A stretch of DNA of 64,000 bases from Polyangia bacterium. GTDB taxonomy: Bacteria; Myxococcota_A; Polyangia; Nannocystales; Nannocystaceae. Of this stretch, positions 1 through 64,000 are shown in pieces. The notes under the pieces were generated by a model, which worked only from the letters and a program-made list of their open reading frames with translations, had not been told where the DNA came from and ran no database searches. Location: contig JAUHWG010000011.1 in NCBI GenBank assembly GCA_030424595.1, positions 65,130-129,129 of the forward strand, read 5' to 3'. The position numbers and the translations under genes were made by a program. Each line of letters opens with the position of its first letter. Within the stretch, counting starts at the first letter, position 1.

Positions 1-807
1 CTAGGCCAGGGCTGCGCGGGCGACGAGCATCTCGCTCTCGTCGTCCAGGGGCTCGCCCTGGAAGCCGCCGTCGAGGGCGAGGAGGCGGAGGCCGGCGGCG
101 GCGAGGATGCGCGGGAGGTCCTCGGCGAGGAGGTAGCGGTGGCGGACCCCGGCGAGGACTGGCTCGCCGCCGCCGACGGGTCGGTGCTCGTAGGTGACCT
201 CGACGACCTGTTCGCTCGGCCACCAGCGGCTGCTCTCGTGGACCTCGTAGTCCTGGGCCTGCCAGCGGAGGGTGGCGACGAGCTCGGGCGGATCGTCGAT
301 CGGGGCCTCTTCATCGAGCAGTTCGGCGTGGACGGGGTCGGCGTAGTAGGCGTCGAAGAGGAGCTCGCCGCCGGGGGCGAGGTGCTCGCGCGCGCGCCCG
401 AGGGCGGCGATGAGCGAGGCCTCGTCGGCGAGGCAGTAGAGGCCGCAGTAGGGGATGAGGATCCGGTCAAAGGTCCGCCCGAGATCGAGGGTGCACATGT
501 CCGCCTGGATCAGCTCGACGCTCGCGGGGCGGGGGCGGATCCTGTCGCAGGCTCGCCTGGCGAGGTCGAGGAGGCCAGGATCGAGATCGACGCCGACGAG
601 GTGGGTGGTGGCGCTGCCGAGGGTCCGCAGGAGGCGGCCGTGGCCGCAGCCCAGCTCCAGGATCGAGCTGTGGCCCGAGCACGCCTGGCCGTAGAAGTCG
701 ACGTCACCGGGGGTCCCGCGGTGGAGCCTGGCGTAGAGGCCCGCTGGGCCGCGGGGAGGCAGCGGAGGCTGGTCGTCGGGGCGCGGCGCTTGGGTTGAGG
801 TGGTCAT
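1..807 (-). CDS. Class I SAM-dependent methyltransferase (complete; stop at 1-3)
   Basis: 268-aa ORF with canonical motif I 'LELGCGHGRLL' and the acidic motif II/post-I pattern of Rossmann-fold methyltransferases. ATG start at ~807. Confidence 0.75.
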   Translation of the reverse strand: MTTSTQAPRPDDQPPLPPRGPAGLYARLHRGTPGDVDFYGQACSGHSSILELGCGHGRLLRTLGSATTHLVGVDLDPGLLDLARRACDRIRPRPASVELIQADMCTLDLGRTFDRILIPYCGLYCLADEASLIAALGRAREHLAPGGELLFDAYYADPVHAELLDEEAPIDDPPELVATLRWQAQDYEVHESSRWWPSEQVVEVTYEHRPVGGGEPVLAGVRHRYLLAEDLPRILAAAGLRLLALDGGFQGEPLDDESEMLVARAALA

Positions 808-811
808 CGTC

Positions 812-917
812 GGCTCAGGGGATGGCTTCGGGGATGGCTCAGGGGATGGCTCAGGGGATGGCTTAGGGGATGGCTTCGGGGATGGCTCAGGGGATGGCTT
901 CGGGGATGGCCCAGGGG
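812..917. repeat. 12-bp tandem repeat (gggatggctyag) x ~9, immediately 5' of the methyltransferase start
   Basis: Direct reading of the sequence: ggggatggcttc/ggggatggctca units repeated head-to-tail. Confidence 0.85.
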
Positions 918-999
918 GCGCGTCTTGTGGGGCGCGTCTCAGCGGTCGCCCTGGATAGGCCCACGAGCCTCCTGAGGGCCTCGGTAGGGCGTGGCGGGC

Positions 1000-1995
1000 T
1001 CAGGGGCGGACCGCGAAGCTCGAGCGCAGCGCCGCGTGGTCCGATCCGCCCCAGCCCGACCATCCGCTGGTCGTGGTCACGCGAAAGATGATCGACGAGT
1101 CCGCGACGTGGGAGCTGGCGTCGGTCGTCGCCATGTAGAGGTGATCGATCGCCTGCGACTTACCGCCGTAGACGTAGGTCGAGTCGTCGTCGAGCTCAGC
1201 GGCGATCCGGTCGACCGATGCGGCGGCCTCGAGCGCCGCGAGGGGCGGCGATCCGGGGGTGTCGTTGAGGTCGCCGCCCAGGACGATGAGCGCCTCCGGG
1301 TACTCCGTCGCGCGGGTGTCGAGCCACTCGCCGGCGCGCTGACCCTCCGCCAGGCGCCGGCCCGGATCGTCGAAGACCTTGGAGCGGAAGTGGGCGGCGA
1401 AGACGATGATCCGGGCGCCCTCGACGTCGAAGTGGACCTCCAGGAGGTCGCGGGTGAAGGAGGTCTCGCCGCCGTCCGGATGGGGGAACTTCTCGTCCTG
1501 GTGGGAGAAGACGGCCATCGCCGGCAGGGTCGCGAGGACGGCGGTGTCGAGCGAGGCGGGGTAGCCCTGCTCGCCGAGGTGAACCGAGCTGTAGTGCGGC
1601 AGGCGCTCGGCGAGGGCGTCGATGCAGTTCTGGTTCTCGATCTCCTGGAGGAGGAGGATGTCGGCGTCGACGTCGAGGATCGCCGCGGCGAGCTCATCGG
1701 CGCGCTTCTCAAAGGACGTCGGCGTCGCGACCTCCTCGAAGTCGTCGCCCTCGCACTTCCCGGAGTCGCACTTGGTGTCAAAGAAGAGGCGGACGTTGAA
1801 GGTCGCGATCGAGACGTTCTCGGGGTCGACCGCGGTCGAGGTCGCGGTGCCTTCGGAGCTGGAGCTGGAGCCGGAGCCGGACTCGCTCTCGGAGCTCGTC
1901 TGCCCCCAAAAGGTGCAGGCGGGGAGCGTCGCCAGCGAGAGGCCGGCGACGACGAGGGCGATCGTCCGCAGCCCTGCGCTGAAGCGGCGGTGCAT
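1000..1995 (-). CDS. Endonuclease/exonuclease/phosphatase (EEP) family lipoprotein
   Basis: Signal peptide plus lipobox (LATLPAC) starting at internal Met (MHRRFSAG...). S/G-rich linker. Metal-dependent phosphodiesterase-like motifs (FNVRLFFD, LLLQEIEN, GGDLNDTPGS, GWGGSDHAAL). The ORF-track start at 2154 is an N-terminal over-extension. Confidence 0.7.
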   Translation of the reverse strand: MHRRFSAGLRTIALVVAGLSLATLPACTFWGQTSSESESGSGSSSSSEGTATSTAVDPENVSIATFNVRLFFDTKCDSGKCEGDDFEEVATPTSFEKRADELAAAILDVDADILLLQEIENQNCIDALAERLPHYSSVHLGEQGYPASLDTAVLATLPAMAVFSHQDEKFPHPDGGETSFTRDLLEVHFDVEGARIIVFAAHFRSKVFDDPGRRLAEGQRAGEWLDTRATEYPEALIVLGGDLNDTPGSPPLAALEAAASVDRIAAELDDDSTYVYGGKSQAIDHLYMATTDASSHVADSSIIFRVTTTSGWSGWGGSDHAALRSSFAVRP

Positions 1996-2196
1996 CACGC
2001 CGCGGAGCGGCGTGGGTCGGCCTCGGGGCTCCAGAGAGCTCGCTTGATCGAGCGCTCGCCCCTTCGGCGACGGCTCGCCCACGGACGCGCGGCGCTCACG
2101 GTCGCCTGGGTGGGCGAGGGGCGGTCCGCGCTGCGGGCTCTTGCCGTCGGGCATCGGCTCACGATAGCGCGGGCGCGGGCGCGGGCGCCAGGCGGC

Positions 2197-3591
2197 TCAG
2201 GCGTCGAGGCACTCGACCTCGAAGTCGGCGCAGCGAAAGCGGGCGTGGAAGTGGCGATCGTGGCCTGGGGAGTGGCGGATGAGGCCGCGACCGGAGCCCC
2301 GACCGCGGGGGAATTGGATCAGCCGCCTGCGGGTCTCCTTGTCGACCCCGTGCTCCTTCGCGGCCTTGTAGAGGCGCTTTTGCATCTTGTAGTCGAGGAA
2401 GATCCGGTAGACCTCGCCGGTCTCCTCGAGGGCGACGATGAGCTGCCACAGCGCCCACCAGTCGACGCGGCGGCCGAGCGGGGTCCGGTTTTGCGGGAGA
2501 TGCTCGTAGAGGGGAAGGCGGACGTCGACGTCCCTGCCGCACTGGTGCGAGAGGTGGCCGCCGATCGGCCGTCCCCGTTCGCGGCTCATCGCCCCGATCG
2601 CGAGCCTGCCGCCGTAGCCGCTGCTCTCGCGCCAGCTGTGGATCCCGGTGACGAGCGCGCGGACGGAGTTGGTCGTGCCCCAGGAGGAGCCGGGATAGCG
2701 CAGCTCGTAGGCGTCGCTCTCGGGGATCCGGGTGCCGTTGACCAGGCGTCCCTCGTGGGGCCGGCCTACCGCGTAGGCGCCGGGGCTGACCTCGGCTGCG
2801 GGCCCGGGCGGCGGCGCGTCGCCCTCGATCGCGGCGAGGATCGTCGGGTCGTACCAGACGTCGAGCTCCTCGCCGGGCTCGATGGTGCCCTTGACCCGGT
2901 GGATGTTGATCGCCCGGAGATCGCTCGGGTCGACGCCGTAGCGGTGGGCGACCCGGCCCCAGGTCTCCTCGGGGGCGACGACGTGGCGGATGTACTGGCG
3001 GGGCGGAGGGGTCCGGCGGGCGAGGATCCGCAGCTTGGTGCGCGGCTTGGCCTTGGCCCCCGAGGGGAGCTTGTTCCAGCTCCGGATCTTCCCCGGGTCG
3101 CTGCGGTAGCGGATCGCCAGGAGCTCGATCGTCTCCCGCGGGACCACGGTGTGGGTGATCCAGGTCTGGCCCTTCCCGTCTTCATCCTCGAGGTCGTCGG
3201 GGTCGTCGGCCTCAACGCCAGGGGCATCGCTGGGCGCGGGCGCGGGCGCGATCTTCCCGCGCTCGTCGAGCTCCCACAGGGGGATCGAGGCTTCGCCCGC
3301 GGAGCTCGCCAAGGGCCCAGCGTCGGCGATGCGGGCCTCGGGCGTCAGCGTCCCCGCCGACTCGGCAGCGCTCGTCGTCGCGGCGCCAGGCGGCTGCGTT
3401 GGCGGCTCCGCTGGCCCGGGCGCTACATCCACAGGCGAGCGAGGAGCCGCGCTCGTCTCCTGCTCGCCCGCGGAGGTCGGCGCTGTCGGCCGGTCCGGCT
3501 CCGCCCGCGGCAGCGTCTTGCCACCGCCGCCGCAGGCGAGCAGGGCGCCTGCGGCGAGGGTCAGCAGCGCATGTCGGGCAGGGCGAGGCAC
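2197..3591 (-). CDS. Lipoprotein with two LysM domains fused to a penicillin-insensitive murein endopeptidase (MepA/peptidase M74-like) domain
   Basis: Lipobox LLACGGG. Two LysM-like segments (THTVVPRETIELLAIRYRSDPGKIRSWNKL; RHVVAPEETWGRVAHRYGVDPSDLRAINIH). C-terminal region with HLSHQCGRDVDVRL and HSPGHDRHFHARF, resembling MepA Zn-ligand motifs. The start codon is probably GTG. Confidence 0.65.
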   Translation of the reverse strand: MPRPARHALLTLAAGALLACGGGGKTLPRAEPDRPTAPTSAGEQETSAAPRSPVDVAPGPAEPPTQPPGAATTSAAESAGTLTPEARIADAGPLASSAGEASIPLWELDERGKIAPAPAPSDAPGVEADDPDDLEDEDGKGQTWITHTVVPRETIELLAIRYRSDPGKIRSWNKLPSGAKAKPRTKLRILARRTPPPRQYIRHVVAPEETWGRVAHRYGVDPSDLRAINIHRVKGTIEPGEELDVWYDPTILAAIEGDAPPPGPAAEVSPGAYAVGRPHEGRLVNGTRIPESDAYELRYPGSSWGTTNSVRALVTGIHSWRESSGYGGRLAIGAMSRERGRPIGGHLSHQCGRDVDVRLPLYEHLPQNRTPLGRRVDWWALWQLIVALEETGEVYRIFLDYKMQKRLYKAAKEHGVDKETRRRLIQFPRGRGSGRGLIRHSPGHDRHFHARFRCADFEVECLDA

Positions 3592-3654
3592 GGCGCCGGG
3601 GAGAGTAGCGCGCTTTCTCCCACTCCCCGGAATTAGGGGCGGGCGAGGCCCCCG

Positions 3655-4080
3655 CTACCACTCGCCCTGGCTCGGCATCGACGCCCAGGGCTCCTGCGGC
3701 GGCAGCCGATCGCCGCGCTGGAGGAGCTCCACCGAGATCTGATCCGGGGAGCGGACAAAGGCCATGTAGCCGTCGCGCGGCGGCCGGAGGATCGTCACCC
3801 CCGCGTCGCGGAGGCGGGCGCAGGTCTCGTAGATGTTGTCGACCGAGAAGGCGACGTGGCCGAAGTTGCGGCCGCCCGGGTAGGCCTCCTCTTGATCCCA
3901 GTTGTGGGTCAGCTCGAGCTGGGCGCTGTCGCCGGGATCGCCGGTTCCGAGGAAGATCAGGCTAAAGCGCCCCTCCGGGTAGTCGTCGCGGCGGAGCTCG
4001 ACGAGGCCCAGCTTGTTGACGAAGAAGTCGAGGGCGGCGTCCAGATCGAGGACGCGGAGCATAGTGTGTAGAAAGCGCAT
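3655..4080 (-). CDS. gloA: Lactoylglutathione lyase (glyoxalase I)
   Basis: 141-aa C-terminal part of the long ORF begins [14 protein letters not shown]... and closely parallels E. coli GloA (MRLLHTMLRVGDL...ELTYNW...GHIA). The upstream 460 codons of the ORF-track entry are a GC artefact. Confidence 0.85.
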
Positions 4081-4146
4081 CGCCTCGCTTGATAGCAGAG
4101 CTGCGCGCCGTTGACAGGTGCTCGAAGGCGCGCGAGGGTCGCGACC

Positions 4147-5388
4147 ATGCGCCGCGCTCCTCTCCTCGTGATCACCGCAGCTCTCGCCCTCGGGCTCCCC
4201 GGGTGTACGTTCTTGAACAAGCTCTTCAAGAACGAGCCGGCGAACGGGTCTTCGTCTGCGGCGAGCGGCTCGGGGGTCCAGGCCGCCGGCCCCGACGCGT
4301 CGCAGGCTCGGGAGGCGGAGCTCTCCGAGGCTCACCGCCGCCTCGCGGCGGAGCTCGACGCCATGCGCCAGGAGATCAGCGACGCCGGGGTCGACAGCAC
4401 CCTGGCGCTGCGCTTCGCGGAGCTCGCGGGCAAGGCCTACGACAGCGATGCGGTCGCGCGCGGGCGGATCGACGGGCCTGCGATCGGCGCCGAGGCGCTC
4501 GGCTACCTCGGCGAGGCCAAGGAGGCCGAGCCCGCGGCGCTCTTCGACCTGGCCCTCGCCGAGGGCGGGATCCACCGCCGCCTCGGCGACGATGAGGCGG
4601 CGCTCGGGGCCTTCGTCGAGGCCTTCGCGGCCGAGCCACGCATGGCGGCCTTCCAGTCGATGGTCGGGCTCTCGCGGAGCGCCGGCGCGGACGCTGCGGT
4701 GGTCACGGCCTGCGCGACGATCCGGCCTGAGATCAGCGACGAGGGGCTCGCCGACTTCATCGGCCTCTGCCTGGAGCGCAGCGGCGGCGACGCCTCGGGG
4801 CTGACCTGGAAGGGCGCCGATCGGGACGTGGTCGCCTACAACACGGAGATGGCCCGCCGCGAGGAGGCGGCGCGGGTCGCCGAGGAGGAGCGGCGCAAAG
4901 AAGAGGAGCTCGCCGCCGCCGCTGCCGCGGAGGAGGCGGCCAAGCGCGAGCTCTACCAGGTGGCCGCGGTCTTCGCCGCCGGTCGCTGCGAGTTCGGCGA
5001 CTGCGCCCACCGGGGCTGGAGCGTCCGCGTCGACCAGGGCGAGGTGAAGGTCTCCTGCTCCTTCGGCGACTGCCTGACCCGGGGCTGGGAGGCCCGCTTC
5101 CCCGACGGCAAGACGGCCCGCACCGACTGCTCCTTCGGCGAGTGCCTCCAGCGGGGCTGGCAGACGCGCTTCCCTGACGGCTCGACCGCGCAGACGAGCT
5201 GCTCCTTCGGCGAGTGCGCGACCCGGGGCTGGGAGACGCGCCTCCCCGACGGCAGCACCAGCCGGACCACCTGCTCCTTTGGCGAGTGCTTCACCCGGGG
5301 CTGGGAGACGAGCTTGCCGAACGGCGGGCGGATCCGCTGCACCTGCTCCTTCGGCGAGTGCCTGACCCGCGGCACGGAGTGCTCGTAG
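4147..5388 (+). CDS. Lipoprotein with N-terminal helical (TPR-like) domain, coiled coil and six tandem 24-aa Cys-containing repeats (CSFGxCxxRGWxxRFPDGxTxxTx)
   Basis: Signal peptide plus lipobox (LALGLPGC) from the ATG at 4147; the upstream TTG at 4111 is disfavoured. 72-bp DNA tandem repeats from ~4975 to 5385 encode the Cys repeats. Confidence 0.65.
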
Positions 5389-5404
5389 GCCACGGACGGC
5401 GGCG

Positions 5405-6547
5405 ATGCGCCTCCTCGTCCTCGACGCGTACCACGACGGATCCCACGCTGCGTTCATCCGCGGGTGGTCGGCCCGATCGCGGCACGAGCACGACCTGCTG
5501 ACCTTGCCGGGCCGTCACTGGAAGTGGCGGATGAGGCAGGGGGCGATCGGCTTCGCGGCGACGGTAGGCGAGCGCTACGCCGCGGGAGAGCGCTGGGACG
5601 CGGTCTTCGCCACCGACATGCTCGACCTGGCGACCTTCGCCGGGCTCGCGCCGGCGGCCGTGGCAGCGCTGCCGCGGATCGTCTACTTCCACGAGAATCA
5701 GCTCACCTACCCGGTCCGCCATCACGACGTCCGCGACCTCCACTTCGCCTTCACCAACATCACCACCTGCCTCGCCGCCGACGCGGTCGTCTTCAACAGC
5801 GGCTTTCACCGGGACGCCTTCTTGGCGGCCGTCGACGAGCTGACGGCGAAGATGCCGGATCACCGGCCGAGCGCGGCGGCGTCGACGATCCGGGCCCGCT
5901 CGTCGGTCGTCCCGCCGGGGATCGACCCGCCGCCGATGACAAATCCCGGGAGGCCCCGGGAGGGCGGCCCCTTGCGGGTGCTCTGGCCCCACCGCTGGGA
6001 GTACGACAAGGACCCGAAGAGCTTCTTTGAGGCGATCGGCGCGGCTCGGCGTCAGGGCGCGCAGCTCCGGCTCCTCGTCGTCGGCAAGCGCTTTCGCGAG
6101 GCGCCGCCCGCCTTCGCCGCGGCCGCGCAGGAGCACGCCGACATCATCGACCAGTGGGGCTACGTCGAGGACCACGCGGCCTACCGCCGCCTCTTGGCGG
6201 GCGCCGATGTGGTCGTCTCGACCGCGATCCACGAGTTCTTCGGCATCGCCGTCGTCGAGGCCGTCGCCGCCGGCGCCTTCCCGGTGGTCCCGCCGCGCCT
6301 CGCCTATCGGGAGACCCTGCGCGGCGCCGACGGGAGCCCGCGCTCGGAGTTCTTCTACGACGGCAGCGTCGCAGGCCTCGCCGCGCGCCTCGTCGCCTTG
6401 GCGGAGGAGCCCGCGGGGATCTGGGGCGCTGAGGGTCCGGAGGGACGGCGCGGCTCGGAGGTGGTCGCCGGCTACCTCTGGCCGGCGGTCAGCGAGCGCC
6501 TCGATCGCCAGGTTGAGCGCTCCCTCGCGGGCGCTCGCGTGCGCTGA
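5405..6547 (+). CDS. Glycosyltransferase family 1 protein with DUF3524 N-domain; homolog of eukaryotic tRNA-queuosine alpha-mannosyltransferase (GTDC1/QTMAN-like)
   Basis: Motifs [67 protein letters not shown] match the GTDC1-type family as I recall it (WPHRWEHDKDPESFF, YFHENQLIYPV). Confidence 0.75.
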
Positions 6548-6622
6548 CGCGCGGTGCCCCGGGTCACAGCGCCGGGCCCTCGCGTTGACGCGCAGAGGGC
6601 TGGGGACGACCATCCGGCGGTC

Positions 6623-7636
6623 ATGACGGTCCTCGTCACCGGAGCCGCTGGCCACGTCGGCGTCACCCTTGTCCGCGCCCTCCTCGCGCAGGGCCGGAGG
6701 GTCCGCGCGCTCGTCCGCTCCGACACCGAGGGGCTCGCGGGGCTCGACGTGGAGCTCGTCCGCGGGGATGTCCGCGATCGGCGGTCGGTCGCGGAGGCGG
6801 TCGCCGGCGCCGAGCTGGTGATCCACGCGGCGGCCCGGATCTCGCTGAGCTCGGTCGACGATCCCCACCTTCAGGCGGTCAACGTCGGCGGGACCGCGGC
6901 GGTGGTCGACGCTTGCCTCGACGCGGGCGGCGGTCGCCTGGTCCACATCTCGTCGGTCCACGCGCTCGATCTCGTCGGCGCCGCGACCGTGGACGAGCGT
7001 CTGCCCCTCGCCGAGGGCCGCGACGCGTCGCCCTACGACCGCAGCAAGGCGGCGGCCGAGCGCGAGGTCCTCCGCGGCGTCGCCGCTGGCCTCGACGCGG
7101 TGATCGTGAGCCCCGCGGCGGTGATCGGCCCCTACGACTTCAAGCCCTCGCAGGTCGGCCGCTTGCTCCTGGAGCTGCGGCGCGGCTCGTTGCCGGCGCT
7201 GACCGGCGGCGGCCAGAGCTGGGTCGACGTCCGCGACATCGTCGGCGGGGTGCTGGCGGCGGCGGAGCGCGGACGCACCGGCGAGCGTTACCTCCTGGGG
7301 GGCGAGTACCGCTCGGTGGTCGAGCTGGTCGAGATGGCGGCCAAGGAGATCGGCGCCCGGCGACCGCGGGTGGTCCTCCCCCTCGGCCTCCTCGGCGCCC
7401 TCGCCCCGACCGCGGAGCGGCTGAACCGCCTGCGCGGGCGCGAGGCGACCCTCACCCCCGTGTCTGTGCGAGCCCTCTGCGGCTCCCACGAGGTCTCCTC
7501 GGAGAAGGCGGTGCGGGAGCTTGGATACTCCCGCAGGCCGCTCGCGGAGACGGTCGCGGAGACGATGGCGTGGCTCTGTGAGCATCACAGCGGTGTGCTG
7601 GGGGAGGCGCGGCGCGTCGCCCCCAGCGGCGCATGA
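6623..7636 (+). CDS. NAD-dependent epimerase/dehydratase (extended SDR; HpnA/dihydroflavonol-reductase-like)
   Basis: N-terminal Rossmann motif VLVTGAAGHVG and YDRSK catalytic motif. Start chosen at internal Met (MTVLVTGAAG); the ORF-track start at 6554 is probably an extension. Confidence 0.7.
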   Translation: MTVLVTGAAGHVGVTLVRALLAQGRRVRALVRSDTEGLAGLDVELVRGDVRDRRSVAEAVAGAELVIHAAARISLSSVDDPHLQAVNVGGTAAVVDACLDAGGGRLVHISSVHALDLVGAATVDERLPLAEGRDASPYDRSKAAAEREVLRGVAAGLDAVIVSPAAVIGPYDFKPSQVGRLLLELRRGSLPALTGGGQSWVDVRDIVGGVLAAAERGRTGERYLLGGEYRSVVELVEMAAKEIGARRPRVVLPLGLLGALAPTAERLNRLRGREATLTPVSVRALCGSHEVSSEKAVRELGYSRRPLAETVAETMAWLCEHHSGVLGEARRVAPSGA

Positions 7637-7658
7637 AGACAGGACAAGGAGCGTCGAT

Positions 7659-8654
7659 ATGACCCGATCCCTCGTTACCGGTGGCTGTGGCTTTGTCGGC
7701 CGTCGACTCGTCGACGCGCTCCTCGATCGCGGCGATGAGGTGATCGTCTTCGATCTCGCGGGGGAGCCCTGGCGCGACGGCATGCGCCTCATCCGCGGCG
7801 ATCTCTGCGACGCCGAGGCGGTCGCGGCGGCCTGCGAGGGCGTCGACGTCGTCTTCCACTCGGCGTCGCTCGTCCACACCAAGCGAAACCGCGGCGAGCT
7901 GGTCCGGGCGGTCAACGTCGACGGCTCGCGCAACGTCCTCGCCGCCTGCCGCCAACACGGCATCGGCAAGCTCATCTACGTCTCCTCGGCGAGCGTCGTC
8001 TACTTCGGCGAGGACATCCGCAACGGCGACGAGACGCTGCCCTACCCGGAGAGCTTTCCGGCGCTCTACGCCGAGACCAAGGCGATCGCGGAGCGCGAGC
8101 TCCTGGCGGCGAGCGGCGACGGTCCGCTGACCTGCGCGATCCGTCCCCACGTCGTCTTCGGCCCCGGCGACACCCGCCTGATCCCGGCGCTCTTGGATCG
8201 GGCGAAGGCCGGCAAGATGAAGTTCCAGGTCGGCAGCGACGACAAGCTCTCCGACTTCACCTACGTGGGCAACGTCATCCAGGCGCTGCTCCTCGCCGAG
8301 GAGCGCCTGGAGCCGGGATCCCCGGTCGCGGGCCAGGCCTATTTCATCACCAACGGCGAGCCGATGCCCTTTTGGCACTTCGTCCGCCGGGTCGTCGAGC
8401 CGCTCGGCTATACGGCGCCGAAGATGCGGATCCCCTTCGTCGTCGCCTACGCGGCGGCGGCGGTCCGCGAGGGCGTCGACACCCTCCTCCGCGGGGGCAC
8501 GCTCCACGCCGAGGGGGGCCTCTCCCGCTTCGCGATCCGCTACCTCTGCACGGATCACTACTTCAGCCACGCCAAGGCGACCCGCGACCTCGGCTACGTG
8601 CCGGCGACGAACCTGGAGCAGGGGATCGCCGAGACCGTCGCGAGCCTCCGCTGA
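7659..8654 (+). CDS. 3-beta-hydroxysteroid dehydrogenase/isomerase-family NAD(P)-dependent epimerase/dehydratase
   Basis: VTGGCGFVGRRLV Rossmann motif and YAETK catalytic Y-x3-K, with 3beta-HSD-family C-terminal region. ATG at 7659 (MTRSLVTGG). Confidence 0.75.
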   Translation: MTRSLVTGGCGFVGRRLVDALLDRGDEVIVFDLAGEPWRDGMRLIRGDLCDAEAVAAACEGVDVVFHSASLVHTKRNRGELVRAVNVDGSRNVLAACRQHGIGKLIYVSSASVVYFGEDIRNGDETLPYPESFPALYAETKAIAERELLAASGDGPLTCAIRPHVVFGPGDTRLIPALLDRAKAGKMKFQVGSDDKLSDFTYVGNVIQALLLAEERLEPGSPVAGQAYFITNGEPMPFWHFVRRVVEPLGYTAPKMRIPFVVAYAAAAVREGVDTLLRGGTLHAEGGLSRFAIRYLCTDHYFSHAKATRDLGYVPATNLEQGIAETVASLR

Positions 8655-8813
8655 GGTCGAACCATCCTCGTGTCGCCCCCCGTGGTCCTCGTCCCCCTTG
8701 ACCCGTCTGCGGCCAAGGCCAACACTCGCCCGCGGTGAGCGTGCCCCGACAATCTCCGAGGTACAGGACGATCCGCCCCCACGCGGGCTCTTTTCGTCTG
8801 ATGGAGAGTTCTG

Positions 8814-9899
8814 ATGGAGAGCTCTGAGGTCAGGTCGACCCTGGAGGAGCTGGGCTGGGATCCTGAGTGGGCCGCCGTCGCGACCGCGAGCGGCGGGATC
8901 GGTCGCCCGGCGAGGGTCACCGTCGTCTACCAGGACCGGCTCGCCGTGCTCGACGATCGCGGCGTCCGCTGGGCCGCGCTGCGCGGGCGGCTGCGTCGGC
9001 GGCAGAGCGACGACCCGCTCGCGATCCCGGCCTCCGGCGACTGGGTCGTGACCGCGAAGAACCCCGGCGGCGGGATGGACACGGTCGAGGCCCTGCTCCC
9101 CCGGAGGACCTGTCTTATCAGGCAGGCTGCGGGGCGGCGGACCGTCCCCCAGGTGGTCGCCGCCAACGTCGACACCGTCTTCGTCGTCACGACCCCGAAC
9201 CGCGACTTCAACGTTCGTCGGGTCGAGCGCTACCTCGCGGCGATCGCCGACGGCGGGGGGGCGGCGGCGGTCCTGCTCAACAAGATCGATCTCTGCGATC
9301 CCGAGCCCTGGCTGGCGCAGCTCAGGCCGCTCGGCGACACGACGCCGATCTACGGGCTCTCGGCGACGACCGGGCTCGGGATGGAGCAGCTCCAGCCCCA
9401 CCTCGGCCTCGGCCGTACGGTCGCCTTCGTCGGCTCCTCGGGGGTCGGCAAGTCGTCGCTCATCAACCATCTCCTCGGCAGCGAGCGTCAGGTGGTCGGG
9501 GCGATCCGCGACGAGGACGACAAGGGGCGGCACACCACCACCCACCGTGAGCTCCTGCCGCTCGGCGGCGGCGCAGAGGGGATGCTCATCGACACCCCGG
9601 GAATGCGCGAGCTCCAGCTGTGGAGCGAGGGCTCTTCGGTCCGCGAGACCTTTGACGATGTCGAGGCGATCGCGATCGACTGTCGCTTCCGCGACTGCCG
9701 TCATCGTCGCGAGCCGGGCTGCGCGGTCCGGGTCGCGGTCGCGAAAGGCAGGCTGAAGAAGGTCCGCCTCGCCGCCTTCCACAAGCTCATCGACGACGCG
9801 GCGACCAACCAGGTCCAGCGGGTCGGCTCGGCCCGGATCGCGACCCGTCGGCGCTCGCGCCTCGCTCGGGCGGAGCGCGACGATCCGAGCGGCGCCTAG
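8814..9899 (+). CDS. rsgA: Ribosome small-subunit-dependent GTPase A (circularly permuted GTPase YjeQ/EngC)
   Basis: Permuted G-motifs (LLNKIDL ... GSSGVGKSSLIN ... DTPG) and C-terminal Zn-finger CRFRDCRHRREPGC. Confidence 0.85.
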   Translation: MESSEVRSTLEELGWDPEWAAVATASGGIGRPARVTVVYQDRLAVLDDRGVRWAALRGRLRRRQSDDPLAIPASGDWVVTAKNPGGGMDTVEALLPRRTCLIRQAAGRRTVPQVVAANVDTVFVVTTPNRDFNVRRVERYLAAIADGGGAAAVLLNKIDLCDPEPWLAQLRPLGDTTPIYGLSATTGLGMEQLQPHLGLGRTVAFVGSSGVGKSSLINHLLGSERQVVGAIRDEDDKGRHTTTHRELLPLGGGAEGMLIDTPGMRELQLWSEGSSVRETFDDVEAIAIDCRFRDCRHRREPGCAVRVAVAKGRLKKVRLAAFHKLIDDAATNQVQRVGSARIATRRRSRLARAERDDPSGA

Positions 9900-9913
9900 C
9901 AGGCGGTGGCAAG

Positions 9914-10042
9914 AGTCCCGCCCTCGCCCTCGCCCTCGCCCTCGCCTCTCGGCTCCGCCAAAACGTGCAGTACACCCGGCAAAGCGGCGCTTTGTCGAAG
10001 CCGAGAGGCGAGGGCGAGGGCGGCGCGAGAGCACGCGGGACT
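9914..10042. repeat. Long imperfect inverted repeat (~40-bp arms rich in (gccctc)n / (gagggc)n) flanking a ~45-nt loop that contains a second small palindrome (caaagcggcgctttg)
   Basis: agtcccgccctcgccctcgccctcgccctcgcctctcggct ... agccgagaggcgagggcgagggcggcgcgagagcacgcgggact read directly. Located just 3' of rsgA. Confidence 0.7.
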
Positions 10043-10093
10043 TTGCCAGGGGCTGCTAGCGGCGCACCTCGAGCGTCCGCCGCTCCGTCCTCG

Positions 10094-10162
10094 CGGATCA
10101 TCGGCGGATCATCGGCGGATCATCGGCGGATCATCGGCGGATCATCGGCGGATCATCGGCGG
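10094..10162. repeat. 11-bp tandem repeat (cggatcatcgg) x ~6
   Basis: Direct reading: ggatcatcggcggatcatcggcggatcatcggcgg... Confidence 0.85.
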
Positions 10163-10344
10163 TCCTTCGTCGAGCCCCGAGGAGCTGATCGCGGCGCCAG
10201 ATCGTGCCTCGGCAGGGGGACCTCTGCGAATGTCTCCAGAGGAGCCGCGGAGCTGCGGGCGAATACGGCCGAACCCGCGCGGGGTCCCGGCGCTGCTGCG
10301 AAAAGTGGCGCTCTCGGGGGCGGGGATGCGCTAGCTTTGGCAGC

Positions 10345-12069
10345 ATGCGTTCCCTTAGTTTTGGCTGTCCTGGTGTCCTCTTGGCGATGATCGGCTTGAG
10401 CGGTCTGAGCGGCCTGAGCTTGGGCGCCTGCGCCCTCGGTGGCGAAGACTCAGCCCCCACGTCGCTCTCCGCCGGCAACCAGAGCGCGAGCGCGACGGAG
10501 GGCACCGGCGGGACCGAGAGCGAGAGCGCGGGGGGGAGCACCGTCAGCACGAGCGGTCCGAGCGGCGGCAGCGAGAGCGAGACCGGTGACACGGTCGCGC
10601 CCCCCGGCTGCGGCGACGGCGTGGTCGAGGGGGACGAGGCCTGCGACGACGGGCCGAACAACGGCGCCGGCTACGGCTGGTGCGACGGCGTCTGCGGGGG
10701 CATCCGCTCGACCTCAGCGAACGCGATCTACGTCGCGACCGCGGGCAATGACAGCAACCCCGGCACCCGCGACGAGCCGATGCTGACCGTCAGCGCCGCG
10801 ATCATCAAGGCGGACGCGGTCGACGCGGACGTCTATGTCGCCAAGGGCTCCTACGACGAGCCGACGACGATCGATCTGGTCGACGGGGTCTCGGTCTTCG
10901 GCGGCTTCGACGAGACCGACGACTGGTCGCGCTCCGCCGACAACCTGACGCGGATCGAGGTGGCCGAGGCGACAGCGGTCAGCGCCCTCAACCTCGCCGG
11001 GACGACAGCGCTGACAGTGCTGACGATCGCCAGCGGTGACGGCGGGGCCGGTGAGTCCTCGATCGGCGTGTTCGGCAGCGAGAGCGACGGTCTGGTGATC
11101 GAGGCCTGCATCATCGAGGCCGGCCGCGGCGGTGACGGGGCGCCGGGCCAGGACGCCGCGGGGGCCGCGGAGAACGGCGGCGTCGGCCAGCCCGGACAAC
11201 CTGGCTGTGAAGACAGCTCAGGTCTCTGCTCGAGCTGCTCCAAGCCCCTCGGAGGGGCGGGCGGTGCGTCGAGCTGCGGGGCGCCGGGAGGGGTCGGCGG
11301 GGCTCCGGGCAACGGGCCCCAAAGCGGCAGCCCAGGCGGTCAGGGAGGTGGCGGGACTCCGGGCGGGATCGGGACCGCCTCGGCGAAGGGCGACTGGAAC
11401 CCGACCTCCGATCACTGGGGCAAGGACGGTGCGAACGGCGGGGCCGGCAGCGACGGCGGGGCTGGGGCCGCGTCCTACGCCTCGTCGGGGTATCTCGCGA
11501 CCGACGGCCAGGCCGGCGGCGACGGAGAGAACGCCAAGGGAGGCGGCGGCGGAGGGGGCGGAGGGGGCGGCGAGACCCTCTGCGACTCCTTCGGCGGAGG
11601 CGGAGGGGGCGGAGGCGGAGGGGGCTGTGGAGGCCTCGGCGGAGGCGGAGGAGGCAGCGGCGGCGGCTCCTTCGCCGTCCTCCTGTGGGGGTCCGACGCG
11701 ATCATCGAGGACTCCGAGATGTCCACCGCCGGCGGGGGCAAGGGCGGCGACGGGGGCAGCGGTCAGTCCGGGGGGAGCGGAGGCGACCCTGGGGTCGGCT
11801 CGAAGAGCGGCGCCGGCAACAATTACGGCGGCAGCGACGAGCAGGACGACGGATCCAACGGCGGTCGTGGCGGTCGTGGAGGCGACGGCGGTCGCGGAGG
11901 CGACGGCGGAGGAGGTGCCGGGGGACCCTCCGTCGGGGTTCTCTCGGCCGGGGGCTCGGCGGCGACCCTCGTCGGGCTCACCTACGCGATCGGACCGGCG
12001 GGGAAGGGCGGCGCGTCGGGGGGGGCCGCGGGCCCGAACGGCGCAGAGGCCGAGACGCTGAGCCCCTGA
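10345..12069 (+). CDS. Secreted lipoprotein with Myxococcales Cys-rich repeat, predicted right-handed beta-helix region and long Gly-rich C-terminal half
   Basis: Signal peptide plus lipobox (LSLGAC) at internal ATG 10345. CGDGVVEGDEACDDGPNNGAGYGWCDGVC matches the myxobacterial C-x-DG-x-x-E-x-CDDGN repeat. IYVATAGNDSNPGTRDEPMLTVSAA is typical of DUF1565-like beta-helix N-caps. Poly-Gly tracts follow. Confidence 0.6.
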   Translation: MRSLSFGCPGVLLAMIGLSGLSGLSLGACALGGEDSAPTSLSAGNQSASATEGTGGTESESAGGSTVSTSGPSGGSESETGDTVAPPGCGDGVVEGDEACDDGPNNGAGYGWCDGVCGGIRSTSANAIYVATAGNDSNPGTRDEPMLTVSAAIIKADAVDADVYVAKGSYDEPTTIDLVDGVSVFGGFDETDDWSRSADNLTRIEVAEATAVSALNLAGTTALTVLTIASGDGGAGESSIGVFGSESDGLVIEACIIEAGRGGDGAPGQDAAGAAENGGVGQPGQPGCEDSSGLCSSCSKPLGGAGGASSCGAPGGVGGAPGNGPQSGSPGGQGGGGTPGGIGTASAKGDWNPTSDHWGKDGANGGAGSDGGAGAASYASSGYLATDGQAGGDGENAKGGGGGGGGGGGETLCDSFGGGGGGGGGGGCGGLGGGGGGSGGGSFAVLLWGSDAIIEDSEMSTAGGGKGGDGGSGQSGGSGGDPGVGSKSGAGNNYGGSDEQDDGSNGGRGGRGGDGGRGGDGGGGAGGPSVGVLSAGGSAATLVGLTYAIGPAGKGGASGGAAGPNGAEAETLSP

Positions 12070-12104
12070 GCCCCTGAGGGAACCAAAGGGATCACCGCGC
12101 GGAA

Positions 12105-13946
12105 GTGCGCTCCGTGGGTGTCCTCTGCGGCCGTCGGCGGAGGGCCGCCTCGGCTCTACGCTCGGCCCTCCCGCGCACTCCAGAGGTGTTACTCTCGGCG
12201 GCGTTGGAGCGACGGAATCGAGCGTTGGCGGCCACAAGCAATAGCTTCCTCCAGATTCGCCGGGGCGATCAGCTCCTCCGGGTTGTCCCCCTCATCGGCA
12301 ACCGGATGGTCGCGGGTCGATCGCCCGAGGTCGAGCTGGTGCTCCAGAGCGACACCGTCTCTCGCCAACACCTCGAGCTCGTCCGCGACGAGAACGGCCG
12401 TTGGTGGGTCCGCGACCTCGCGAGTCGCAACGGAACAGCGGTCAACGGGCAGCAGATCACCGCCCACCTCCTGACCTACAGCGACGTCATCCAGATCGAG
12501 GACTACACCCTCGTCTTCGTCCGGAGCCCGAACGACGATCCGAAGGCCCGTCCTGAGCCGCGGCATGTCGCGACCCCGTCGATCCAGCTGACGATGGTCG
12601 ACAGCCCGGTCGGCCCGGTCCGCTCGCTCCGCGATCTCGGCGCGCCGAAGATCGACGCCTCGCACCTCTCTCGTCTGGTCTCCCTCAGCGCCGAGCTCCT
12701 CGCGACGGAGGAGTCCGGCGATCGCTTGGGCACCCTGTGCAGCCTGATGATCAGCCGCGACATGCGGGGGACAGCGGCGCTCGGCCTCCGGGTCGCGGTC
12801 CGCGGTGACGACGAGCCCGTGCTCCTGCGGCCGCCCTCGGTCGCCTCCGGGGGGGTCCCGCACATCTCGAGGACCGTGCTCCGGGCGGTGATCGCCCAGG
12901 GCACGCCCGTGCTCGCGTCGACGGCGGCCTCGGGCAACAAGGATCTGCTCAAGCTCTCGATCGTCGTCCAGGCGATGTCGGCGGTCGCGGTGCCGATCGG
13001 CGGCGACGGTGACCACCTCGACATCCTCTACGTCACCTTCCCGAGCAACTACGCGACCGCCGAGTGGCTCGCGCTGGCCTCCCTCGCGGGCGAGCTCTAT
13101 CGCCAGGCGGACGCGGCCTGGGTCGCACGGCAGGCCGCCCAAGACCAGGCGGTGCTGGAGGAGGAGCTCGAGCGCGCCCATGACATCCAGACCCGCCTGG
13201 TCCCCGACGACTTCCGGGTCGGCATGCTCGACATCGGCTTTGGTTTCGAGGCCTGCAAGTGGGTCGGCGGCGACTATGTCGACGCCCTGCCGCTGCACGA
13301 CGGGCGGGTCCTGATCACGGTGATGGACGTCTGCGGCAAGGGTCTGGAGGCCGCGCTCGTCGCCGCGGGGTTGCACACGACCGTCCACGTGCTCGTCCAC
13401 GAGGGCCTCGGCCTCGCGCCGCTGGTCGCGAGCCTCAACCGCTACCTCTGCGAGACCCTGCCTCCGGCCTCGTTTGTGACGATGTGCGCCCTCGTGCTCG
13501 ACCCTGAGACCGGGGCGATCGAGCACGTGAATTGCGGCCATCCGCCGCCGCTCGTCGCCGGTCGGAGCGGGACCGTCCGCGAGATCTCGATCCACGAGCA
13601 CGCCCCGCTCGGCTTCGTCGACGTCGACGAGGAGATCATCGTCACCCGCGACAACCTGCCGATGGATCACGCGCTGGTGCTCTACACCGACGGCCTCTCG
13701 GAGCTCGTCGACGAGAACGATGAGATGCTCTGCGTCGAGGGGTTGAGCACGCTCATCGGTGAGGTCGGCGCCGCGTCGCGCAACGCCTCGGCGACCGCCC
13801 TCGCCAGCTCCCTCCGCGGCGCGCTCGCGGCCTATCAGGGCACCGCGGTCGCGGCCGATGACCTCTCGTTTATCCTGGTCCTCCGGACCGCCTCGAGCGC
13901 GATGCGAACCGGCCCCCTGCGGGCCGCATCCGCGCTCACCTCCTAG
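12105..13946 (+). CDS. FHA domain / sensory (GAF-like) domain / PP2C-type (SpoIIE/RsbU-like) Ser/Thr phosphatase
   Basis: FHA core (GRSPEVELVLQSDTVSRQHLELVRDENGRWWVRDLASRNGTAVNG). C-terminal PP2C motifs (GGDYVDAL, VMDVCGKGLEAAL, YTDGLSE). The GTG start at 12105 is taken from the ORF track; the exact start is uncertain. Confidence 0.75.
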   Translation: MRSVGVLCGRRRRAASALRSALPRTPEVLLSAALERRNRALAATSNSFLQIRRGDQLLRVVPLIGNRMVAGRSPEVELVLQSDTVSRQHLELVRDENGRWWVRDLASRNGTAVNGQQITAHLLTYSDVIQIEDYTLVFVRSPNDDPKARPEPRHVATPSIQLTMVDSPVGPVRSLRDLGAPKIDASHLSRLVSLSAELLATEESGDRLGTLCSLMISRDMRGTAALGLRVAVRGDDEPVLLRPPSVASGGVPHISRTVLRAVIAQGTPVLASTAASGNKDLLKLSIVVQAMSAVAVPIGGDGDHLDILYVTFPSNYATAEWLALASLAGELYRQADAAWVARQAAQDQAVLEEELERAHDIQTRLVPDDFRVGMLDIGFGFEACKWVGGDYVDALPLHDGRVLITVMDVCGKGLEAALVAAGLHTTVHVLVHEGLGLAPLVASLNRYLCETLPPASFVTMCALVLDPETGAIEHVNCGHPPPLVAGRSGTVREISIHEHAPLGFVDVDEEIIVTRDNLPMDHALVLYTDGLSELVDENDEMLCVEGLSTLIGEVGAASRNASATALASSLRGALAAYQGTAVAADDLSFILVLRTASSAMRTGPLRAASALTS

Positions 13947-13975
13947 GGCCTGAGCCCAACGCCAAGGACTAGTCG

Positions 13976-14320
13976 ATGATCGTCGAAGACAAGGAATACA
14001 GCGTTGCCTTTGAGCAGACGGAGCAGCGTGTCCGCTTCGAGGGGCAGCTCCGGCTGCGATCGCCGCGGGACTACGGCCCGATCCTGGATCTCCTTCGCAC
14101 CGCCCACCAGTCGGGCATCGACACCCTCGTGCTCGACTTCCGCAACCTCGACATGCTCAACTCGTCGGGGATCGGGACGATGGGCGCATTCTTGGTCGAG
14201 GTCCGCAAGGCGAAGAACATGTCGATCAAGGTGCTCGGCAGCGCCGCCAAGCGCTGGCAGGGTCGGACCCTGTCGACGCTGAAGAAGATCTGGCCGCAGG
14301 TCGAGCTGATCATCGACTGA
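13976..14320 (+). CDS. STAS-domain protein (anti-sigma-factor antagonist-like)
   Basis: 114 aa. LVLDFRNLDMLNSSGIGTMGAF resembles the SpoIIAA/RsbV phospho-serine loop (DSSGLG). RBS aagga precedes the ATG. Lies 30 nt after the PP2C gene. Confidence 0.7.
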   Translation: MIVEDKEYSVAFEQTEQRVRFEGQLRLRSPRDYGPILDLLRTAHQSGIDTLVLDFRNLDMLNSSGIGTMGAFLVEVRKAKNMSIKVLGSAAKRWQGRTLSTLKKIWPQVELIID

Positions 14321-14546
14321 TCGACGATCGCCCCTCTCCGGCCGAGGGGCGCGCTCCGGACTCAAGGGGGGTCGACACCCTGGCTCGTCCGATGGACCGG
14401 CGATGACGCGAGCCCACGTGGACCTGAGAAGGTGGCTCGGCCGGTGAGCCAGCGCCCGCCGGCGAGGGGCGAGTCCTCGTCGACAGCCCCTCTGGGCGGG
14501 CTTGTGAGGCCGTCCCAGGCCGGCGCCGATCTCAGGGGGATGCGGG

Positions 14547-17500
14547 TCAGGCGACGGCGAGGCCGATGCTGCGGCGAGCCTCGAAGTAGGCCTCGCTGAC
14601 GCTGTAGATGATCAGCTCGGTGAGCGCGTCCTTGCCGGTGATGTTGACCGCGCTCGATCGCTGCTCGCTGCGGATCGCCTTGGCGGCCGCGTCGAGGTCG
14701 TTGCAGAGGAGCAGGCCGAGGCGGTATCCGGCGATCGCCGAGGCCCTCGCCCAGCGCTTGACGTCGGTCTGACCGAGGAGCTTCGCCTGCTCCTTGACCT
14801 TCGCCTGGGTGGTCGGCTGCATCCGCTTCGCGAGCTCGGTCGCGACGACGCCGACCCCCTGGGCGCTGTCGGCCCCCGGCTCGCCGAGGAGCGAGCAGGC
14901 GACCAGGAGCTGCTTGAGGTTCTGCGGCGAGAGCTCGAGGAGGAAGAAGGCGTGGTGCGGCGGATAGAGGTCGAGGAGCGAGCGGGCCATCTCGAAGACG
15001 ACCTCACCGTCGCTGCGATCGTTGCGGAGGATCCCGCCGCGGGCGACGACGACCCGCGAGAGATCGTCGCCGCGCTTGCGGACGCTGTGCAGCGAGAGCT
15101 CCCCGTTCTCGGCGTTGAGACAGTGGAGCTCAGGCTCGGGGACGCCGATCGTCCGGGCGATGTAGCTGAGCGCCTGGGCGACGAGCGTGACGCTCTCGCC
15201 GGTGTCGACGGGCTCACTGCCGCGGAGGAAGGGCGGCAGGGGCTTCGAGCGCCAGGCCGCGAGCGCCGGCATCACCAGGCCGAGGATGGTCGAGACCGTC
15301 GGATCCTGATCGCCGGGGAGAACGGTCCGCCGCAGGGTGTCTTCGCTGAGGCGCAGGCGGGCCTGGCGGAAGACCGAGGGCGGGCCGCTGCGGTAGAAGG
15401 TCGTCTCCTCCTCGGTCGCCTGTTTGAGGAAGAGCAGGGTCCTGGCCAGGCAGTAGGCCTTGTCCACCTCGTTTTGCTGGCGGTAGATGTTGTAGAGCTG
15501 GTGATAGCTGTTGTAGTGCGCGGGGTTGAGGCGGATGAGCGTGCTGTGGCAGCGGATGAGCGCGTCGGTGTACTGCGCTGGGTCCTGCTGGGTGAGCACG
15601 CCGTAGAGCTCGGTCAGCATCACCTGCCGTTGGAAGTTGCTGGGATCGAGGCTGAGCGCGACCTCCAGGGCCTTCGCGGCCGAGCTGAAGTTGCCGACCC
15701 GCGAGCGGTAGATCTCGGCGAGGTTGTGCCACAGCAGCTGCTTGAGCGGTGAGGTGTCCTCCGCCGGCAGGCGCTTGATCATCTTCCGGTAGGCACGCTC
15801 GAGCGCCTTCCAGTCCTTGCGCTTGGTCAGCAGGGTGTCGATCGCCTGGAACGCCTTGAGGAAGCTGGGGTCGTCGTCGAGGACGAGGTCGAAGCGCTCG
15901 AGCGCGGCGTCGACGTCCTTGTTCTGATCGCGCTCGATCGCCGCCGAGGTGTAGAGGTACTTCGCCCTGCGGCTGGGGTCGTCTTCGCCGACGATGAGCT
16001 GATCGAGGATCGGCAGGACGTCGCTCCAGCGCTTGGCCTCGGTGTGGAGGTCGAGGATCGTGTGGAGGACGGTCTTGTCCGTCGGCCTCAGCTCATGCGC
16101 CCGCTGGAAGGCCGAGGCGGCTCGCTGGGGATCCTTGAGCCGGTCGCGGAAGAGCTTGCCTATCTCGCCGAACGCCTCGGCCTTGGCGGCGTCATCCTTG
16201 AGCGTCGGCAGGCGGGTCTGGTGGGCCTTCAGGAGCCCGGCCCAGTCGCGGTTGTCGGTGTAGATCTCGATCAGGCTCTCGTGGGCGAGCTGCGAGGTCG
16301 GCGTGCAGCTCAGGGCCTTCTTGTACTGCTCGATCGCCAGGTCGCTCCGGCCCTGGGCTACCGCGATCTCTCCGAGCTTGATGTGGACAGCCGCCTTGGC
16401 GTCGCCTTCACGGCGGCCGAGGAGCTGCTCGTAGGCCATCCGCGCCTCGTCCCAGGACTTGCGGATCATCGCGATCTCGGCGCAGCCGACCAGGGCGTGG
16501 CTGCTCTCGGGATCGATCGTCAGCGCGCGCTTGAAGAGCTTGTGCGCCTTGGTCGTGCTGCCGACCGCGCGCGCGACCTGGGCGGCGCGGACCAGCACGC
16601 CGACCTTGCTGGTGTCGCGCAGCCCGAGGTTGTCGAGCTTGCGGACGAGGGCGTCGAAGATCGGCGCGGCGGCGACGTAGTTCTTCTGCTCGTAGTAGAT
16701 CTTGCCGAGGATCGGCCCGACCTTGGCGTTCTCCGGGTCGAGCTCGACGACCTTGGAGAACATCTGCATCGCCCGGTCCTTGACCTGGAGCTTGTCGAGC
16801 CAGACGAACCCGGCCTCGGCAGCCCGCTCGATCTTCTCGTAGCTGCTGGTCGTGTTCTCGACGATCGACTCGAGCACCTCGACGAGCTCGATCCACTCGT
16901 GGCGCGCCCGGAAGAGCTCCGCGAGGAGCTTCAGCGCGGGCAGGTGGGTCGGGACGAGCTCCGTCGCCTGATAGAGCCGGACGATCGCGGCCTCGGTCTC
17001 GGAGAGCTTGTGGTGGAGAAGATCGCCGATATGGGCGAGCTGGTCGGCGCAGCGCGTAGCGTCGGTGCACAGCTCGACGAAGCGCTCGTAGTGGGGGATG
17101 GCCTGCTCGAACTCCTGCTTGCGCTCGAGGGCCTGGGCGAGCCCTAGGTGGGCCTCGAGGGAGTCCTCGTCGGCGACCAGGAGCTCGCGGAAGATCTCCG
17201 CGGCCTTGTCGAAGTTGAGGATGTTCTTGAGGTAGAGCTCCGCGAGGGCGCCCTTGAGCTTGAGCTTGGCGTCGTCATCCGAGGTGAGCTCTGTGCGCCT
17301 GAGGTAGACCGCCTCGAGGTCACGCCAGCGCTGGTTCTCCAGGTGGCGCTGGCCGAGCTGGAAGTAGGCGTAGTCGCGGGCCTGGTTTATCCACTCCGAC
17401 CAGCGCAGGTAGTCGGGGGAGTCCTTGGTCTCGCCGGCCATCGCCGTCAGGGCCCGCTCCATCTTGTCCAGGATCGACAGCTGCTCCTCGGGGCCAGGCG

Positions 17501-18518
17501 CCGCGCCGAGCATCGATTGAAGGCCCTCGATCGAGTAGAAGACCGCAGAGTCGCGGGTCGGTTGGTTGGCGAGCGGACCGCTGAGCCCGGCCGTCGCTCC
17601 CTCGCTCCGGTCGTCCGCCAGCGGTGAGCGTCTTCGCGGCGCCTTGCCGTCGTCGCTGATCTCGCGCAGGGCCTGCTCGAGCGCCGACAGATCGGCGAAG
17701 CGGTCGACCGGATCTTTGGCGAGGCTGCGGAGGATCACAAGCTCGACAGGCGCCGGGATGTCCGCGTCGGGGGCGATGTTTCGCGGCGGAGGCGGCGAGG
17801 CCATCGCGTGCTGCGTGACCACCTGGTGGGGCTCCTGCGCTGTGAAGGGGACAGAGCCGGTGAGGAGACTGTAGAGGAGGATGCCGACCGAGTAGACGTC
17901 GGTGCGAGCGTCCTCCTTGCCGACTTGGGCCTGCTCCGGGGCGGAGTACTCCGCGACCTCGAGGAGCTCCGGTCCGCTGAAGATGTCGATCCGCGACGCG
18001 GGCGTGAGGCCGGGGTTGAGCAGCTTGACGTGGTCGAGATCATCGCCCGCGTCGACCATGAAGACGTTCGCGGGGCGGACCCCGCCGTGGACGAGGCCCT
18101 TGCCGTGGATGACCCGGAGGGCGCCGATGACCTGGAGGATGAGCCCCTTCACCCGCGGCCAGGCGAAGCGCTTGGCGCCGCTGCGGAGCTGGCCCAGGTC
18201 GGCGCCGACGAGGTGTTCGCGGATCAGGTAGACGCCGCCGTCCGCGGTCTTGCCGTAGCTCAAGAGGCGCGCGAGGTTGGCGTGGCGGAGGAGCGAATGG
18301 ATCCGGGCCTCGCGGAGAACCGTCGAGGCAAAGTCACCGCTCGAGGCGAGGCCAGGATCGATGATCGTCGCGACGACCTTCTTGCGCAGCGTGGTCTGCT
18401 CGGCGAGGTAGACCTCGCCCGCATCACCCGGCCCGAGGTGCTCGATGAGCGTGTACTTCTTCGCGACGACGGTGCCGACCTGCGGGGCACCTCCAACAAC
18501 GGACGATGGATCGTTCAT
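14547..18518 (-). CDS. Ser/Thr protein kinase fused to ~1000 aa of TPR repeats
   Basis: Hanks kinase motifs (VAKKYTLIEHLGPGDAGEVYLA; HGGVRPANVFM; catalytic/activation segments) from ATG at 18518. The remainder is tetratricopeptide-like repeats (ALxxYxxAL patterns). Confidence 0.8.
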   Translation of the reverse strand: MNDPSSVVGGAPQVGTVVAKKYTLIEHLGPGDAGEVYLAEQTTLRKKVVATIIDPGLASSGDFASTVLREARIHSLLRHANLARLLSYGKTADGGVYLIREHLVGADLGQLRSGAKRFAWPRVKGLILQVIGALRVIHGKGLVHGGVRPANVFMVDAGDDLDHVKLLNPGLTPASRIDIFSGPELLEVAEYSAPEQAQVGKEDARTDVYSVGILLYSLLTGSVPFTAQEPHQVVTQHAMASPPPPRNIAPDADIPAPVELVILRSLAKDPVDRFADLSALEQALREISDDGKAPRRRSPLADDRSEGATAGLSGPLANQPTRDSAVFYSIEGLQSMLGAAPGPEEQLSILDKMERALTAMAGETKDSPDYLRWSEWINQARDYAYFQLGQRHLENQRWRDLEAVYLRRTELTSDDDAKLKLKGALAELYLKNILNFDKAAEIFRELLVADEDSLEAHLGLAQALERKQEFEQAIPHYERFVELCTDATRCADQLAHIGDLLHHKLSETEAAIVRLYQATELVPTHLPALKLLAELFRARHEWIELVEVLESIVENTTSSYEKIERAAEAGFVWLDKLQVKDRAMQMFSKVVELDPENAKVGPILGKIYYEQKNYVAAAPIFDALVRKLDNLGLRDTSKVGVLVRAAQVARAVGSTTKAHKLFKRALTIDPESSHALVGCAEIAMIRKSWDEARMAYEQLLGRREGDAKAAVHIKLGEIAVAQGRSDLAIEQYKKALSCTPTSQLAHESLIEIYTDNRDWAGLLKAHQTRLPTLKDDAAKAEAFGEIGKLFRDRLKDPQRAASAFQRAHELRPTDKTVLHTILDLHTEAKRWSDVLPILDQLIVGEDDPSRRAKYLYTSAAIERDQNKDVDAALERFDLVLDDDPSFLKAFQAIDTLLTKRKDWKALERAYRKMIKRLPAEDTSPLKQLLWHNLAEIYRSRVGNFSSAAKALEVALSLDPSNFQRQVMLTELYGVLTQQDPAQYTDALIRCHSTLIRLNPAHYNSYHQLYNIYRQQNEVDKAYCLARTLLFLKQATEEETTFYRSGPPSVFRQARLRLSEDTLRRTVLPGDQDPTVSTILGLVMPALAAWRSKPLPPFLRGSEPVDTGESVTLVAQALSYIARTIGVPEPELHCLNAENGELSLHSVRKRGDDLSRVVVARGGILRNDRSDGEVVFEMARSLLDLYPPHHAFFLLELSPQNLKQLLVACSLLGEPGADSAQGVGVVATELAKRMQPTTQAKVKEQAKLLGQTDVKRWARASAIAGYRLGLLLCNDLDAAAKAIRSEQRSSAVNITGKDALTELIIYSVSEAYFEARRSIGLAVA

Positions 18519-18702
18519 AGCTAGCCAGAGGAACGATAGCCGATGTCGACGTGCGAAGGCGCGGGGGAGGCCGCTCGCACTTGCTTGCAGGTGCATCCGA
18601 TCGGGCGAGAGGTGCGGCCTGGGCGAGTTCGCGCGTCAACCTGGCCTTGGGGACCTCTTCGCTCGAGGCCCATGAGCGGGGGCGCGCGAACTCGCCCGCG
18701 CC

Positions 18703-19866
18703 CTAGTAGGCGACGCCGATCTCCGCCGCCTGGTCGCGGAGCATGTCGACGACCTTGTTGTCGAAACCGTCCGCCGGGGCGTTGTCCTCGATGTAGGCGT
18801 CGCGCTTCTTCGAGAGATCGAGGATCTGCTCGTTCAGCGTCGATCGCTTGGCGCGGAGGCCCTCAACATAGGCGCGCTGCTCTGTGTCGCTCATCGACTG
18901 CATCGCCTCGGGGAGGGCTGCGTTGTCGACCCGATCGAGGTCGACCCGACCCTCCTCGATCGCCGTGACCAGATCCTCCTCGACGAAGTACGCGTTCTTC
19001 GCCGAGTAGGAGGCGGCGGACGCCGCTGCCTGCCCCGAGAGCTTGGCGCGAGAGCTGCTCTTTCGGCGAGCGTTGGCCTTGTCGGTCGCGCTGCCCCAGC
19101 CGACCGACGAGGTCGCGAGCGCGCGGTTGAGGGCGGCGAGATCGTCGTCAAAGGGGGAGGCGATCGTCTGAACCCCGCCGTCCTGCTCGATCGTCGTCAT
19201 CTGGCCCCCCGCGAGCGAGGCGATCGTCCGCCATGCAGCTTCGGTGTCGGACATCTGACCGCAACGGATCGTGTTGATCGTGATGTTCTTGGCTGCGGCT
19301 GTGCGGGCGAGCTCGGCGCTGGTCGGGCCGTCGTTGTAGTCGTCGTGGGGCGGAGCGTCGCCGACGAGGAAGACGAGGCGGAGCACGCCCTGGCCCTCCT
19401 CCCAGGACATCCCGTGGATGGCGTCGGAGAGGCCGCGGTTGACGTGCTCGGGACCGTCCCCGCCGCCTGCGGCGATGAGCTGCGAGAGCTGGCCGTGGAT
19501 CGTGTCGAGGTCGCGGGTCAGCGGGAAGCTCTTGGTCACGTACTCGTCGGTGATGTCACGGTAGGCGACGAGGCCGACGCGGATGTCGGGGCGGGGCTCA
19601 CCCGAGGAGAGGCGGTTCGCGATCGACCAGATCGTCTGCTTCGCCCCTTCGAGGAGGCCGCTCATCGAACCGGTGGTGTCGACGACGAAGACCACGTCGA
19701 TGCGGGGGCGCTGGACGTGCCGGGCTTGGCTGGCGACCTGCACAGGCGCTTCGGCGGCGAGCTCAGCCTGAGGCTGTGGGATCGGCCAGATCGAGTTGGC
19801 GATCAGCGTCCCGCACATGAGGGAGGTGAGGGCGGCGCCGATGTAGATCATGTGGGAGGTACGCAT
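18703..19866 (-). CDS. Secreted/anchored von Willebrand factor type A (vWA) domain protein
   Basis: N-terminal hydrophobic signal/anchor (MRTSHMIYIGAALTSLMCGTLIANS). MIDAS motif DVVFVVDTTGSMS. Start at internal ATG 19866. Confidence 0.75.
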   Translation of the reverse strand: MRTSHMIYIGAALTSLMCGTLIANSIWPIPQPQAELAAEAPVQVASQARHVQRPRIDVVFVVDTTGSMSGLLEGAKQTIWSIANRLSSGEPRPDIRVGLVAYRDITDEYVTKSFPLTRDLDTIHGQLSQLIAAGGGDGPEHVNRGLSDAIHGMSWEEGQGVLRLVFLVGDAPPHDDYNDGPTSAELARTAAAKNITINTIRCGQMSDTEAAWRTIASLAGGQMTTIEQDGGVQTIASPFDDDLAALNRALATSSVGWGSATDKANARRKSSSRAKLSGQAAASAASYSAKNAYFVEEDLVTAIEEGRVDLDRVDNAALPEAMQSMSDTEQRAYVEGLRAKRSTLNEQILDLSKKRDAYIEDNAPADGFDNKVVDMLRDQAAEIGVAY

Positions 19867-20319
19867 GCTTGTCTTCCTGTTCTCGGTGGGTCCGGGTGTG
19901 AACGCAGGATCCACCCATTCGGCGCCTCTGGCCTGTAAAACACCCGTAAAACGCTCGCAAAAGGGCTCATACACCTCTTCTACGAACACTGTCGGGGGAG
20001 CGCCTGACCGTCATGATGACGTTGTCTGCGGCTGAGCAGGGAGGACGGGGCCTGATCGCCGCCCGAAGAGCAGACCTGCTCGTCACCGGGCGGGCGCTCG
20101 AGGGGCAGGAGCGATCATCCCGGGAGGGGCTGCGAGCGCTCTCCCGGGCCAGGCGCTCGGCGATCCTCGACGAGGACAGGCTCGGTCAGGTCGCGCGGCG
20201 CGTCGAACCTCGCCAAGGGGGCCGATCGCGGCGTGAGGGCGCACTGGACACCAGCGGCCTCGGCCCGTGCGCCCGCCCTTGAACGGCAGTTCTTTGGGAC
20301 AGGTCGCGCGGAGCGCAGA

Positions 20320-22488
<2,169 letters not shown>

Positions 22489-22590
22489 GCGGTCCAGATA
22501 GTCTCATGGGAGCGACCGGTCCGCATCACTCCCCTCCGCGGAGGTCTTGAAACGCGTCAGGCGCGTGCCGCGGCCGGCCCCGGCGAGGGG

Positions 22591-23157
22591 TCACGATGGC
22601 TGATCGCGAGGCCCTTGTGGCTGTGTCGCCCCGAGCTGGTTGCCGAACTTGTCGACGCAGCGCGCGAGGATCGCGTTGGCGCGGCCCCGGGCGATCTCTC
22701 GTGAGGCGTTCGCAAAGGCGTGCGCTTGGCAACGCGCGACCTGGATGTTCTTGCGATCGATGCACTCGTCCTCGGCCTTGTCGAGGTCCATCGGCTTGAA
22801 GACGCTCCAGCGCTCGAGCTCCGCCGGGTCACCTGCGATCCGGCGCTGGACGAAACCATCGTAGGCGTCGCGCATCTCCAGGCAGGTGGCCTTAAGGTCA
22901 CCTAAAGGAGGCGTGTCCGGGACGATCGTCACCGCGTCGATGGCCTCGCGAATCGCGGCCTCGGCCTTGGCGGCGGTCCGCTCCTTGAGGCGCTTCATGT
23001 CCTCCGACGCTTGCTTCGCCGCAGCTTTGGGATCGCTCTGCTCAAACGCCTTGGCGATGTTGTTGTGTTGCTCGGCGCTCTCGGTGCAGGCGAGGGGCGC
23101 TGCACAGGTGAGTGCGAGCAGGAGGGATCCAAGGGACGGTTGACGAAGTGTGTGCAT
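22591..23157 (-). CDS. Hypothetical lipoprotein (helical, K/A/E-rich)
   Basis: Signal peptide plus lipobox (LLLALTCAAPLAC) from internal ATG (MHTLRQ...). Confidence 0.5.
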   Translation of the reverse strand: MHTLRQPSLGSLLLALTCAAPLACTESAEQHNNIAKAFEQSDPKAAAKQASEDMKRLKERTAAKAEAAIREAIDAVTIVPDTPPLGDLKATCLEMRDAYDGFVQRRIAGDPAELERWSVFKPMDLDKAEDECIDRKNIQVARCQAHAFANASREIARGRANAILARCVDKFGNQLGATQPQGPRDQPS

Positions 23158-23578
23158 ACGAAGACCTCCGTGTCGGGCGAATGCGCTCACTCGGTATGCC
23201 ATGGGGCGACTTCGAACGACAAGGCCCTCGGTCCACAGAGGCATGCATCCGTTCGCGGGCCTCCAGGGGGCTCCGCGGCCTTGTGCCCTCTGTGGGAGAC
23301 GCCGCGAGGGGAGGGCGGGGCCGTCCTGATCGGCCTGACTTGCTCGTCGCCTCGACCATCGAAAGAAGGTCGGCGCGTCGGGCTCCAGACCCTCTCCGAG
23401 CGAGGTCCCAGGAGCGAGCCTGCGCGCCCCCTAGGGGGTCGTCTCCGCGAGACGAGCGCCTGCGGACGCTCGAATAAATCGCTGGCGATCGTGGGGCCAG
23501 CCGTCCAGGATAGTCGAACGGCCTGCGGGAGTAGCAGGCGGCGGAGACGGGAAGAGGCGCCGAGGTCGGGATAGGGCG

Positions 23579-26539
23579 ATGGATCTGACGATACTTGCGA
23601 GAGAGCGCGTAGGAAAGGTCCTGCGCGGCAAGTACCACTTGGATCGACTCATCGACGTCGGCGGGATGGCTGCCGTCTACGAGGCGACCCATCGCAATGG
23701 CACGCGCTCGGCGATCAAGGTCCTTCATCCGAAGTATGTCTCGGATGTTCAAGCTCGGACCCGCTTCCTCCGCGAGGGCTACGCGGCCAACCACGTCGGC
23801 CATCCCGGGTCGGTGACCGTCATCGACGACGACTTCACCGAGGAGGGCGACGTCTATCTCGTGATGGAGCTCCTCGACGGCGAGTCGCTCGAGGGGTGCA
23901 TCGCCCGCGAGAAGACGATGAACGAGGTCGACGTCCTCAGCATCGCCGATCAGCTGCTCGACGTCCTCTCGTCGGCGCACAACAAGGACATCATCCACCG
24001 GGACATCAAGCCGGCGAACATCATGCTGACGCGCAGCGGCATCGTGAAGCTGCTGGACTTCGGCCTCGCCCGTGTCCGCGAGCTGCCCGCGGTCGCGGGG
24101 GTTCACAGCGCTGAGATCGTCTTCGGCACGGTCGCCTATGTCTCGCCGGAGGCGGCCCGCGCCAACAACGATGAGATGGACGGTCGCGCCGACCTCTGGG
24201 CGGTCGCGGCGACGATGTTCAAGGCGCTCGCCGGCGAGACCGTGCACGGGATGAACGGATCGGTGATGGAGCGCTTGATCCGGGCCGCCAAGGATCAGGC
24301 GCGGTCCCTCGGAGCGATCGCGCCGCATCTCCACCCGCGGGTTGTCGATCTCGTCGACCGGGCGCTGATGTTCAACCGCGAGGATCGCTGGCCGAGCGCG
24401 GCGGTGATGCAGGCGGTCACCCAGGACGTCCTCGCCCAGCTGATGGAGGAGCGGGCCGTCCCGCCGTCGATGTTCTTCATGCCTGGCCTCTCGCAGATGG
24501 TCGCGGGATACGCCGCGTCGGGGCCGATGACGTCGATGTCCGCGTCATACTCGCCGACGCCTAGGCCCTTTCGCGGACAGATGGCGACGCCGTCGCCGAG
24601 CCCGTATCCGTACCCTGGGGCGATGGCGACGCCGACGCCGCGGCCCGCCCCCAACCCGCTCAATCAGGTCTCGCACAACCCGCTCAACCAGGTCCGCGGC
24701 CGTGCGGCGCAGCCATCGTACCCGGACCAGGGGAGCGCCGGATACACGACCAACTACGCGAACCCGTTGAATCAGGTCGCGTCGCGCCCGAGGTCGGCGC
24801 CGCAGGTCCAGCCGCAGCGACAAAACCCGCTCAACCGCGTCGCGGCGCCCTCCCACAGCCATCAGCGGTCGCCTGGGGAGCCCCAGAACCAGGCCCCGAC
24901 GAGCTATCCTCAGAGACAGACGATCCAGACCCGGGGCTACGGTGCGGTCGATCCCGGGGACTCGTCGTTCGACATCGAGATCGAGGATCTCGATCCAGGG
25001 TCGAGCGCCGGTGATCTCGATCTCGCGATCACGATCGAGGAGAGCCGCGAGGCGCCCGCTCCCCGGCCCCGCCGGGCGACGACGATGCGCGACCTGGGAT
25101 CAGCAGCGGCGCGAGCGCGGGCGATGCTCGACTCCCGACGTCGCGGAGTGATGGCGCCGACGCCAGCGCCGACGCCAGCGCCAGCGCCAGCGCCAGCGCC
25201 AGAGCCCGAGCCGGAGCTCGAGGAGGACTCAGACTTCGACATCGACATCGGCTTCGAGGACGACTTTACCGACGTCGACGATCACTCTGTCCCTGAGGAC
25301 GTGGTGGTCGACACCGGCGGCGACGCGGTCGAGGTGGACACGGTCCGTCGTCCTCCGCCGACGCTTCCGAGCGAAGAGACCGTTCGTCGTCCGGCGCCCA
25401 CGGGGCCGTCGTTCGAGGCGAAGGGGAGGAGCGAGGATACGGTCCGCGGGCCCGCACCGCTCCCCGAGAGCTTCCGGCAGGGGGATAGCCACAGCGGCAT
25501 GGAGCCGGGGATCATCATCGAGCAGCTCGACGACGATGAGGGCTGGCCAGAGGATGACCCCTGGGGCACTGGGGCCGTCTCCGGGGAGATATCGGACGAG
25601 AGTCGGGTGTACGACGAGGTCGACGAGGCCGACGAGGACGACGACGTCGAAGCTGCCCATGTCGAGGATGCTGGCGCTGTCGATGAGGCGGAGCCGACCC
25701 CAGACCTGACCGACGGGCCACGGCTCCCGGCCACGCCAGAGTCGTCGGTCAGCGGCCTCCTGGGTCTACCTCCGCTCAGCTCGGGACTCTCCGGCGCCCG
25801 CACGTTTGGTGCCCCGCTCTCGCGAGCGGACGCCGAGGCGAAGCGAGAGGCGGCCGAGGCGAAGCGGCAGGCCGCGGAGGCTGAGCGCAAGGCTGTTCTC
25901 GCCGAGCGCCGAGCGGCGGCGGCGGAGGAGCGCAAGGCGGCGGCGGAGCAGCGCAGGTTGCAGGCCCGTCAGGCGGCGGAGCTTCGCGAGCAGGAGCGGC
26001 TCAAGCGGAGGAGTGGGAAACCACTGCCGCCGCGTCCGAAGGGCGGTGGTCTCGGCCTCGAGCGTCTCTCTTCGCTCCGGCGCCCCCCCGAGGCGCCGGT
26101 CGTCGTCGATCGGGACTCACCGACCTTGACCTCCCCCGATCGTACGGTGCGGGTCGCCATCCCGACGCCGACGACCCTCCCGGATCTCGGCGTCGGTCAG
26201 CGTTCATCGCGAGCTCCCGCGGTCCCGAGGGTCAGCCCGCCGCGGGTGCAGGTGCCGGCGCCGCCGAAGGAGGCCGACGAGAGCGAGGAGGTCGCGGAGC
26301 TCAGCGACAGCATGTTCGTCCGTGTCCCGGAGGCCAACAAGCCCGCTCCGGTGGTGCCGCCGAAGGTGCCGGCTCCGCCGGCGAGGACGCCGGTGCCGCC
26401 GGTCGTCGGCTCCTCTCCGCGACGACCGAGCAAGCTACCTGCTCGTCCGCCAGCGAAGAAGCCCGAGGGGAAGCCTACGGGGGACAAGCCGGCGCTCCGC
26501 TTGCCGCGGCTGCGGAAGCTCCCGCCGCGCAAGAAGTAG
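23579..26539 (+). CDS. Ser/Thr protein kinase with long disordered Pro-rich, acidic and coiled-coil C-terminal region
   Basis: Kinase subdomains present: GGMAAVYEA, HRDIKPANIML, DFGLA, APE. C-terminal NPLNQV repeats, poly-(AP) tract, acidic DE-rich block, a coiled coil (AEAKREAAEAKRQAAEAERKA...) and a basic P-rich tail. Confidence 0.8.
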   Translation: MDLTILARERVGKVLRGKYHLDRLIDVGGMAAVYEATHRNGTRSAIKVLHPKYVSDVQARTRFLREGYAANHVGHPGSVTVIDDDFTEEGDVYLVMELLDGESLEGCIAREKTMNEVDVLSIADQLLDVLSSAHNKDIIHRDIKPANIMLTRSGIVKLLDFGLARVRELPAVAGVHSAEIVFGTVAYVSPEAARANNDEMDGRADLWAVAATMFKALAGETVHGMNGSVMERLIRAAKDQARSLGAIAPHLHPRVVDLVDRALMFNREDRWPSAAVMQAVTQDVLAQLMEERAVPPSMFFMPGLSQMVAGYAASGPMTSMSASYSPTPRPFRGQMATPSPSPYPYPGAMATPTPRPAPNPLNQVSHNPLNQVRGRAAQPSYPDQGSAGYTTNYANPLNQVASRPRSAPQVQPQRQNPLNRVAAPSHSHQRSPGEPQNQAPTSYPQRQTIQTRGYGAVDPGDSSFDIEIEDLDPGSSAGDLDLAITIEESREAPAPRPRRATTMRDLGSAAARARAMLDSRRRGVMAPTPAPTPAPAPAPAPEPEPELEEDSDFDIDIGFEDDFTDVDDHSVPEDVVVDTGGDAVEVDTVRRPPPTLPSEETVRRPAPTGPSFEAKGRSEDTVRGPAPLPESFRQGDSHSGMEPGIIIEQLDDDEGWPEDDPWGTGAVSGEISDESRVYDEVDEADEDDDVEAAHVEDAGAVDEAEPTPDLTDGPRLPATPESSVSGLLGLPPLSSGLSGARTFGAPLSRADAEAKREAAEAKRQAAEAERKAVLAERRAAAAEERKAAAEQRRLQARQAAELREQERLKRRSGKPLPPRPKGGGLGLERLSSLRRPPEAPVVVDRDSPTLTSPDRTVRVAIPTPTTLPDLGVGQRSSRAPAVPRVSPPRVQVPAPPKEADESEEVAELSDSMFVRVPEANKPAPVVPPKVPAPPARTPVPPVVGSSPRRPSKLPARPPAKKPEGKPTGDKPALRLPRLRKLPPRKK

Positions 26540-26764
26540 TCGGGCGCTCGAGCTTCGGGGTCGTCGCGAGAGTCCAGCGAGTCCAGATAGTCCAGGGAGT
26601 CCAGCGAGCACCGCGGGCTCCAGCCCGCGTCGTCGTTCTCGGGTCCGCGAAGACTCGCGGCGCACTCCGATCCAGCGGCGCATCGCCGAGGCCAAGAGAA
26701 CCAACGATCTCGGCGCCGAGGCTCCATCAGCTCCACCGCAAGATCGCGGCGCAGTCCGAGCCGC

Positions 26765-28402
26765 CTACCCCTGGGTCAGGGACTCGTTGTACGCGTCGTC
26801 ACCGGTCTCCGGATCGATGAAGCGAACGTTCACGGCGTTGGACATCGGATCGAAGGTGATCAGGCACCCCCGAGCCTTGTGGCGGCCGTACTCGAACTGC
26901 GGCGGGTTGAGGCCGGTGAGGAACTCCGGGATCGGGTTCTCGTTGCCTCCGGTGATCGCGATCTCCCGGGTCCTGCTGGCGAGGTCGTCACCGTTCGGCT
27001 CGAGCCGGGAGACAAACGTGACGTGGAAGTCGCCGGAGAGGAACCAGACGTTCTCGATGTTGTTGTCGTTGATGTGGGAGAGCACCTCGGCGCGCTGCTC
27101 GGGGTATCCCTCCCACCGATCGCCGGCGGCGACGTCCCAGACCGTCGGCATGTTGGTGATCGGGACCGAGTTGACGACGACCTTGAAATGACAGGGGGAG
27201 TTGAGCAGGCGGTCCTTGAGGAAGAGCATCTGCGCCGGGCTGATGTACTGATCGATCGAGGGCCTCCGCTCGTAGCGGCAGTCGAGGATGATGAACTCGG
27301 CCGTGAGTCCCCAGCGAAAGGTGCGCCACAGCCGGTACTCGGGGCCCTCGGCGTCGATCGGCATGAGCTCGAAGTAGGCGTCCATGGCGTTTTGCCGCCG
27401 CTCTAGCTCCCCCGGGTCCATCGTCTCGCGATCGAAGTTGCTGTTGTCGTCGATCTCGTGATCGTCCCAGGTCGCGTAGAGCCCCGACCGGCTGTACACC
27501 TTCTTGAAGCCGCCGGCGCTGAGGTACTTGCGCCAGCTCGCGCGGTACTCCGCGAGGGTTTCGGCGCCATCGTTGTAGGCCATGTCGCCTAGGTGGATGA
27601 AGAGGTCGTAGTACTCATCCGCCGTGAAGTCGAGCGAGGGCCAGTCGAACTCATCGCCGTTGCACGAGCTCATCGCGATCGTCAGCGGCTCGAGCGCGTC
27701 CTCCTCGATCGCGGTGCGGAACTCGCCGAGGAGCGAGCGGGCGATGAAGCTGTCGGGCTCGCCGTCGAAGTAGCCGTAGCGGTACCAGGTGCCGGGGCAG
27801 AGCCCCTCGACGCTGAGCTTGGCGTAGCCCTCTTCATCGGGGCTGATCTCCTCCTCGTGGACGAGCTCGACCAGGCCCGGCTCGTCGCTCTGGCGCCAGA
27901 TACGGAGGAGCTTCGGCGCCGCGTCGGCGATGAAGATCGCGACCATCACGGAGGTAGGCTTCATCTCGCCGACCATGATCGCGAGGGGGAAGAGCGCCTC
28001 GCTCAGCTCGACCGACTCGGGATCAAACTCGATGAGCTCGCCATCGCAGAGCTCGCCGCCGGTGGTGGTGGTGTCGCCGGTGGTGGTGTCGCTCGTGGTC
28101 GTGCCGGTGGTCGGATCGACGGTCGTCTCGCCGGTCGTCTCACCGGTCGTCGATGTGGTGGTCGAGGTGGTCGAGGTCTCGCCGGCGGATCCAGAGGTCG
28201 TCGGATCGATGGTGTCGCCGGTCGACGAGCCGTCGGTCGTGCCGGTGTCGGAGTCCGTGCCGAAGGTCTCGGAGGCGGAGATCGTGTCGTCGCCGCAGCC
28301 CACGAGGAGGGTGGCGCTGGTCAGGCCGAGGCGGAGGAAGTCGCGGCGCGGCAGGTCATTCGCGTCCGTCGTCGTCGCTTTGCGGGGATCCTTTTTTGTC
28401 AT
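26765..28402 (-). CDS. phoD: PhoD-family alkaline phosphatase/phosphodiesterase, Tat-exported lipoprotein
   Basis: Twin-arginine signal (RRDFLRLG) plus lipobox (LLVGCG). T/S/G-rich linker. Metallophosphatase motifs (GDMAY, WDDHEIDDN, GDFHVTF). Confidence 0.8.
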   Translation of the reverse strand: MTKKDPRKATTTDANDLPRRDFLRLGLTSATLLVGCGDDTISASETFGTDSDTGTTDGSSTGDTIDPTTSGSAGETSTTSTTTSTTGETTGETTVDPTTGTTTSDTTTGDTTTTGGELCDGELIEFDPESVELSEALFPLAIMVGEMKPTSVMVAIFIADAAPKLLRIWRQSDEPGLVELVHEEEISPDEEGYAKLSVEGLCPGTWYRYGYFDGEPDSFIARSLLGEFRTAIEEDALEPLTIAMSSCNGDEFDWPSLDFTADEYYDLFIHLGDMAYNDGAETLAEYRASWRKYLSAGGFKKVYSRSGLYATWDDHEIDDNSNFDRETMDPGELERRQNAMDAYFELMPIDAEGPEYRLWRTFRWGLTAEFIILDCRYERRPSIDQYISPAQMLFLKDRLLNSPCHFKVVVNSVPITNMPTVWDVAAGDRWEGYPEQRAEVLSHINDNNIENVWFLSGDFHVTFVSRLEPNGDDLASRTREIAITGGNENPIPEFLTGLNPPQFEYGRHKARGCLITFDPMSNAVNVRFIDPETGDDAYNESLTQG

Positions 28403-28533
28403 CGACTGGTCTGCTCCGGGTGCGCGAGAGCGCGCATGTCGGGCATGGTAGCCGACCTTGAGCGGCTTGCGAGCAGGCGGCGATGACTGAGCGCGCGCAC
28501 TTCTCGACGTCGGCGCTGAAGCTCGACGATGGG

Positions 28534-28571
28534 AGCTCAGCTCAGCTCAGCTCAGCTCAGCTCAGCTCAGC
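28534..28571. repeat. (agctc)7 pentanucleotide microsatellite
   Basis: Direct reading: gagctcagctcagctcagctcagctcagctcagctcagcc. Intergenic between the NfeD-like gene 3' end and the phoD 5' region. Confidence 0.9.
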
Positions 28572-28661
28572 CCTGTCGGACGGAGCTGCCAAGAGGACCT
28601 CCGCGGAGCTCGCCTTCGCGCGGATGCGTCGGGTTGGGGGCCGTCGACCACGGCTGCGGGA

Positions 28662-29378
28662 TCAGTCTCCTGCGAGCTGGCCCTGGCGGACGACGACCGC
28701 GGTGGTGTCACGCATCTCGATCACCAGCGCAGACTCTCCGGGCTCGAGCACGCCTTCATCCTCGGTCGTCGAGAGGATGTCGACGGTGGTGCCCTTGAGC
28801 TGGAGCCTTATCTTTCCGAGGCCTCCGCGTCGGATCGGCACGAGCACCCGGCCGCTGAGCCCGACATAGTCGCGGATCGACGCGGCGACGCCGGTCGACT
28901 CTGCGGCGAGACGGCGGAGGACGATCGTCGCGGCCGCGCCGGAGAGGGTGCCCATGGTCAGCGCGAGGATCAGCGCTGGGAGCGCTGCGGTCAGCGAGAG
29001 GCCCTCGAGAACGGCGCCTGTCAGGCCGAAGAACGTCGTGAAAAAGGTCCAAAAGCGGAGCGACGTCAGCAGGCCGAGGATCGGGCGTCGCCGACGTCGT
29101 GCGAGCTTCCGGCGCTCGACGTGGATGAGCGCGTCGGCGTCGGCCTCCGCGGCGTCGGCGAGCGAGCCATGGTCCGCGTCACCGTGATCGACGTCGGCGT
29201 CGACGTCGGCGTCGACGTCGGCGTCGACGTCAGCGTCGATGTCGGCGTCGAAGCCTTCACCCGCGTTCAGCTCGGCGGGACCGTCGGCGTCGGTGTCGTC
29301 GTGACCGCCGAGGACAATGGAGGTGAGGAGGACGACACCGCCCGCGACCATCGAGAAGAGATAGAGGGTGAGGAACAT
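28662..29378 (-). CDS. NfeD-like membrane protein (N-terminal TM, (DADV)n acidic repeat, two more TM helices, C-terminal OB-fold-like domain)
   Basis: Hydrophobic segments [23 protein letters not shown] and [26 protein letters not shown]-terminus resembles NfeD short-form OB domains. Internal 12-bp DNA repeats encode DADVDADV. Confidence 0.5.
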
Positions 29379-29542
29379 CGACGCACCGTCGAGTTTGCCC
29401 TCCTCTGTGGGGCACGGCTACCCTCGATCTGAGGTTGGATGTGCGGAATCGAGGGCGGAGCGGCGGAGCTGTATGTCCCCGCGCCTCGCCGGCGTCGCCT
29501 CGCCTCGCCTGCGTCGCCCCCTCTGCTATCGTCCTCCGTCCG

Positions 29543-30199
29543 ATGTTCTTCTCCGACTCTCGCAAGCTCAAGATGCCGACGCCGTCCGAGGCTCTCCCTG
29601 GTCGTGACGAGCCGATGATCGTCCCCGAGGTCCACTTCGTCAGCGGAGCGCGGATCGTCGCCCCCTTCCCGCCGGGGCTCGAGCGGGCGGTCTTCGGCCT
29701 CGGCTGTTTCTGGGGCGCGGAGCGGCGTTTCTGGCAGCAGCCGGGCGTCTACAGCACGGCCGTGGGCTACGCGGCGGGCTTCACGAAGAACCCCACCTAC
29801 AAAGAGGTGTGCAGCGGCAGGACGGGCCACAACGAGGTGGTCTTGGTCGTCTACGATCCAGCGGTGACCTCGTACGACGCGCTGCTCAAGGTCTTCTGGG
29901 AGAGCCACGATCCGACCCAGGGCATGCGCCAGGGAAACGACGCCGGCACCCAATATCGCTCCGGGATCTACACCTACACAGACGCGCAGGCGAGCGCGGC
30001 GGAGGCCTCGAAGGTCGCGTATGCAGAGCGTCTTGCGGCCGCTGGGTTCAGCGCGGTGACGACGGAGGTCCTGCCCGTGTCTGAGTTCTATTACGCCGAG
30101 GCCTACCATCAGCAGTACCTCGCCAAGAACCCGGGCGGCTATTGCGGTCTCGGAGGGACCGGCGTCTCCTGTCCGATCGGTGTTCTGCCGTCGAGCTAG
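29543..30199 (+). CDS. msrA: Peptide-methionine (S)-S-oxide reductase
   Basis: [28 protein letters not shown] matches the MsrA active-site region (GCFWG). Start at ATG 29543, or alternatively 29573. Confidence 0.85.
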
Positions 30200-30607
30200 C
30201 CGTCCGGCGCGGAGTACTCACGAGTTGAGAGGACCCGCACGACGGGGGAGCGGTCCACGGTGAGCGCCTGAATTCAGCTCAGATGTGGTTCCTTGTCCCC
30301 GATGACGGGTCGTGTGTGGGGATCCTCCACGATACGCAAGAGTAGCCAAGGCGAGGCGTGGGAGCTATCGTTGTGGGGCTAGAGCCTCGACGGCGCAGCG
30401 ATCTTCCTCCCCATTTTCGATCGCGACCTACCTCCCCACCGCCGTCGAGGTTCTGGCAATTTTTTTGCGCCGGTGTCGGTCTCGATCTGGGGGACTGACG
30501 AGCGGCTCCGCGGTGTGCAGGGGACGTCTTCGCCGACCCTGGGTCGAGGTCGCGCGGCGGGTTCGCGGTCGCGACACGTAGATGTCTACGCGCTCGTCGT
30601 CCAGGTT

Positions 30608-30629
30608 TACATGTCTTCACGGACATGTA
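30608..30629. promoter_or_regulatory. Perfect 8-bp-arm palindrome tacatgtc-N6-gacatgta in the 550-bp leader upstream of the vault-protein homolog
   Basis: Direct reading. Located ~120 bp upstream of the ATG at 30750 in a locally lower-GC stretch. Confidence 0.3.
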
Positions 30630-30749
30630 TTCGAAGCGGCGGAGGGCGGGTCGGGATCGCTGCGGTCCGAAGCCGCGCCTGGCCTGGACGATAGCCGCCG
30701 CTGCGCCGGACACCTATGCTTGTGCCGCGTATTGACGAGAGGAAGCAGG

Positions 30750-33251
30750 ATGTCAGATCGAGGCCGTGAACGTGACCTGGTGCTCGCACCGAACGAGTTT
30801 GCCTTCATCCTAGATGAGACGAAGGGCAACATTAATGTCTATGTCGGACCGCATAAGACCAGCCTCGCGAACACCGACGGTCCGGTAGTCTTCGATCCAG
30901 AGACCAAGCGCTTCGGCCGTCGCAGCCTCGACGAGGCGATCCTGCCGATCGCGATCGCCCCGGAGGGCTGGTACCTGGTCCTGAAGAACCCGGCCCGCGA
31001 CACCTCGCACCCGCGGACCGGCGCGCTCAACAACCTCCCGGAGCTGAACATCGGCCGCAAGGTCAACATCCCGGGGCCCGTGTCCTTCGCGCTCTGGCCC
31101 GGCCAGATGATCCGGACGATCAAGGGCCACAGCCTGCGCTCCAACCAGTATCTCCTCGTCCGCGTCTACGACGAGGCCGCGGCGATGGAGAACTGGTCGA
31201 ACGCGGTCATCAAGCCGCAGCGCGCGGAGGCCAGCGGTGATGTCGTGGCCGAGGGCGGCGCGGCGACCGAGGACGAGTCGCTGCTGGTCGTCACGCAGGC
31301 GCTGCCAGAGCTGACGATCGGCAAGGTGCTCGTGATCCGCGGGACCGACGTCGCCTTCTACATCCCGCCGACGGGCGTCGAGGTCGTCCCGGACGGGGAC
31401 GGCAACTACGTCCGCGAGGCGGTGACGCTCGAGCGTCTAGAGCACTGTGTGCTCCTCGACGAGAGCGGCAACAAGCGCTACATCCAGGGCCCTGCGGTGG
31501 TCTTCCCCCGGCCCACGGAGACCTTCATCAGCCGTCGTGGCGAGCGCAAGTTCCGGGCGATCGAGCTCAACGAGAACAGCGGCCTCTACCTCAAGGTCAT
31601 CGCCCCCTACGAGGAGAACGGGGTCCGCTACAAGGTCGGCGATGAGCTCTTCCTGACCGGGAATGAGCAGATGATCTACTTTCCGCGGCCAGAGCACGCG
31701 ATCATCAAGTACGGCGATCGCGAGAAGCACTACGCGGTGGCGATCCCCGCGGGCGAGGCACGCTATGTGCTCGATCGTCTGAGCGGGAAGATCAAGCTCC
31801 AGCGCGGCCCCTGCATCTACCTCCCGGACCCGCGCAAGGAGGTGATCGTCCGTCGGATCCTTGATCCTCGCTCGGTCGCCCTCTGGTACCCGGGCAACAA
31901 GGACGCGCTCGAGTACAACCGGGTGCTCGCCGCCCGTGAGCGCGGTCAGCAGGCGTCGGGTCTGCCGCCCGCGGCGGCTCCCGGCGGTCAAGTCCGCAAG
32001 AAGGAGCGCGCCTCCGACCAGGCGAACGCCGAGTACGCCGGCGACGGCTTCACCCGCTCGCAGAGCTTCACGGGCCCGCGGACCATCGTCCTCGACACCC
32101 GCTACGACGGCGCGGTGTCGATCGACGTCTGGACCGGCTACGCCGTGCTCGTGGTCAACAAGACCGGCGAGCGCGAGGTCGTGATCGGCCCGCAGACGCG
32201 GCTCCTCGAGTACGACGAGACCCTGCAGGTGATGGAGCTCTCGACCGGCACGCCGAAGAACGACGACGACCTGCTGCGCACGGCGTACCTCCGGGTGCTC
32301 AACAACAAGGTCTCGGACGTCGTCGAGGTCGAGACTCGCGATCTGGTCCGGGTCCACCTCACGCTCTCCTACCGGGTCAACTTCGAGGGCGAGCCGGCGA
32401 AGTGGTTTGAGGTCGAGAACTACGTCAAGTTCCTCAGCGACCACCTCCGCTCCTTGATCCGCCACGCGGTCAAGCAGGAGGGGATCGAGCGCTTCTACGC
32501 CGACGCGGCGGGCTTCCTCCGCAACGTGGTCCTGGGGACCGACGCCGAGGGGGGCGGTCGACCCGGGCGGGCCTTCAACGAGAACGGCATGCGTGTCTAC
32601 GATGTCGAGGTGCTCGGGGTTCAGATCGGCGACGACACGATAGCTACGCTCCTGGTCGAGGCGCAGCACGCCGTCGTCCAGGAGACGCTGGCCCTCGCCG
32701 AGAGCCGGCGGCGGCTGCAGTTCAGCAAGGAGAGCGAGGCGGTGAACCAGGAGGTCGCCGCCGTCCAGTCGATGACCCGCCTCGAGGCGATGCGGCTCAA
32801 GAAGATCGAGGTCGAGCGCGCGCTCGAGGTTCGGGTCGCCGAGATCGTCGCCGAGGCCGAGGCTCGGTCGCAACGCCAGGCGGCCGAGCTCGCCTCCCAG
32901 CAGGGGCTCGACGAGATCCACAGCGCTGGGATAGAGCGTGATCGCAAGGGTCGAGAGCTCGAGCTGAGCATCGCTGCGAAGGCGGCGGAGCAGCGCCTGC
33001 TCGAGCTTCGGGCGGAGGTCGAGGCGGTCGTCGCCAAGGCGGGCGCTGTCTCTCCGGATCTGATCGCCGCGCTCCAGGCCTTCGGCGATCGGGCCCTGGC
33101 CGAGCGGATGGCGGAGACGATGGCACCGCTCGCGATCCTCGGCGGGGAGAGCATCTCGGAGGTCTTCGCCCGGCTCCTGAAGGGGACGCCGCTGGCCCGC
33201 TACCTCGCGCCGGTCGAGGCTGCGAACGCCGGGGCCGACGGGGACGAGTAG
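30750..33251 (+). CDS. mvp: Major vault protein (MVP) homolog, full length (833 aa)
   Basis: N-terminal vault-repeat-like ~50-aa modules (LAPNEFAFILDETKGNINVYVGPHKTSL...). Central segment IDVWTGYAVLVVNKTGEREVVIGPQTRLLEYDETLQVMELSTGTPK...LRTAYLRVL...VVEVETRDLVRVHLTLSYRVNFE parallels the MVP repeat-9/shoulder consensus ([33 protein letters not shown]...[22 protein letters not shown]). C-terminal A/E/R-rich cap-helix coiled coil. RBS gaggaagcagg precedes the ATG; the ORF-track start at 30582 is an extension. Confidence 0.8.
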   Translation: MSDRGRERDLVLAPNEFAFILDETKGNINVYVGPHKTSLANTDGPVVFDPETKRFGRRSLDEAILPIAIAPEGWYLVLKNPARDTSHPRTGALNNLPELNIGRKVNIPGPVSFALWPGQMIRTIKGHSLRSNQYLLVRVYDEAAAMENWSNAVIKPQRAEASGDVVAEGGAATEDESLLVVTQALPELTIGKVLVIRGTDVAFYIPPTGVEVVPDGDGNYVREAVTLERLEHCVLLDESGNKRYIQGPAVVFPRPTETFISRRGERKFRAIELNENSGLYLKVIAPYEENGVRYKVGDELFLTGNEQMIYFPRPEHAIIKYGDREKHYAVAIPAGEARYVLDRLSGKIKLQRGPCIYLPDPRKEVIVRRILDPRSVALWYPGNKDALEYNRVLAARERGQQASGLPPAAAPGGQVRKKERASDQANAEYAGDGFTRSQSFTGPRTIVLDTRYDGAVSIDVWTGYAVLVVNKTGEREVVIGPQTRLLEYDETLQVMELSTGTPKNDDDLLRTAYLRVLNNKVSDVVEVETRDLVRVHLTLSYRVNFEGEPAKWFEVENYVKFLSDHLRSLIRHAVKQEGIERFYADAAGFLRNVVLGTDAEGGGRPGRAFNENGMRVYDVEVLGVQIGDDTIATLLVEAQHAVVQETLALAESRRRLQFSKESEAVNQEVAAVQSMTRLEAMRLKKIEVERALEVRVAEIVAEAEARSQRQAAELASQQGLDEIHSAGIERDRKGRELELSIAAKAAEQRLLELRAEVEAVVAKAGAVSPDLIAALQAFGDRALAERMAETMAPLAILGGESISEVFARLLKGTPLARYLAPVEAANAGADGDE

Positions 33252-33507
33252 GGCGCGCGCGTGTCGTGGAGGGGTTGTCCCTCCGCCGCGCGTCTTCGAT
33301 CGAGCACGAGCGGGGGGCCACGACGATGGCACCGCTCGCGCTTCTGCGGCGTCGCTGAGATGGCGAACGATCGCGAGAGTGGGCTCTGTCGGGCGCGTCG
33401 AAGGCCTGAGCTCGACCGCCTGAGCTCGTAGGCCTGAGCTCGAACGAGAGAGGTCGCGGTCGGTCTCCCGACCGTCCACGACCTCTCCCTGCGGGCTCGC
33501 ACGGGGA

Positions 33508-34557
33508 CTAGATCCCGGCGATGTTGAGCTTCAGGTCCATCTTCATGCTCATGTTCTGGGTCGGACCGCCGGCGTCGACGCTCATCTGCATCGCCGAGTT
33601 GAGCCCGAGGTCGCCCTTCACCGGGACGACGCGGCTGAGGTCAAACGAGGTCGATCCGCCGCCCTTGGACGACATCGACTGGAGCGTGACAGCGGCGGTC
33701 GACGGGATCCCCGGCGCGTTCATCACCTGCTTGGGGGCCTTCTGTTGGATCCCGTTGTTGAGGGTGAGCACGTCGCCGTCGCGGGCGACGATCTCGTACT
33801 CGCTGACCTGCGTCATGTTAATCCCGCCGACCTGGCTCAGGGTCGAGGTGACCTCCCACTTCGCGCCGATGCCGACGGCCTCCTCCGGGAAGGGGATCGC
33901 GATCTGCTGCATCGACTGCTGCATGCTCTCCATGGTCTGCTTGATCTGCGGCGGGACGTTCGGCGGGACCTTGAAGGAGGCCTCGCGGACCTCGCCGCGG
34001 TTGGAGACGACCGTCGAGCCGCTGAGGCCGATCATCCCCTTCATCGATCCGCGGAGCGCCTCGACCAGCTCCGGTGGCGTGCCGGGCCGGTCCTTGACAG
34101 AGATGGTGTCGAGGCTGAACTCGTAGCGGAAGTCGCCGGTGTCGGAGACCGAGGTGACGTGGATCGGCATCGTCATCTCGATGGGCGGCATGTCCATCTT
34201 CGGGATCGCTCCCATGCCGCCCATGTCCATGTCCATGCTCATGGTCATCGTCATGATCATCGTCTCGCGCTGGCCTGCCTCGACCTTGACGCGGAGCGGG
34301 GTGCGGGGCTCTTGGCCGGCGTCGAGCACCTTGATGACCGGTTTCGGGTTCTTGGTCGTCACCTCGTCCCCTGCGGCGGGCGTCGTCGCAGCGGCGTCCC
34401 CGTTCGGGTTCGTGTTCGCCGGAGCAGCCTCAGCCGGGGCCTCAACCGCCGCGGGCGTCTCAGCCTTGGGCGCGTCATCACTCGGAGCGCTCTTGGTGCA
34501 CGCCGGGGCGAGGAGGAGGAGAGCTGCGAGGGGGAGGAGCGTGGAACGACGGCTCAT
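33508..34557 (-). CDS. Hypothetical lipoprotein with Met-rich motif (TMIMTMTMSMDMDMGGMG...KMDMPPIEMTMP)
   Basis: Signal peptide plus lipobox (LLLLAPAC) from internal ATG. A/P/E-rich linker. Met-cluster reminiscent of periplasmic Cu(I)-binding Met motifs. Confidence 0.55.
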   Translation of the reverse strand: MSRRSTLLPLAALLLLAPACTKSAPSDDAPKAETPAAVEAPAEAAPANTNPNGDAAATTPAAGDEVTTKNPKPVIKVLDAGQEPRTPLRVKVEAGQRETMIMTMTMSMDMDMGGMGAIPKMDMPPIEMTMPIHVTSVSDTGDFRYEFSLDTISVKDRPGTPPELVEALRGSMKGMIGLSGSTVVSNRGEVREASFKVPPNVPPQIKQTMESMQQSMQQIAIPFPEEAVGIGAKWEVTSTLSQVGGINMTQVSEYEIVARDGDVLTLNNGIQQKAPKQVMNAPGIPSTAAVTLQSMSSKGGGSTSFDLSRVVPVKGDLGLNSAMQMSVDAGGPTQNMSMKMDLKLNIAGI

Positions 34558-34758
34558 GGGACCGGATCCTACACCCTCGGCGCGGCTCGTAGGGGGCGAG
34601 GCTCGCGGCCGCCGGGCCTGGGCGAGGAGGAGGCCGGGGCAAGGGTCCGGCGTGTCTGCGCTCCTCAGAGCTTCGGGCCGACGCGGCGAGGTCGCGACCT
34701 GCGCTCGTCGCCGCACCGCCCGGGATCCGGGCTCACCGGGCTCCAGGGGCTCGCCAGG

Positions 34759-35706
<948 letters not shown>

Positions 35707-35840
35707 GAGGACTCCATAGCATGGCCGCCGTGGCGCCGCCTGAGCCCGGTCGTGGGCGTTGATGAGCCTGGTTCGGCCTCGCCTCCGCGAGGGCCGCTCG
35801 TGGAGGGGGGCCTCCGCGCGGGGACTCTCGCTACGGGCTC

Positions 35841-36824
35841 CTAGAAGGTGATCCCTGCGCGCGGGTTGTCGTCGGCCTGGAGGGCTTCGAGGGCGGCGAG
35901 GAGCTCGTCCGAGCCGGCAGGCGGCAGGCGGACGTCGAGGGTGATGTGGAGGTCGCCTGGCGGCTTCTTGCCGAGCTTCACGCCCTTGCCCTTGAGCCGG
36001 AGGACCTGGCCGTTTTGCGAGCCCGGCGCCAGCTTGATCGTCAGCACGCCCCAGGGGGTGGGGACGTCGACGGGGCCGCCACGGTAGGCCTCGAGGGCCG
36101 TCACCGGTAGCTCCATGTGCAGGTTCATGCCGTCACGCGTGAGCTTCGGGTGGGGGCGGACATTGACGGTGAGGATGATGTCGCCGGGGGGCGAGCCGCC
36201 GCCCTGCTTGCGCAGGCGGAGCTTGCCGCCGTCGCTGATCCCAGGCGGCACCTTGACGTCGAGGGTGCGCGCGCCGCCGTCTTGGGTCTCGACCCGGAGC
36301 GGACGGGTGGTCCCGAAGAGGGCGTCGATGAAGTCGATGGTGATGTCGCCGGTGATGTCGCGGGTTGTGGTCACCGGACGCCGACCTCGGCCGCCGAAGG
36401 GGTCGGCGTCGCGGACCCGTCCGCCGCCGAAGAGCTGCGAGAGCAGGTCGTCGAAGTTGGTGCCGCGGGCGTCGGAGAAGTTGGAGAAGCCGCCGCCGCC
36501 GCCCGGGAAGCCACCGCCCGAGAAGCCACCGCCGCCGCCGGGGAATCCCCGACCGCCACCGCCGGCCTGCTTGTAGGCCCGGGCACGCTCGGCGTCGAAG
36601 CCCTGCGTGAGGCTCATCTCGCCGAACTCGTCGTAGAGCGAGCGCTTTTCGCTATCTCCGAGCACTTCGTAGGCGGTCGAGACCTCCTTGAAGCGCTCCT
36701 CTGCGGCGGTATCTCCCGGGTTGAGATCAGGGTGATACTGCTGCGTCAGCTTGCGAAACGCCCGCTTGATCTCTTTTGGCTCGGCGCTGCGGGAGACTCC
36801 GAGAACGCTGTACAAGTCCTTCAC
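35841..36824 (-). CDS. DnaJ-domain protein (CbpA-like: J domain, G/F-rich region, DnaJ C-terminal domains, no Zn finger)
   Basis: J domain with HPD motif (MKDLYSVLGVSRSAEPKEIKRAFRKLTQQYHPDLN) and G-rich stretch. The C-terminal substrate-binding region resembles DnaJ CTD. Confidence 0.8.
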   Translation of the reverse strand: MKDLYSVLGVSRSAEPKEIKRAFRKLTQQYHPDLNPGDTAAEERFKEVSTAYEVLGDSEKRSLYDEFGEMSLTQGFDAERARAYKQAGGGGRGFPGGGGGFSGGGFPGGGGGFSNFSDARGTNFDDLLSQLFGGGRVRDADPFGGRGRRPVTTTRDITGDITIDFIDALFGTTRPLRVETQDGGARTLDVKVPPGISDGGKLRLRKQGGGSPPGDIILTVNVRPHPKLTRDGMNLHMELPVTALEAYRGGPVDVPTPWGVLTIKLAPGSQNGQVLRLKGKGVKLGKKPPGDLHITLDVRLPPAGSDELLAALEALQADDNPRAGITF

Positions 36825-37067
36825 TAGCGCGCCATCTTAAGTCGACCGACGGGGGGTGCAAGGGCCGGGAGGCCGCGGCGTGCCGCGCAACGTTCGCTGA
36901 GGGGACGTTCGACGAAAAAGATCCGCACTACGCGCAGTTGTGCGGTAGAGGTCTTCGCAAGGGGGCCTCGAAGACCGCGGCGCCGCCGTACAAAGCGTCG
37001 CTGCTGGCCGTCCTAGCCGCACCTGTGGCACAACCCCGGTCAAGCCCGCAAGCGATGACGTAACGTC

Positions 37068-40049
37068 ATGTTCACCGACGACTGTGTTTCCGACCGTGTT
37101 TCTGTCCACCCGAGCGAAGTCGACCTAGGCGAACACCCCTACGCAGGGCTGCTCGCCCGGGTCTCCAAGCCTGGCCGCTACATCGGCGGCGAGGAGCAGC
37201 AGATCCGCAAGCCTTGGGACGAGTCGATCCTCTGTCGCTTCGTCCTCGCGTTCCCCGATCTCTACGAGATCGGGATGAGCCACCTCGGCACCCGGATCCT
37301 CTACAACCTGATCAACAAGGCGGAGGATCTCGTCTGCGAGCGCGCTTTCAGCCCGTGGAAGGATCTCGAGGCGGAGCTGCGCAGCTCGGGGCTGCCGCTC
37401 ATCAGCCTCGAGAGTCAGCGCGGGCTCTCCGAGTTCGACGTCGTCGGCGTCAGCCTCCAGTACGAGCTGAGCTACAGCAACGTGCTCCTCAACCTCGAGC
37501 TCGGCGGCGTGCCGCTGCGGGCCTCGGAGCGCGGTGACAAGGATCCGATCGTCCTCGCCGGGGGGCCGACCGCGACCCATCCCGCGCCGCTCTCGGCCTT
37601 CGTCGACATCTTCCTCGTCGGCGAGGCGGAGGAGGTCCTGCCGACGCTGCTGCGGACGATCGGTCGCCTCCGTCGGGCCGGGGCGAGCCGCGCTGAGGTG
37701 CTCGCCGCGGCGGTCAAGCTCCCCGGGATCTACATCCCGGAGTACTACGAGGTCGCCGAGGATCCGCGCTCGGAGCTCCTCTGCGTCTCCGGCCTGAGCC
37801 CGGCGGGCGAGGCCGCCGGCGCGCCCGAGCGGGTCGAGCGGGTGTGGGTCCGCGACCTCGACGAGTACCCCTTTCCGACCGAGTTTCCGGTCCCCTACGC
37901 CGAGGCGATCTTCGACCGGGCCTCGGTCGAGATCACCCGCGGCTGCACTGAAGGCTGCCGCTTTTGCCAGGCCGGGATGATCTACCGCCCGGTCCGCGAG
38001 CGGGATCCCAAGCAGGTGATCAAGGCGGTGCTCGACGGCGTCGACAAGGGGGGCTTTAGCGAGACCAGCCTGACCGCGCTGAGCACCGCCGACGTGTCCT
38101 GCATCGATCCCCTGATCAAGGAGCTGGTCCCGGAGCTCAAGCGCCGCAAGGTCAAGCTCGGGGTCGCTTCGCTGCGGGCCTACGGCCTCAGCGAGGACCT
38201 GCTCGACGGGATCAAGAGCGTCGGCATCTCGGGGCTGACCTTCGCCCCCGAGGCCGGCACCCAGCGGATGCGCAACGTCATCAACAAGAACGTCAGCGAC
38301 GAGGACATCCTGGCCTCGGCCAAGCGGATCTTCGAGCGCGGCTACGACCGGATGAAGATGTACTTCATCATGGGCCTGCCGAGCGAGACCGAGGAGGACG
38401 TGGTCGGCATCGCCGAGACCGGCAAGCGGGTCCGCGACGTCGCCAAGGAGCTCGGCCTCACGCGGCTGCCGGCGGTGACCTGCTCGGTCTCGCAGCACGT
38501 GCCGAAGCCGCACACGCCCTTTCAGTGGGCGGCGATGGACTCGATCGAGGACAACTACGGCAAGATCGATCTGCTCAAGCGGCTCACCAGTCGCTACAAG
38601 ATCTCGCTCAAGACCCACAACCCCCGCGAGAGCTGGCTCGAGTGTCTCTTCGCCCGCGGCGATCGGCGGATGTGCGACGCGCTGGAGTACGCCTACCGCA
38701 GCGGCGCCCGCTTCGACGGCTGGAAGGAGCTCTTCTCCTTTGATCGCTGGCTCGCGGCGCTCGATAAGGCGGGGATCGAGCCGGCTCGCTACACCCGGAC
38801 GATCCCGGTCGGGGCGCGCTTGCCCTGGGACCACCTGGACATGGGCCTGGACGAGGGCTTCCTCGAGGGGGAGTACCGCAAGGCGCTGCGCGGGCGGGTC
38901 TCGCCCCCCTGCGGCAAGCCGGCCGGGGCGAAGGTCCACCACACCAAGGTCTCCGAGGCGGAGGCGGAGACGCGCCGGCTCGTCTGCTACGACTGCGGGA
39001 TCGCCTGCGACATGTCGGAGATGAAGACCGAGCGGATAGCCTCGCTGGTCCAGCTCAGCCATGCCCGTGATGTGCGGGTCGCCGAGGATGAGGCGGCCGC
39101 GGCCGCGGCCGCGGAGATGATCCCGGCGGCGCGGCTCACCAGCCAGCTCAAGAGCATCGCCGGCTTCAGCCGCCTCGACGACGACTCGGCCTTCAAGGAG
39201 TCGGCCGAGGCCGCCTTCACCCGCGTGCGGATCCACTTCGCCAAGTCGGGGGCGATGCGCTACATGGGCCACCTCGACCTCCTGCGGATGATCCCGCGGA
39301 TGCTCCGTCGGGCCCGGCTGGAGCTCGCCTTTAGCCGCGGCTTTAGCCCGATCCCGCGGATGAGCTTCGGCCCGGCGTTGCCGCTCGGCAGCGCCGCCCG
39401 CGAGGAGGTGGTCGACGTCGACCTGATCCTCGAGGACTCCGCCGATGACATGGCCGGCGACTGGAGCGACGAGCGGCGGGCCGCGGTCGCAGCCCGGATC
39501 GAGCGCAGCCTCGTCGAGGTCGCACCGCCGGGGCTCGGGATCGTCGACGTGCGGGTGACCGCCCCCGACGAGCGTCGCCTGGGCCAGCTGATCGCCGCGG
39601 CCGACTACGCGGTCGCGCTCGATGAGGCCCAGGTTGCCTCCCTGCGGGAGGAGCTGCCGAAGAAGATGGCCGCCCCGGCGCTCCTCTTCGAGCGGGTGGA
39701 GCGGAAGAAGAAGCGGAAGAAGAACCGTATGGGCGGGCGAGGTCGGCCGCCGCCGCCGCCTCAGGTCCGCGAGTACGACGCCAAGCCGCGGATCATCGAC
39801 GCCACGGTCGACGCCGAGAACAGCACCCTGCGGCTCCGCCTGCGGATGGGCTCTGAGGGGGGAGCGCGACCCCGCGAGGTCGTCCAGGCCCTGGTCGGCG
39901 AGCCAATCCCGGACCACCACTTTTGCCGCGAGCGTCTGCTCATCGCCGTCGACGACGGCTACGTCGCCACCCGCGAGGTCGGCCCGCATCTCCAGCGGCC
40001 GATCCCGGTCCGGACGCTGCGCTCGAGCGCTGCACCTCCGGCTCCGTAG
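37068..40049 (+). CDS. Radical SAM protein: B12-binding-like/radical-SAM module (TIGR03960-type) fused to DUF2344 (TIGR03936-type) C-terminal domain
   Basis: CxxxCxxC radical-SAM motif (RGCTEGCRFCQAGM). N-terminal pattern VLAFPDLYEIGMSHLG typical of this family. C-terminal half (FAKSGAMRYMGHLDLLRMIPR...) resembles DUF2344. Confidence 0.8.
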   Translation: MFTDDCVSDRVSVHPSEVDLGEHPYAGLLARVSKPGRYIGGEEQQIRKPWDESILCRFVLAFPDLYEIGMSHLGTRILYNLINKAEDLVCERAFSPWKDLEAELRSSGLPLISLESQRGLSEFDVVGVSLQYELSYSNVLLNLELGGVPLRASERGDKDPIVLAGGPTATHPAPLSAFVDIFLVGEAEEVLPTLLRTIGRLRRAGASRAEVLAAAVKLPGIYIPEYYEVAEDPRSELLCVSGLSPAGEAAGAPERVERVWVRDLDEYPFPTEFPVPYAEAIFDRASVEITRGCTEGCRFCQAGMIYRPVRERDPKQVIKAVLDGVDKGGFSETSLTALSTADVSCIDPLIKELVPELKRRKVKLGVASLRAYGLSEDLLDGIKSVGISGLTFAPEAGTQRMRNVINKNVSDEDILASAKRIFERGYDRMKMYFIMGLPSETEEDVVGIAETGKRVRDVAKELGLTRLPAVTCSVSQHVPKPHTPFQWAAMDSIEDNYGKIDLLKRLTSRYKISLKTHNPRESWLECLFARGDRRMCDALEYAYRSGARFDGWKELFSFDRWLAALDKAGIEPARYTRTIPVGARLPWDHLDMGLDEGFLEGEYRKALRGRVSPPCGKPAGAKVHHTKVSEAEAETRRLVCYDCGIACDMSEMKTERIASLVQLSHARDVRVAEDEAAAAAAAEMIPAARLTSQLKSIAGFSRLDDDSAFKESAEAAFTRVRIHFAKSGAMRYMGHLDLLRMIPRMLRRARLELAFSRGFSPIPRMSFGPALPLGSAAREEVVDVDLILEDSADDMAGDWSDERRAAVAARIERSLVEVAPPGLGIVDVRVTAPDERRLGQLIAAADYAVALDEAQVASLREELPKKMAAPALLFERVERKKKRKKNRMGGRGRPPPPPQVREYDAKPRIIDATVDAENSTLRLRLRMGSEGGARPREVVQALVGEPIPDHHFCRERLLIAVDDGYVATREVGPHLQRPIPVRTLRSSAAPPAP

Positions 40050-40443
40050 CTGCGTGGCGGGGGTCGTTGAGCGGGGGCGGGCGCCGCCCCTGCGATCGGG
40101 CACGGCGCGTGCGGCCCCGTAGCGACGTGGAGTCGACGAGTGGGGGGCCTCCGGCTCCCTAGCTGCGTGGAGTCGACGAGTTGGTCGTCGGGGCCCCTTC
40201 TCGCTAGTGCTGTAGGCCGACCCGGAGGCTGCTGCGGTAGCCCCATCGTCGTGGTCTTCTCGCGGTGTCACGCGGTCGGGGTGTCACGCGGCGAACGCTC
40301 GCGCTCCGTCGACCGAGCCATCGCGGGACGCTCGCTGGTTGTGCGGATACCGGTCAGGAGCTCCGACTTGAGCGCTCAGCGAGGTCGTGAGGCCGCGAGG
40401 AGCCCACGTTGAGCACCGACCGCTCTCGCGGCCTGATCGGCTG

Positions 40444-42516
40444 CTAGGCCAGGGGGCTCTCGAAGGCCGGCGGCTTCCCTCGCATCATCGCCTTCACGCC
40501 GATCCGCGAGGTCGACATCGTCAGGCTCTTGGCCGCGCGCTCGCCCTCGAGCTCGCTCGCCTCGGCCCAGGGGAGGCCGTTGCACCCCTCGATGGTCGTC
40601 GCCAGGAGCTCGCGCAGCTCCGAGTCGAGCGGGATGCCCTGGTCGTTGCGGACGGCGGCGTTGCGGTCGACGACGATCTCGAGGGCCCCCTCGCGGAAGG
40701 CCGGGAGCTCGCCGCTCTCGGCGAGCTTCGCCGCGAGGGCGAAGCTCGCCTTGGGCAGCTCCGGGATCGGGACGATGGCGGAGACAAAGCCCCACTCCAG
40801 GGCCTCATCGACCTTGAAGGCGTGGCCGGTGAGGAGGCGATCGTTGACCTTGGCGTAGTGGGAGGGGTCGACGAAGCGGTGGATCTGGTGGCAGCCGCCG
40901 AGGCCGGGGAGAACCCCGACCGTGGTCTCGGGTTGGGCGAGGACGGTCTTTTCGCCGGCGATCCTGGCGTGGCACGAGGTGGCGAGCTCGAGGCCGCCGC
41001 CGAGGACCCGACCGACGAGGGCCGCGACCGTCGGCTTGCCCTGGCGGAGCTTGTGCAGCGTCGCCTTCCAGCCGTTGATCAGGGCGAGGGCCGCGTCATG
41101 GTCGCCGAGGACCGGGACAAAGCAGCCGAGATCCGCACCGTGGCCGAACTCGCGGCTGTAGACGCCGTCGGGCGCGAGGACGATCGCCTTGACGCTGTCG
41201 TCGGCGGAGAGCCGCTCGTAGGCCGCGTCGAGCTCGGCGATGAAGGTGTGATTGATCGTCGTCCGCTTGAGCGAGATCATGCCGATCCCGTCGTGAACGC
41301 TGACGCCGACGTAGATCTCGCCCCACGCGGCCTTGCCGGTCGCGGGGTCGAGGGCGGCTGTCGGGGCGACGGCCTCGGGCTTGGTGATCGACTGCTCCTC
41401 CAGGAAGGAGCGGGTGATCGCGGAGGCGGCCTCGGAGCCCATGGCCTCGATCTGCGCGGGCGGGCCCTCGCGGAAGGCGAGCGCCTTCTCCGCGAGATAG
41501 TTGAGCGCGTCGACGCCGACGATCTTGTGCTCGAGCATGTACGCGGTGAGGCCGAAGAGCATGCCCTGCATCCGTCGGCGGGCGGTCTCAAAGTGCTCCT
41601 TGGGGCATCGCTGCCCGCGCTCGTAGGGCCACTTGAGATCGGGGTCGTCGATGTAGGGCTGCCACGCGGTCGGGATCGCGTAGAGCGTCGAATCGATCTC
41701 CTCCTGCATGAGCTGCATGCAGTGGGCCGAGAGGCCGTTCGCGCCGCGGATCAGGTTGTGGACGAAGAAGGGCGAGGTGCCGAAGGTCTGCTTGCAGACG
41801 TCGTCGACCTCGGCCGGGGAGAGGCCGAGGTCGGCGTGAATTCGCACGGCCTCGAGCATCATCCCGCAAAAGAGACGATCGGCCGCGAAGCTAGGGACGT
41901 CGCTGACCGGGATGAGGGTCATGCCCAGCGAGCCGAAGAGCTTGCGGATCGCCTTCGCCTCCGCCTTGCCGGTGAGCGCCCCCTGGGTCGGCATCTCCCA
42001 GAGCTTGTTGGTCAGGTGGGGGAAGAAGGGGTGGAGCACGCCGCATCGCTCGCTGCCCGGCAGGCCCTCGAAGAGCTTCTTGGTGGTCAGGCCGCTGGTC
42101 GCCGAGAAGACGTAGGCCTCGGGATCCCGGGCCCGGAGGGCGCTGTAGAAGGAGCGCTTGAGGTCAAGGCGCTCGGGGATCGCCTCGAAGACGAGGCCGA
42201 CCTGGAGGCCCTCCGGGAGGTCATCGATGCCGCCTTGAACGATCGTGATCCCGTCATTGATCGCCGCGATCTGATCGGGGAGGAAGCGGGTCTTGAAGGC
42301 CTCGTGCAGGCGGGTCTTGATCTCCTGCACTGCCGGGGAGAGATCGAGGGCGACCACCGGAACGCCGTGACGGCCGAGGAGTCGGCCGAGCTGACCGAGC
42401 TTGCCGAATCCGACGTTTCCACAGCAGCCGGCGACGACAAGCGCACGCGTCGGACCGTCGGCATCCGGTTGGAAGATCGCTCTCACCGCGGGGTCGCTGA
42501 TCTGCTGCTTCTCCAT
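40444..42516 (-). CDS. Bifunctional 3-hydroxyacyl-CoA dehydrogenase (N-terminal) / enoyl-CoA hydratase-isomerase (C-terminal)
   Basis: N-terminal NAD-binding GCCGNVGFG. C-terminal crotonase fold (AALVGRVLGGGLELATSCHARIA). The domain order is reversed relative to FadB/FadJ. Start at internal ATG (MEKQQIS). Confidence 0.8.
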   Translation of the reverse strand: MEKQQISDPAVRAIFQPDADGPTRALVVAGCCGNVGFGKLGQLGRLLGRHGVPVVALDLSPAVQEIKTRLHEAFKTRFLPDQIAAINDGITIVQGGIDDLPEGLQVGLVFEAIPERLDLKRSFYSALRARDPEAYVFSATSGLTTKKLFEGLPGSERCGVLHPFFPHLTNKLWEMPTQGALTGKAEAKAIRKLFGSLGMTLIPVSDVPSFAADRLFCGMMLEAVRIHADLGLSPAEVDDVCKQTFGTSPFFVHNLIRGANGLSAHCMQLMQEEIDSTLYAIPTAWQPYIDDPDLKWPYERGQRCPKEHFETARRRMQGMLFGLTAYMLEHKIVGVDALNYLAEKALAFREGPPAQIEAMGSEAASAITRSFLEEQSITKPEAVAPTAALDPATGKAAWGEIYVGVSVHDGIGMISLKRTTINHTFIAELDAAYERLSADDSVKAIVLAPDGVYSREFGHGADLGCFVPVLGDHDAALALINGWKATLHKLRQGKPTVAALVGRVLGGGLELATSCHARIAGEKTVLAQPETTVGVLPGLGGCHQIHRFVDPSHYAKVNDRLLTGHAFKVDEALEWGFVSAIVPIPELPKASFALAAKLAESGELPAFREGALEIVVDRNAAVRNDQGIPLDSELRELLATTIEGCNGLPWAEASELEGERAAKSLTMSTSRIGVKAMMRGKPPAFESPLA

Positions 42517-42767
42517 GAGCCGGAGGATAGGGGCGCGGCTCGGGCGCTCGCCATGGCGCACCGTTTGAGCTTCCCCACAGCACGAGGCGTTATTTATGGT
42601 AGCTTTCTCTGAGCAAACTCGCACTTCTAAGCTCGGAAGTGTCAGACGACCTCTGCTCCCGTGGACCGCGTGCAGGGAAATACGCGATCATTGCTGTGAT
42701 GTTGCGTCTTGGCGTAGAGTCGCGAGCACGACCCGATCAACCGATCACGTGGCAGGAGATCTACCTA

Positions 42768-43024
42768 TGAAGCTCGACAGCAAATTCCTCGTGGCAACGC
42801 TTACCGCCCTTTCTTTCTTTGCTCCCGCTTGCGGCGGCGACGCGAAGAAGGAAGATCCCAAGAAGGAGGAGGCTAGCGCCGACGAGAAGAAGGACGAGGA
42901 GAAGAAGGACGAGGCCAAGCCCGAGGCGGCTGGCGACGAGAAGGCCGATGAGGCCAAGCCCGACGAGGCCAAGCCCGAGGGCGAGGGCGAGGGCGAGGAG
43001 AAGGAAGAGGCTGCTCCCGAGTAG
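42768..43024 (+). CDS. Small acidic K/E/D-rich lipoprotein
   Basis: Signal peptide plus lipobox (LSFFAPAC), followed by low-complexity KKEDPKKEE...EGEGEGEEKEE. Confidence 0.45.
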
Positions 43025-43125
43025 GGACTCCTTCCGTTCGGTCGTGCGGCTCCTCGCCGCACTTCAATCGAGGCGCCCCCATCGGGCGCCTTGTTTTTTA
43101 AGCGGAGGTCGATAGCCTGCGGCGG

Positions 43126-43857
43126 ATGCGTGCAGATGGCCGTCGCCCCGAAGAGCTCCGCCCCTATTCGATCACTCCAGGCTTTATCGGCCAGGCCCTG
43201 GGCTCGGCGCTGATCAGCGCCGGCCGGACGCGAGTGATCTGCACCGCCAGCCTCGAGGCACAGACGCCGAAGTGGCTCAAGTCCGGCGGATGGGTGACCG
43301 CGGAGTACTCGATGCTCCCAGGCGCCACCCGGCCGCGGGGTCGCCGGGATCCCGGCGGTCGCGGCAAGGAGATTCAGCGCCTCATCGGCCGCTCGCTCCG
43401 GGCCTGCGTCGACCTGCCTCGCCTGGTCGGCGGCGATCGGCCGCTCTCCATCGTCTGTGACTGCGACGTGATCGAGGCCGACGGCGGCACCCGGACCGCG
43501 TCGATCACCGGCGCTTATGTCGCGATGGTCCTCGCGTTCCGTCGTCTCCAGGCGGAGGGCCTGCTCGACGCTCTGCCGCTGCGGGCGCCCTTGGCCGCGG
43601 TCTCGGTCGGGATGGTCGCGATCGGCGAGGCGAAGGCGGTCCTCCCGGTGCTCGATCTTCCCTACGAGGAGGACAGCCGGGCGAGCGTCGATCTCAACGT
43701 GGTGATGCTCGGCGACGGCCTGGTCGAGGTCCAGGGGACCGGCGAAGACGGGGTGTTCTCGCGGACGGATCTCGCGCGGATGCTCGACCTCGCCGAGGCC
43801 GGCTGCAAGCGGCTCTTCGACCTCCAAAGCGAGGTCCTGGAGGCGGCGCTTGCCTAG
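43126..43857 (+). CDS. rph: Ribonuclease PH
   Basis: RPEELRPY...CTASLE...GGTRTASITGAYVA, the canonical RNase PH core. Confidence 0.9.
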   Translation: MRADGRRPEELRPYSITPGFIGQALGSALISAGRTRVICTASLEAQTPKWLKSGGWVTAEYSMLPGATRPRGRRDPGGRGKEIQRLIGRSLRACVDLPRLVGGDRPLSIVCDCDVIEADGGTRTASITGAYVAMVLAFRRLQAEGLLDALPLRAPLAAVSVGMVAIGEAKAVLPVLDLPYEEDSRASVDLNVVMLGDGLVEVQGTGEDGVFSRTDLARMLDLAEAGCKRLFDLQSEVLEAALA

Positions 43858-44527
43858 GACTCAGCGGCTCGTCATCGCCTCCGGCAACCGCCACAAGGTG
43901 ACCGAGCTTCAGCGAGCGATCGCCGAGGTCGTCCTGCCTGAGGGGGTCGCGCTCGAGGTGGTCTCGGCGACGGTCCACGGCGCCCTGCCGACGATCATCG
44001 AGGATCGTGAGACCTTCGCCGGCAACGCGACCGTCAAGGCGCTGGGGTTTGCGGGTTGGCTCCGGGAGCGTGGTGAGGACCCGTCGGCGCTGGTGCTCGC
44101 GGATGACTCTGGCCTCTGCGTCGCGGCCCTGGACGGGCGCCCGGGGATCTACTCCGCGCGCTTCGCCGGCGAGAACGCGGCGGACAGCGACAACAACCGG
44201 GCCCTCGTCTCAGCTCTCCGAGCGCTGAACCTCGAGGCCTCGCCCGCGCACTACGTCTGCGCGCTGGCGCTGGCCCGCGTCGACCTGGGACCCTTGGCCG
44301 AGGCCGACGGGGAAGGTGTGCGCATCTTCACGGGCCGCTGGGACGTCGAGGCTCGGGTGGTCGCGCGGGGGGAGGGCGGCTTTGGCTACGACCCCTACAT
44401 GTGGCTCGACGGACGGGCGCAGACCGTCGCCGAGCTCGGGCCTGATGTGAAGAGCGCCCGCTCGCACCGCGGCGCGGCGATGGTCGAGCTCCAGGCCGCG
44501 TTGCCGAGGATCATCGCCGGTCTCTAG
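43850..44527 (+). CDS. rdgB: Non-canonical purine NTP pyrophosphatase (RdgB/HAM1 family)
   Basis: LVIASGNRHKVTEL N-terminal motif and FGYDPYM C-terminal motif. Overlaps the rph stop by 8 nt, matching the conserved rph-rdgB pairing. Confidence 0.85.
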   Translation: MPRTQRLVIASGNRHKVTELQRAIAEVVLPEGVALEVVSATVHGALPTIIEDRETFAGNATVKALGFAGWLRERGEDPSALVLADDSGLCVAALDGRPGIYSARFAGENAADSDNNRALVSALRALNLEASPAHYVCALALARVDLGPLAEADGEGVRIFTGRWDVEARVVARGEGGFGYDPYMWLDGRAQTVAELGPDVKSARSHRGAAMVELQAALPRIIAGL

Positions 44528-44579
44528 CGGTCCGCGCCGCGATCGCGCGCCCTGTGTCGGCGAGCTTCGCTCTGTCAGG

Positions 44580-44720
44580 GAGGTGGGTGGCCATCAGCGC
44601 AGGCGCGAGGACAGGGCGCGGAGGACAGGGCGCGCAGGCGCGAGGACAGGGCGCGAGCGCAGGCGCGAGGACAAGGCGCGAGGACAAGGCGAGGACAGGC
44701 GAGAACAGGCGAGGACCGGC
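44580..44720. repeat. Degenerate tandem array of ~10-12-bp units (gcgaggacaggg / gcgcaggcgcgaggaca)
   Basis: Direct reading between rdgB and tRNA-Pro. Confidence 0.6.
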
Positions 44721-44887
44721 GAGGACAGGAGAACCTGACCGCGCTGGAGCGGCTGCGAGGAGTCCGTGCAGGGCCTCGTCGAGGCTCCTCGGCCGTCCCC
44801 TGGCCCTCTGGGACCTCCTGTGGGCTTTTCCGGGTCCGCGGCTAGACGCGGTCCGTGTCCTCGGGTATCTTCCCGGACCTCTTCAAT

Positions 44888-44961
44888 CGGGGCGTGGCGC
44901 AGTCTGGTAGCGCGCCTGCTTTGGGAGCAGGATGCCGGAGGTTCGAATCCTCTCGCCCCGA
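44888..44961 (+). tRNA. tRNA-Pro (anticodon TGG)
   Basis: Cloverleaf: acceptor cggggcg/cgccccg, anticodon loop cuUUGGGag, T-loop ggttcgaatcc. Confidence 0.85.
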
Positions 44962-44965
44962 CTCT

Positions 44966-45039
44966 GCGCTAGTAGCTCAGCTGGATAGAGCGTCGGCCTT
45001 CTAAGCCGAATGTCGCAGGTTCGAGTCCTGCCTGGCGCG
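44966..45039 (+). tRNA. tRNA-Arg (anticodon TCT)
   Basis: Cloverleaf: acceptor gcgctag/ctggcgc (one G-U pair), anticodon stem tcggc/gccga with loop cuUCUaa, T-loop ggttcgagtcc. Confidence 0.85.
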
Positions 45040-45051
45040 CTCTTTTTCGGT

Positions 45052-45176
45052 CCGCAACGGGCCTGGGCCCATGGCGGGCCTGGGCTCACAGCGGGCTTGG
45101 GCTCGCGGCGGGCCGACGGTTGGCGCGGGCTTGGGCTCGCAGCGGGCCGACGGTCGGCGGGCTTGAGCCCGCGGCG
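45052..45176. repeat. Three direct copies of a ~30-bp unit (gggcttgggctcgcrgcgggccgacggt) immediately 3' of tRNA-Arg
   Basis: Direct reading: cgggcctgggcccatggcgggcctgggctcacagcgggcttgggctcgcggcgggccgacggttggcgcgggcttgggctcgcagcgggccgacggtcggcgggcttgagcccgcggcggg. Confidence 0.65.
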
Positions 45177-45180
45177 GGTG

Positions 45181-47487
45181 CTAGCGGTCGGCGGCCCAGG
45201 CTCGCCAGCGCTCGATCGCAGCCGAGCGGTCGGCCTCATCCCCGTGCGGATCAAAGGCGAGGCGGTTGCCGGTCACCCGGTGGAGCTCCACGGCGGCCCA
45301 GCGCCGGACCGCCGGATCGCGGTGCTCGAGGCTGTCGATCATCCAGTCGATCCGGCTGCGGTCGCGGTTCGCCGCGAGCCAGGCGGTCCACCGCGCGCTC
45401 GCCATACCGAGGTGCTGCCCCGAGATCGAGCAGAGCGCGGTCAAGGCGGCGGCGGCGGTCTCGAGCTCGTCGTCGAGGGCGGCGATGAGCTCGCCCAGGG
45501 AGTCGATGTCGCGGATCGTGCCCATCGCCCGGATCGCCCGCAGGCGGCGGGTGGGATCGGGGCTCTGGAGCTCGCGGCGCAGGGCTTGGACGGCCCGCGG
45601 GTAGCTCGACTCCCCGTGATAGGTCTCGAGCACCCGCATCGCGATCGTCCGGACGTCGCGATCGTCGTCGAAGGCGAGGCGTGAGAGGGGCACGACCGCA
45701 TCAGCGGCGCGCAGCTCCTGGAAGAGGAGGGCGACGTAGAAGCGGACGTTGGCGTCCGGGTCGTCGAGTCGGGCGAGGATGAAGGGGGAGACCTCGGAGC
45801 CGAGGGCGATGCAGAGGCGCAGCAGCGGTCCGTGCGCGGACGCGGTCGGCAGGCTCTTGAGATCGCCGCGGGGAAGATCGAGGGGACCGGGGAAGAGCTG
45901 GGCGATCCGGATGAGGGCGGCCTCGCCGAGATCGCGGAGGCGGCTCGTGTGATCCTCGCGGCGCCCACCGGCGGCGATCGCTGAGGAGATCAGCGTGTCG
46001 ATCGTCGTCGACTGGGCCTGCCTGTGGACCAGGGTCGAAGGGACATAGCCGCTCGATCGCTCGCGGCGGGCGCGGGGCGCCGGGGCGTCGGGATCCGCAG
46101 CGTGATCGGGGGAGGGCAGCTCCGCCTTGGGGCTCCTCTGGAGGGTCGGGATGAAGGCCGTCTCGGTCGACCCGGCCGGCGCGGAGGGTCTCGGCGGCGC
46201 CTTGACGGTCGCACCGCTCGCCTCGGCGGGATCGCTGCTCGCCGCGACGGGCTCCGCCGTCCGGGTCAGGGATGGGATCTGCGGTGTCGTCCGCGTGGGA
46301 CGCTGGAGCTGAGGGATCACCGCCGCGTCGTGGCTCGGGCTGCGCCGGAGCGAGGGCAGCACCGCCGCTGGAGCTGGGGCCGGGGCTGGCTCCTGGACCA
46401 GCGCTGGGATAAAGGGCGGGTTCTCGCCGAGGGCGTGCTCGGGATCGGGCGCGTCGCTCTCCTCAGGCTCGACGGAGGCGCGGCGCAGACCCGGGATCAC
46501 CGGGATGAAGGGCCGTGGCTGGGCCGCAGGGGGGGATTCGACGGGCGACTCGGAGGTCGGCGCACTCTCGGTCGCCCTGGAGGACATGTCGACCTCGGCG
46601 TTGGCGAGCTCGGCGGCAGGGACCTCGGCGTTGGCGAGGTCGGCGGCAGGGACCTCGGCGTTGGCGAGCTCGGCGGCAGGGACCTCGGCGTTGGCGAGCT
46701 CGGCGGCAGGGACCTCGGCGTTGGCGAGCTCGGCGGGCGTCACGGGCGGGTGCGCGGTCGCGGCGACCGTCCCCTCCGTTGGATCGCCGGCGTCGACGAC
46801 GACGATGTCGAAATCATCGTTGGCCTCGGTCGTGGCGGGTCGCCTCGCTCGATCGTCCTTCTCGTCATCGCGGAGGAGCGGCGCGCTGTGGAGCGAGTCT
46901 TCGAGGGCGTCATCGTCGACGATCGCGAAGCCGCCGCTGACGTCGCTGAAGGTCTCGTGGGGCGCCGCGACCTCGCCGGTCAGGGAGTCCTCCGCCAGAT
47001 GGCCGCGGGCGCGGCGGATCGCCTGGAGGTAGTCCGCCGCGAGGGCGGAGTAGCGGGGCGGAGTGGTCGCGCGGTCCTGTTGATCCGCGATCAGGCGGAT
47101 CCAACACTCGGCGGTGACCGTCAGGGCCGCGCCGGGGAGCTGCTGCTGGACGCTGATGATCGCCTCGTCGGTGACCTCGGGGTGGAGGGCGACCCAGAGC
47201 CTGTCCTCGATCATCGCCAGGGGGACCGCCTCATGCTCCTGGATCCATGCGCTCGGGAGCATGTCCCAAGGGCGTCGCTGCGCCGGCTGTGTGAGCAGCT
47301 CGGGCGGGCTCGCGAGGAGCCCGCGGGCGCCGGCGAGGGCGGCGTCCAGCGCCTCCGGAGGGATCACCTCGAGCTCGAGGAGGGCGGTGTCGATGCTGCC
47401 GCCGTAGATGATCGAGCGCCGCTCGGCGTCGGCGACGTCACGCGCGGTGACCTGCTCGGTCTCGACCAGATAGTCTTGCAGCCTCAT
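45181..47487 (-). CDS. Protein with N-terminal GspE-N (T2SSE_N/MshEN-like) domain, internal (ELANAEVPAA)x6 repeat, P-rich disordered region and C-terminal HEAT/PBS-lyase repeats
   Basis: N-terminus MRLQDYLVETEQVTARDVADA... resembles GspE N-domains. HEAT-like units (DDPDANVRFYVALLF; DDDRDVRTIAMRVL; DPTRRLRAIRAMG; HRDPAVRRWAAVEL). 30-bp DNA tandem repeat at 46591-46740. Confidence 0.6.
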   Translation of the reverse strand: MRLQDYLVETEQVTARDVADAERRSIIYGGSIDTALLELEVIPPEALDAALAGARGLLASPPELLTQPAQRRPWDMLPSAWIQEHEAVPLAMIEDRLWVALHPEVTDEAIISVQQQLPGAALTVTAECWIRLIADQQDRATTPPRYSALAADYLQAIRRARGHLAEDSLTGEVAAPHETFSDVSGGFAIVDDDALEDSLHSAPLLRDDEKDDRARRPATTEANDDFDIVVVDAGDPTEGTVAATAHPPVTPAELANAEVPAAELANAEVPAAELANAEVPAADLANAEVPAAELANAEVDMSSRATESAPTSESPVESPPAAQPRPFIPVIPGLRRASVEPEESDAPDPEHALGENPPFIPALVQEPAPAPAPAAVLPSLRRSPSHDAAVIPQLQRPTRTTPQIPSLTRTAEPVAASSDPAEASGATVKAPPRPSAPAGSTETAFIPTLQRSPKAELPSPDHAADPDAPAPRARRERSSGYVPSTLVHRQAQSTTIDTLISSAIAAGGRREDHTSRLRDLGEAALIRIAQLFPGPLDLPRGDLKSLPTASAHGPLLRLCIALGSEVSPFILARLDDPDANVRFYVALLFQELRAADAVVPLSRLAFDDDRDVRTIAMRVLETYHGESSYPRAVQALRRELQSPDPTRRLRAIRAMGTIRDIDSLGELIAALDDELETAAAALTALCSISGQHLGMASARWTAWLAANRDRSRIDWMIDSLEHRDPAVRRWAAVELHRVTGNRLAFDPHGDEADRSAAIERWRAWAADR

Positions 47488-48101
47488 CGTCCCCCCGTCC
47501 CGGTAACTACGTAGGTTCGCGCCAGATGATCGTGGAGCCCTCGCTTCTCGCGATCAAAGGCGATCCAGAGAACGCCGAGGCCGCCCGGGAGCAGGCCCAG
47601 GAGGAGCCCGGCGACGCGGACGATCGCCCGGACAAAGCCGGGGCGTCCTCCGTCGCTGCGGACGACCGTGAGGCCGAGCGCGCGCTGACCGAGGGTCGAG
47701 CCCGTGAGCGCCGTGAAGAGCACGAGGTACGCGGCCGAGATCCCGAGGAAGGGGACCATCCACAGGAGGACGAGCTCCGGGGGCAGGGCCAGCCACTGGA
47801 GGGCGGTGTCGAGGGAGAGATCGCCGCGGACCGGAGGGGCGATGCCGATGGCCCAGTGGACCGCGTAGTGGAGGGGTCCCGCGGTCAAGAGGAGCGCGAT
47901 CAGATCGATCAGGCTGGCGATGAGGCGTCGCCAGAAGCCGGCGACTCTGTGGGGTTGAAGGCTCACGCCGCAGTGGGGGCAGGCTGGCGTCGCGGCGGTC
48001 TTCGCCGTGATCAGATCGGCCGACAGGGGTCCATCACAGGCTGGGCAGGGGCCTGGACGCAGCGCGGTCGACCACAGCGGCATCGGCGGCGAGGGTAGCA
48101 T
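47484..48101 (-). CDS. RDD-family membrane protein with N-terminal zinc-ribbon
   Basis: CPACDG...CPHCG zinc ribbon. RDD signature residues (R...D...D) within three TM helices. Overlaps the downstream HEAT gene start by 4 nt. Confidence 0.65.
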   Translation of the reverse strand: MLPSPPMPLWSTALRPGPCPACDGPLSADLITAKTAATPACPHCGVSLQPHRVAGFWRRLIASLIDLIALLLTAGPLHYAVHWAIGIAPPVRGDLSLDTALQWLALPPELVLLWMVPFLGISAAYLVLFTALTGSTLGQRALGLTVVRSDGGRPGFVRAIVRVAGLLLGLLPGGLGVLWIAFDREKRGLHDHLARTYVVTGTGGR

Positions 48102-48171
48102 GATTCCGCCGCAGCGGGCCCAGTCCAGACTCGCCGCGCCGGCCCCAGAGGAGCAGGCACCGCGCCCAGCG

Positions 48172-48888
48172 CTAGGCAGAGGGAGCCGCCGAGAAGAGCA
48201 GGCGGGAGAGGCCGACGAGCGCGGCGGTCTCGGTGCGGAGGATCCACGGGCCGAGGGAGAGGGGAGAGAGGCCGCGCCCCAGCGCCGCGTCGACCTCCTC
48301 GGGCGTCAGCCCGCCCTCGGGGCCGACGAGGAGCGAGGCCGCCGCCGTGCTCGCCTCCGCCTCCCTCTCGGTCTCGCCGCGGAGAGCGGTGGAGCAGAGA
48401 TAGCCCGCCGCGTCGCCGCTCAGCTCTAGGGCTTCGGCGAGGCCCATCGGGCCCAGGATCGTCGGCGGCGAGGGGCGCCCGCACTGGCGAAGGGAGGCCC
48501 GGAGCACCCGGTCGATCCGGTCCTGGGAGGGGGGTCTCCCCTGCGAGCGGGCGCAGCGGACGAGGATGATCCTCTCGGCGCCGATCTCGGTCGCGTGGGC
48601 GAGGGCCTGGATCGTCGCCGCTGGGTCCGGGAGGCCGAGGAGGAGCGTGAGCCTCCGGGGGGGCGCCAGAACGGCGATCGGGGCGCCGACCTCGACGGTC
48701 GTGCGTCGCCCGTCGCCGGTCGTGACGGTCGCCGACCAGAGCCCGCCGTCGCCGTCGAGGAGCTCGATCGTCGCGCCGTCGCGGGCCCGCCGGACCTTGC
48801 GGAGGTAGCGCGACTCCGCGTCGTCGAGCGTCAGCGCCTGCCCGGGGTGTGGCGAGCTCCCGGGCGGGGCGAAGACCCGGAGGCTCAT
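48172..48888 (-). CDS. rsmE: 16S rRNA (uracil1498-N3)-methyltransferase
   Basis: PUA-like N-domain plus SPOUT C-domain pattern (ILLVGPEGGLTPEE). Start at internal ATG (MSLRVFAPPG); overlaps prmA by 4 nt. Confidence 0.8.
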   Translation of the reverse strand: MSLRVFAPPGSSPHPGQALTLDDAESRYLRKVRRARDGATIELLDGDGGLWSATVTTGDGRRTTVEVGAPIAVLAPPRRLTLLLGLPDPAATIQALAHATEIGAERIILVRCARSQGRPPSQDRIDRVLRASLRQCGRPSPPTILGPMGLAEALELSGDAAGYLCSTALRGETEREAEASTAAASLLVGPEGGLTPEEVDAALGRGLSPLSLGPWILRTETAALVGLSRLLFSAAPSA

Positions 48889-49784
48889 CCGGCGCACCGG
48901 AGGTGGAGGGCGATCCACTCGCCGTCGATCCGGCTGCCGGCGAGCTCCAGGCCGCAGGCGAGGTAGGCCGCCGTGACCTCGTCTCCCTCCTCGATGAGAA
49001 CGCCGCTGACGAGCAGATCCCCCTGCGGGGCGAGGCGCGCGGCGATCTCCTTCGCCGCCGGGATCAGCACCGAGGGGCGGATGTTGGCGAAGAGGAGATC
49101 GTAGTGACCTTCGGCATCGTCGACGGTGCCGGTGTGGAGCTCGATCGTCGTGATCCCGTTGAGCTCGGCGTTCTCCGCCGCGGTCGCGGTCGCCTCGCTG
49201 TCGATGTCGATCGCGACCAGGCGGGTGATCTCGGGGAAGAGGCGCGCCGCCGCGAGGGCGAGGATCCCGGATCCACAGCCGAGGTCGAGGACACGACGGG
49301 GCGGTGTCGCCGGTGCGAGCTCGCAGACCAGGTTGAGGCAGAGGCGGGTGCTCTCATGCTGTCCGGTGCCGAACGCCCGTCCGGGGTCCAGCACCAGCTC
49401 GCGCTCGGGATCCCCGGGGCGGCGGGGGAGCCAGCTCGGCCGGAGGAGGAGCGCGCCATCGCCGAAGATGATCGGCGCGTAGAACTGCTTCCAGCTGTCG
49501 TGCCAGTCGTCGTCGTCGCGGATCTCGGCGGTGATCTGCAGATCGAGCCCGAGGGCGCCAGCGAGGGCGCCTACGCGGGGGCGTAGCCCGTTGATGGCGC
49601 TCGGCTCGGTATAGACAATGAGCTGCGGGGTGCGGTCATTCCCCCCCAGGGTTGTCCCATCACGGACCTCGACCCCGCTCACATCATCATCCTCAGCGAG
49701 GAGCGCCGCGAGGGCGTCACGCAGCTCCTCAGCGTCGTCACAGGGGCTGATATCGAGGGTTAGGGTCGCCCACTCAAGCTGCAT
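48885..49784 (-). CDS. prmA: Ribosomal protein L11 methyltransferase
   Basis: VLDLGCGSGILALAAARL SAM motif and PrmA-type N-domain. Confidence 0.85.
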   Translation of the reverse strand: MQLEWATLTLDISPCDDAEELRDALAALLAEDDDVSGVEVRDGTTLGGNDRTPQLIVYTEPSAINGLRPRVGALAGALGLDLQITAEIRDDDDWHDSWKQFYAPIIFGDGALLLRPSWLPRRPGDPERELVLDPGRAFGTGQHESTRLCLNLVCELAPATPPRRVLDLGCGSGILALAAARLFPEITRLVAIDIDSEATATAAENAELNGITTIELHTGTVDDAEGHYDLLFANIRPSVLIPAAKEIAARLAPQGDLLVSGVLIEEGDEVTAAYLACGLELAGSRIDGEWIALHLRCAG

Positions 49785-49910
49785 AGTTCGATCCTCGGAC
49801 CACGAAAGCGTCGGTCTCTACCACAGCGCACCGATGCACGCTGATCGGATGCGCGATTTTAGCTGGATAAATGTCCGCGATGGTGTAGAAACGCTCCACA
49901 GACCAGCATA

Positions 49911-49931
49911 TGACGACGTGGAGGACACGTC
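49911..49931. promoter_or_regulatory. Palindrome acgacgtg-gagga-cacgtcgt immediately upstream of the RBS of the small low-GC gene
   Basis: Direct reading. Followed by gaagggggaggatcATG. Confidence 0.3.
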
Positions 49932-49947
49932 GTGAAGGGGGAGGATC

Positions 49948-50184
49948 ATGGTGGCATTTACCGGAGTTAAGGTGTTCTCGGCGACGAAAGCCTGGGAGCG
50001 TGAGCAGATCAGCGAGCGGATCAACGATTGGCTCGGGGTCAACCCTGGTGTTGAGATTGTCGACAAGATCGTCACGCAGAGCTCGGACAGTGAGTTCCAC
50101 TGTCTGACGATCACGCTCTTCTACAACTCTGAGCAGCGGATCGAAGCGCCATCGCGGCCGCCGCCGCGTCATCGCGCGGGCTAG
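49948..50184 (+). CDS. Small hypothetical protein (78 aa) with atypical (lower GC, A/T-ending) codon usage
   Basis: Strong RBS ggggga(gg) 7 nt before the ATG. Sequence MVAFTGVKVFSATKAWEREQISERINDWLGVNPGVEIVDKIVTQSSDSEFHCLTITLFYN is not recognised as a known family. Local GC is ~55% versus ~70% elsewhere. Confidence 0.5.
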   Translation: MVAFTGVKVFSATKAWEREQISERINDWLGVNPGVEIVDKIVTQSSDSEFHCLTITLFYNSEQRIEAPSRPPPRHRAG

Positions 50185-50342
50185 CCCTCGCTCGATCGTA
50201 TCATCGCCGAGCTCCGATCCTTCGCTGGGTCGGGGCTCGTTTGCTTGCTCGCCTGCTCGGGCGGAGCTGCTTCGCTGGAGGCGACAGGCTCCGGAAGATC
50301 GCTCTGCTCCTGGCGGCATCGCGGGTCTGCGCGGCGCTGTTC

Positions 50343-50408
50343 GCCACAGACGCCACAGACGCCACAGACGCCACAGACGCCACAGACGCCACAGACGCCA
50401 CAGACGCC
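50343..50408. repeat. 9-bp tandem repeat (gccacagac) x ~7
   Basis: Direct reading: gccacagacgccacagacgccacagac... Confidence 0.9.
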
Positions 50409-50428
50409 AGTTGTGCCGAACCAAAGAC

Positions 50429-50460
50429 AAAGGGGGCGCCGCACGAAGCGGGCCCCCTTT
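50429..50460. terminator. Hairpin aaagggggc-N14-gcccccttt (candidate bidirectional terminator for the sdhCAB operon and the small gene)
   Basis: 9-bp GC-rich stem read directly, 24 nt beyond the sdhB stop, with a T-run on the + strand. Confidence 0.5.
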
Positions 50461-50483
50461 CGCTTGGGACATGGCCTCTCGGC

Positions 50484-51247
50484 TCAGTCTTCGCCGCCGC
50501 TGAGCTGGGCCCGCGCATACTCGCGGTTCAGGACCATGATCGCCTCGAGCGGGATCTCCTTCGGGCACGCCGACGCGCACTCTCCGTGGTTGGTGCAAGC
50601 GCCGAAGCCCTCGGTGTCCATCGCCGCGACCATGTTCAGCGCGCGACCCTTCCGCTCGACCTGTCCCTGGGGGAACTTGGAGAGGTGGGCCACCTTGGCG
50701 CCGACGAAGAGCATCGCCGAGGCGTTGGGACAGGCTGCGACGCAGGCGCCGCAGCCGATGCAGGCGGCGTAGTCGAAGGCCTCGTCCGCCTGTTTCTTGC
50801 CGATCGGGATGGCGTTGGCGTCGGGGGCTCCGCCGGTGCCGACCGAGATGTATCCGCCAGAGGCGATCACCCGGTCGAAGGCGGAGCGGTCGACCATCAG
50901 ATCCTTGATGATCGGGAAGGCCTTCGCCTGCCACGGCTCGATGTAGATCTCGTCGCCGTCCTTGAAGCTCCGCATGTGGAGCTGGCAGGTCGTGGTGGCG
51001 TTGCGGGGCCCGTGCGGCCGACCGTTGATCACCATCGAGCACATGCCGCAGATACCCTCGCGGCAGTCGTGATCGAAGGCGATCGGATCTTCGTTCTTCG
51101 ACAGGAGTTGCTCGTTGAGAACGTCGAGCATCTCGAGGAAGGACATGTGGGGGTTGGCCTCGGTCTTGTACGACTGGAGCGAGCCCCGATCATTCGGGCC
51201 CTTCTGCCGCCAGACATGAAGCGTGATCCTCATGGTCTCGTCGCTCA

Positions 51248-51248
<1 letters not shown>
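50484..51248 (-). CDS. sdhB: Succinate dehydrogenase / fumarate reductase iron-sulfur subunit
   Basis: 2Fe-2S, 4Fe-4S and 3Fe-4S Cys clusters ([11 protein letters not shown]; [13 protein letters not shown]; [13 protein letters not shown]). Start codon overlaps the sdhA stop. Confidence 0.85.
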
Positions 51249-53170
<1,922 letters not shown>

Positions 53171-53183
53171 GGCGAGGGGCTCC

Positions 53184-53897
53184 TTAGATGTGGATGAGGC
53201 CGGCGATGACGCTGACCGCCATGGCGATGTTGCCGAGGAGGACGATGGTCGCGACCGCGGGGCCGATCTTGGCGATGAGCGGCCGGTAGCTTCCGCTCTG
53301 GAGGCCGAGGGTGGCGAACATCGAGGTCACGGAGTGACTGAGGTGGAAGGCCAGGGCGATGTTGGCGACGACGTAGGTGACGACGACGACAGGGTTCTTG
53401 AACGAGGTGACGACCATGCGCCAGACGTCATGGCGACCCTCGCTGTCGAGGATGTGGAAGTTGTCCGGCTCGATCACGCCGCCGGTGAAGTGGAGGATGT
53501 GATAGACGAGGAAGAGCAGCGTGACGATCCCCGTGCCGAGCATGAACTTGGCCGCGTAGGAGGTCGTCTGGGTCTTCAGCCCGGCCGCATAGCGGTTGGG
53601 GCGCGCCGCTCGGTTGCGGGCGCTCAGCCGCATCGCCGCCATGATGTGGAGGACGATGCAGGCGAGGAGGAAGGCCCGGCCCATCCAGACGAAGTTGCCG
53701 CCGAGCAGCCCCTTGAGGTTGTAGGCGTAGGCGTTGAGGGCTTCAGGTCCGGCGAAGAGCTGGAGGTTGAAGACCATATGCTGGACGACGAAGCCGACGA
53801 GGACGAAGCCGGTCAGCGCCATCGCGATCTTGGCGCCAATCGTCGAGTTCATCAGACCTGAGATGCCGCGCTGGGCGGGTTGGCTCGGTGCGCTCAT
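53184..53897 (-). CDS. sdhC: Succinate dehydrogenase cytochrome b558 subunit
   Basis: Five predicted TM helices with conserved His ligands (VQHMVFN; HIMAAMR; HILHFTGG; FHLSHSV). Start at internal ATG (MSAPSQ). Confidence 0.75.
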
Positions 53898-54195
53898 AAC
53901 ACTTCCATTTGGTCGGGAACGCCGACCATAGGAGCCTCCTAGCACATTTTTGCGGGAATAGGCGGGCTCGGGCCGCGTCGGCCGTGCTCGCGCGTGTGAG
54001 GTCGCCAGCGTCCTGGAGCGGCAGGCTGCCAACATTGCGCGTCTCCGGCTCGACGGCTCCGTCGGAGCGCGCGGGCTCCGGCGAGGCGAGAGCCTCACGC
54101 CACGTTCGGGGCTGCCGGGGTCCCCGAGGAATGCCCCCGAGGAATGCCCTCGAGGAATGCCCCCGAGGATGCTCCCGAGGAATGCCCCGCTCGCG

Positions 54196-55167
54196 TCAGT
54201 GGACCTTGACGCCGAGGGGGGGCTCCCAGCTCAGCTCGAAGTGCCCGAGCATCACCGGTTCGTCGGCGCGCAGGCGGACGACCGGGTGCGAGGGACCGTC
54301 GGTCTCGTGCCCCGGGCGGACCCCGTTGGTGCTCGCCAGATCGTAGACCAGCAGGGACGTCGGACCCTCCTCGGCGACGAGCGCGTGGACCCGCGAGAGG
54401 TTTCGGCCGGACCCGGCGAGCGAGCAGCGATCGCTGTAGCGGCCGATCAAGAGCCCGCGGTGGAGCTGCTCGGAGTCGACGTCGAGCTCCTTGACGTTGT
54501 CGCCGCCCTTGCCGGTCCGCGACTGGAGCGAGCGCAGGCGGAGGAGTCCTCGCGAGGCTGGCTTCTCGTCGACGTCGATCGGCCGGTAGCCGCCGAGCTG
54601 AGCGACGGAGGGCTCTGCCATCGCCGAGAGCGCGAGGCGGACGCCGCCGCCGCGGGCGTCGAGCCCGGTCAGGCGACGGAAGGCGTCTTGGGGATCGCCG
54701 GCGAGGAGCTCAATGCCCGCGGGCCCGCCGGGGATCACGACGATCGCGGTGCGGCCGAAGGAGAGGCCGACATGGCCGAGGGCGCTAAACCCAGGGACGC
54801 GCTTGCCGTCGGCGAGGACGATCCCAGCGCGACCGCCGAGGTCGTAGCCCCGCAGTCGGAGCGTGCCCTGACCTGGCCAAGCGGTCAGGAGGATGTGGCG
54901 GAGGCTGACCCTGCTGTCGCTCGGGATGTTGAGGGTGCAACGATTGTGACGCCCGACGACGATCGCGTGGGGGAGACCGTCGGGCTTGCGGACGACCCGC
55001 TGGGCGACCGGGAAGCCCTTGCTGTCGGTCGCGACGATCAGGGTCTCGCCCTCGCGCGTATTGCCGACCAACGCCTGCAACACCGCCTGCGCCCTGGTAA
55101 AGGCCTGCAGGAGATCGACCGTCCGACCGTCGTCGCGGGCCTCGCGCCTGTCGTCGTTCTCGCTCAT
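54196..55167 (-). CDS. Protein with two FHA domains
   Basis: FHA cores AIVVGRHNRCTLNIPSDSRVSLRHILL and LLIGRYSDRCSLAGSGRNLSRVHALVAEEGPTSLLVYDLASTNGV. Start is uncertain (internal ATG at MSENDD..., or an upstream GTG). Confidence 0.6.
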   Translation of the reverse strand: MSENDDRREARDDGRTVDLLQAFTRAQAVLQALVGNTREGETLIVATDSKGFPVAQRVVRKPDGLPHAIVVGRHNRCTLNIPSDSRVSLRHILLTAWPGQGTLRLRGYDLGGRAGIVLADGKRVPGFSALGHVGLSFGRTAIVVIPGGPAGIELLAGDPQDAFRRLTGLDARGGGVRLALSAMAEPSVAQLGGYRPIDVDEKPASRGLLRLRSLQSRTGKGGDNVKELDVDSEQLHRGLLIGRYSDRCSLAGSGRNLSRVHALVAEEGPTSLLVYDLASTNGVRPGHETDGPSHPVVRLRADEPVMLGHFELSWEPPLGVKVH

Positions 55168-55421
55168 TTCGTCGTCTGAGGAGCCGCGACCGTGCCGGTC
55201 TTCCGGTTCTGAGCTCACGGATCGGCAGACTATGCCAGCGCGGCCTCCTGCGCCATGGCTTTGTTGCCGCAGGGCGGTCGCGGATCGGCGCGCGGATCGG
55301 CGCGCCGACGCGCACGGGTCTGCGCATGTGAACAGTATCGATCGAGCGCCTGATCCAGCTAGGGTGCGCGCGTTCACGTCGGGTCAGGAACGCGCGGGGT
55401 CCGACTCGAGAGGAGAGTTCG

Positions 55422-55817
55422 ATGGCGAGCAACGAGATCACAACCATTCTCGGCAAGGGCAGCAGCTTCGATGGCAAGCTCACATTCGAGGGCGCGGTCC
55501 GGATCGACGGCGTCTTCTCCGGTGAGATAGAGACCAAGGGGACGCTGATGATCGGCGAGACCGCCGAGGTCAAGGCCAAGATCCACGCCTCTCAGATCAT
55601 CATCGAGGGGCTGATCCGGGGCGAGATCATCGCCACGAATTCGCTGGAGATCCACGACTCGGCTCGGGTCTACGGCAACCTCCTCTGCCCCAGTCTGATG
55701 ATCCAGAAGGGCGCGATCTTTGAGGGCACCTGTCGGATGGAGAGCGCCGCAGCCGATGCCGACTCCGGCGACGGCCAGCCCGATCCCGTGATCGCCCTCG
55801 CTGAGCCGGAGGCGTAG
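55422..55817 (+). CDS. Bactofilin (CcmA/BacA family polymer-forming cytoskeletal protein)
   Basis: DUF583 beta-helical repeat pattern (TILGKGSSFDGKLTFEGAVRIDGVFSGEIETKGTLMIGETAEVKAKI...). Confidence 0.8.
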   Translation: MASNEITTILGKGSSFDGKLTFEGAVRIDGVFSGEIETKGTLMIGETAEVKAKIHASQIIIEGLIRGEIIATNSLEIHDSARVYGNLLCPSLMIQKGAIFEGTCRMESAAADADSGDGQPDPVIALAEPEA

Positions 55818-56229
55818 CGGTCCCGTCTGCGGGCGGGCTGCGGGCCCACGGTGTGTCGAGCTCGGCACCTCGTGGGCTCTTTGCGTGGTTGTCCGCCGGC
55901 GGCCGCCGATGCTGACGGCGGCCTCGGCAGGGCCCCCCAGAGAGGATCCACGCCCGGCCTTCGCGTGAGCCATCCCGCGTATGCGTGCATCGGAGGAGTG
56001 CTAGAGCGCCACTACGGGGGCTGCGCCGGTGTCCCATAGGCAGCATCCCGGTGTTCGCCGATCTCAGGCGATAGGGGCGGGTGGGGCCGGCGGATGAGGT
56101 CTCGGGGCCGGGCGTTGACGACCGCCAAAGCGCGTGGTACGAGCGCGCCGCCTTGCCGGGAACTGGCAACGGCCTGACAGAAGTCCCGGACCCCGACGGC
56201 CTCCATCGTCGGAACACGAGCCACGGACC

Positions 56230-56697
56230 ATGCAGCTCCTAGCACCTCTCCTCGTCGCCTCGTCTGCGCCGGTCATCGACTTCGACGGCACTGCCTACGT
56301 GCAGCTGGGCATCTTTCTTGTCTTGATGCTGGTTCTCCACCCGCTGCTCTTCAAGCCGTGGCTGGAGACCCGCGAGCGTCGCCAGACCTCGATCGCCGGC
56401 GCCGTCGCCGAGGCCGACCGTCTCCGCCATGAGGCCGACGAGACCGGAGCGCGCTACGACGCTCGCCTGAAGGCCGCGCGAGACGAGGCGCAGGGGATCC
56501 GAAACACGGCCCGCAAAGAGGTCGAGGCCTCGCGCGTCGAGCTGGTCTCGACGACCCGCTCGAAGGCGGGGCAGGGGCTAGAGGAGGCCAGGGATCGCGC
56601 GCTCCGTGAGGCGGACGCCGCCCGCGAGTCGCTCCAGGGCGAGATCGACGACCTCGCGCGCGCCGTCGCCAGCAAGATCCTCGGGAGGGCCGTCTGA
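56230..56697 (+). CDS. atpF: F0F1 ATP synthase subunit b'
   Basis: Single N-terminal TM helix plus long charged helix (A/R/E-rich). First gene of the atp cluster. Start at internal ATG (MQLLAPLL). Confidence 0.7.
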   Translation: MQLLAPLLVASSAPVIDFDGTAYVQLGIFLVLMLVLHPLLFKPWLETRERRQTSIAGAVAEADRLRHEADETGARYDARLKAARDEAQGIRNTARKEVEASRVELVSTTRSKAGQGLEEARDRALREADAARESLQGEIDDLARAVASKILGRAV

Positions 56698-57347
56698 TGC
56701 TTAAGTCACGACTCCGCCTTGTGGTCGGGACTGTCGGTCCCCTTCTCATCACGATGACCCTCGCCGCCAACGCCTGGGCCTCGCCCGCTGAAGGTGGTCA
56801 TGAGGGCGGACACGAGGGCCTCTCGCTCTTCAACTGGCCGAGCGACGCCGACCCGCGGATCGGCCTCGTCTGGCTCCTGATCAACTTCGTCGTCCTCCTC
56901 TTCCTGGTCAACAAGCTGATCTGGAGGAACCTGGTCGCGAGCAACCACGTCCGCCACGACACGATCAAGCGGGAGCTCGAGGAGGCGACCAACGCCCGGA
57001 AGACCGCTGAGTCGGTCGTCCGCGAGTTCAAGGCGAAGATCGACGCCTTCGACGGCGAGCGCCAGGCGCTCCTCGACGCGGCCAAGGCCGGCGCCGCTGC
57101 GGACCGCAAGCGGATCGTCGCCGAGGCCGAGCAGGAGGCCGCGAAGATCGTCGCTGCAGCGACGGCGACCGCCACCCGCGAGGCGGAGCTGAAGCGGACC
57201 CAGGTCGAGTCGGAGATCGTCGGCGAGGCGATCGAGCGCGCCCGCGCCATCCTCCTCACCTCCTTCAACGACTCCGACCAGCGCCGCCTCGTCGAGTCGT
57301 ACGCCACCGAGGTGGCGACCACCACCCTCAAGAAGGGAAGCGCCTGA
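56697..57347 (+). CDS. atpF: F0F1 ATP synthase subunit b
   Basis: TM helix (LVWLLINFVVLLFLVNKLIW) plus extended helix. Start overlaps the preceding stop (TGATG). Confidence 0.8.
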   Translation: MLKSRLRLVVGTVGPLLITMTLAANAWASPAEGGHEGGHEGLSLFNWPSDADPRIGLVWLLINFVVLLFLVNKLIWRNLVASNHVRHDTIKRELEEATNARKTAESVVREFKAKIDAFDGERQALLDAAKAGAAADRKRIVAEAEQEAAKIVAAATATATREAELKRTQVESEIVGEAIERARAILLTSFNDSDQRRLVESYATEVATTTLKKGSA

Positions 57348-57904
57348 TGATCCCCGGTAGCCTGGCCAAGCGGTACGCCCGCGCGCTGATGCTGATGGCG
57401 GAGACGCCGATGCAGCGCGAGACCTTCGGTCGCGGCATCAACTCCTTCAACGACGCGCTCAAGGTCGGCGACGGCTCCGAGACCGGCGCCACCCTCGGCT
57501 CGATCCTCGAGTCGAAGCGCTACCTCGTCAGCGAGCGGCGCGGGATTATCGAGTCGGTCTGCCGCCGCCTCGGCGTCGACGCCAACGTGATGGCGTTCCT
57601 CGTCTATGTGCTCGGTCGCGGCCGGATCTCCGGCGTCGACCAGATGACGCGCTTCTACAACGACATGGCGGATGAGCTCGCCGGGCGGGTCCACGCGACC
57701 ATCACCTCGGCGCGACCGCTGACGCCGGACGCCACCCACAAGCTCAAGGCGGCGCTCGAGGCCGCGACCGGCAAGCAGGTCGTCGTCGACAGCGAGGTCG
57801 ATGCCGAGCTTATCGGCGGGGTCGTCGCCCAGGTCGGCAGCACGGTCGTCGACGGCAGCGTCAAGACCCAGCTCGAGAGCATTCGTTCCACCCTCAGCGG
57901 CTAG
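57347..57904 (+). CDS. atpH: F0F1 ATP synthase subunit delta
   Basis: OSCP-family length and position; [10 protein letters not shown]-terminal motif. Start overlaps the atpF stop. Confidence 0.8.
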
Positions 57905-57998
57905 GCCGCGATGTTTCCCCGCGGCGCTTCGCCGCATTTTCCACCCGCGGCCTTGGGCCGCATCGACCTTCAGCGCAACAGACGCAAGCGAGCCTCTT

Positions 57999-59522
<1,524 letters not shown>

Positions 59523-59552
59523 GCCGCGGGCCTAGGTGTACCGGAGGACGCG

Positions 59553-62041
<2,489 letters not shown>

Positions 62042-62077
62042 CCCGGTCCCGGTCTAGCTCAGCAGGAGGAACCCAAC

Positions 62078-62497
62078 GTGGCTCAAAGCACCATCACGCT
62101 CGATATTCTCACCCCGATGGGGGCGAAGAAGAGCGACCTCCAGGTCCCAGGGGTCGAAGTTCCCGGCCTCGAGGGCGAGATGGGCGTGCTCCCCGAGCAC
62201 GTCCCCTTCATCACGCCGCTGGTCCCGGGCGTCGTCCGCTACCGCGAAGGCGAGACCTCGAAGCGGATCGCCATCGGCGCTGGGTTCCTCGAGATCTCCG
62301 AGATCGGTCGGGTCTCGATCCTCACGGAGCGGGCGCTCTTCGCCGACGAGGTCGACCTGACCGCGGTGCACGATCGCCTGAAGGTCGTGAACGCGGAGAT
62401 CGCCAAGGAGTACGGTCCGATCAGCGCGATCGATCACCGCAAGCTGACCACCGAGCAGATGTGGCTCGAGGCGCAGCTTCGGGCCGCGGCCTCCTAG
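62078..62497 (+). CDS. atpC: F0F1 ATP synthase subunit epsilon
   Basis: 139 aa; beta-sandwich plus helical hairpin pattern; operon position. Confidence 0.85.
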   Translation: MAQSTITLDILTPMGAKKSDLQVPGVEVPGLEGEMGVLPEHVPFITPLVPGVVRYREGETSKRIAIGAGFLEISEIGRVSILTERALFADEVDLTAVHDRLKVVNAEIAKEYGPISAIDHRKLTTEQMWLEAQLRAAAS

Positions 62498-62513
62498 GTC
62501 GCGCTCCATCAGC

Positions 62514-62546
62514 AAGACGCCGGCCGCCTTTGGGCGCCGGCGTTTT
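62514..62546 (+). terminator. Rho-independent terminator after atpC (GC-rich hairpin gacgccggccgcc-tttg-ggcgccggcg followed by TTTT)
   Basis: Direct reading 17 nt downstream of the atpC stop. Confidence 0.6.
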
Positions 62547-62629
62547 GTCGTTCTCGGGCGCTCCGCACGACCTGCAGGCGATGCTCCGCGCTTGTCGGCT
62601 TTACTCGCCCCCCTCGGTTCGCCACGATC

Positions 62630-63508
62630 GTGCGCGTGATGTCGTCTCCACGTGTGTTGGTGATCGGTCCCGCGAGCAAGGTGGGCGTCCACCTCGTCGA
62701 GCAGCTCGTCGCGCAGGGCATCAGCCCGCGGGTCGCCGTCCGCCGACCAGAGGCGGAGTCGCGGGACGGGCCCGTGCCGGTGCGCTTCGACTTCACGGAT
62801 CCAGCGACGTTCGCGGAGGCGGTCGACGAAGTCGACGCGATCTTCGTCATGTGGCCCCCTGGGGCCGGCGCCGTGCGGCGCAGCGTGATCCCCCTGCTAG
62901 AGGTCGCTCGTGAGCGAGGTGTCCGGAGGGTGGTCTTCCTGTCGGTCTTTGGTGCCGGCACCCTCTCGTTCCTCCCCCACGCGCAGGTCGAGCGTTGGCT
63001 CGAGAGCTCGGGGCTGGAGCATGTGATCCTCCGCGCCGGTTACTTCATGCAGAACCTGAGCACGATGCACCGGCGTGACATCGCCCTGCACAGCGAGGTG
63101 TTCATCCCCGCCGGTCGCGGCCACTTGGGCCTCGTCGACACCCGCGACGTGGCCGCGATCGCGCTTAAGGCTCTGCTCGAGCCCGGGCATGAGCGGGTCT
63201 ATGAGCTCACCGGGGGGGAGTCGTTGGACTTCTACGAGGTCGCGGCGATCTTCAGCGCGGTGCTGGGAGAGCCGATCGTCTACCGCGCGCCGAGCTTTGC
63301 GAGCTTCATCCGTCGCTGGCGAGGTCGAGAGATCAGCGCCGGGATGCTCGCATTCATGACGCTGGAGTACGCCTTTACCCGGCTCGATCGCTCTGGAGGG
63401 CTGACCGCCGATGTTGAGCGGGTTCTCGGCCGCCCGCCGCTCACGCTTCGTCGCTTCGTCGACGATCACCGTGAGCGCTGGTCAGAGGCCTACCAGTTGT
63501 CGCGGTAG
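62630..63508 (+). CDS. NmrA-like / atypical SDR NAD(P)H-binding protein
   Basis: VLVIGPASKVG Rossmann motif without the SDR catalytic YxxxK; NmrA-like length. Confidence 0.65.
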   Translation: MRVMSSPRVLVIGPASKVGVHLVEQLVAQGISPRVAVRRPEAESRDGPVPVRFDFTDPATFAEAVDEVDAIFVMWPPGAGAVRRSVIPLLEVARERGVRRVVFLSVFGAGTLSFLPHAQVERWLESSGLEHVILRAGYFMQNLSTMHRRDIALHSEVFIPAGRGHLGLVDTRDVAAIALKALLEPGHERVYELTGGESLDFYEVAAIFSAVLGEPIVYRAPSFASFIRRWRGREISAGMLAFMTLEYAFTRLDRSGGLTADVERVLGRPPLTLRRFVDDHRERWSEAYQLSR

Positions 63509-64000
63509 CGGAGGATCTGATCGCGGATCCGGTGGAAGACCGAGGTGGTCGCCCGGATGTCGCCGCGGTTGTACTCGGCGATCGCCCGCAGATCCCCAGC
63601 CGCGTAGGCGTCCGCGACCTTGGAGCCGTCCATCGCCCCCTTCGGCGACTCGACCCCGAGGGCCCAGCAGACGACGTCGAGGCCGGTCGGGCCCTGCGCC
63701 CGTCCACCGCCGGTGAGCACCCGGTAGAGGTCGAGGTGCGGCCGTAGGGCGTAGGGGCTGCCGAGGAGATCGACGCGGGCGTTGATCCCGTGGATCAGCG
63801 AGCGTCCGACCAAGAAGGGGATGTCGAAGTTGCGACCGTTGTAGGTGACGACGACGTCGGCGGCGGCGGCGAGGGTCCAAAAGGAGCGGAGGAGATCGGC
63901 CTCGCTCATCACCAGGAGCCAGGGCGGTGGATCGTCGATCGGGTGCTCGGGGTGAGGGACCGCGAGCACCGTGACCTCTTGGTCGCCGACGTCGTCGATC
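63490..64000 (-). CDS. Predicted RNase H-like 3'-5' exonuclease (YprB/PolB-exo-like), 5'-partial (N-terminus beyond window end)
   Basis: Exo II-like motif VVVTYNGRNFDIPFL. Reading frame stays open to position 64000. Confidence 0.55.
   Translation of the reverse strand, partial: IDDVGDQEVTVLAVPHPEHPIDDPPPWLLVMSEADLLRSFWTLAAAADVVVTYNGRNFDIPFLVGRSLIHGINARVDLLGSPYALRPHLDLYRVLTGGGRAQGPTGLDVVCWALGVESPKGAMDGSKVADAYAAGDLRAIAEYNRGDIRATTSVFHRIRDQILRYRDNW

Follow-up and report, generated by a model that had tools for sequence, protein, structure and literature searches.

Results

Gene content and layout

The window analysed here is a stretch of 64,000 nucleotides (64 kb) from a Polyangia bacterium, whose genome is Nannocystaceae-like with about 70% GC, and all positions below refer to the window. 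The seven genes described in an earlier note on this DNA were all confirmed, including their content, coordinates, orientation and order. On the plus strand lie the genes of an FHA-SpoIIE/PP2C phosphatase (12105-13946; Pfam and motifs) and of a 114-aa STAS protein of the slr1659/SiaC type (13976-14320; NCBIfam NF047705 and AF2 model). They are followed on the minus strand by the genes of a putative pseudokinase-TPR-CTD scaffold (14547-18596, 1323 aa from the ATG at 18518; Pfam and motif comparison), an exported vWA protein (18703-19989, probable start MRTSH at 19866), a bitopic Q/P-rich membrane protein with one TM segment (20320-22488; TM prediction and repeats) and a small secreted protein or possible lipoprotein (22591-23244, probable start M30). 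Finally, a canonical Hanks Ser/Thr kinase, predicted to be active (Pkinase 9.5e-37, intact motifs), is encoded on the plus strand at 23579-26539.

The minus-strand genes are indeed co-directional and close-set, with gaps of 102 bp, 330-453 bp and 106-184 bp, although their start and stop codons overlap nowhere. A scan for promoters and terminators found sites no more commonly than in shuffled sequence. The island is flanked by housekeeping genes, and its flanks carry no signs of mobile elements. Regarding its synteny, the order of the island is kept in L001/L012, L009, L010 and L011, but these are close relatives only (58-89% amino acid identity). Furthermore, unrelated flanking genes (PhoD and a Gly-rich protein) are also syntenic in those same relatives and therefore the synteny of the whole island is uninformative on the link of the vWA gene to the rest.

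Outside the coordinates of the earlier note, 35 bp upstream of the FHA-PP2C gene and co-directional with it, we observed a gene encoding a Gly-rich predicted lipoprotein (10204-12069, plus strand; lipobox SLGAC), identified from the ORF and its sequence. It matched no Pfam family and is syntenic in L009, L011 and L012. This gene and the FHA-PP2C gene are possibly one transcription unit.

The FHA-PP2C phosphatase and the STAS protein

The phosphatase begins with an FHA domain (~12279-12518; Pfam FHA 3.3e-17), where the pThr-binding motifs GR, SxxH and NG are all present, and ends with a PP2C domain (~13299-13880; Pfam SpoIIE 2.6e-35) that keeps the Asp motifs GGDYVD, DVCGKG, YTDGLSE and DDLSF, so that, judged from the sequence, both sets of motifs are predicted to be intact. 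The middle domain of ~240 aa had no Pfam match even at E=10. A GAF identity of this domain found no support, and we leave it unassigned: hhalign against the GAF domain of the group-B loci described below gave only E=0.05 with a probability of 1%, and BLASTP against the group-B FHA-GAF-cyclase aligned the FHA domain only. Orthologs of the phosphatase occupy the same position in L009, L011, L012, L068 and L069.

The STAS gene starts 30 bp downstream. Its product reaches 110 bits against NF047705, the slr1659 superfamily (cut-off 100), but it falls below the STAS threshold of Pfam; against the spore_II_AA model we obtained E=0.0085 only. The AF2 model (pLDDT 97.6) has its best PDB matches in SiaC (TM 0.67-0.74), followed by RsbV and SpoIIAA. 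The candidate phospho-Ser lies in LNSSGIG (aa 61-67, nt 14156-14176), where N62 and S63 are invariant across 79 family members, and the model, with a helix at 63-79, places the conserved Ser at the N-terminus of helix 2.

In other genomes this family has a typical context. The slr1658 gene is directly upstream of the slr1659-type STAS gene in 63 of 68 other loci, and a PP2C gene lies within 6 kb of the STAS family gene in 39 of 45. A GGDEF or class III cyclase gene nearby is frequent, not obligatory (17 of 45 loci), and Hanks kinase domains are found near 10 of the 45. In a metagenome scan for the family, which used a narrow alignment, five loci had a kinase domain and PP2C in a single ORF, and two Oscillatoriales genomes carry the same fusion, together with AAA_16, TPR and GAF domains. 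The closest STAS relatives outside the clade (L063, L071) adjoin a complete cassette. The literature on slr1659 is essentially nil, and the sole phenotype in the literature for slr1658 is recovery from iron limitation.

The kinase of this cassette is missing here. No slr1658/SiaB-like kinase was detected in the 64-kb window by tblastn and a custom HMM (all ORFs of at least 60 aa), nor is there a slr1658/SiaB-type kinase gene at any locus of the window clade (group A). Neither a GGDEF nor a cyclase output was found near the STAS gene in the window, and a scan of the genes over most of the window gave no matches to HATPase_c or sigma-factor families. The slr1658 kinase for this STAS protein could be encoded outside the 64 kb. 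The earlier view of the FHA-PP2C and STAS proteins as a partner-switch-type pair is well founded, given the SiaC/STAS fold, the invariant Ser in LNSSGI and the PP2C gene in 39/45 family loci.

The pseudokinase-TPR-CTD protein

This protein consists of a kinase-fold domain (~17694-18455; Pkinase 5.4e-25), a TPR region (~15456-17270; many TPR families of Pfam match) and a C-terminal domain, the CTD (14550-15476); AAA_16 did not match it. The earlier note took it for a giant kinase, which is contradicted by its motifs. HRD has become HGG in 5/5 orthologs, with loss of the catalytic Asp, and the Mg-binding Asp of DFG is equally lost in all five (NPG in the window, AFG or GFG). The beta3 Lys is missing in the window protein (R for K) and in L012 and kept in 3/5 orthologs. 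In 5/5, the alphaC Glu is retained along with most of the Gly-rich loop, and with these residues nucleotide binding or atypical catalysis would be possible. Nevertheless, the protein is predicted to be catalytically dead and therefore it cannot be the kinase of the pathway. No TM segment was predicted in its 1323 aa either, which means that it has no route to receive a periplasmic signal.

The CTD, a lineage-specific domain of 310 aa, is conserved in 52 Nannocystineae loci according to a scan of genome contigs for its sequence pattern; when this domain by itself was the query of a word-indexed search, no more than 4 proteins came back, without the L001 ortholog, which is 65% identical. No Pfam match was found for the 38 members scanned, nor any PDB match in a profile search, and the AF2 prediction from 5 sequences was unusable (pLDDT 42.5).

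The TPR-CTD part has homologs in 48 Nannocystineae loci (group B), known from Nannocystis, Enhygromyxa, Plesiocystis and Paraliomyxa, where it corresponds to the last ~1,000 aa of ORFs that exceed 3,600 aa. Over this region, residues ~356-1349 of the window ORF align at 36-42% identity. Among the 37 group-B loci with at least 3 kb of downstream sequence, a convergent FHA-GAF-cyclase gene faces the giant gene in 34, and in 26 of these it does so within 1.7 kb. In group A the FHA-PP2C and STAS genes hold the position of the cyclase, and a convergent FHA-enzyme gene lies beside the TPR-CTD gene in every group-A locus with downstream sequence. The adjacency thus persists despite the change of enzyme and despite insertions of 1-6 kb. 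STAS genes accompany only the PP2C version and never the cyclase version. No scanned genome has both types of locus, an argument weakened by the incompleteness of MAGs. The group-B loci also share a third gene, encoding a methyltransferase-like coiled-coil protein, which is absent from group A; given this shared gene, part of the conservation of the group-B pair may be inherited synteny. Between the two versions, PP2C and cyclase, the FHA domains are only about 34% identical and the middle domains have no detectable homology, therefore the equivalence of the two enzymes is positional and not a proven orthology.

We conclude that the pairing of the scaffold with an FHA enzyme is the conserved core of the locus, because it is kept with a cyclase there and with PP2C and STAS here. 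The tie between the TPR protein and the FHA enzyme, already proposed before, is hereby strengthened. The clustering of the pseudokinase-TPR-CTD, FHA-enzyme and STAS genes is beyond chance, whereas for the vWA, Q/P, lipoprotein and second kinase genes this is not demonstrable.

The vWA, Q/P-rich and small secreted proteins and the second kinase

The vWA protein has Pfam matches to VWA_4 and VWA, with a MIDAS-like DTTGS at 19680, and more than 2,264 homologs. Its export, as the earlier note supposed, is reasonable, since 115 of 120 family members have an N-terminal hydrophobic segment. Against TssR_VWA it scored 24.2, under the cut-off of 25.7. There are no T6SS families among the genes scanned, and the vWA domain is separate, unfused to a kinase.

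Outside the clade, vWA homologs (45-54% identity) are found in unrelated contexts, and in the four examined no pseudokinase-TPR-CTD, PP2C or FHA gene lies beside them. L005 has a Pkinase-AAA_16-TPR gene, unrelated to the window protein, two genes from the vWA homolog, and in Nannocystis exedens about 1 Mb separates the vWA and TPR-CTD genes. In L005, L065 and L066 the homolog has a TPR-containing gene no more than two genes away, but no similarity of the TPR regions encoded there to the TPR/CTD of the window protein was detectable; we treat them as a coincidence, which from sequence comparison is likely rather than proven. The role given to the vWA protein before, an extracytoplasmic sensor feeding the island, thus finds no association to back it in four independent contexts.

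The Q/P-rich protein has an N-terminal low-complexity region with HPFAQQ and NPLNQ repeats (NPLNQ at ~21391-21501), a TM segment at 20935-20991 with RRR just before it, and a C-terminal domain of ~90 aa (20323-20595) that is 86-91% identical in L009 and L010. The neighbouring gene was called a lipoprotein before, and its product does have a signal-like N-terminus, but the lipobox is non-canonical. This small protein had no family matches, and its orthologs in L009 and L012 are about 59% identical. In L001/L012 two extra, unrelated genes separate its gene from the Q/P gene.

The kinase domain of the second kinase (~23633-24412) has intact AIK, HRDIKPAN and DFG motifs, with all three catalytic residues present. 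No TM segment is predicted, so it would be cytoplasmic, and a long disordered tail carries four NPLNQ/R repeats (24653-24838), which are retained in the orthologs of L009 and L001. In the window, the NPLNQ repeat is common to this kinase and the Q/P protein and occurs nowhere else. The second kinase is a candidate for the phosphate writer. The vWA, Q/P and small secreted proteins are lineage-specific neighbours of uncertain relevance, not established members of the pathway.

Discussion

Weighing the explanations

According to the earlier note, the seven genes would be one pathway, where the exported vWA protein senses an extracytoplasmic ligand and signals to the kinase-TPR protein, this leads to phosphorylation of STAS and the FHA-PP2C phosphatase resets the system. 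The four minus-strand genes, co-directional and with gaps of at most 450 bp or so, would fit such a pathway, the bitopic Q/P protein could bridge periplasm and cytoplasm and is linked to the active kinase by the NPLNQ repeat, and operons with vWA, STPK, FHA and PP2C genes exist elsewhere, for instance DRA0331-0334 of Deinococcus. However, the central protein lacks both Asp residues in all orthologs as well as any TM segment. The arrangement is preserved in L001/L012, L009, L010 and L011, but this extends to unrelated flanks and to close relatives only, and in L001/L012 it is interrupted by the two inserted genes. Furthermore, vWA homologs live in other contexts, the kinase-AAA_16-TPR gene of L005 being unrelated and the N. 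exedens vWA gene being far from TPR-CTD. We therefore consider this explanation unlikely. A role in anti-phage defence or conflict, as in vWA/kinase systems (vWA NTP-dependent systems, PD-T4-6 or Mad6 kinases), is far less probable still. The PADLOC models PD-T4-6 and mad6 do match both kinase-fold proteins, and vWA-centred conflict systems have been described in multicellular bacteria (PMC7159879). Nevertheless, the matches span the generic kinase domain only; PADLOC matched none of the vWA, PP2C and STAS proteins, and the Q/P protein gave one marginal, low-complexity PD-T4-6 match (E about 1e-3), which led us to reject this reading. No NTPase, nuclease or other effector was found, the flanks are housekeeping genes free of mobile-element signs and the core has kept one chromosomal position throughout a suborder.

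It might also be that functional unity is confined to the PP2C-STAS operon, with its kinase and target elsewhere, and that the remaining genes are independent and juxtaposed by chance. Myxobacterial genomes are rich in Hanks kinases and pseudokinases, M. xanthus having 99 STPKs, 11 of them pseudokinases (PMC6791715), the synteny of the island is uninformative, the promoter/terminator scan leaves the transcription units unclarified and the slr1658 kinase with which the STAS family is normally paired may be encoded elsewhere. But the convergent FHA enzyme recurs beside TPR-CTD in 34/37 group-B loci and, wherever a group-A locus has downstream sequence, there as well; since only a small share of the genes of any genome encode FHA proteins, a chance repeat is unlikely (our own estimate, about 1%). 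In addition, the presence of STAS follows the PP2C version exactly. Chance juxtaposition is, in our opinion, doubtful. We rather favour, at about an even chance, a two-part cytoplasmic unit, formed by a kinase-less PP2C-STAS operon and a convergent pseudokinase-TPR-CTD scaffold, to which the other genes are not connected as far as the evidence goes.

Proposed mechanism and significance

In this two-part unit, the FHA-PP2C and STAS operon would be a derivative of the widespread PP2C/slr1658/slr1659 cassette minus its dedicated, SiaB-like kinase slr1658, and the pseudokinase-TPR-CTD protein would be a shortened version of a giant TPR scaffold present throughout the Nannocystineae. The conserved neighbour of this scaffold would be an enzyme gated by FHA, which in most genera is a class III cyclase and in the window clade PP2C with STAS. 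An active Hanks kinase, the nearest candidate being that at 23579-26539, would phosphorylate a Thr of the scaffold itself or of a protein that docks there. The FHA domain would read this phospho-Thr and so bring the PP2C domain to the scaffold, where it would remove the phosphate from Ser63/64 of STAS, and the unphosphorylated STAS protein would then move to its binding partner, possibly the scaffold itself. The STAS kinase would be a Hanks kinase or a slr1658-type kinase encoded elsewhere in the genome.

A bolder proposal, which we regard as possible and put forward tentatively, is that the TPR-CTD scaffold and the FHA-gated enzyme are an undescribed Nannocystineae-wide system that one clade has rewired from cyclase to PP2C-STAS, with a Hanks kinase replacing slr1658/SiaB. 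The output enzyme would be gated by phospho-Thr on a giant platform of TPRs that includes a novel domain of 310 aa, and in one uncultured clade the output would have changed from second-messenger synthesis to protein phosphorylation, while the platform would have gained a dead Hanks kinase domain.

Partner switches such as RsbV/RsbW, SpoIIAA/SpoIIAB and SiaB/SiaC are normally self-contained, the STAS protein, the GHKL-type kinase and the PP2C phosphatase being encoded together. The window clade keeps STAS and PP2C without the kinase at the locus, set against a dead Hanks-kinase/TPR scaffold and with a phosphatase that carries an FHA reader. Should a Hanks kinase indeed write the STAS phosphate, this would be a natural cross-wiring of the two main bacterial Ser/Thr systems and a new role for a bacterial pseudokinase; to our knowledge, almost no functions of bacterial pseudokinases have been defined experimentally. 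The rewiring, if true, would have joined eukaryote-like Ser/Thr signalling with a partner switch into a naturally occurring hybrid. The analysis has also exposed an uncharacterised suborder-wide pair, the giant TPR-CTD protein and the FHA-GAF-cyclase, and a 310-aa domain that belongs to no family, and it removes the vWA-sensor story, which was attractive but unsupported.

Comparison with known systems

Close relatives in gene content are SiaABCD of Pseudomonas aeruginosa and the cyanobacterial slr1658/slr1659 cassette, which comprise a PP2C phosphatase, a GHKL-like kinase, a STAS-like phosphoprotein and often a GGDEF or cyclase output; in the former, SiaC without its phosphate binds the target and activates it (PMC7647112, PMC8457831). 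The window shares the slr1659-type STAS gene directly after a SpoIIE-type PP2C gene and the Ser at the start of helix 2. However, the slr1658/SiaB-type kinase is missing from the window and from the group-A loci, no GGDEF or cyclase gene is nearby, the PP2C protein has an N-terminal FHA domain (instead of the SBP domain of L063 or the kinase-AAA_16-TPR-GAF part in Oscillatoriales) and the convergent neighbour is a pseudokinase-TPR scaffold. RsbU/RsbV/RsbW and SpoIIE/SpoIIAA/SpoIIAB differ from the window locus, where no RsbW/SpoIIAB-type kinase or sigma factor is found among the scanned genes.

The Oscillatoriales giants bring together the same elements, a kinase fold, TPRs, PP2C and slr1659 STAS. 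They are of the CP1 type, a (pseudo)kinase family whose kinase domain is joined to a COG3899/AAA_16 ATPase domain (PMC12599244). There, kinase-AAA_16-TPR-GAF-SpoIIE is one polypeptide beside slr1658, slr1659 and GGDEF genes, and the HxD and DFG motifs are apparently intact; here, we find two convergent genes, a dead kinase fold and neither AAA_16 nor slr1658. In Mycobacterium tuberculosis, the pseudokinase MviN is phosphorylated by PknB and then recruits the FHA protein FhaA (PMC12599244). A pseudokinase and an FHA protein are present here too, as conserved neighbours only, but the scaffold has no flippase or membrane domain, the FHA domain is fused to a phosphatase and the likeness to MviN is one of kinase fold.

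Regarding systems with vWA proteins, the statement of the earlier note that no vWA/STK/PP2C/FHA operon had been worked out is dated, because DRA0331-0334 of Deinococcus has been dissected in a 2026 preprint. This operon and the TerY-P-type triads resemble the window in having the same four domain types within 15 kb and a PP2C with its own FHA domain, as in DRA0334. The window genes, however, are not one operon: the PP2C gene is convergent on the opposite strand, the vWA protein is exported, the adjoining kinase fold is dead, the active kinase is divergent and about 3.6 kb off, and this vWA family has no conserved link to PP2C or FHA, with one unrelated kinase in four contexts. In the T6SS PpkA-vWA/PppA/Fha system the kinase is fused to a periplasmic vWA domain near T6SS genes, and neither feature was seen here among the genes scanned.

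A further comparison is with the group-B giants of the same suborder. Both have homologous TPR-CTD parts and, convergent downstream, an FHA-led enzyme gene. Here, a pseudokinase domain stands where the giants have over 2,600 aa of TPRs at the N-terminus, PP2C takes the place of the cyclase, a STAS gene is added and the coiled-coil third gene is absent.

Gene content of the island

A scan of ORFs and domains found again, as listed in the earlier note, the reading frames and domains between 10.2 and 26.5 kb. On the plus strand, an FHA-SpoIIE/PP2C gene (12105-13946) is followed 30 bp further on by the gene of a 114-aa STAS-like protein (13976-14320). Convergent to both is a minus-strand gene (14547-18596) whose product, 1323 aa long when read from the ATG at 18518, combines a kinase fold with TPRs and is extended at the C-terminus. 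Upstream of it, likewise on the minus strand, come a vWA gene (18703-19989), the gene of a Q/P-rich protein that has a single TM segment (20320-22488) and one for a small secreted protein (22591-23244), the intergenic gaps of this series being 102, 330-453 and 106-184 bp. A second Hanks kinase gene (23579-26539, plus strand) is divergent from them. A promoter and terminator scan gave signals no better than those in shuffled sequence.

Regarding the 5' side of the phosphatase gene, a Gly-rich predicted lipoprotein with lipobox SLGAC and without Pfam family (10204-12069, plus strand) ends 35 bp before it; this gene is syntenic in all the close-relative loci of group A and could share a transcript with the PP2C-STAS operon. 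The public FHA-PP2C gene call (535 aa) begins at Val79 of the ORF, within the FHA domain (window 12105-12339; 1364-2971 in the comparison locus L148). Ortholog alignments extend upstream of this residue, to about residue 19-45, and therefore the public start is probably too late.

The GC content of the window is around 70% and the closest relatives of its proteins belong to Nannocystaceae MAGs. In the rest of the window, where most of the genes were scanned, we found housekeeping genes (RsgA, epimerases, PhoD, MsrA, radical-SAM enzymes, RNase PH, PrmA, SdhA-like) and no sigma factor, GHKL kinase, GGDEF protein or cyclase. Two further genes are worth recording: an 889-aa protein (30582-33251, plus strand) with a Major Vault Protein shoulder (6.5e-28) and Vault_3 repeats, that is, a bacterial MVP homolog; and a glycosyltransferase (5366-6547, plus strand) with a strong tRNA-queuosine alpha-mannosyltransferase N-terminal domain (QTMAN_N, 8e-60), whose gene adjoins two NAD-dependent epimerase/dehydratase genes.

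Pseudokinase and gene order

The 1323-aa protein, taken before as the central kinase of the island, was aligned with PknB and with the canonical kinase encoded in the same island. It carries HGG instead of HRD and NPG instead of DFG, and its catalytic-loop Lys is replaced by R. Its four orthologs have HGG together with AFG or GFG, and the beta3 Lys is missing in two of the five proteins. The loss of the HRD and DFG residues therefore rules out phosphorylation by the canonical mechanism, although nucleotide binding is possible. No TM segment was found in it either. Judging from its sequence, the protein is a cytoplasmic scaffold that carries a pseudokinase. In the second kinase, AIK, HRDIKPAN and DFG are all intact.

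The full arrangement recurs with 58-89% aa identity in four loci (L001/L012, L009, L010 and L011); in L001 the genes of the small secreted protein (the lipoprotein of the earlier note) and of the Q/P protein are separated by two additional genes. The unrelated flanking genes, which encode the Gly-rich lipoprotein and PhoD at opposite ends, are equally syntenic there. The synteny of the whole island thus reflects the gene order that close relatives usually keep, and says little about function.

A scaffold paired with an FHA-gated enzyme

The pseudokinase protein ends in a well-conserved domain of ~310 aa (CTD) for which searches of Pfam, NCBIfam and PDB sequences gave no match. When one genome per species was scanned with a CTD pattern, 52 loci emerged, all of them in Nannocystineae or related MAGs: 4 belonged to group A and 48, including Nannocystis, Enhygromyxa, Plesiocystis and Paraliomyxa, to a second group (B). 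The group-B proteins align to residues ~356-1349 of the window protein with 36-42% identity; their ORF is a TPR giant of more than 3,600 aa running past the locus edge, and no kinase domain was found within the 10 kb fetched upstream. These loci contained no vWA, STAS, slr1658 (SiaB-like kinase family) or PP2C genes. Of these loci, 34 of the 37 with at least 3 kb downstream had an FHA-GAF-class III cyclase gene, always convergent and in 26 cases within 1.7 kb.

We found no assembly with both locus types in the scan and no FHA-GAF-cyclase in the 64-kb window, which indicates that FHA-PP2C and STAS occupy the cyclase position here. The equivalence of the two FHA enzymes is positional, since their FHA domains are ~34% identical whereas their middle domains show no detectable relationship. 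Thus, the conserved core is a TPR-CTD scaffold paired with an FHA-gated enzyme.

A third gene common to group B and absent at the window locus is divergent and encodes a methyltransferase-like coiled-coil protein of ~1,000 aa. The trio of TPR-CTD protein, convergent cyclase and this protein (L013-L060, e.g. L027 1-16283) is conserved in the four genera named and apparently undescribed.

The STAS-PP2C pair

The STAS protein scores above the NCBIfam cut-off of the slr1659 superfamily (SiaC-like). An exhaustive search gave only 350 clusters at 50% identity for this family, and in a separate profile search the best-scoring named matches were mostly cyanobacterial. N62 and S63 of the LNSSGI motif are invariant; in the AF2 model (pLDDT 97.6) the Ser stands at the N-terminal end of helix 2, and the predicted structure matches SiaC best (TM 0.67-0.74), then RsbV and SpoIIAA.

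The neighbours of the family were counted in metagenome loci that do not belong to group A, 77 in all. A gene of the slr1658 type, weakly similar to SiaB kinases, was directly upstream of the STAS gene in 63 of 68 loci, a PP2C within 6 kb in 39 of 45, a GGDEF or cyclase gene in 17/45 and a Hanks kinase domain nearby in 10/45, five of these sharing the ORF with PP2C. In group A, including three more loci from metagenomes, the order is FHA-PP2C and then STAS, and neither these loci nor the 64-kb window have slr1658. Outside group A, the window protein is most closely related (47-55% identity) to "extra" STAS proteins (L063 945-2118; L071 8575-10077; P0127) that sit beside a complete PP2C/slr1658/slr1659 cassette and are fused or adjacent to a ~270-aa domain (272 aa), without NCBIfam match in the copy scanned (L063 1300-2118). 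The STAS-PP2C pair is thus a kinase-less derivative of a SiaABC-like cassette.

The cassette of Kamptonema and Oscillatoria (L061 1-7634; L067 1949-9398) resembles SiaABCD and has its phosphatase joined to a kinase of the CP1 type: the gene of a Pkinase-AAA_16-TPR-GAF-SpoIIE polypeptide (~1,770 aa) comes first, and slr1658, slr1659 and a GGDEF gene come after it.

The vWA protein

The vWA family has more than 2,264 matches of ~390 aa, and an N-terminal hydrophobic segment in 115 of 120 members indicates that it is exported or membrane-anchored. The most eye-catching part of the original finding, an exported vWA sensor feeding the Ser/Thr pathway, is unsupported: the four contexts outside the clade, namely cyclase/OmpA/BON genes in Nannocystis exedens, oxidoreductase and Dus genes in a Schekmanbacteria MAG (with an unrelated kinase-AAA-TPR gene two genes off), NQR and aromatic amino-acid genes in L065, and transposase and MMPL genes in L066, all lack pseudokinase-TPR-CTD, PP2C and FHA genes. 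In N. exedens the vWA gene is ~1 Mb from the TPR-CTD gene on the same contig.

A TPR-containing gene does lie at most two genes from the vWA gene in three of these four contexts (Schekmanbacteria L005 455-4054; L065 5402-6835; L066 8286-9068), with no similarity to the TPR or CTD regions of the window protein. This may be a coincidence or a loose vWA-TPR theme.

Proposed mechanism

Every step proposed here is one that we infer. The PP2C is predicted to be active and its FHA domain to be functional. An active Hanks kinase, for which the divergent one (23579-26539) is the nearest candidate, would phosphorylate a Thr, and this mark would bring FHA-PP2C to the scaffold; PP2C would dephosphorylate STAS, and free STAS would bind a target, possibly the scaffold. 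Action of a Hanks kinase on a STAS protein is not unprecedented, since an anti-anti-sigma homolog is a substrate of PknD in M. tuberculosis. The scheme has two further precedents: SiaC binds SiaD in its unphosphorylated state, and the MviN pseudokinase recruits FhaA once PknB has phosphorylated it (PMC12599244).

Furthermore, the active kinase has four copies of an NPLNQ/R motif in its tail (24653-24838, plus strand), and NPLNQ occurs three times in the cytoplasmic part of the Q/P-rich membrane protein (21391-21501, minus strand), or five times with the SPLNQ variants; a search of all six frames found it nowhere else in the 64-kb window. The L009 and L001 orthologs of the kinase retain the repeats, and L009 has copies just upstream of the Q/P ORF. 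Their presence in both proteins hints at a common docking partner.

Comparison with known systems

The locus belongs neither to the vWA/STPK/PP2C operons of the Deinococcus or TerY-P kind nor to the T6SS threonine-phosphorylation pathway, the sigma-factor partner switches or the CP1 pseudokinases. It works most like a SiaA/SiaC (RsbU/RsbV-type) switch, although the dedicated kinase of such a switch was not found at the window locus. Two elements are uncharacterised: the CTD, and the gene pair that joins the TPR giant with the FHA-cyclase throughout the suborder. The proposed rewiring of this scaffold/FHA-enzyme locus is neat and testable.
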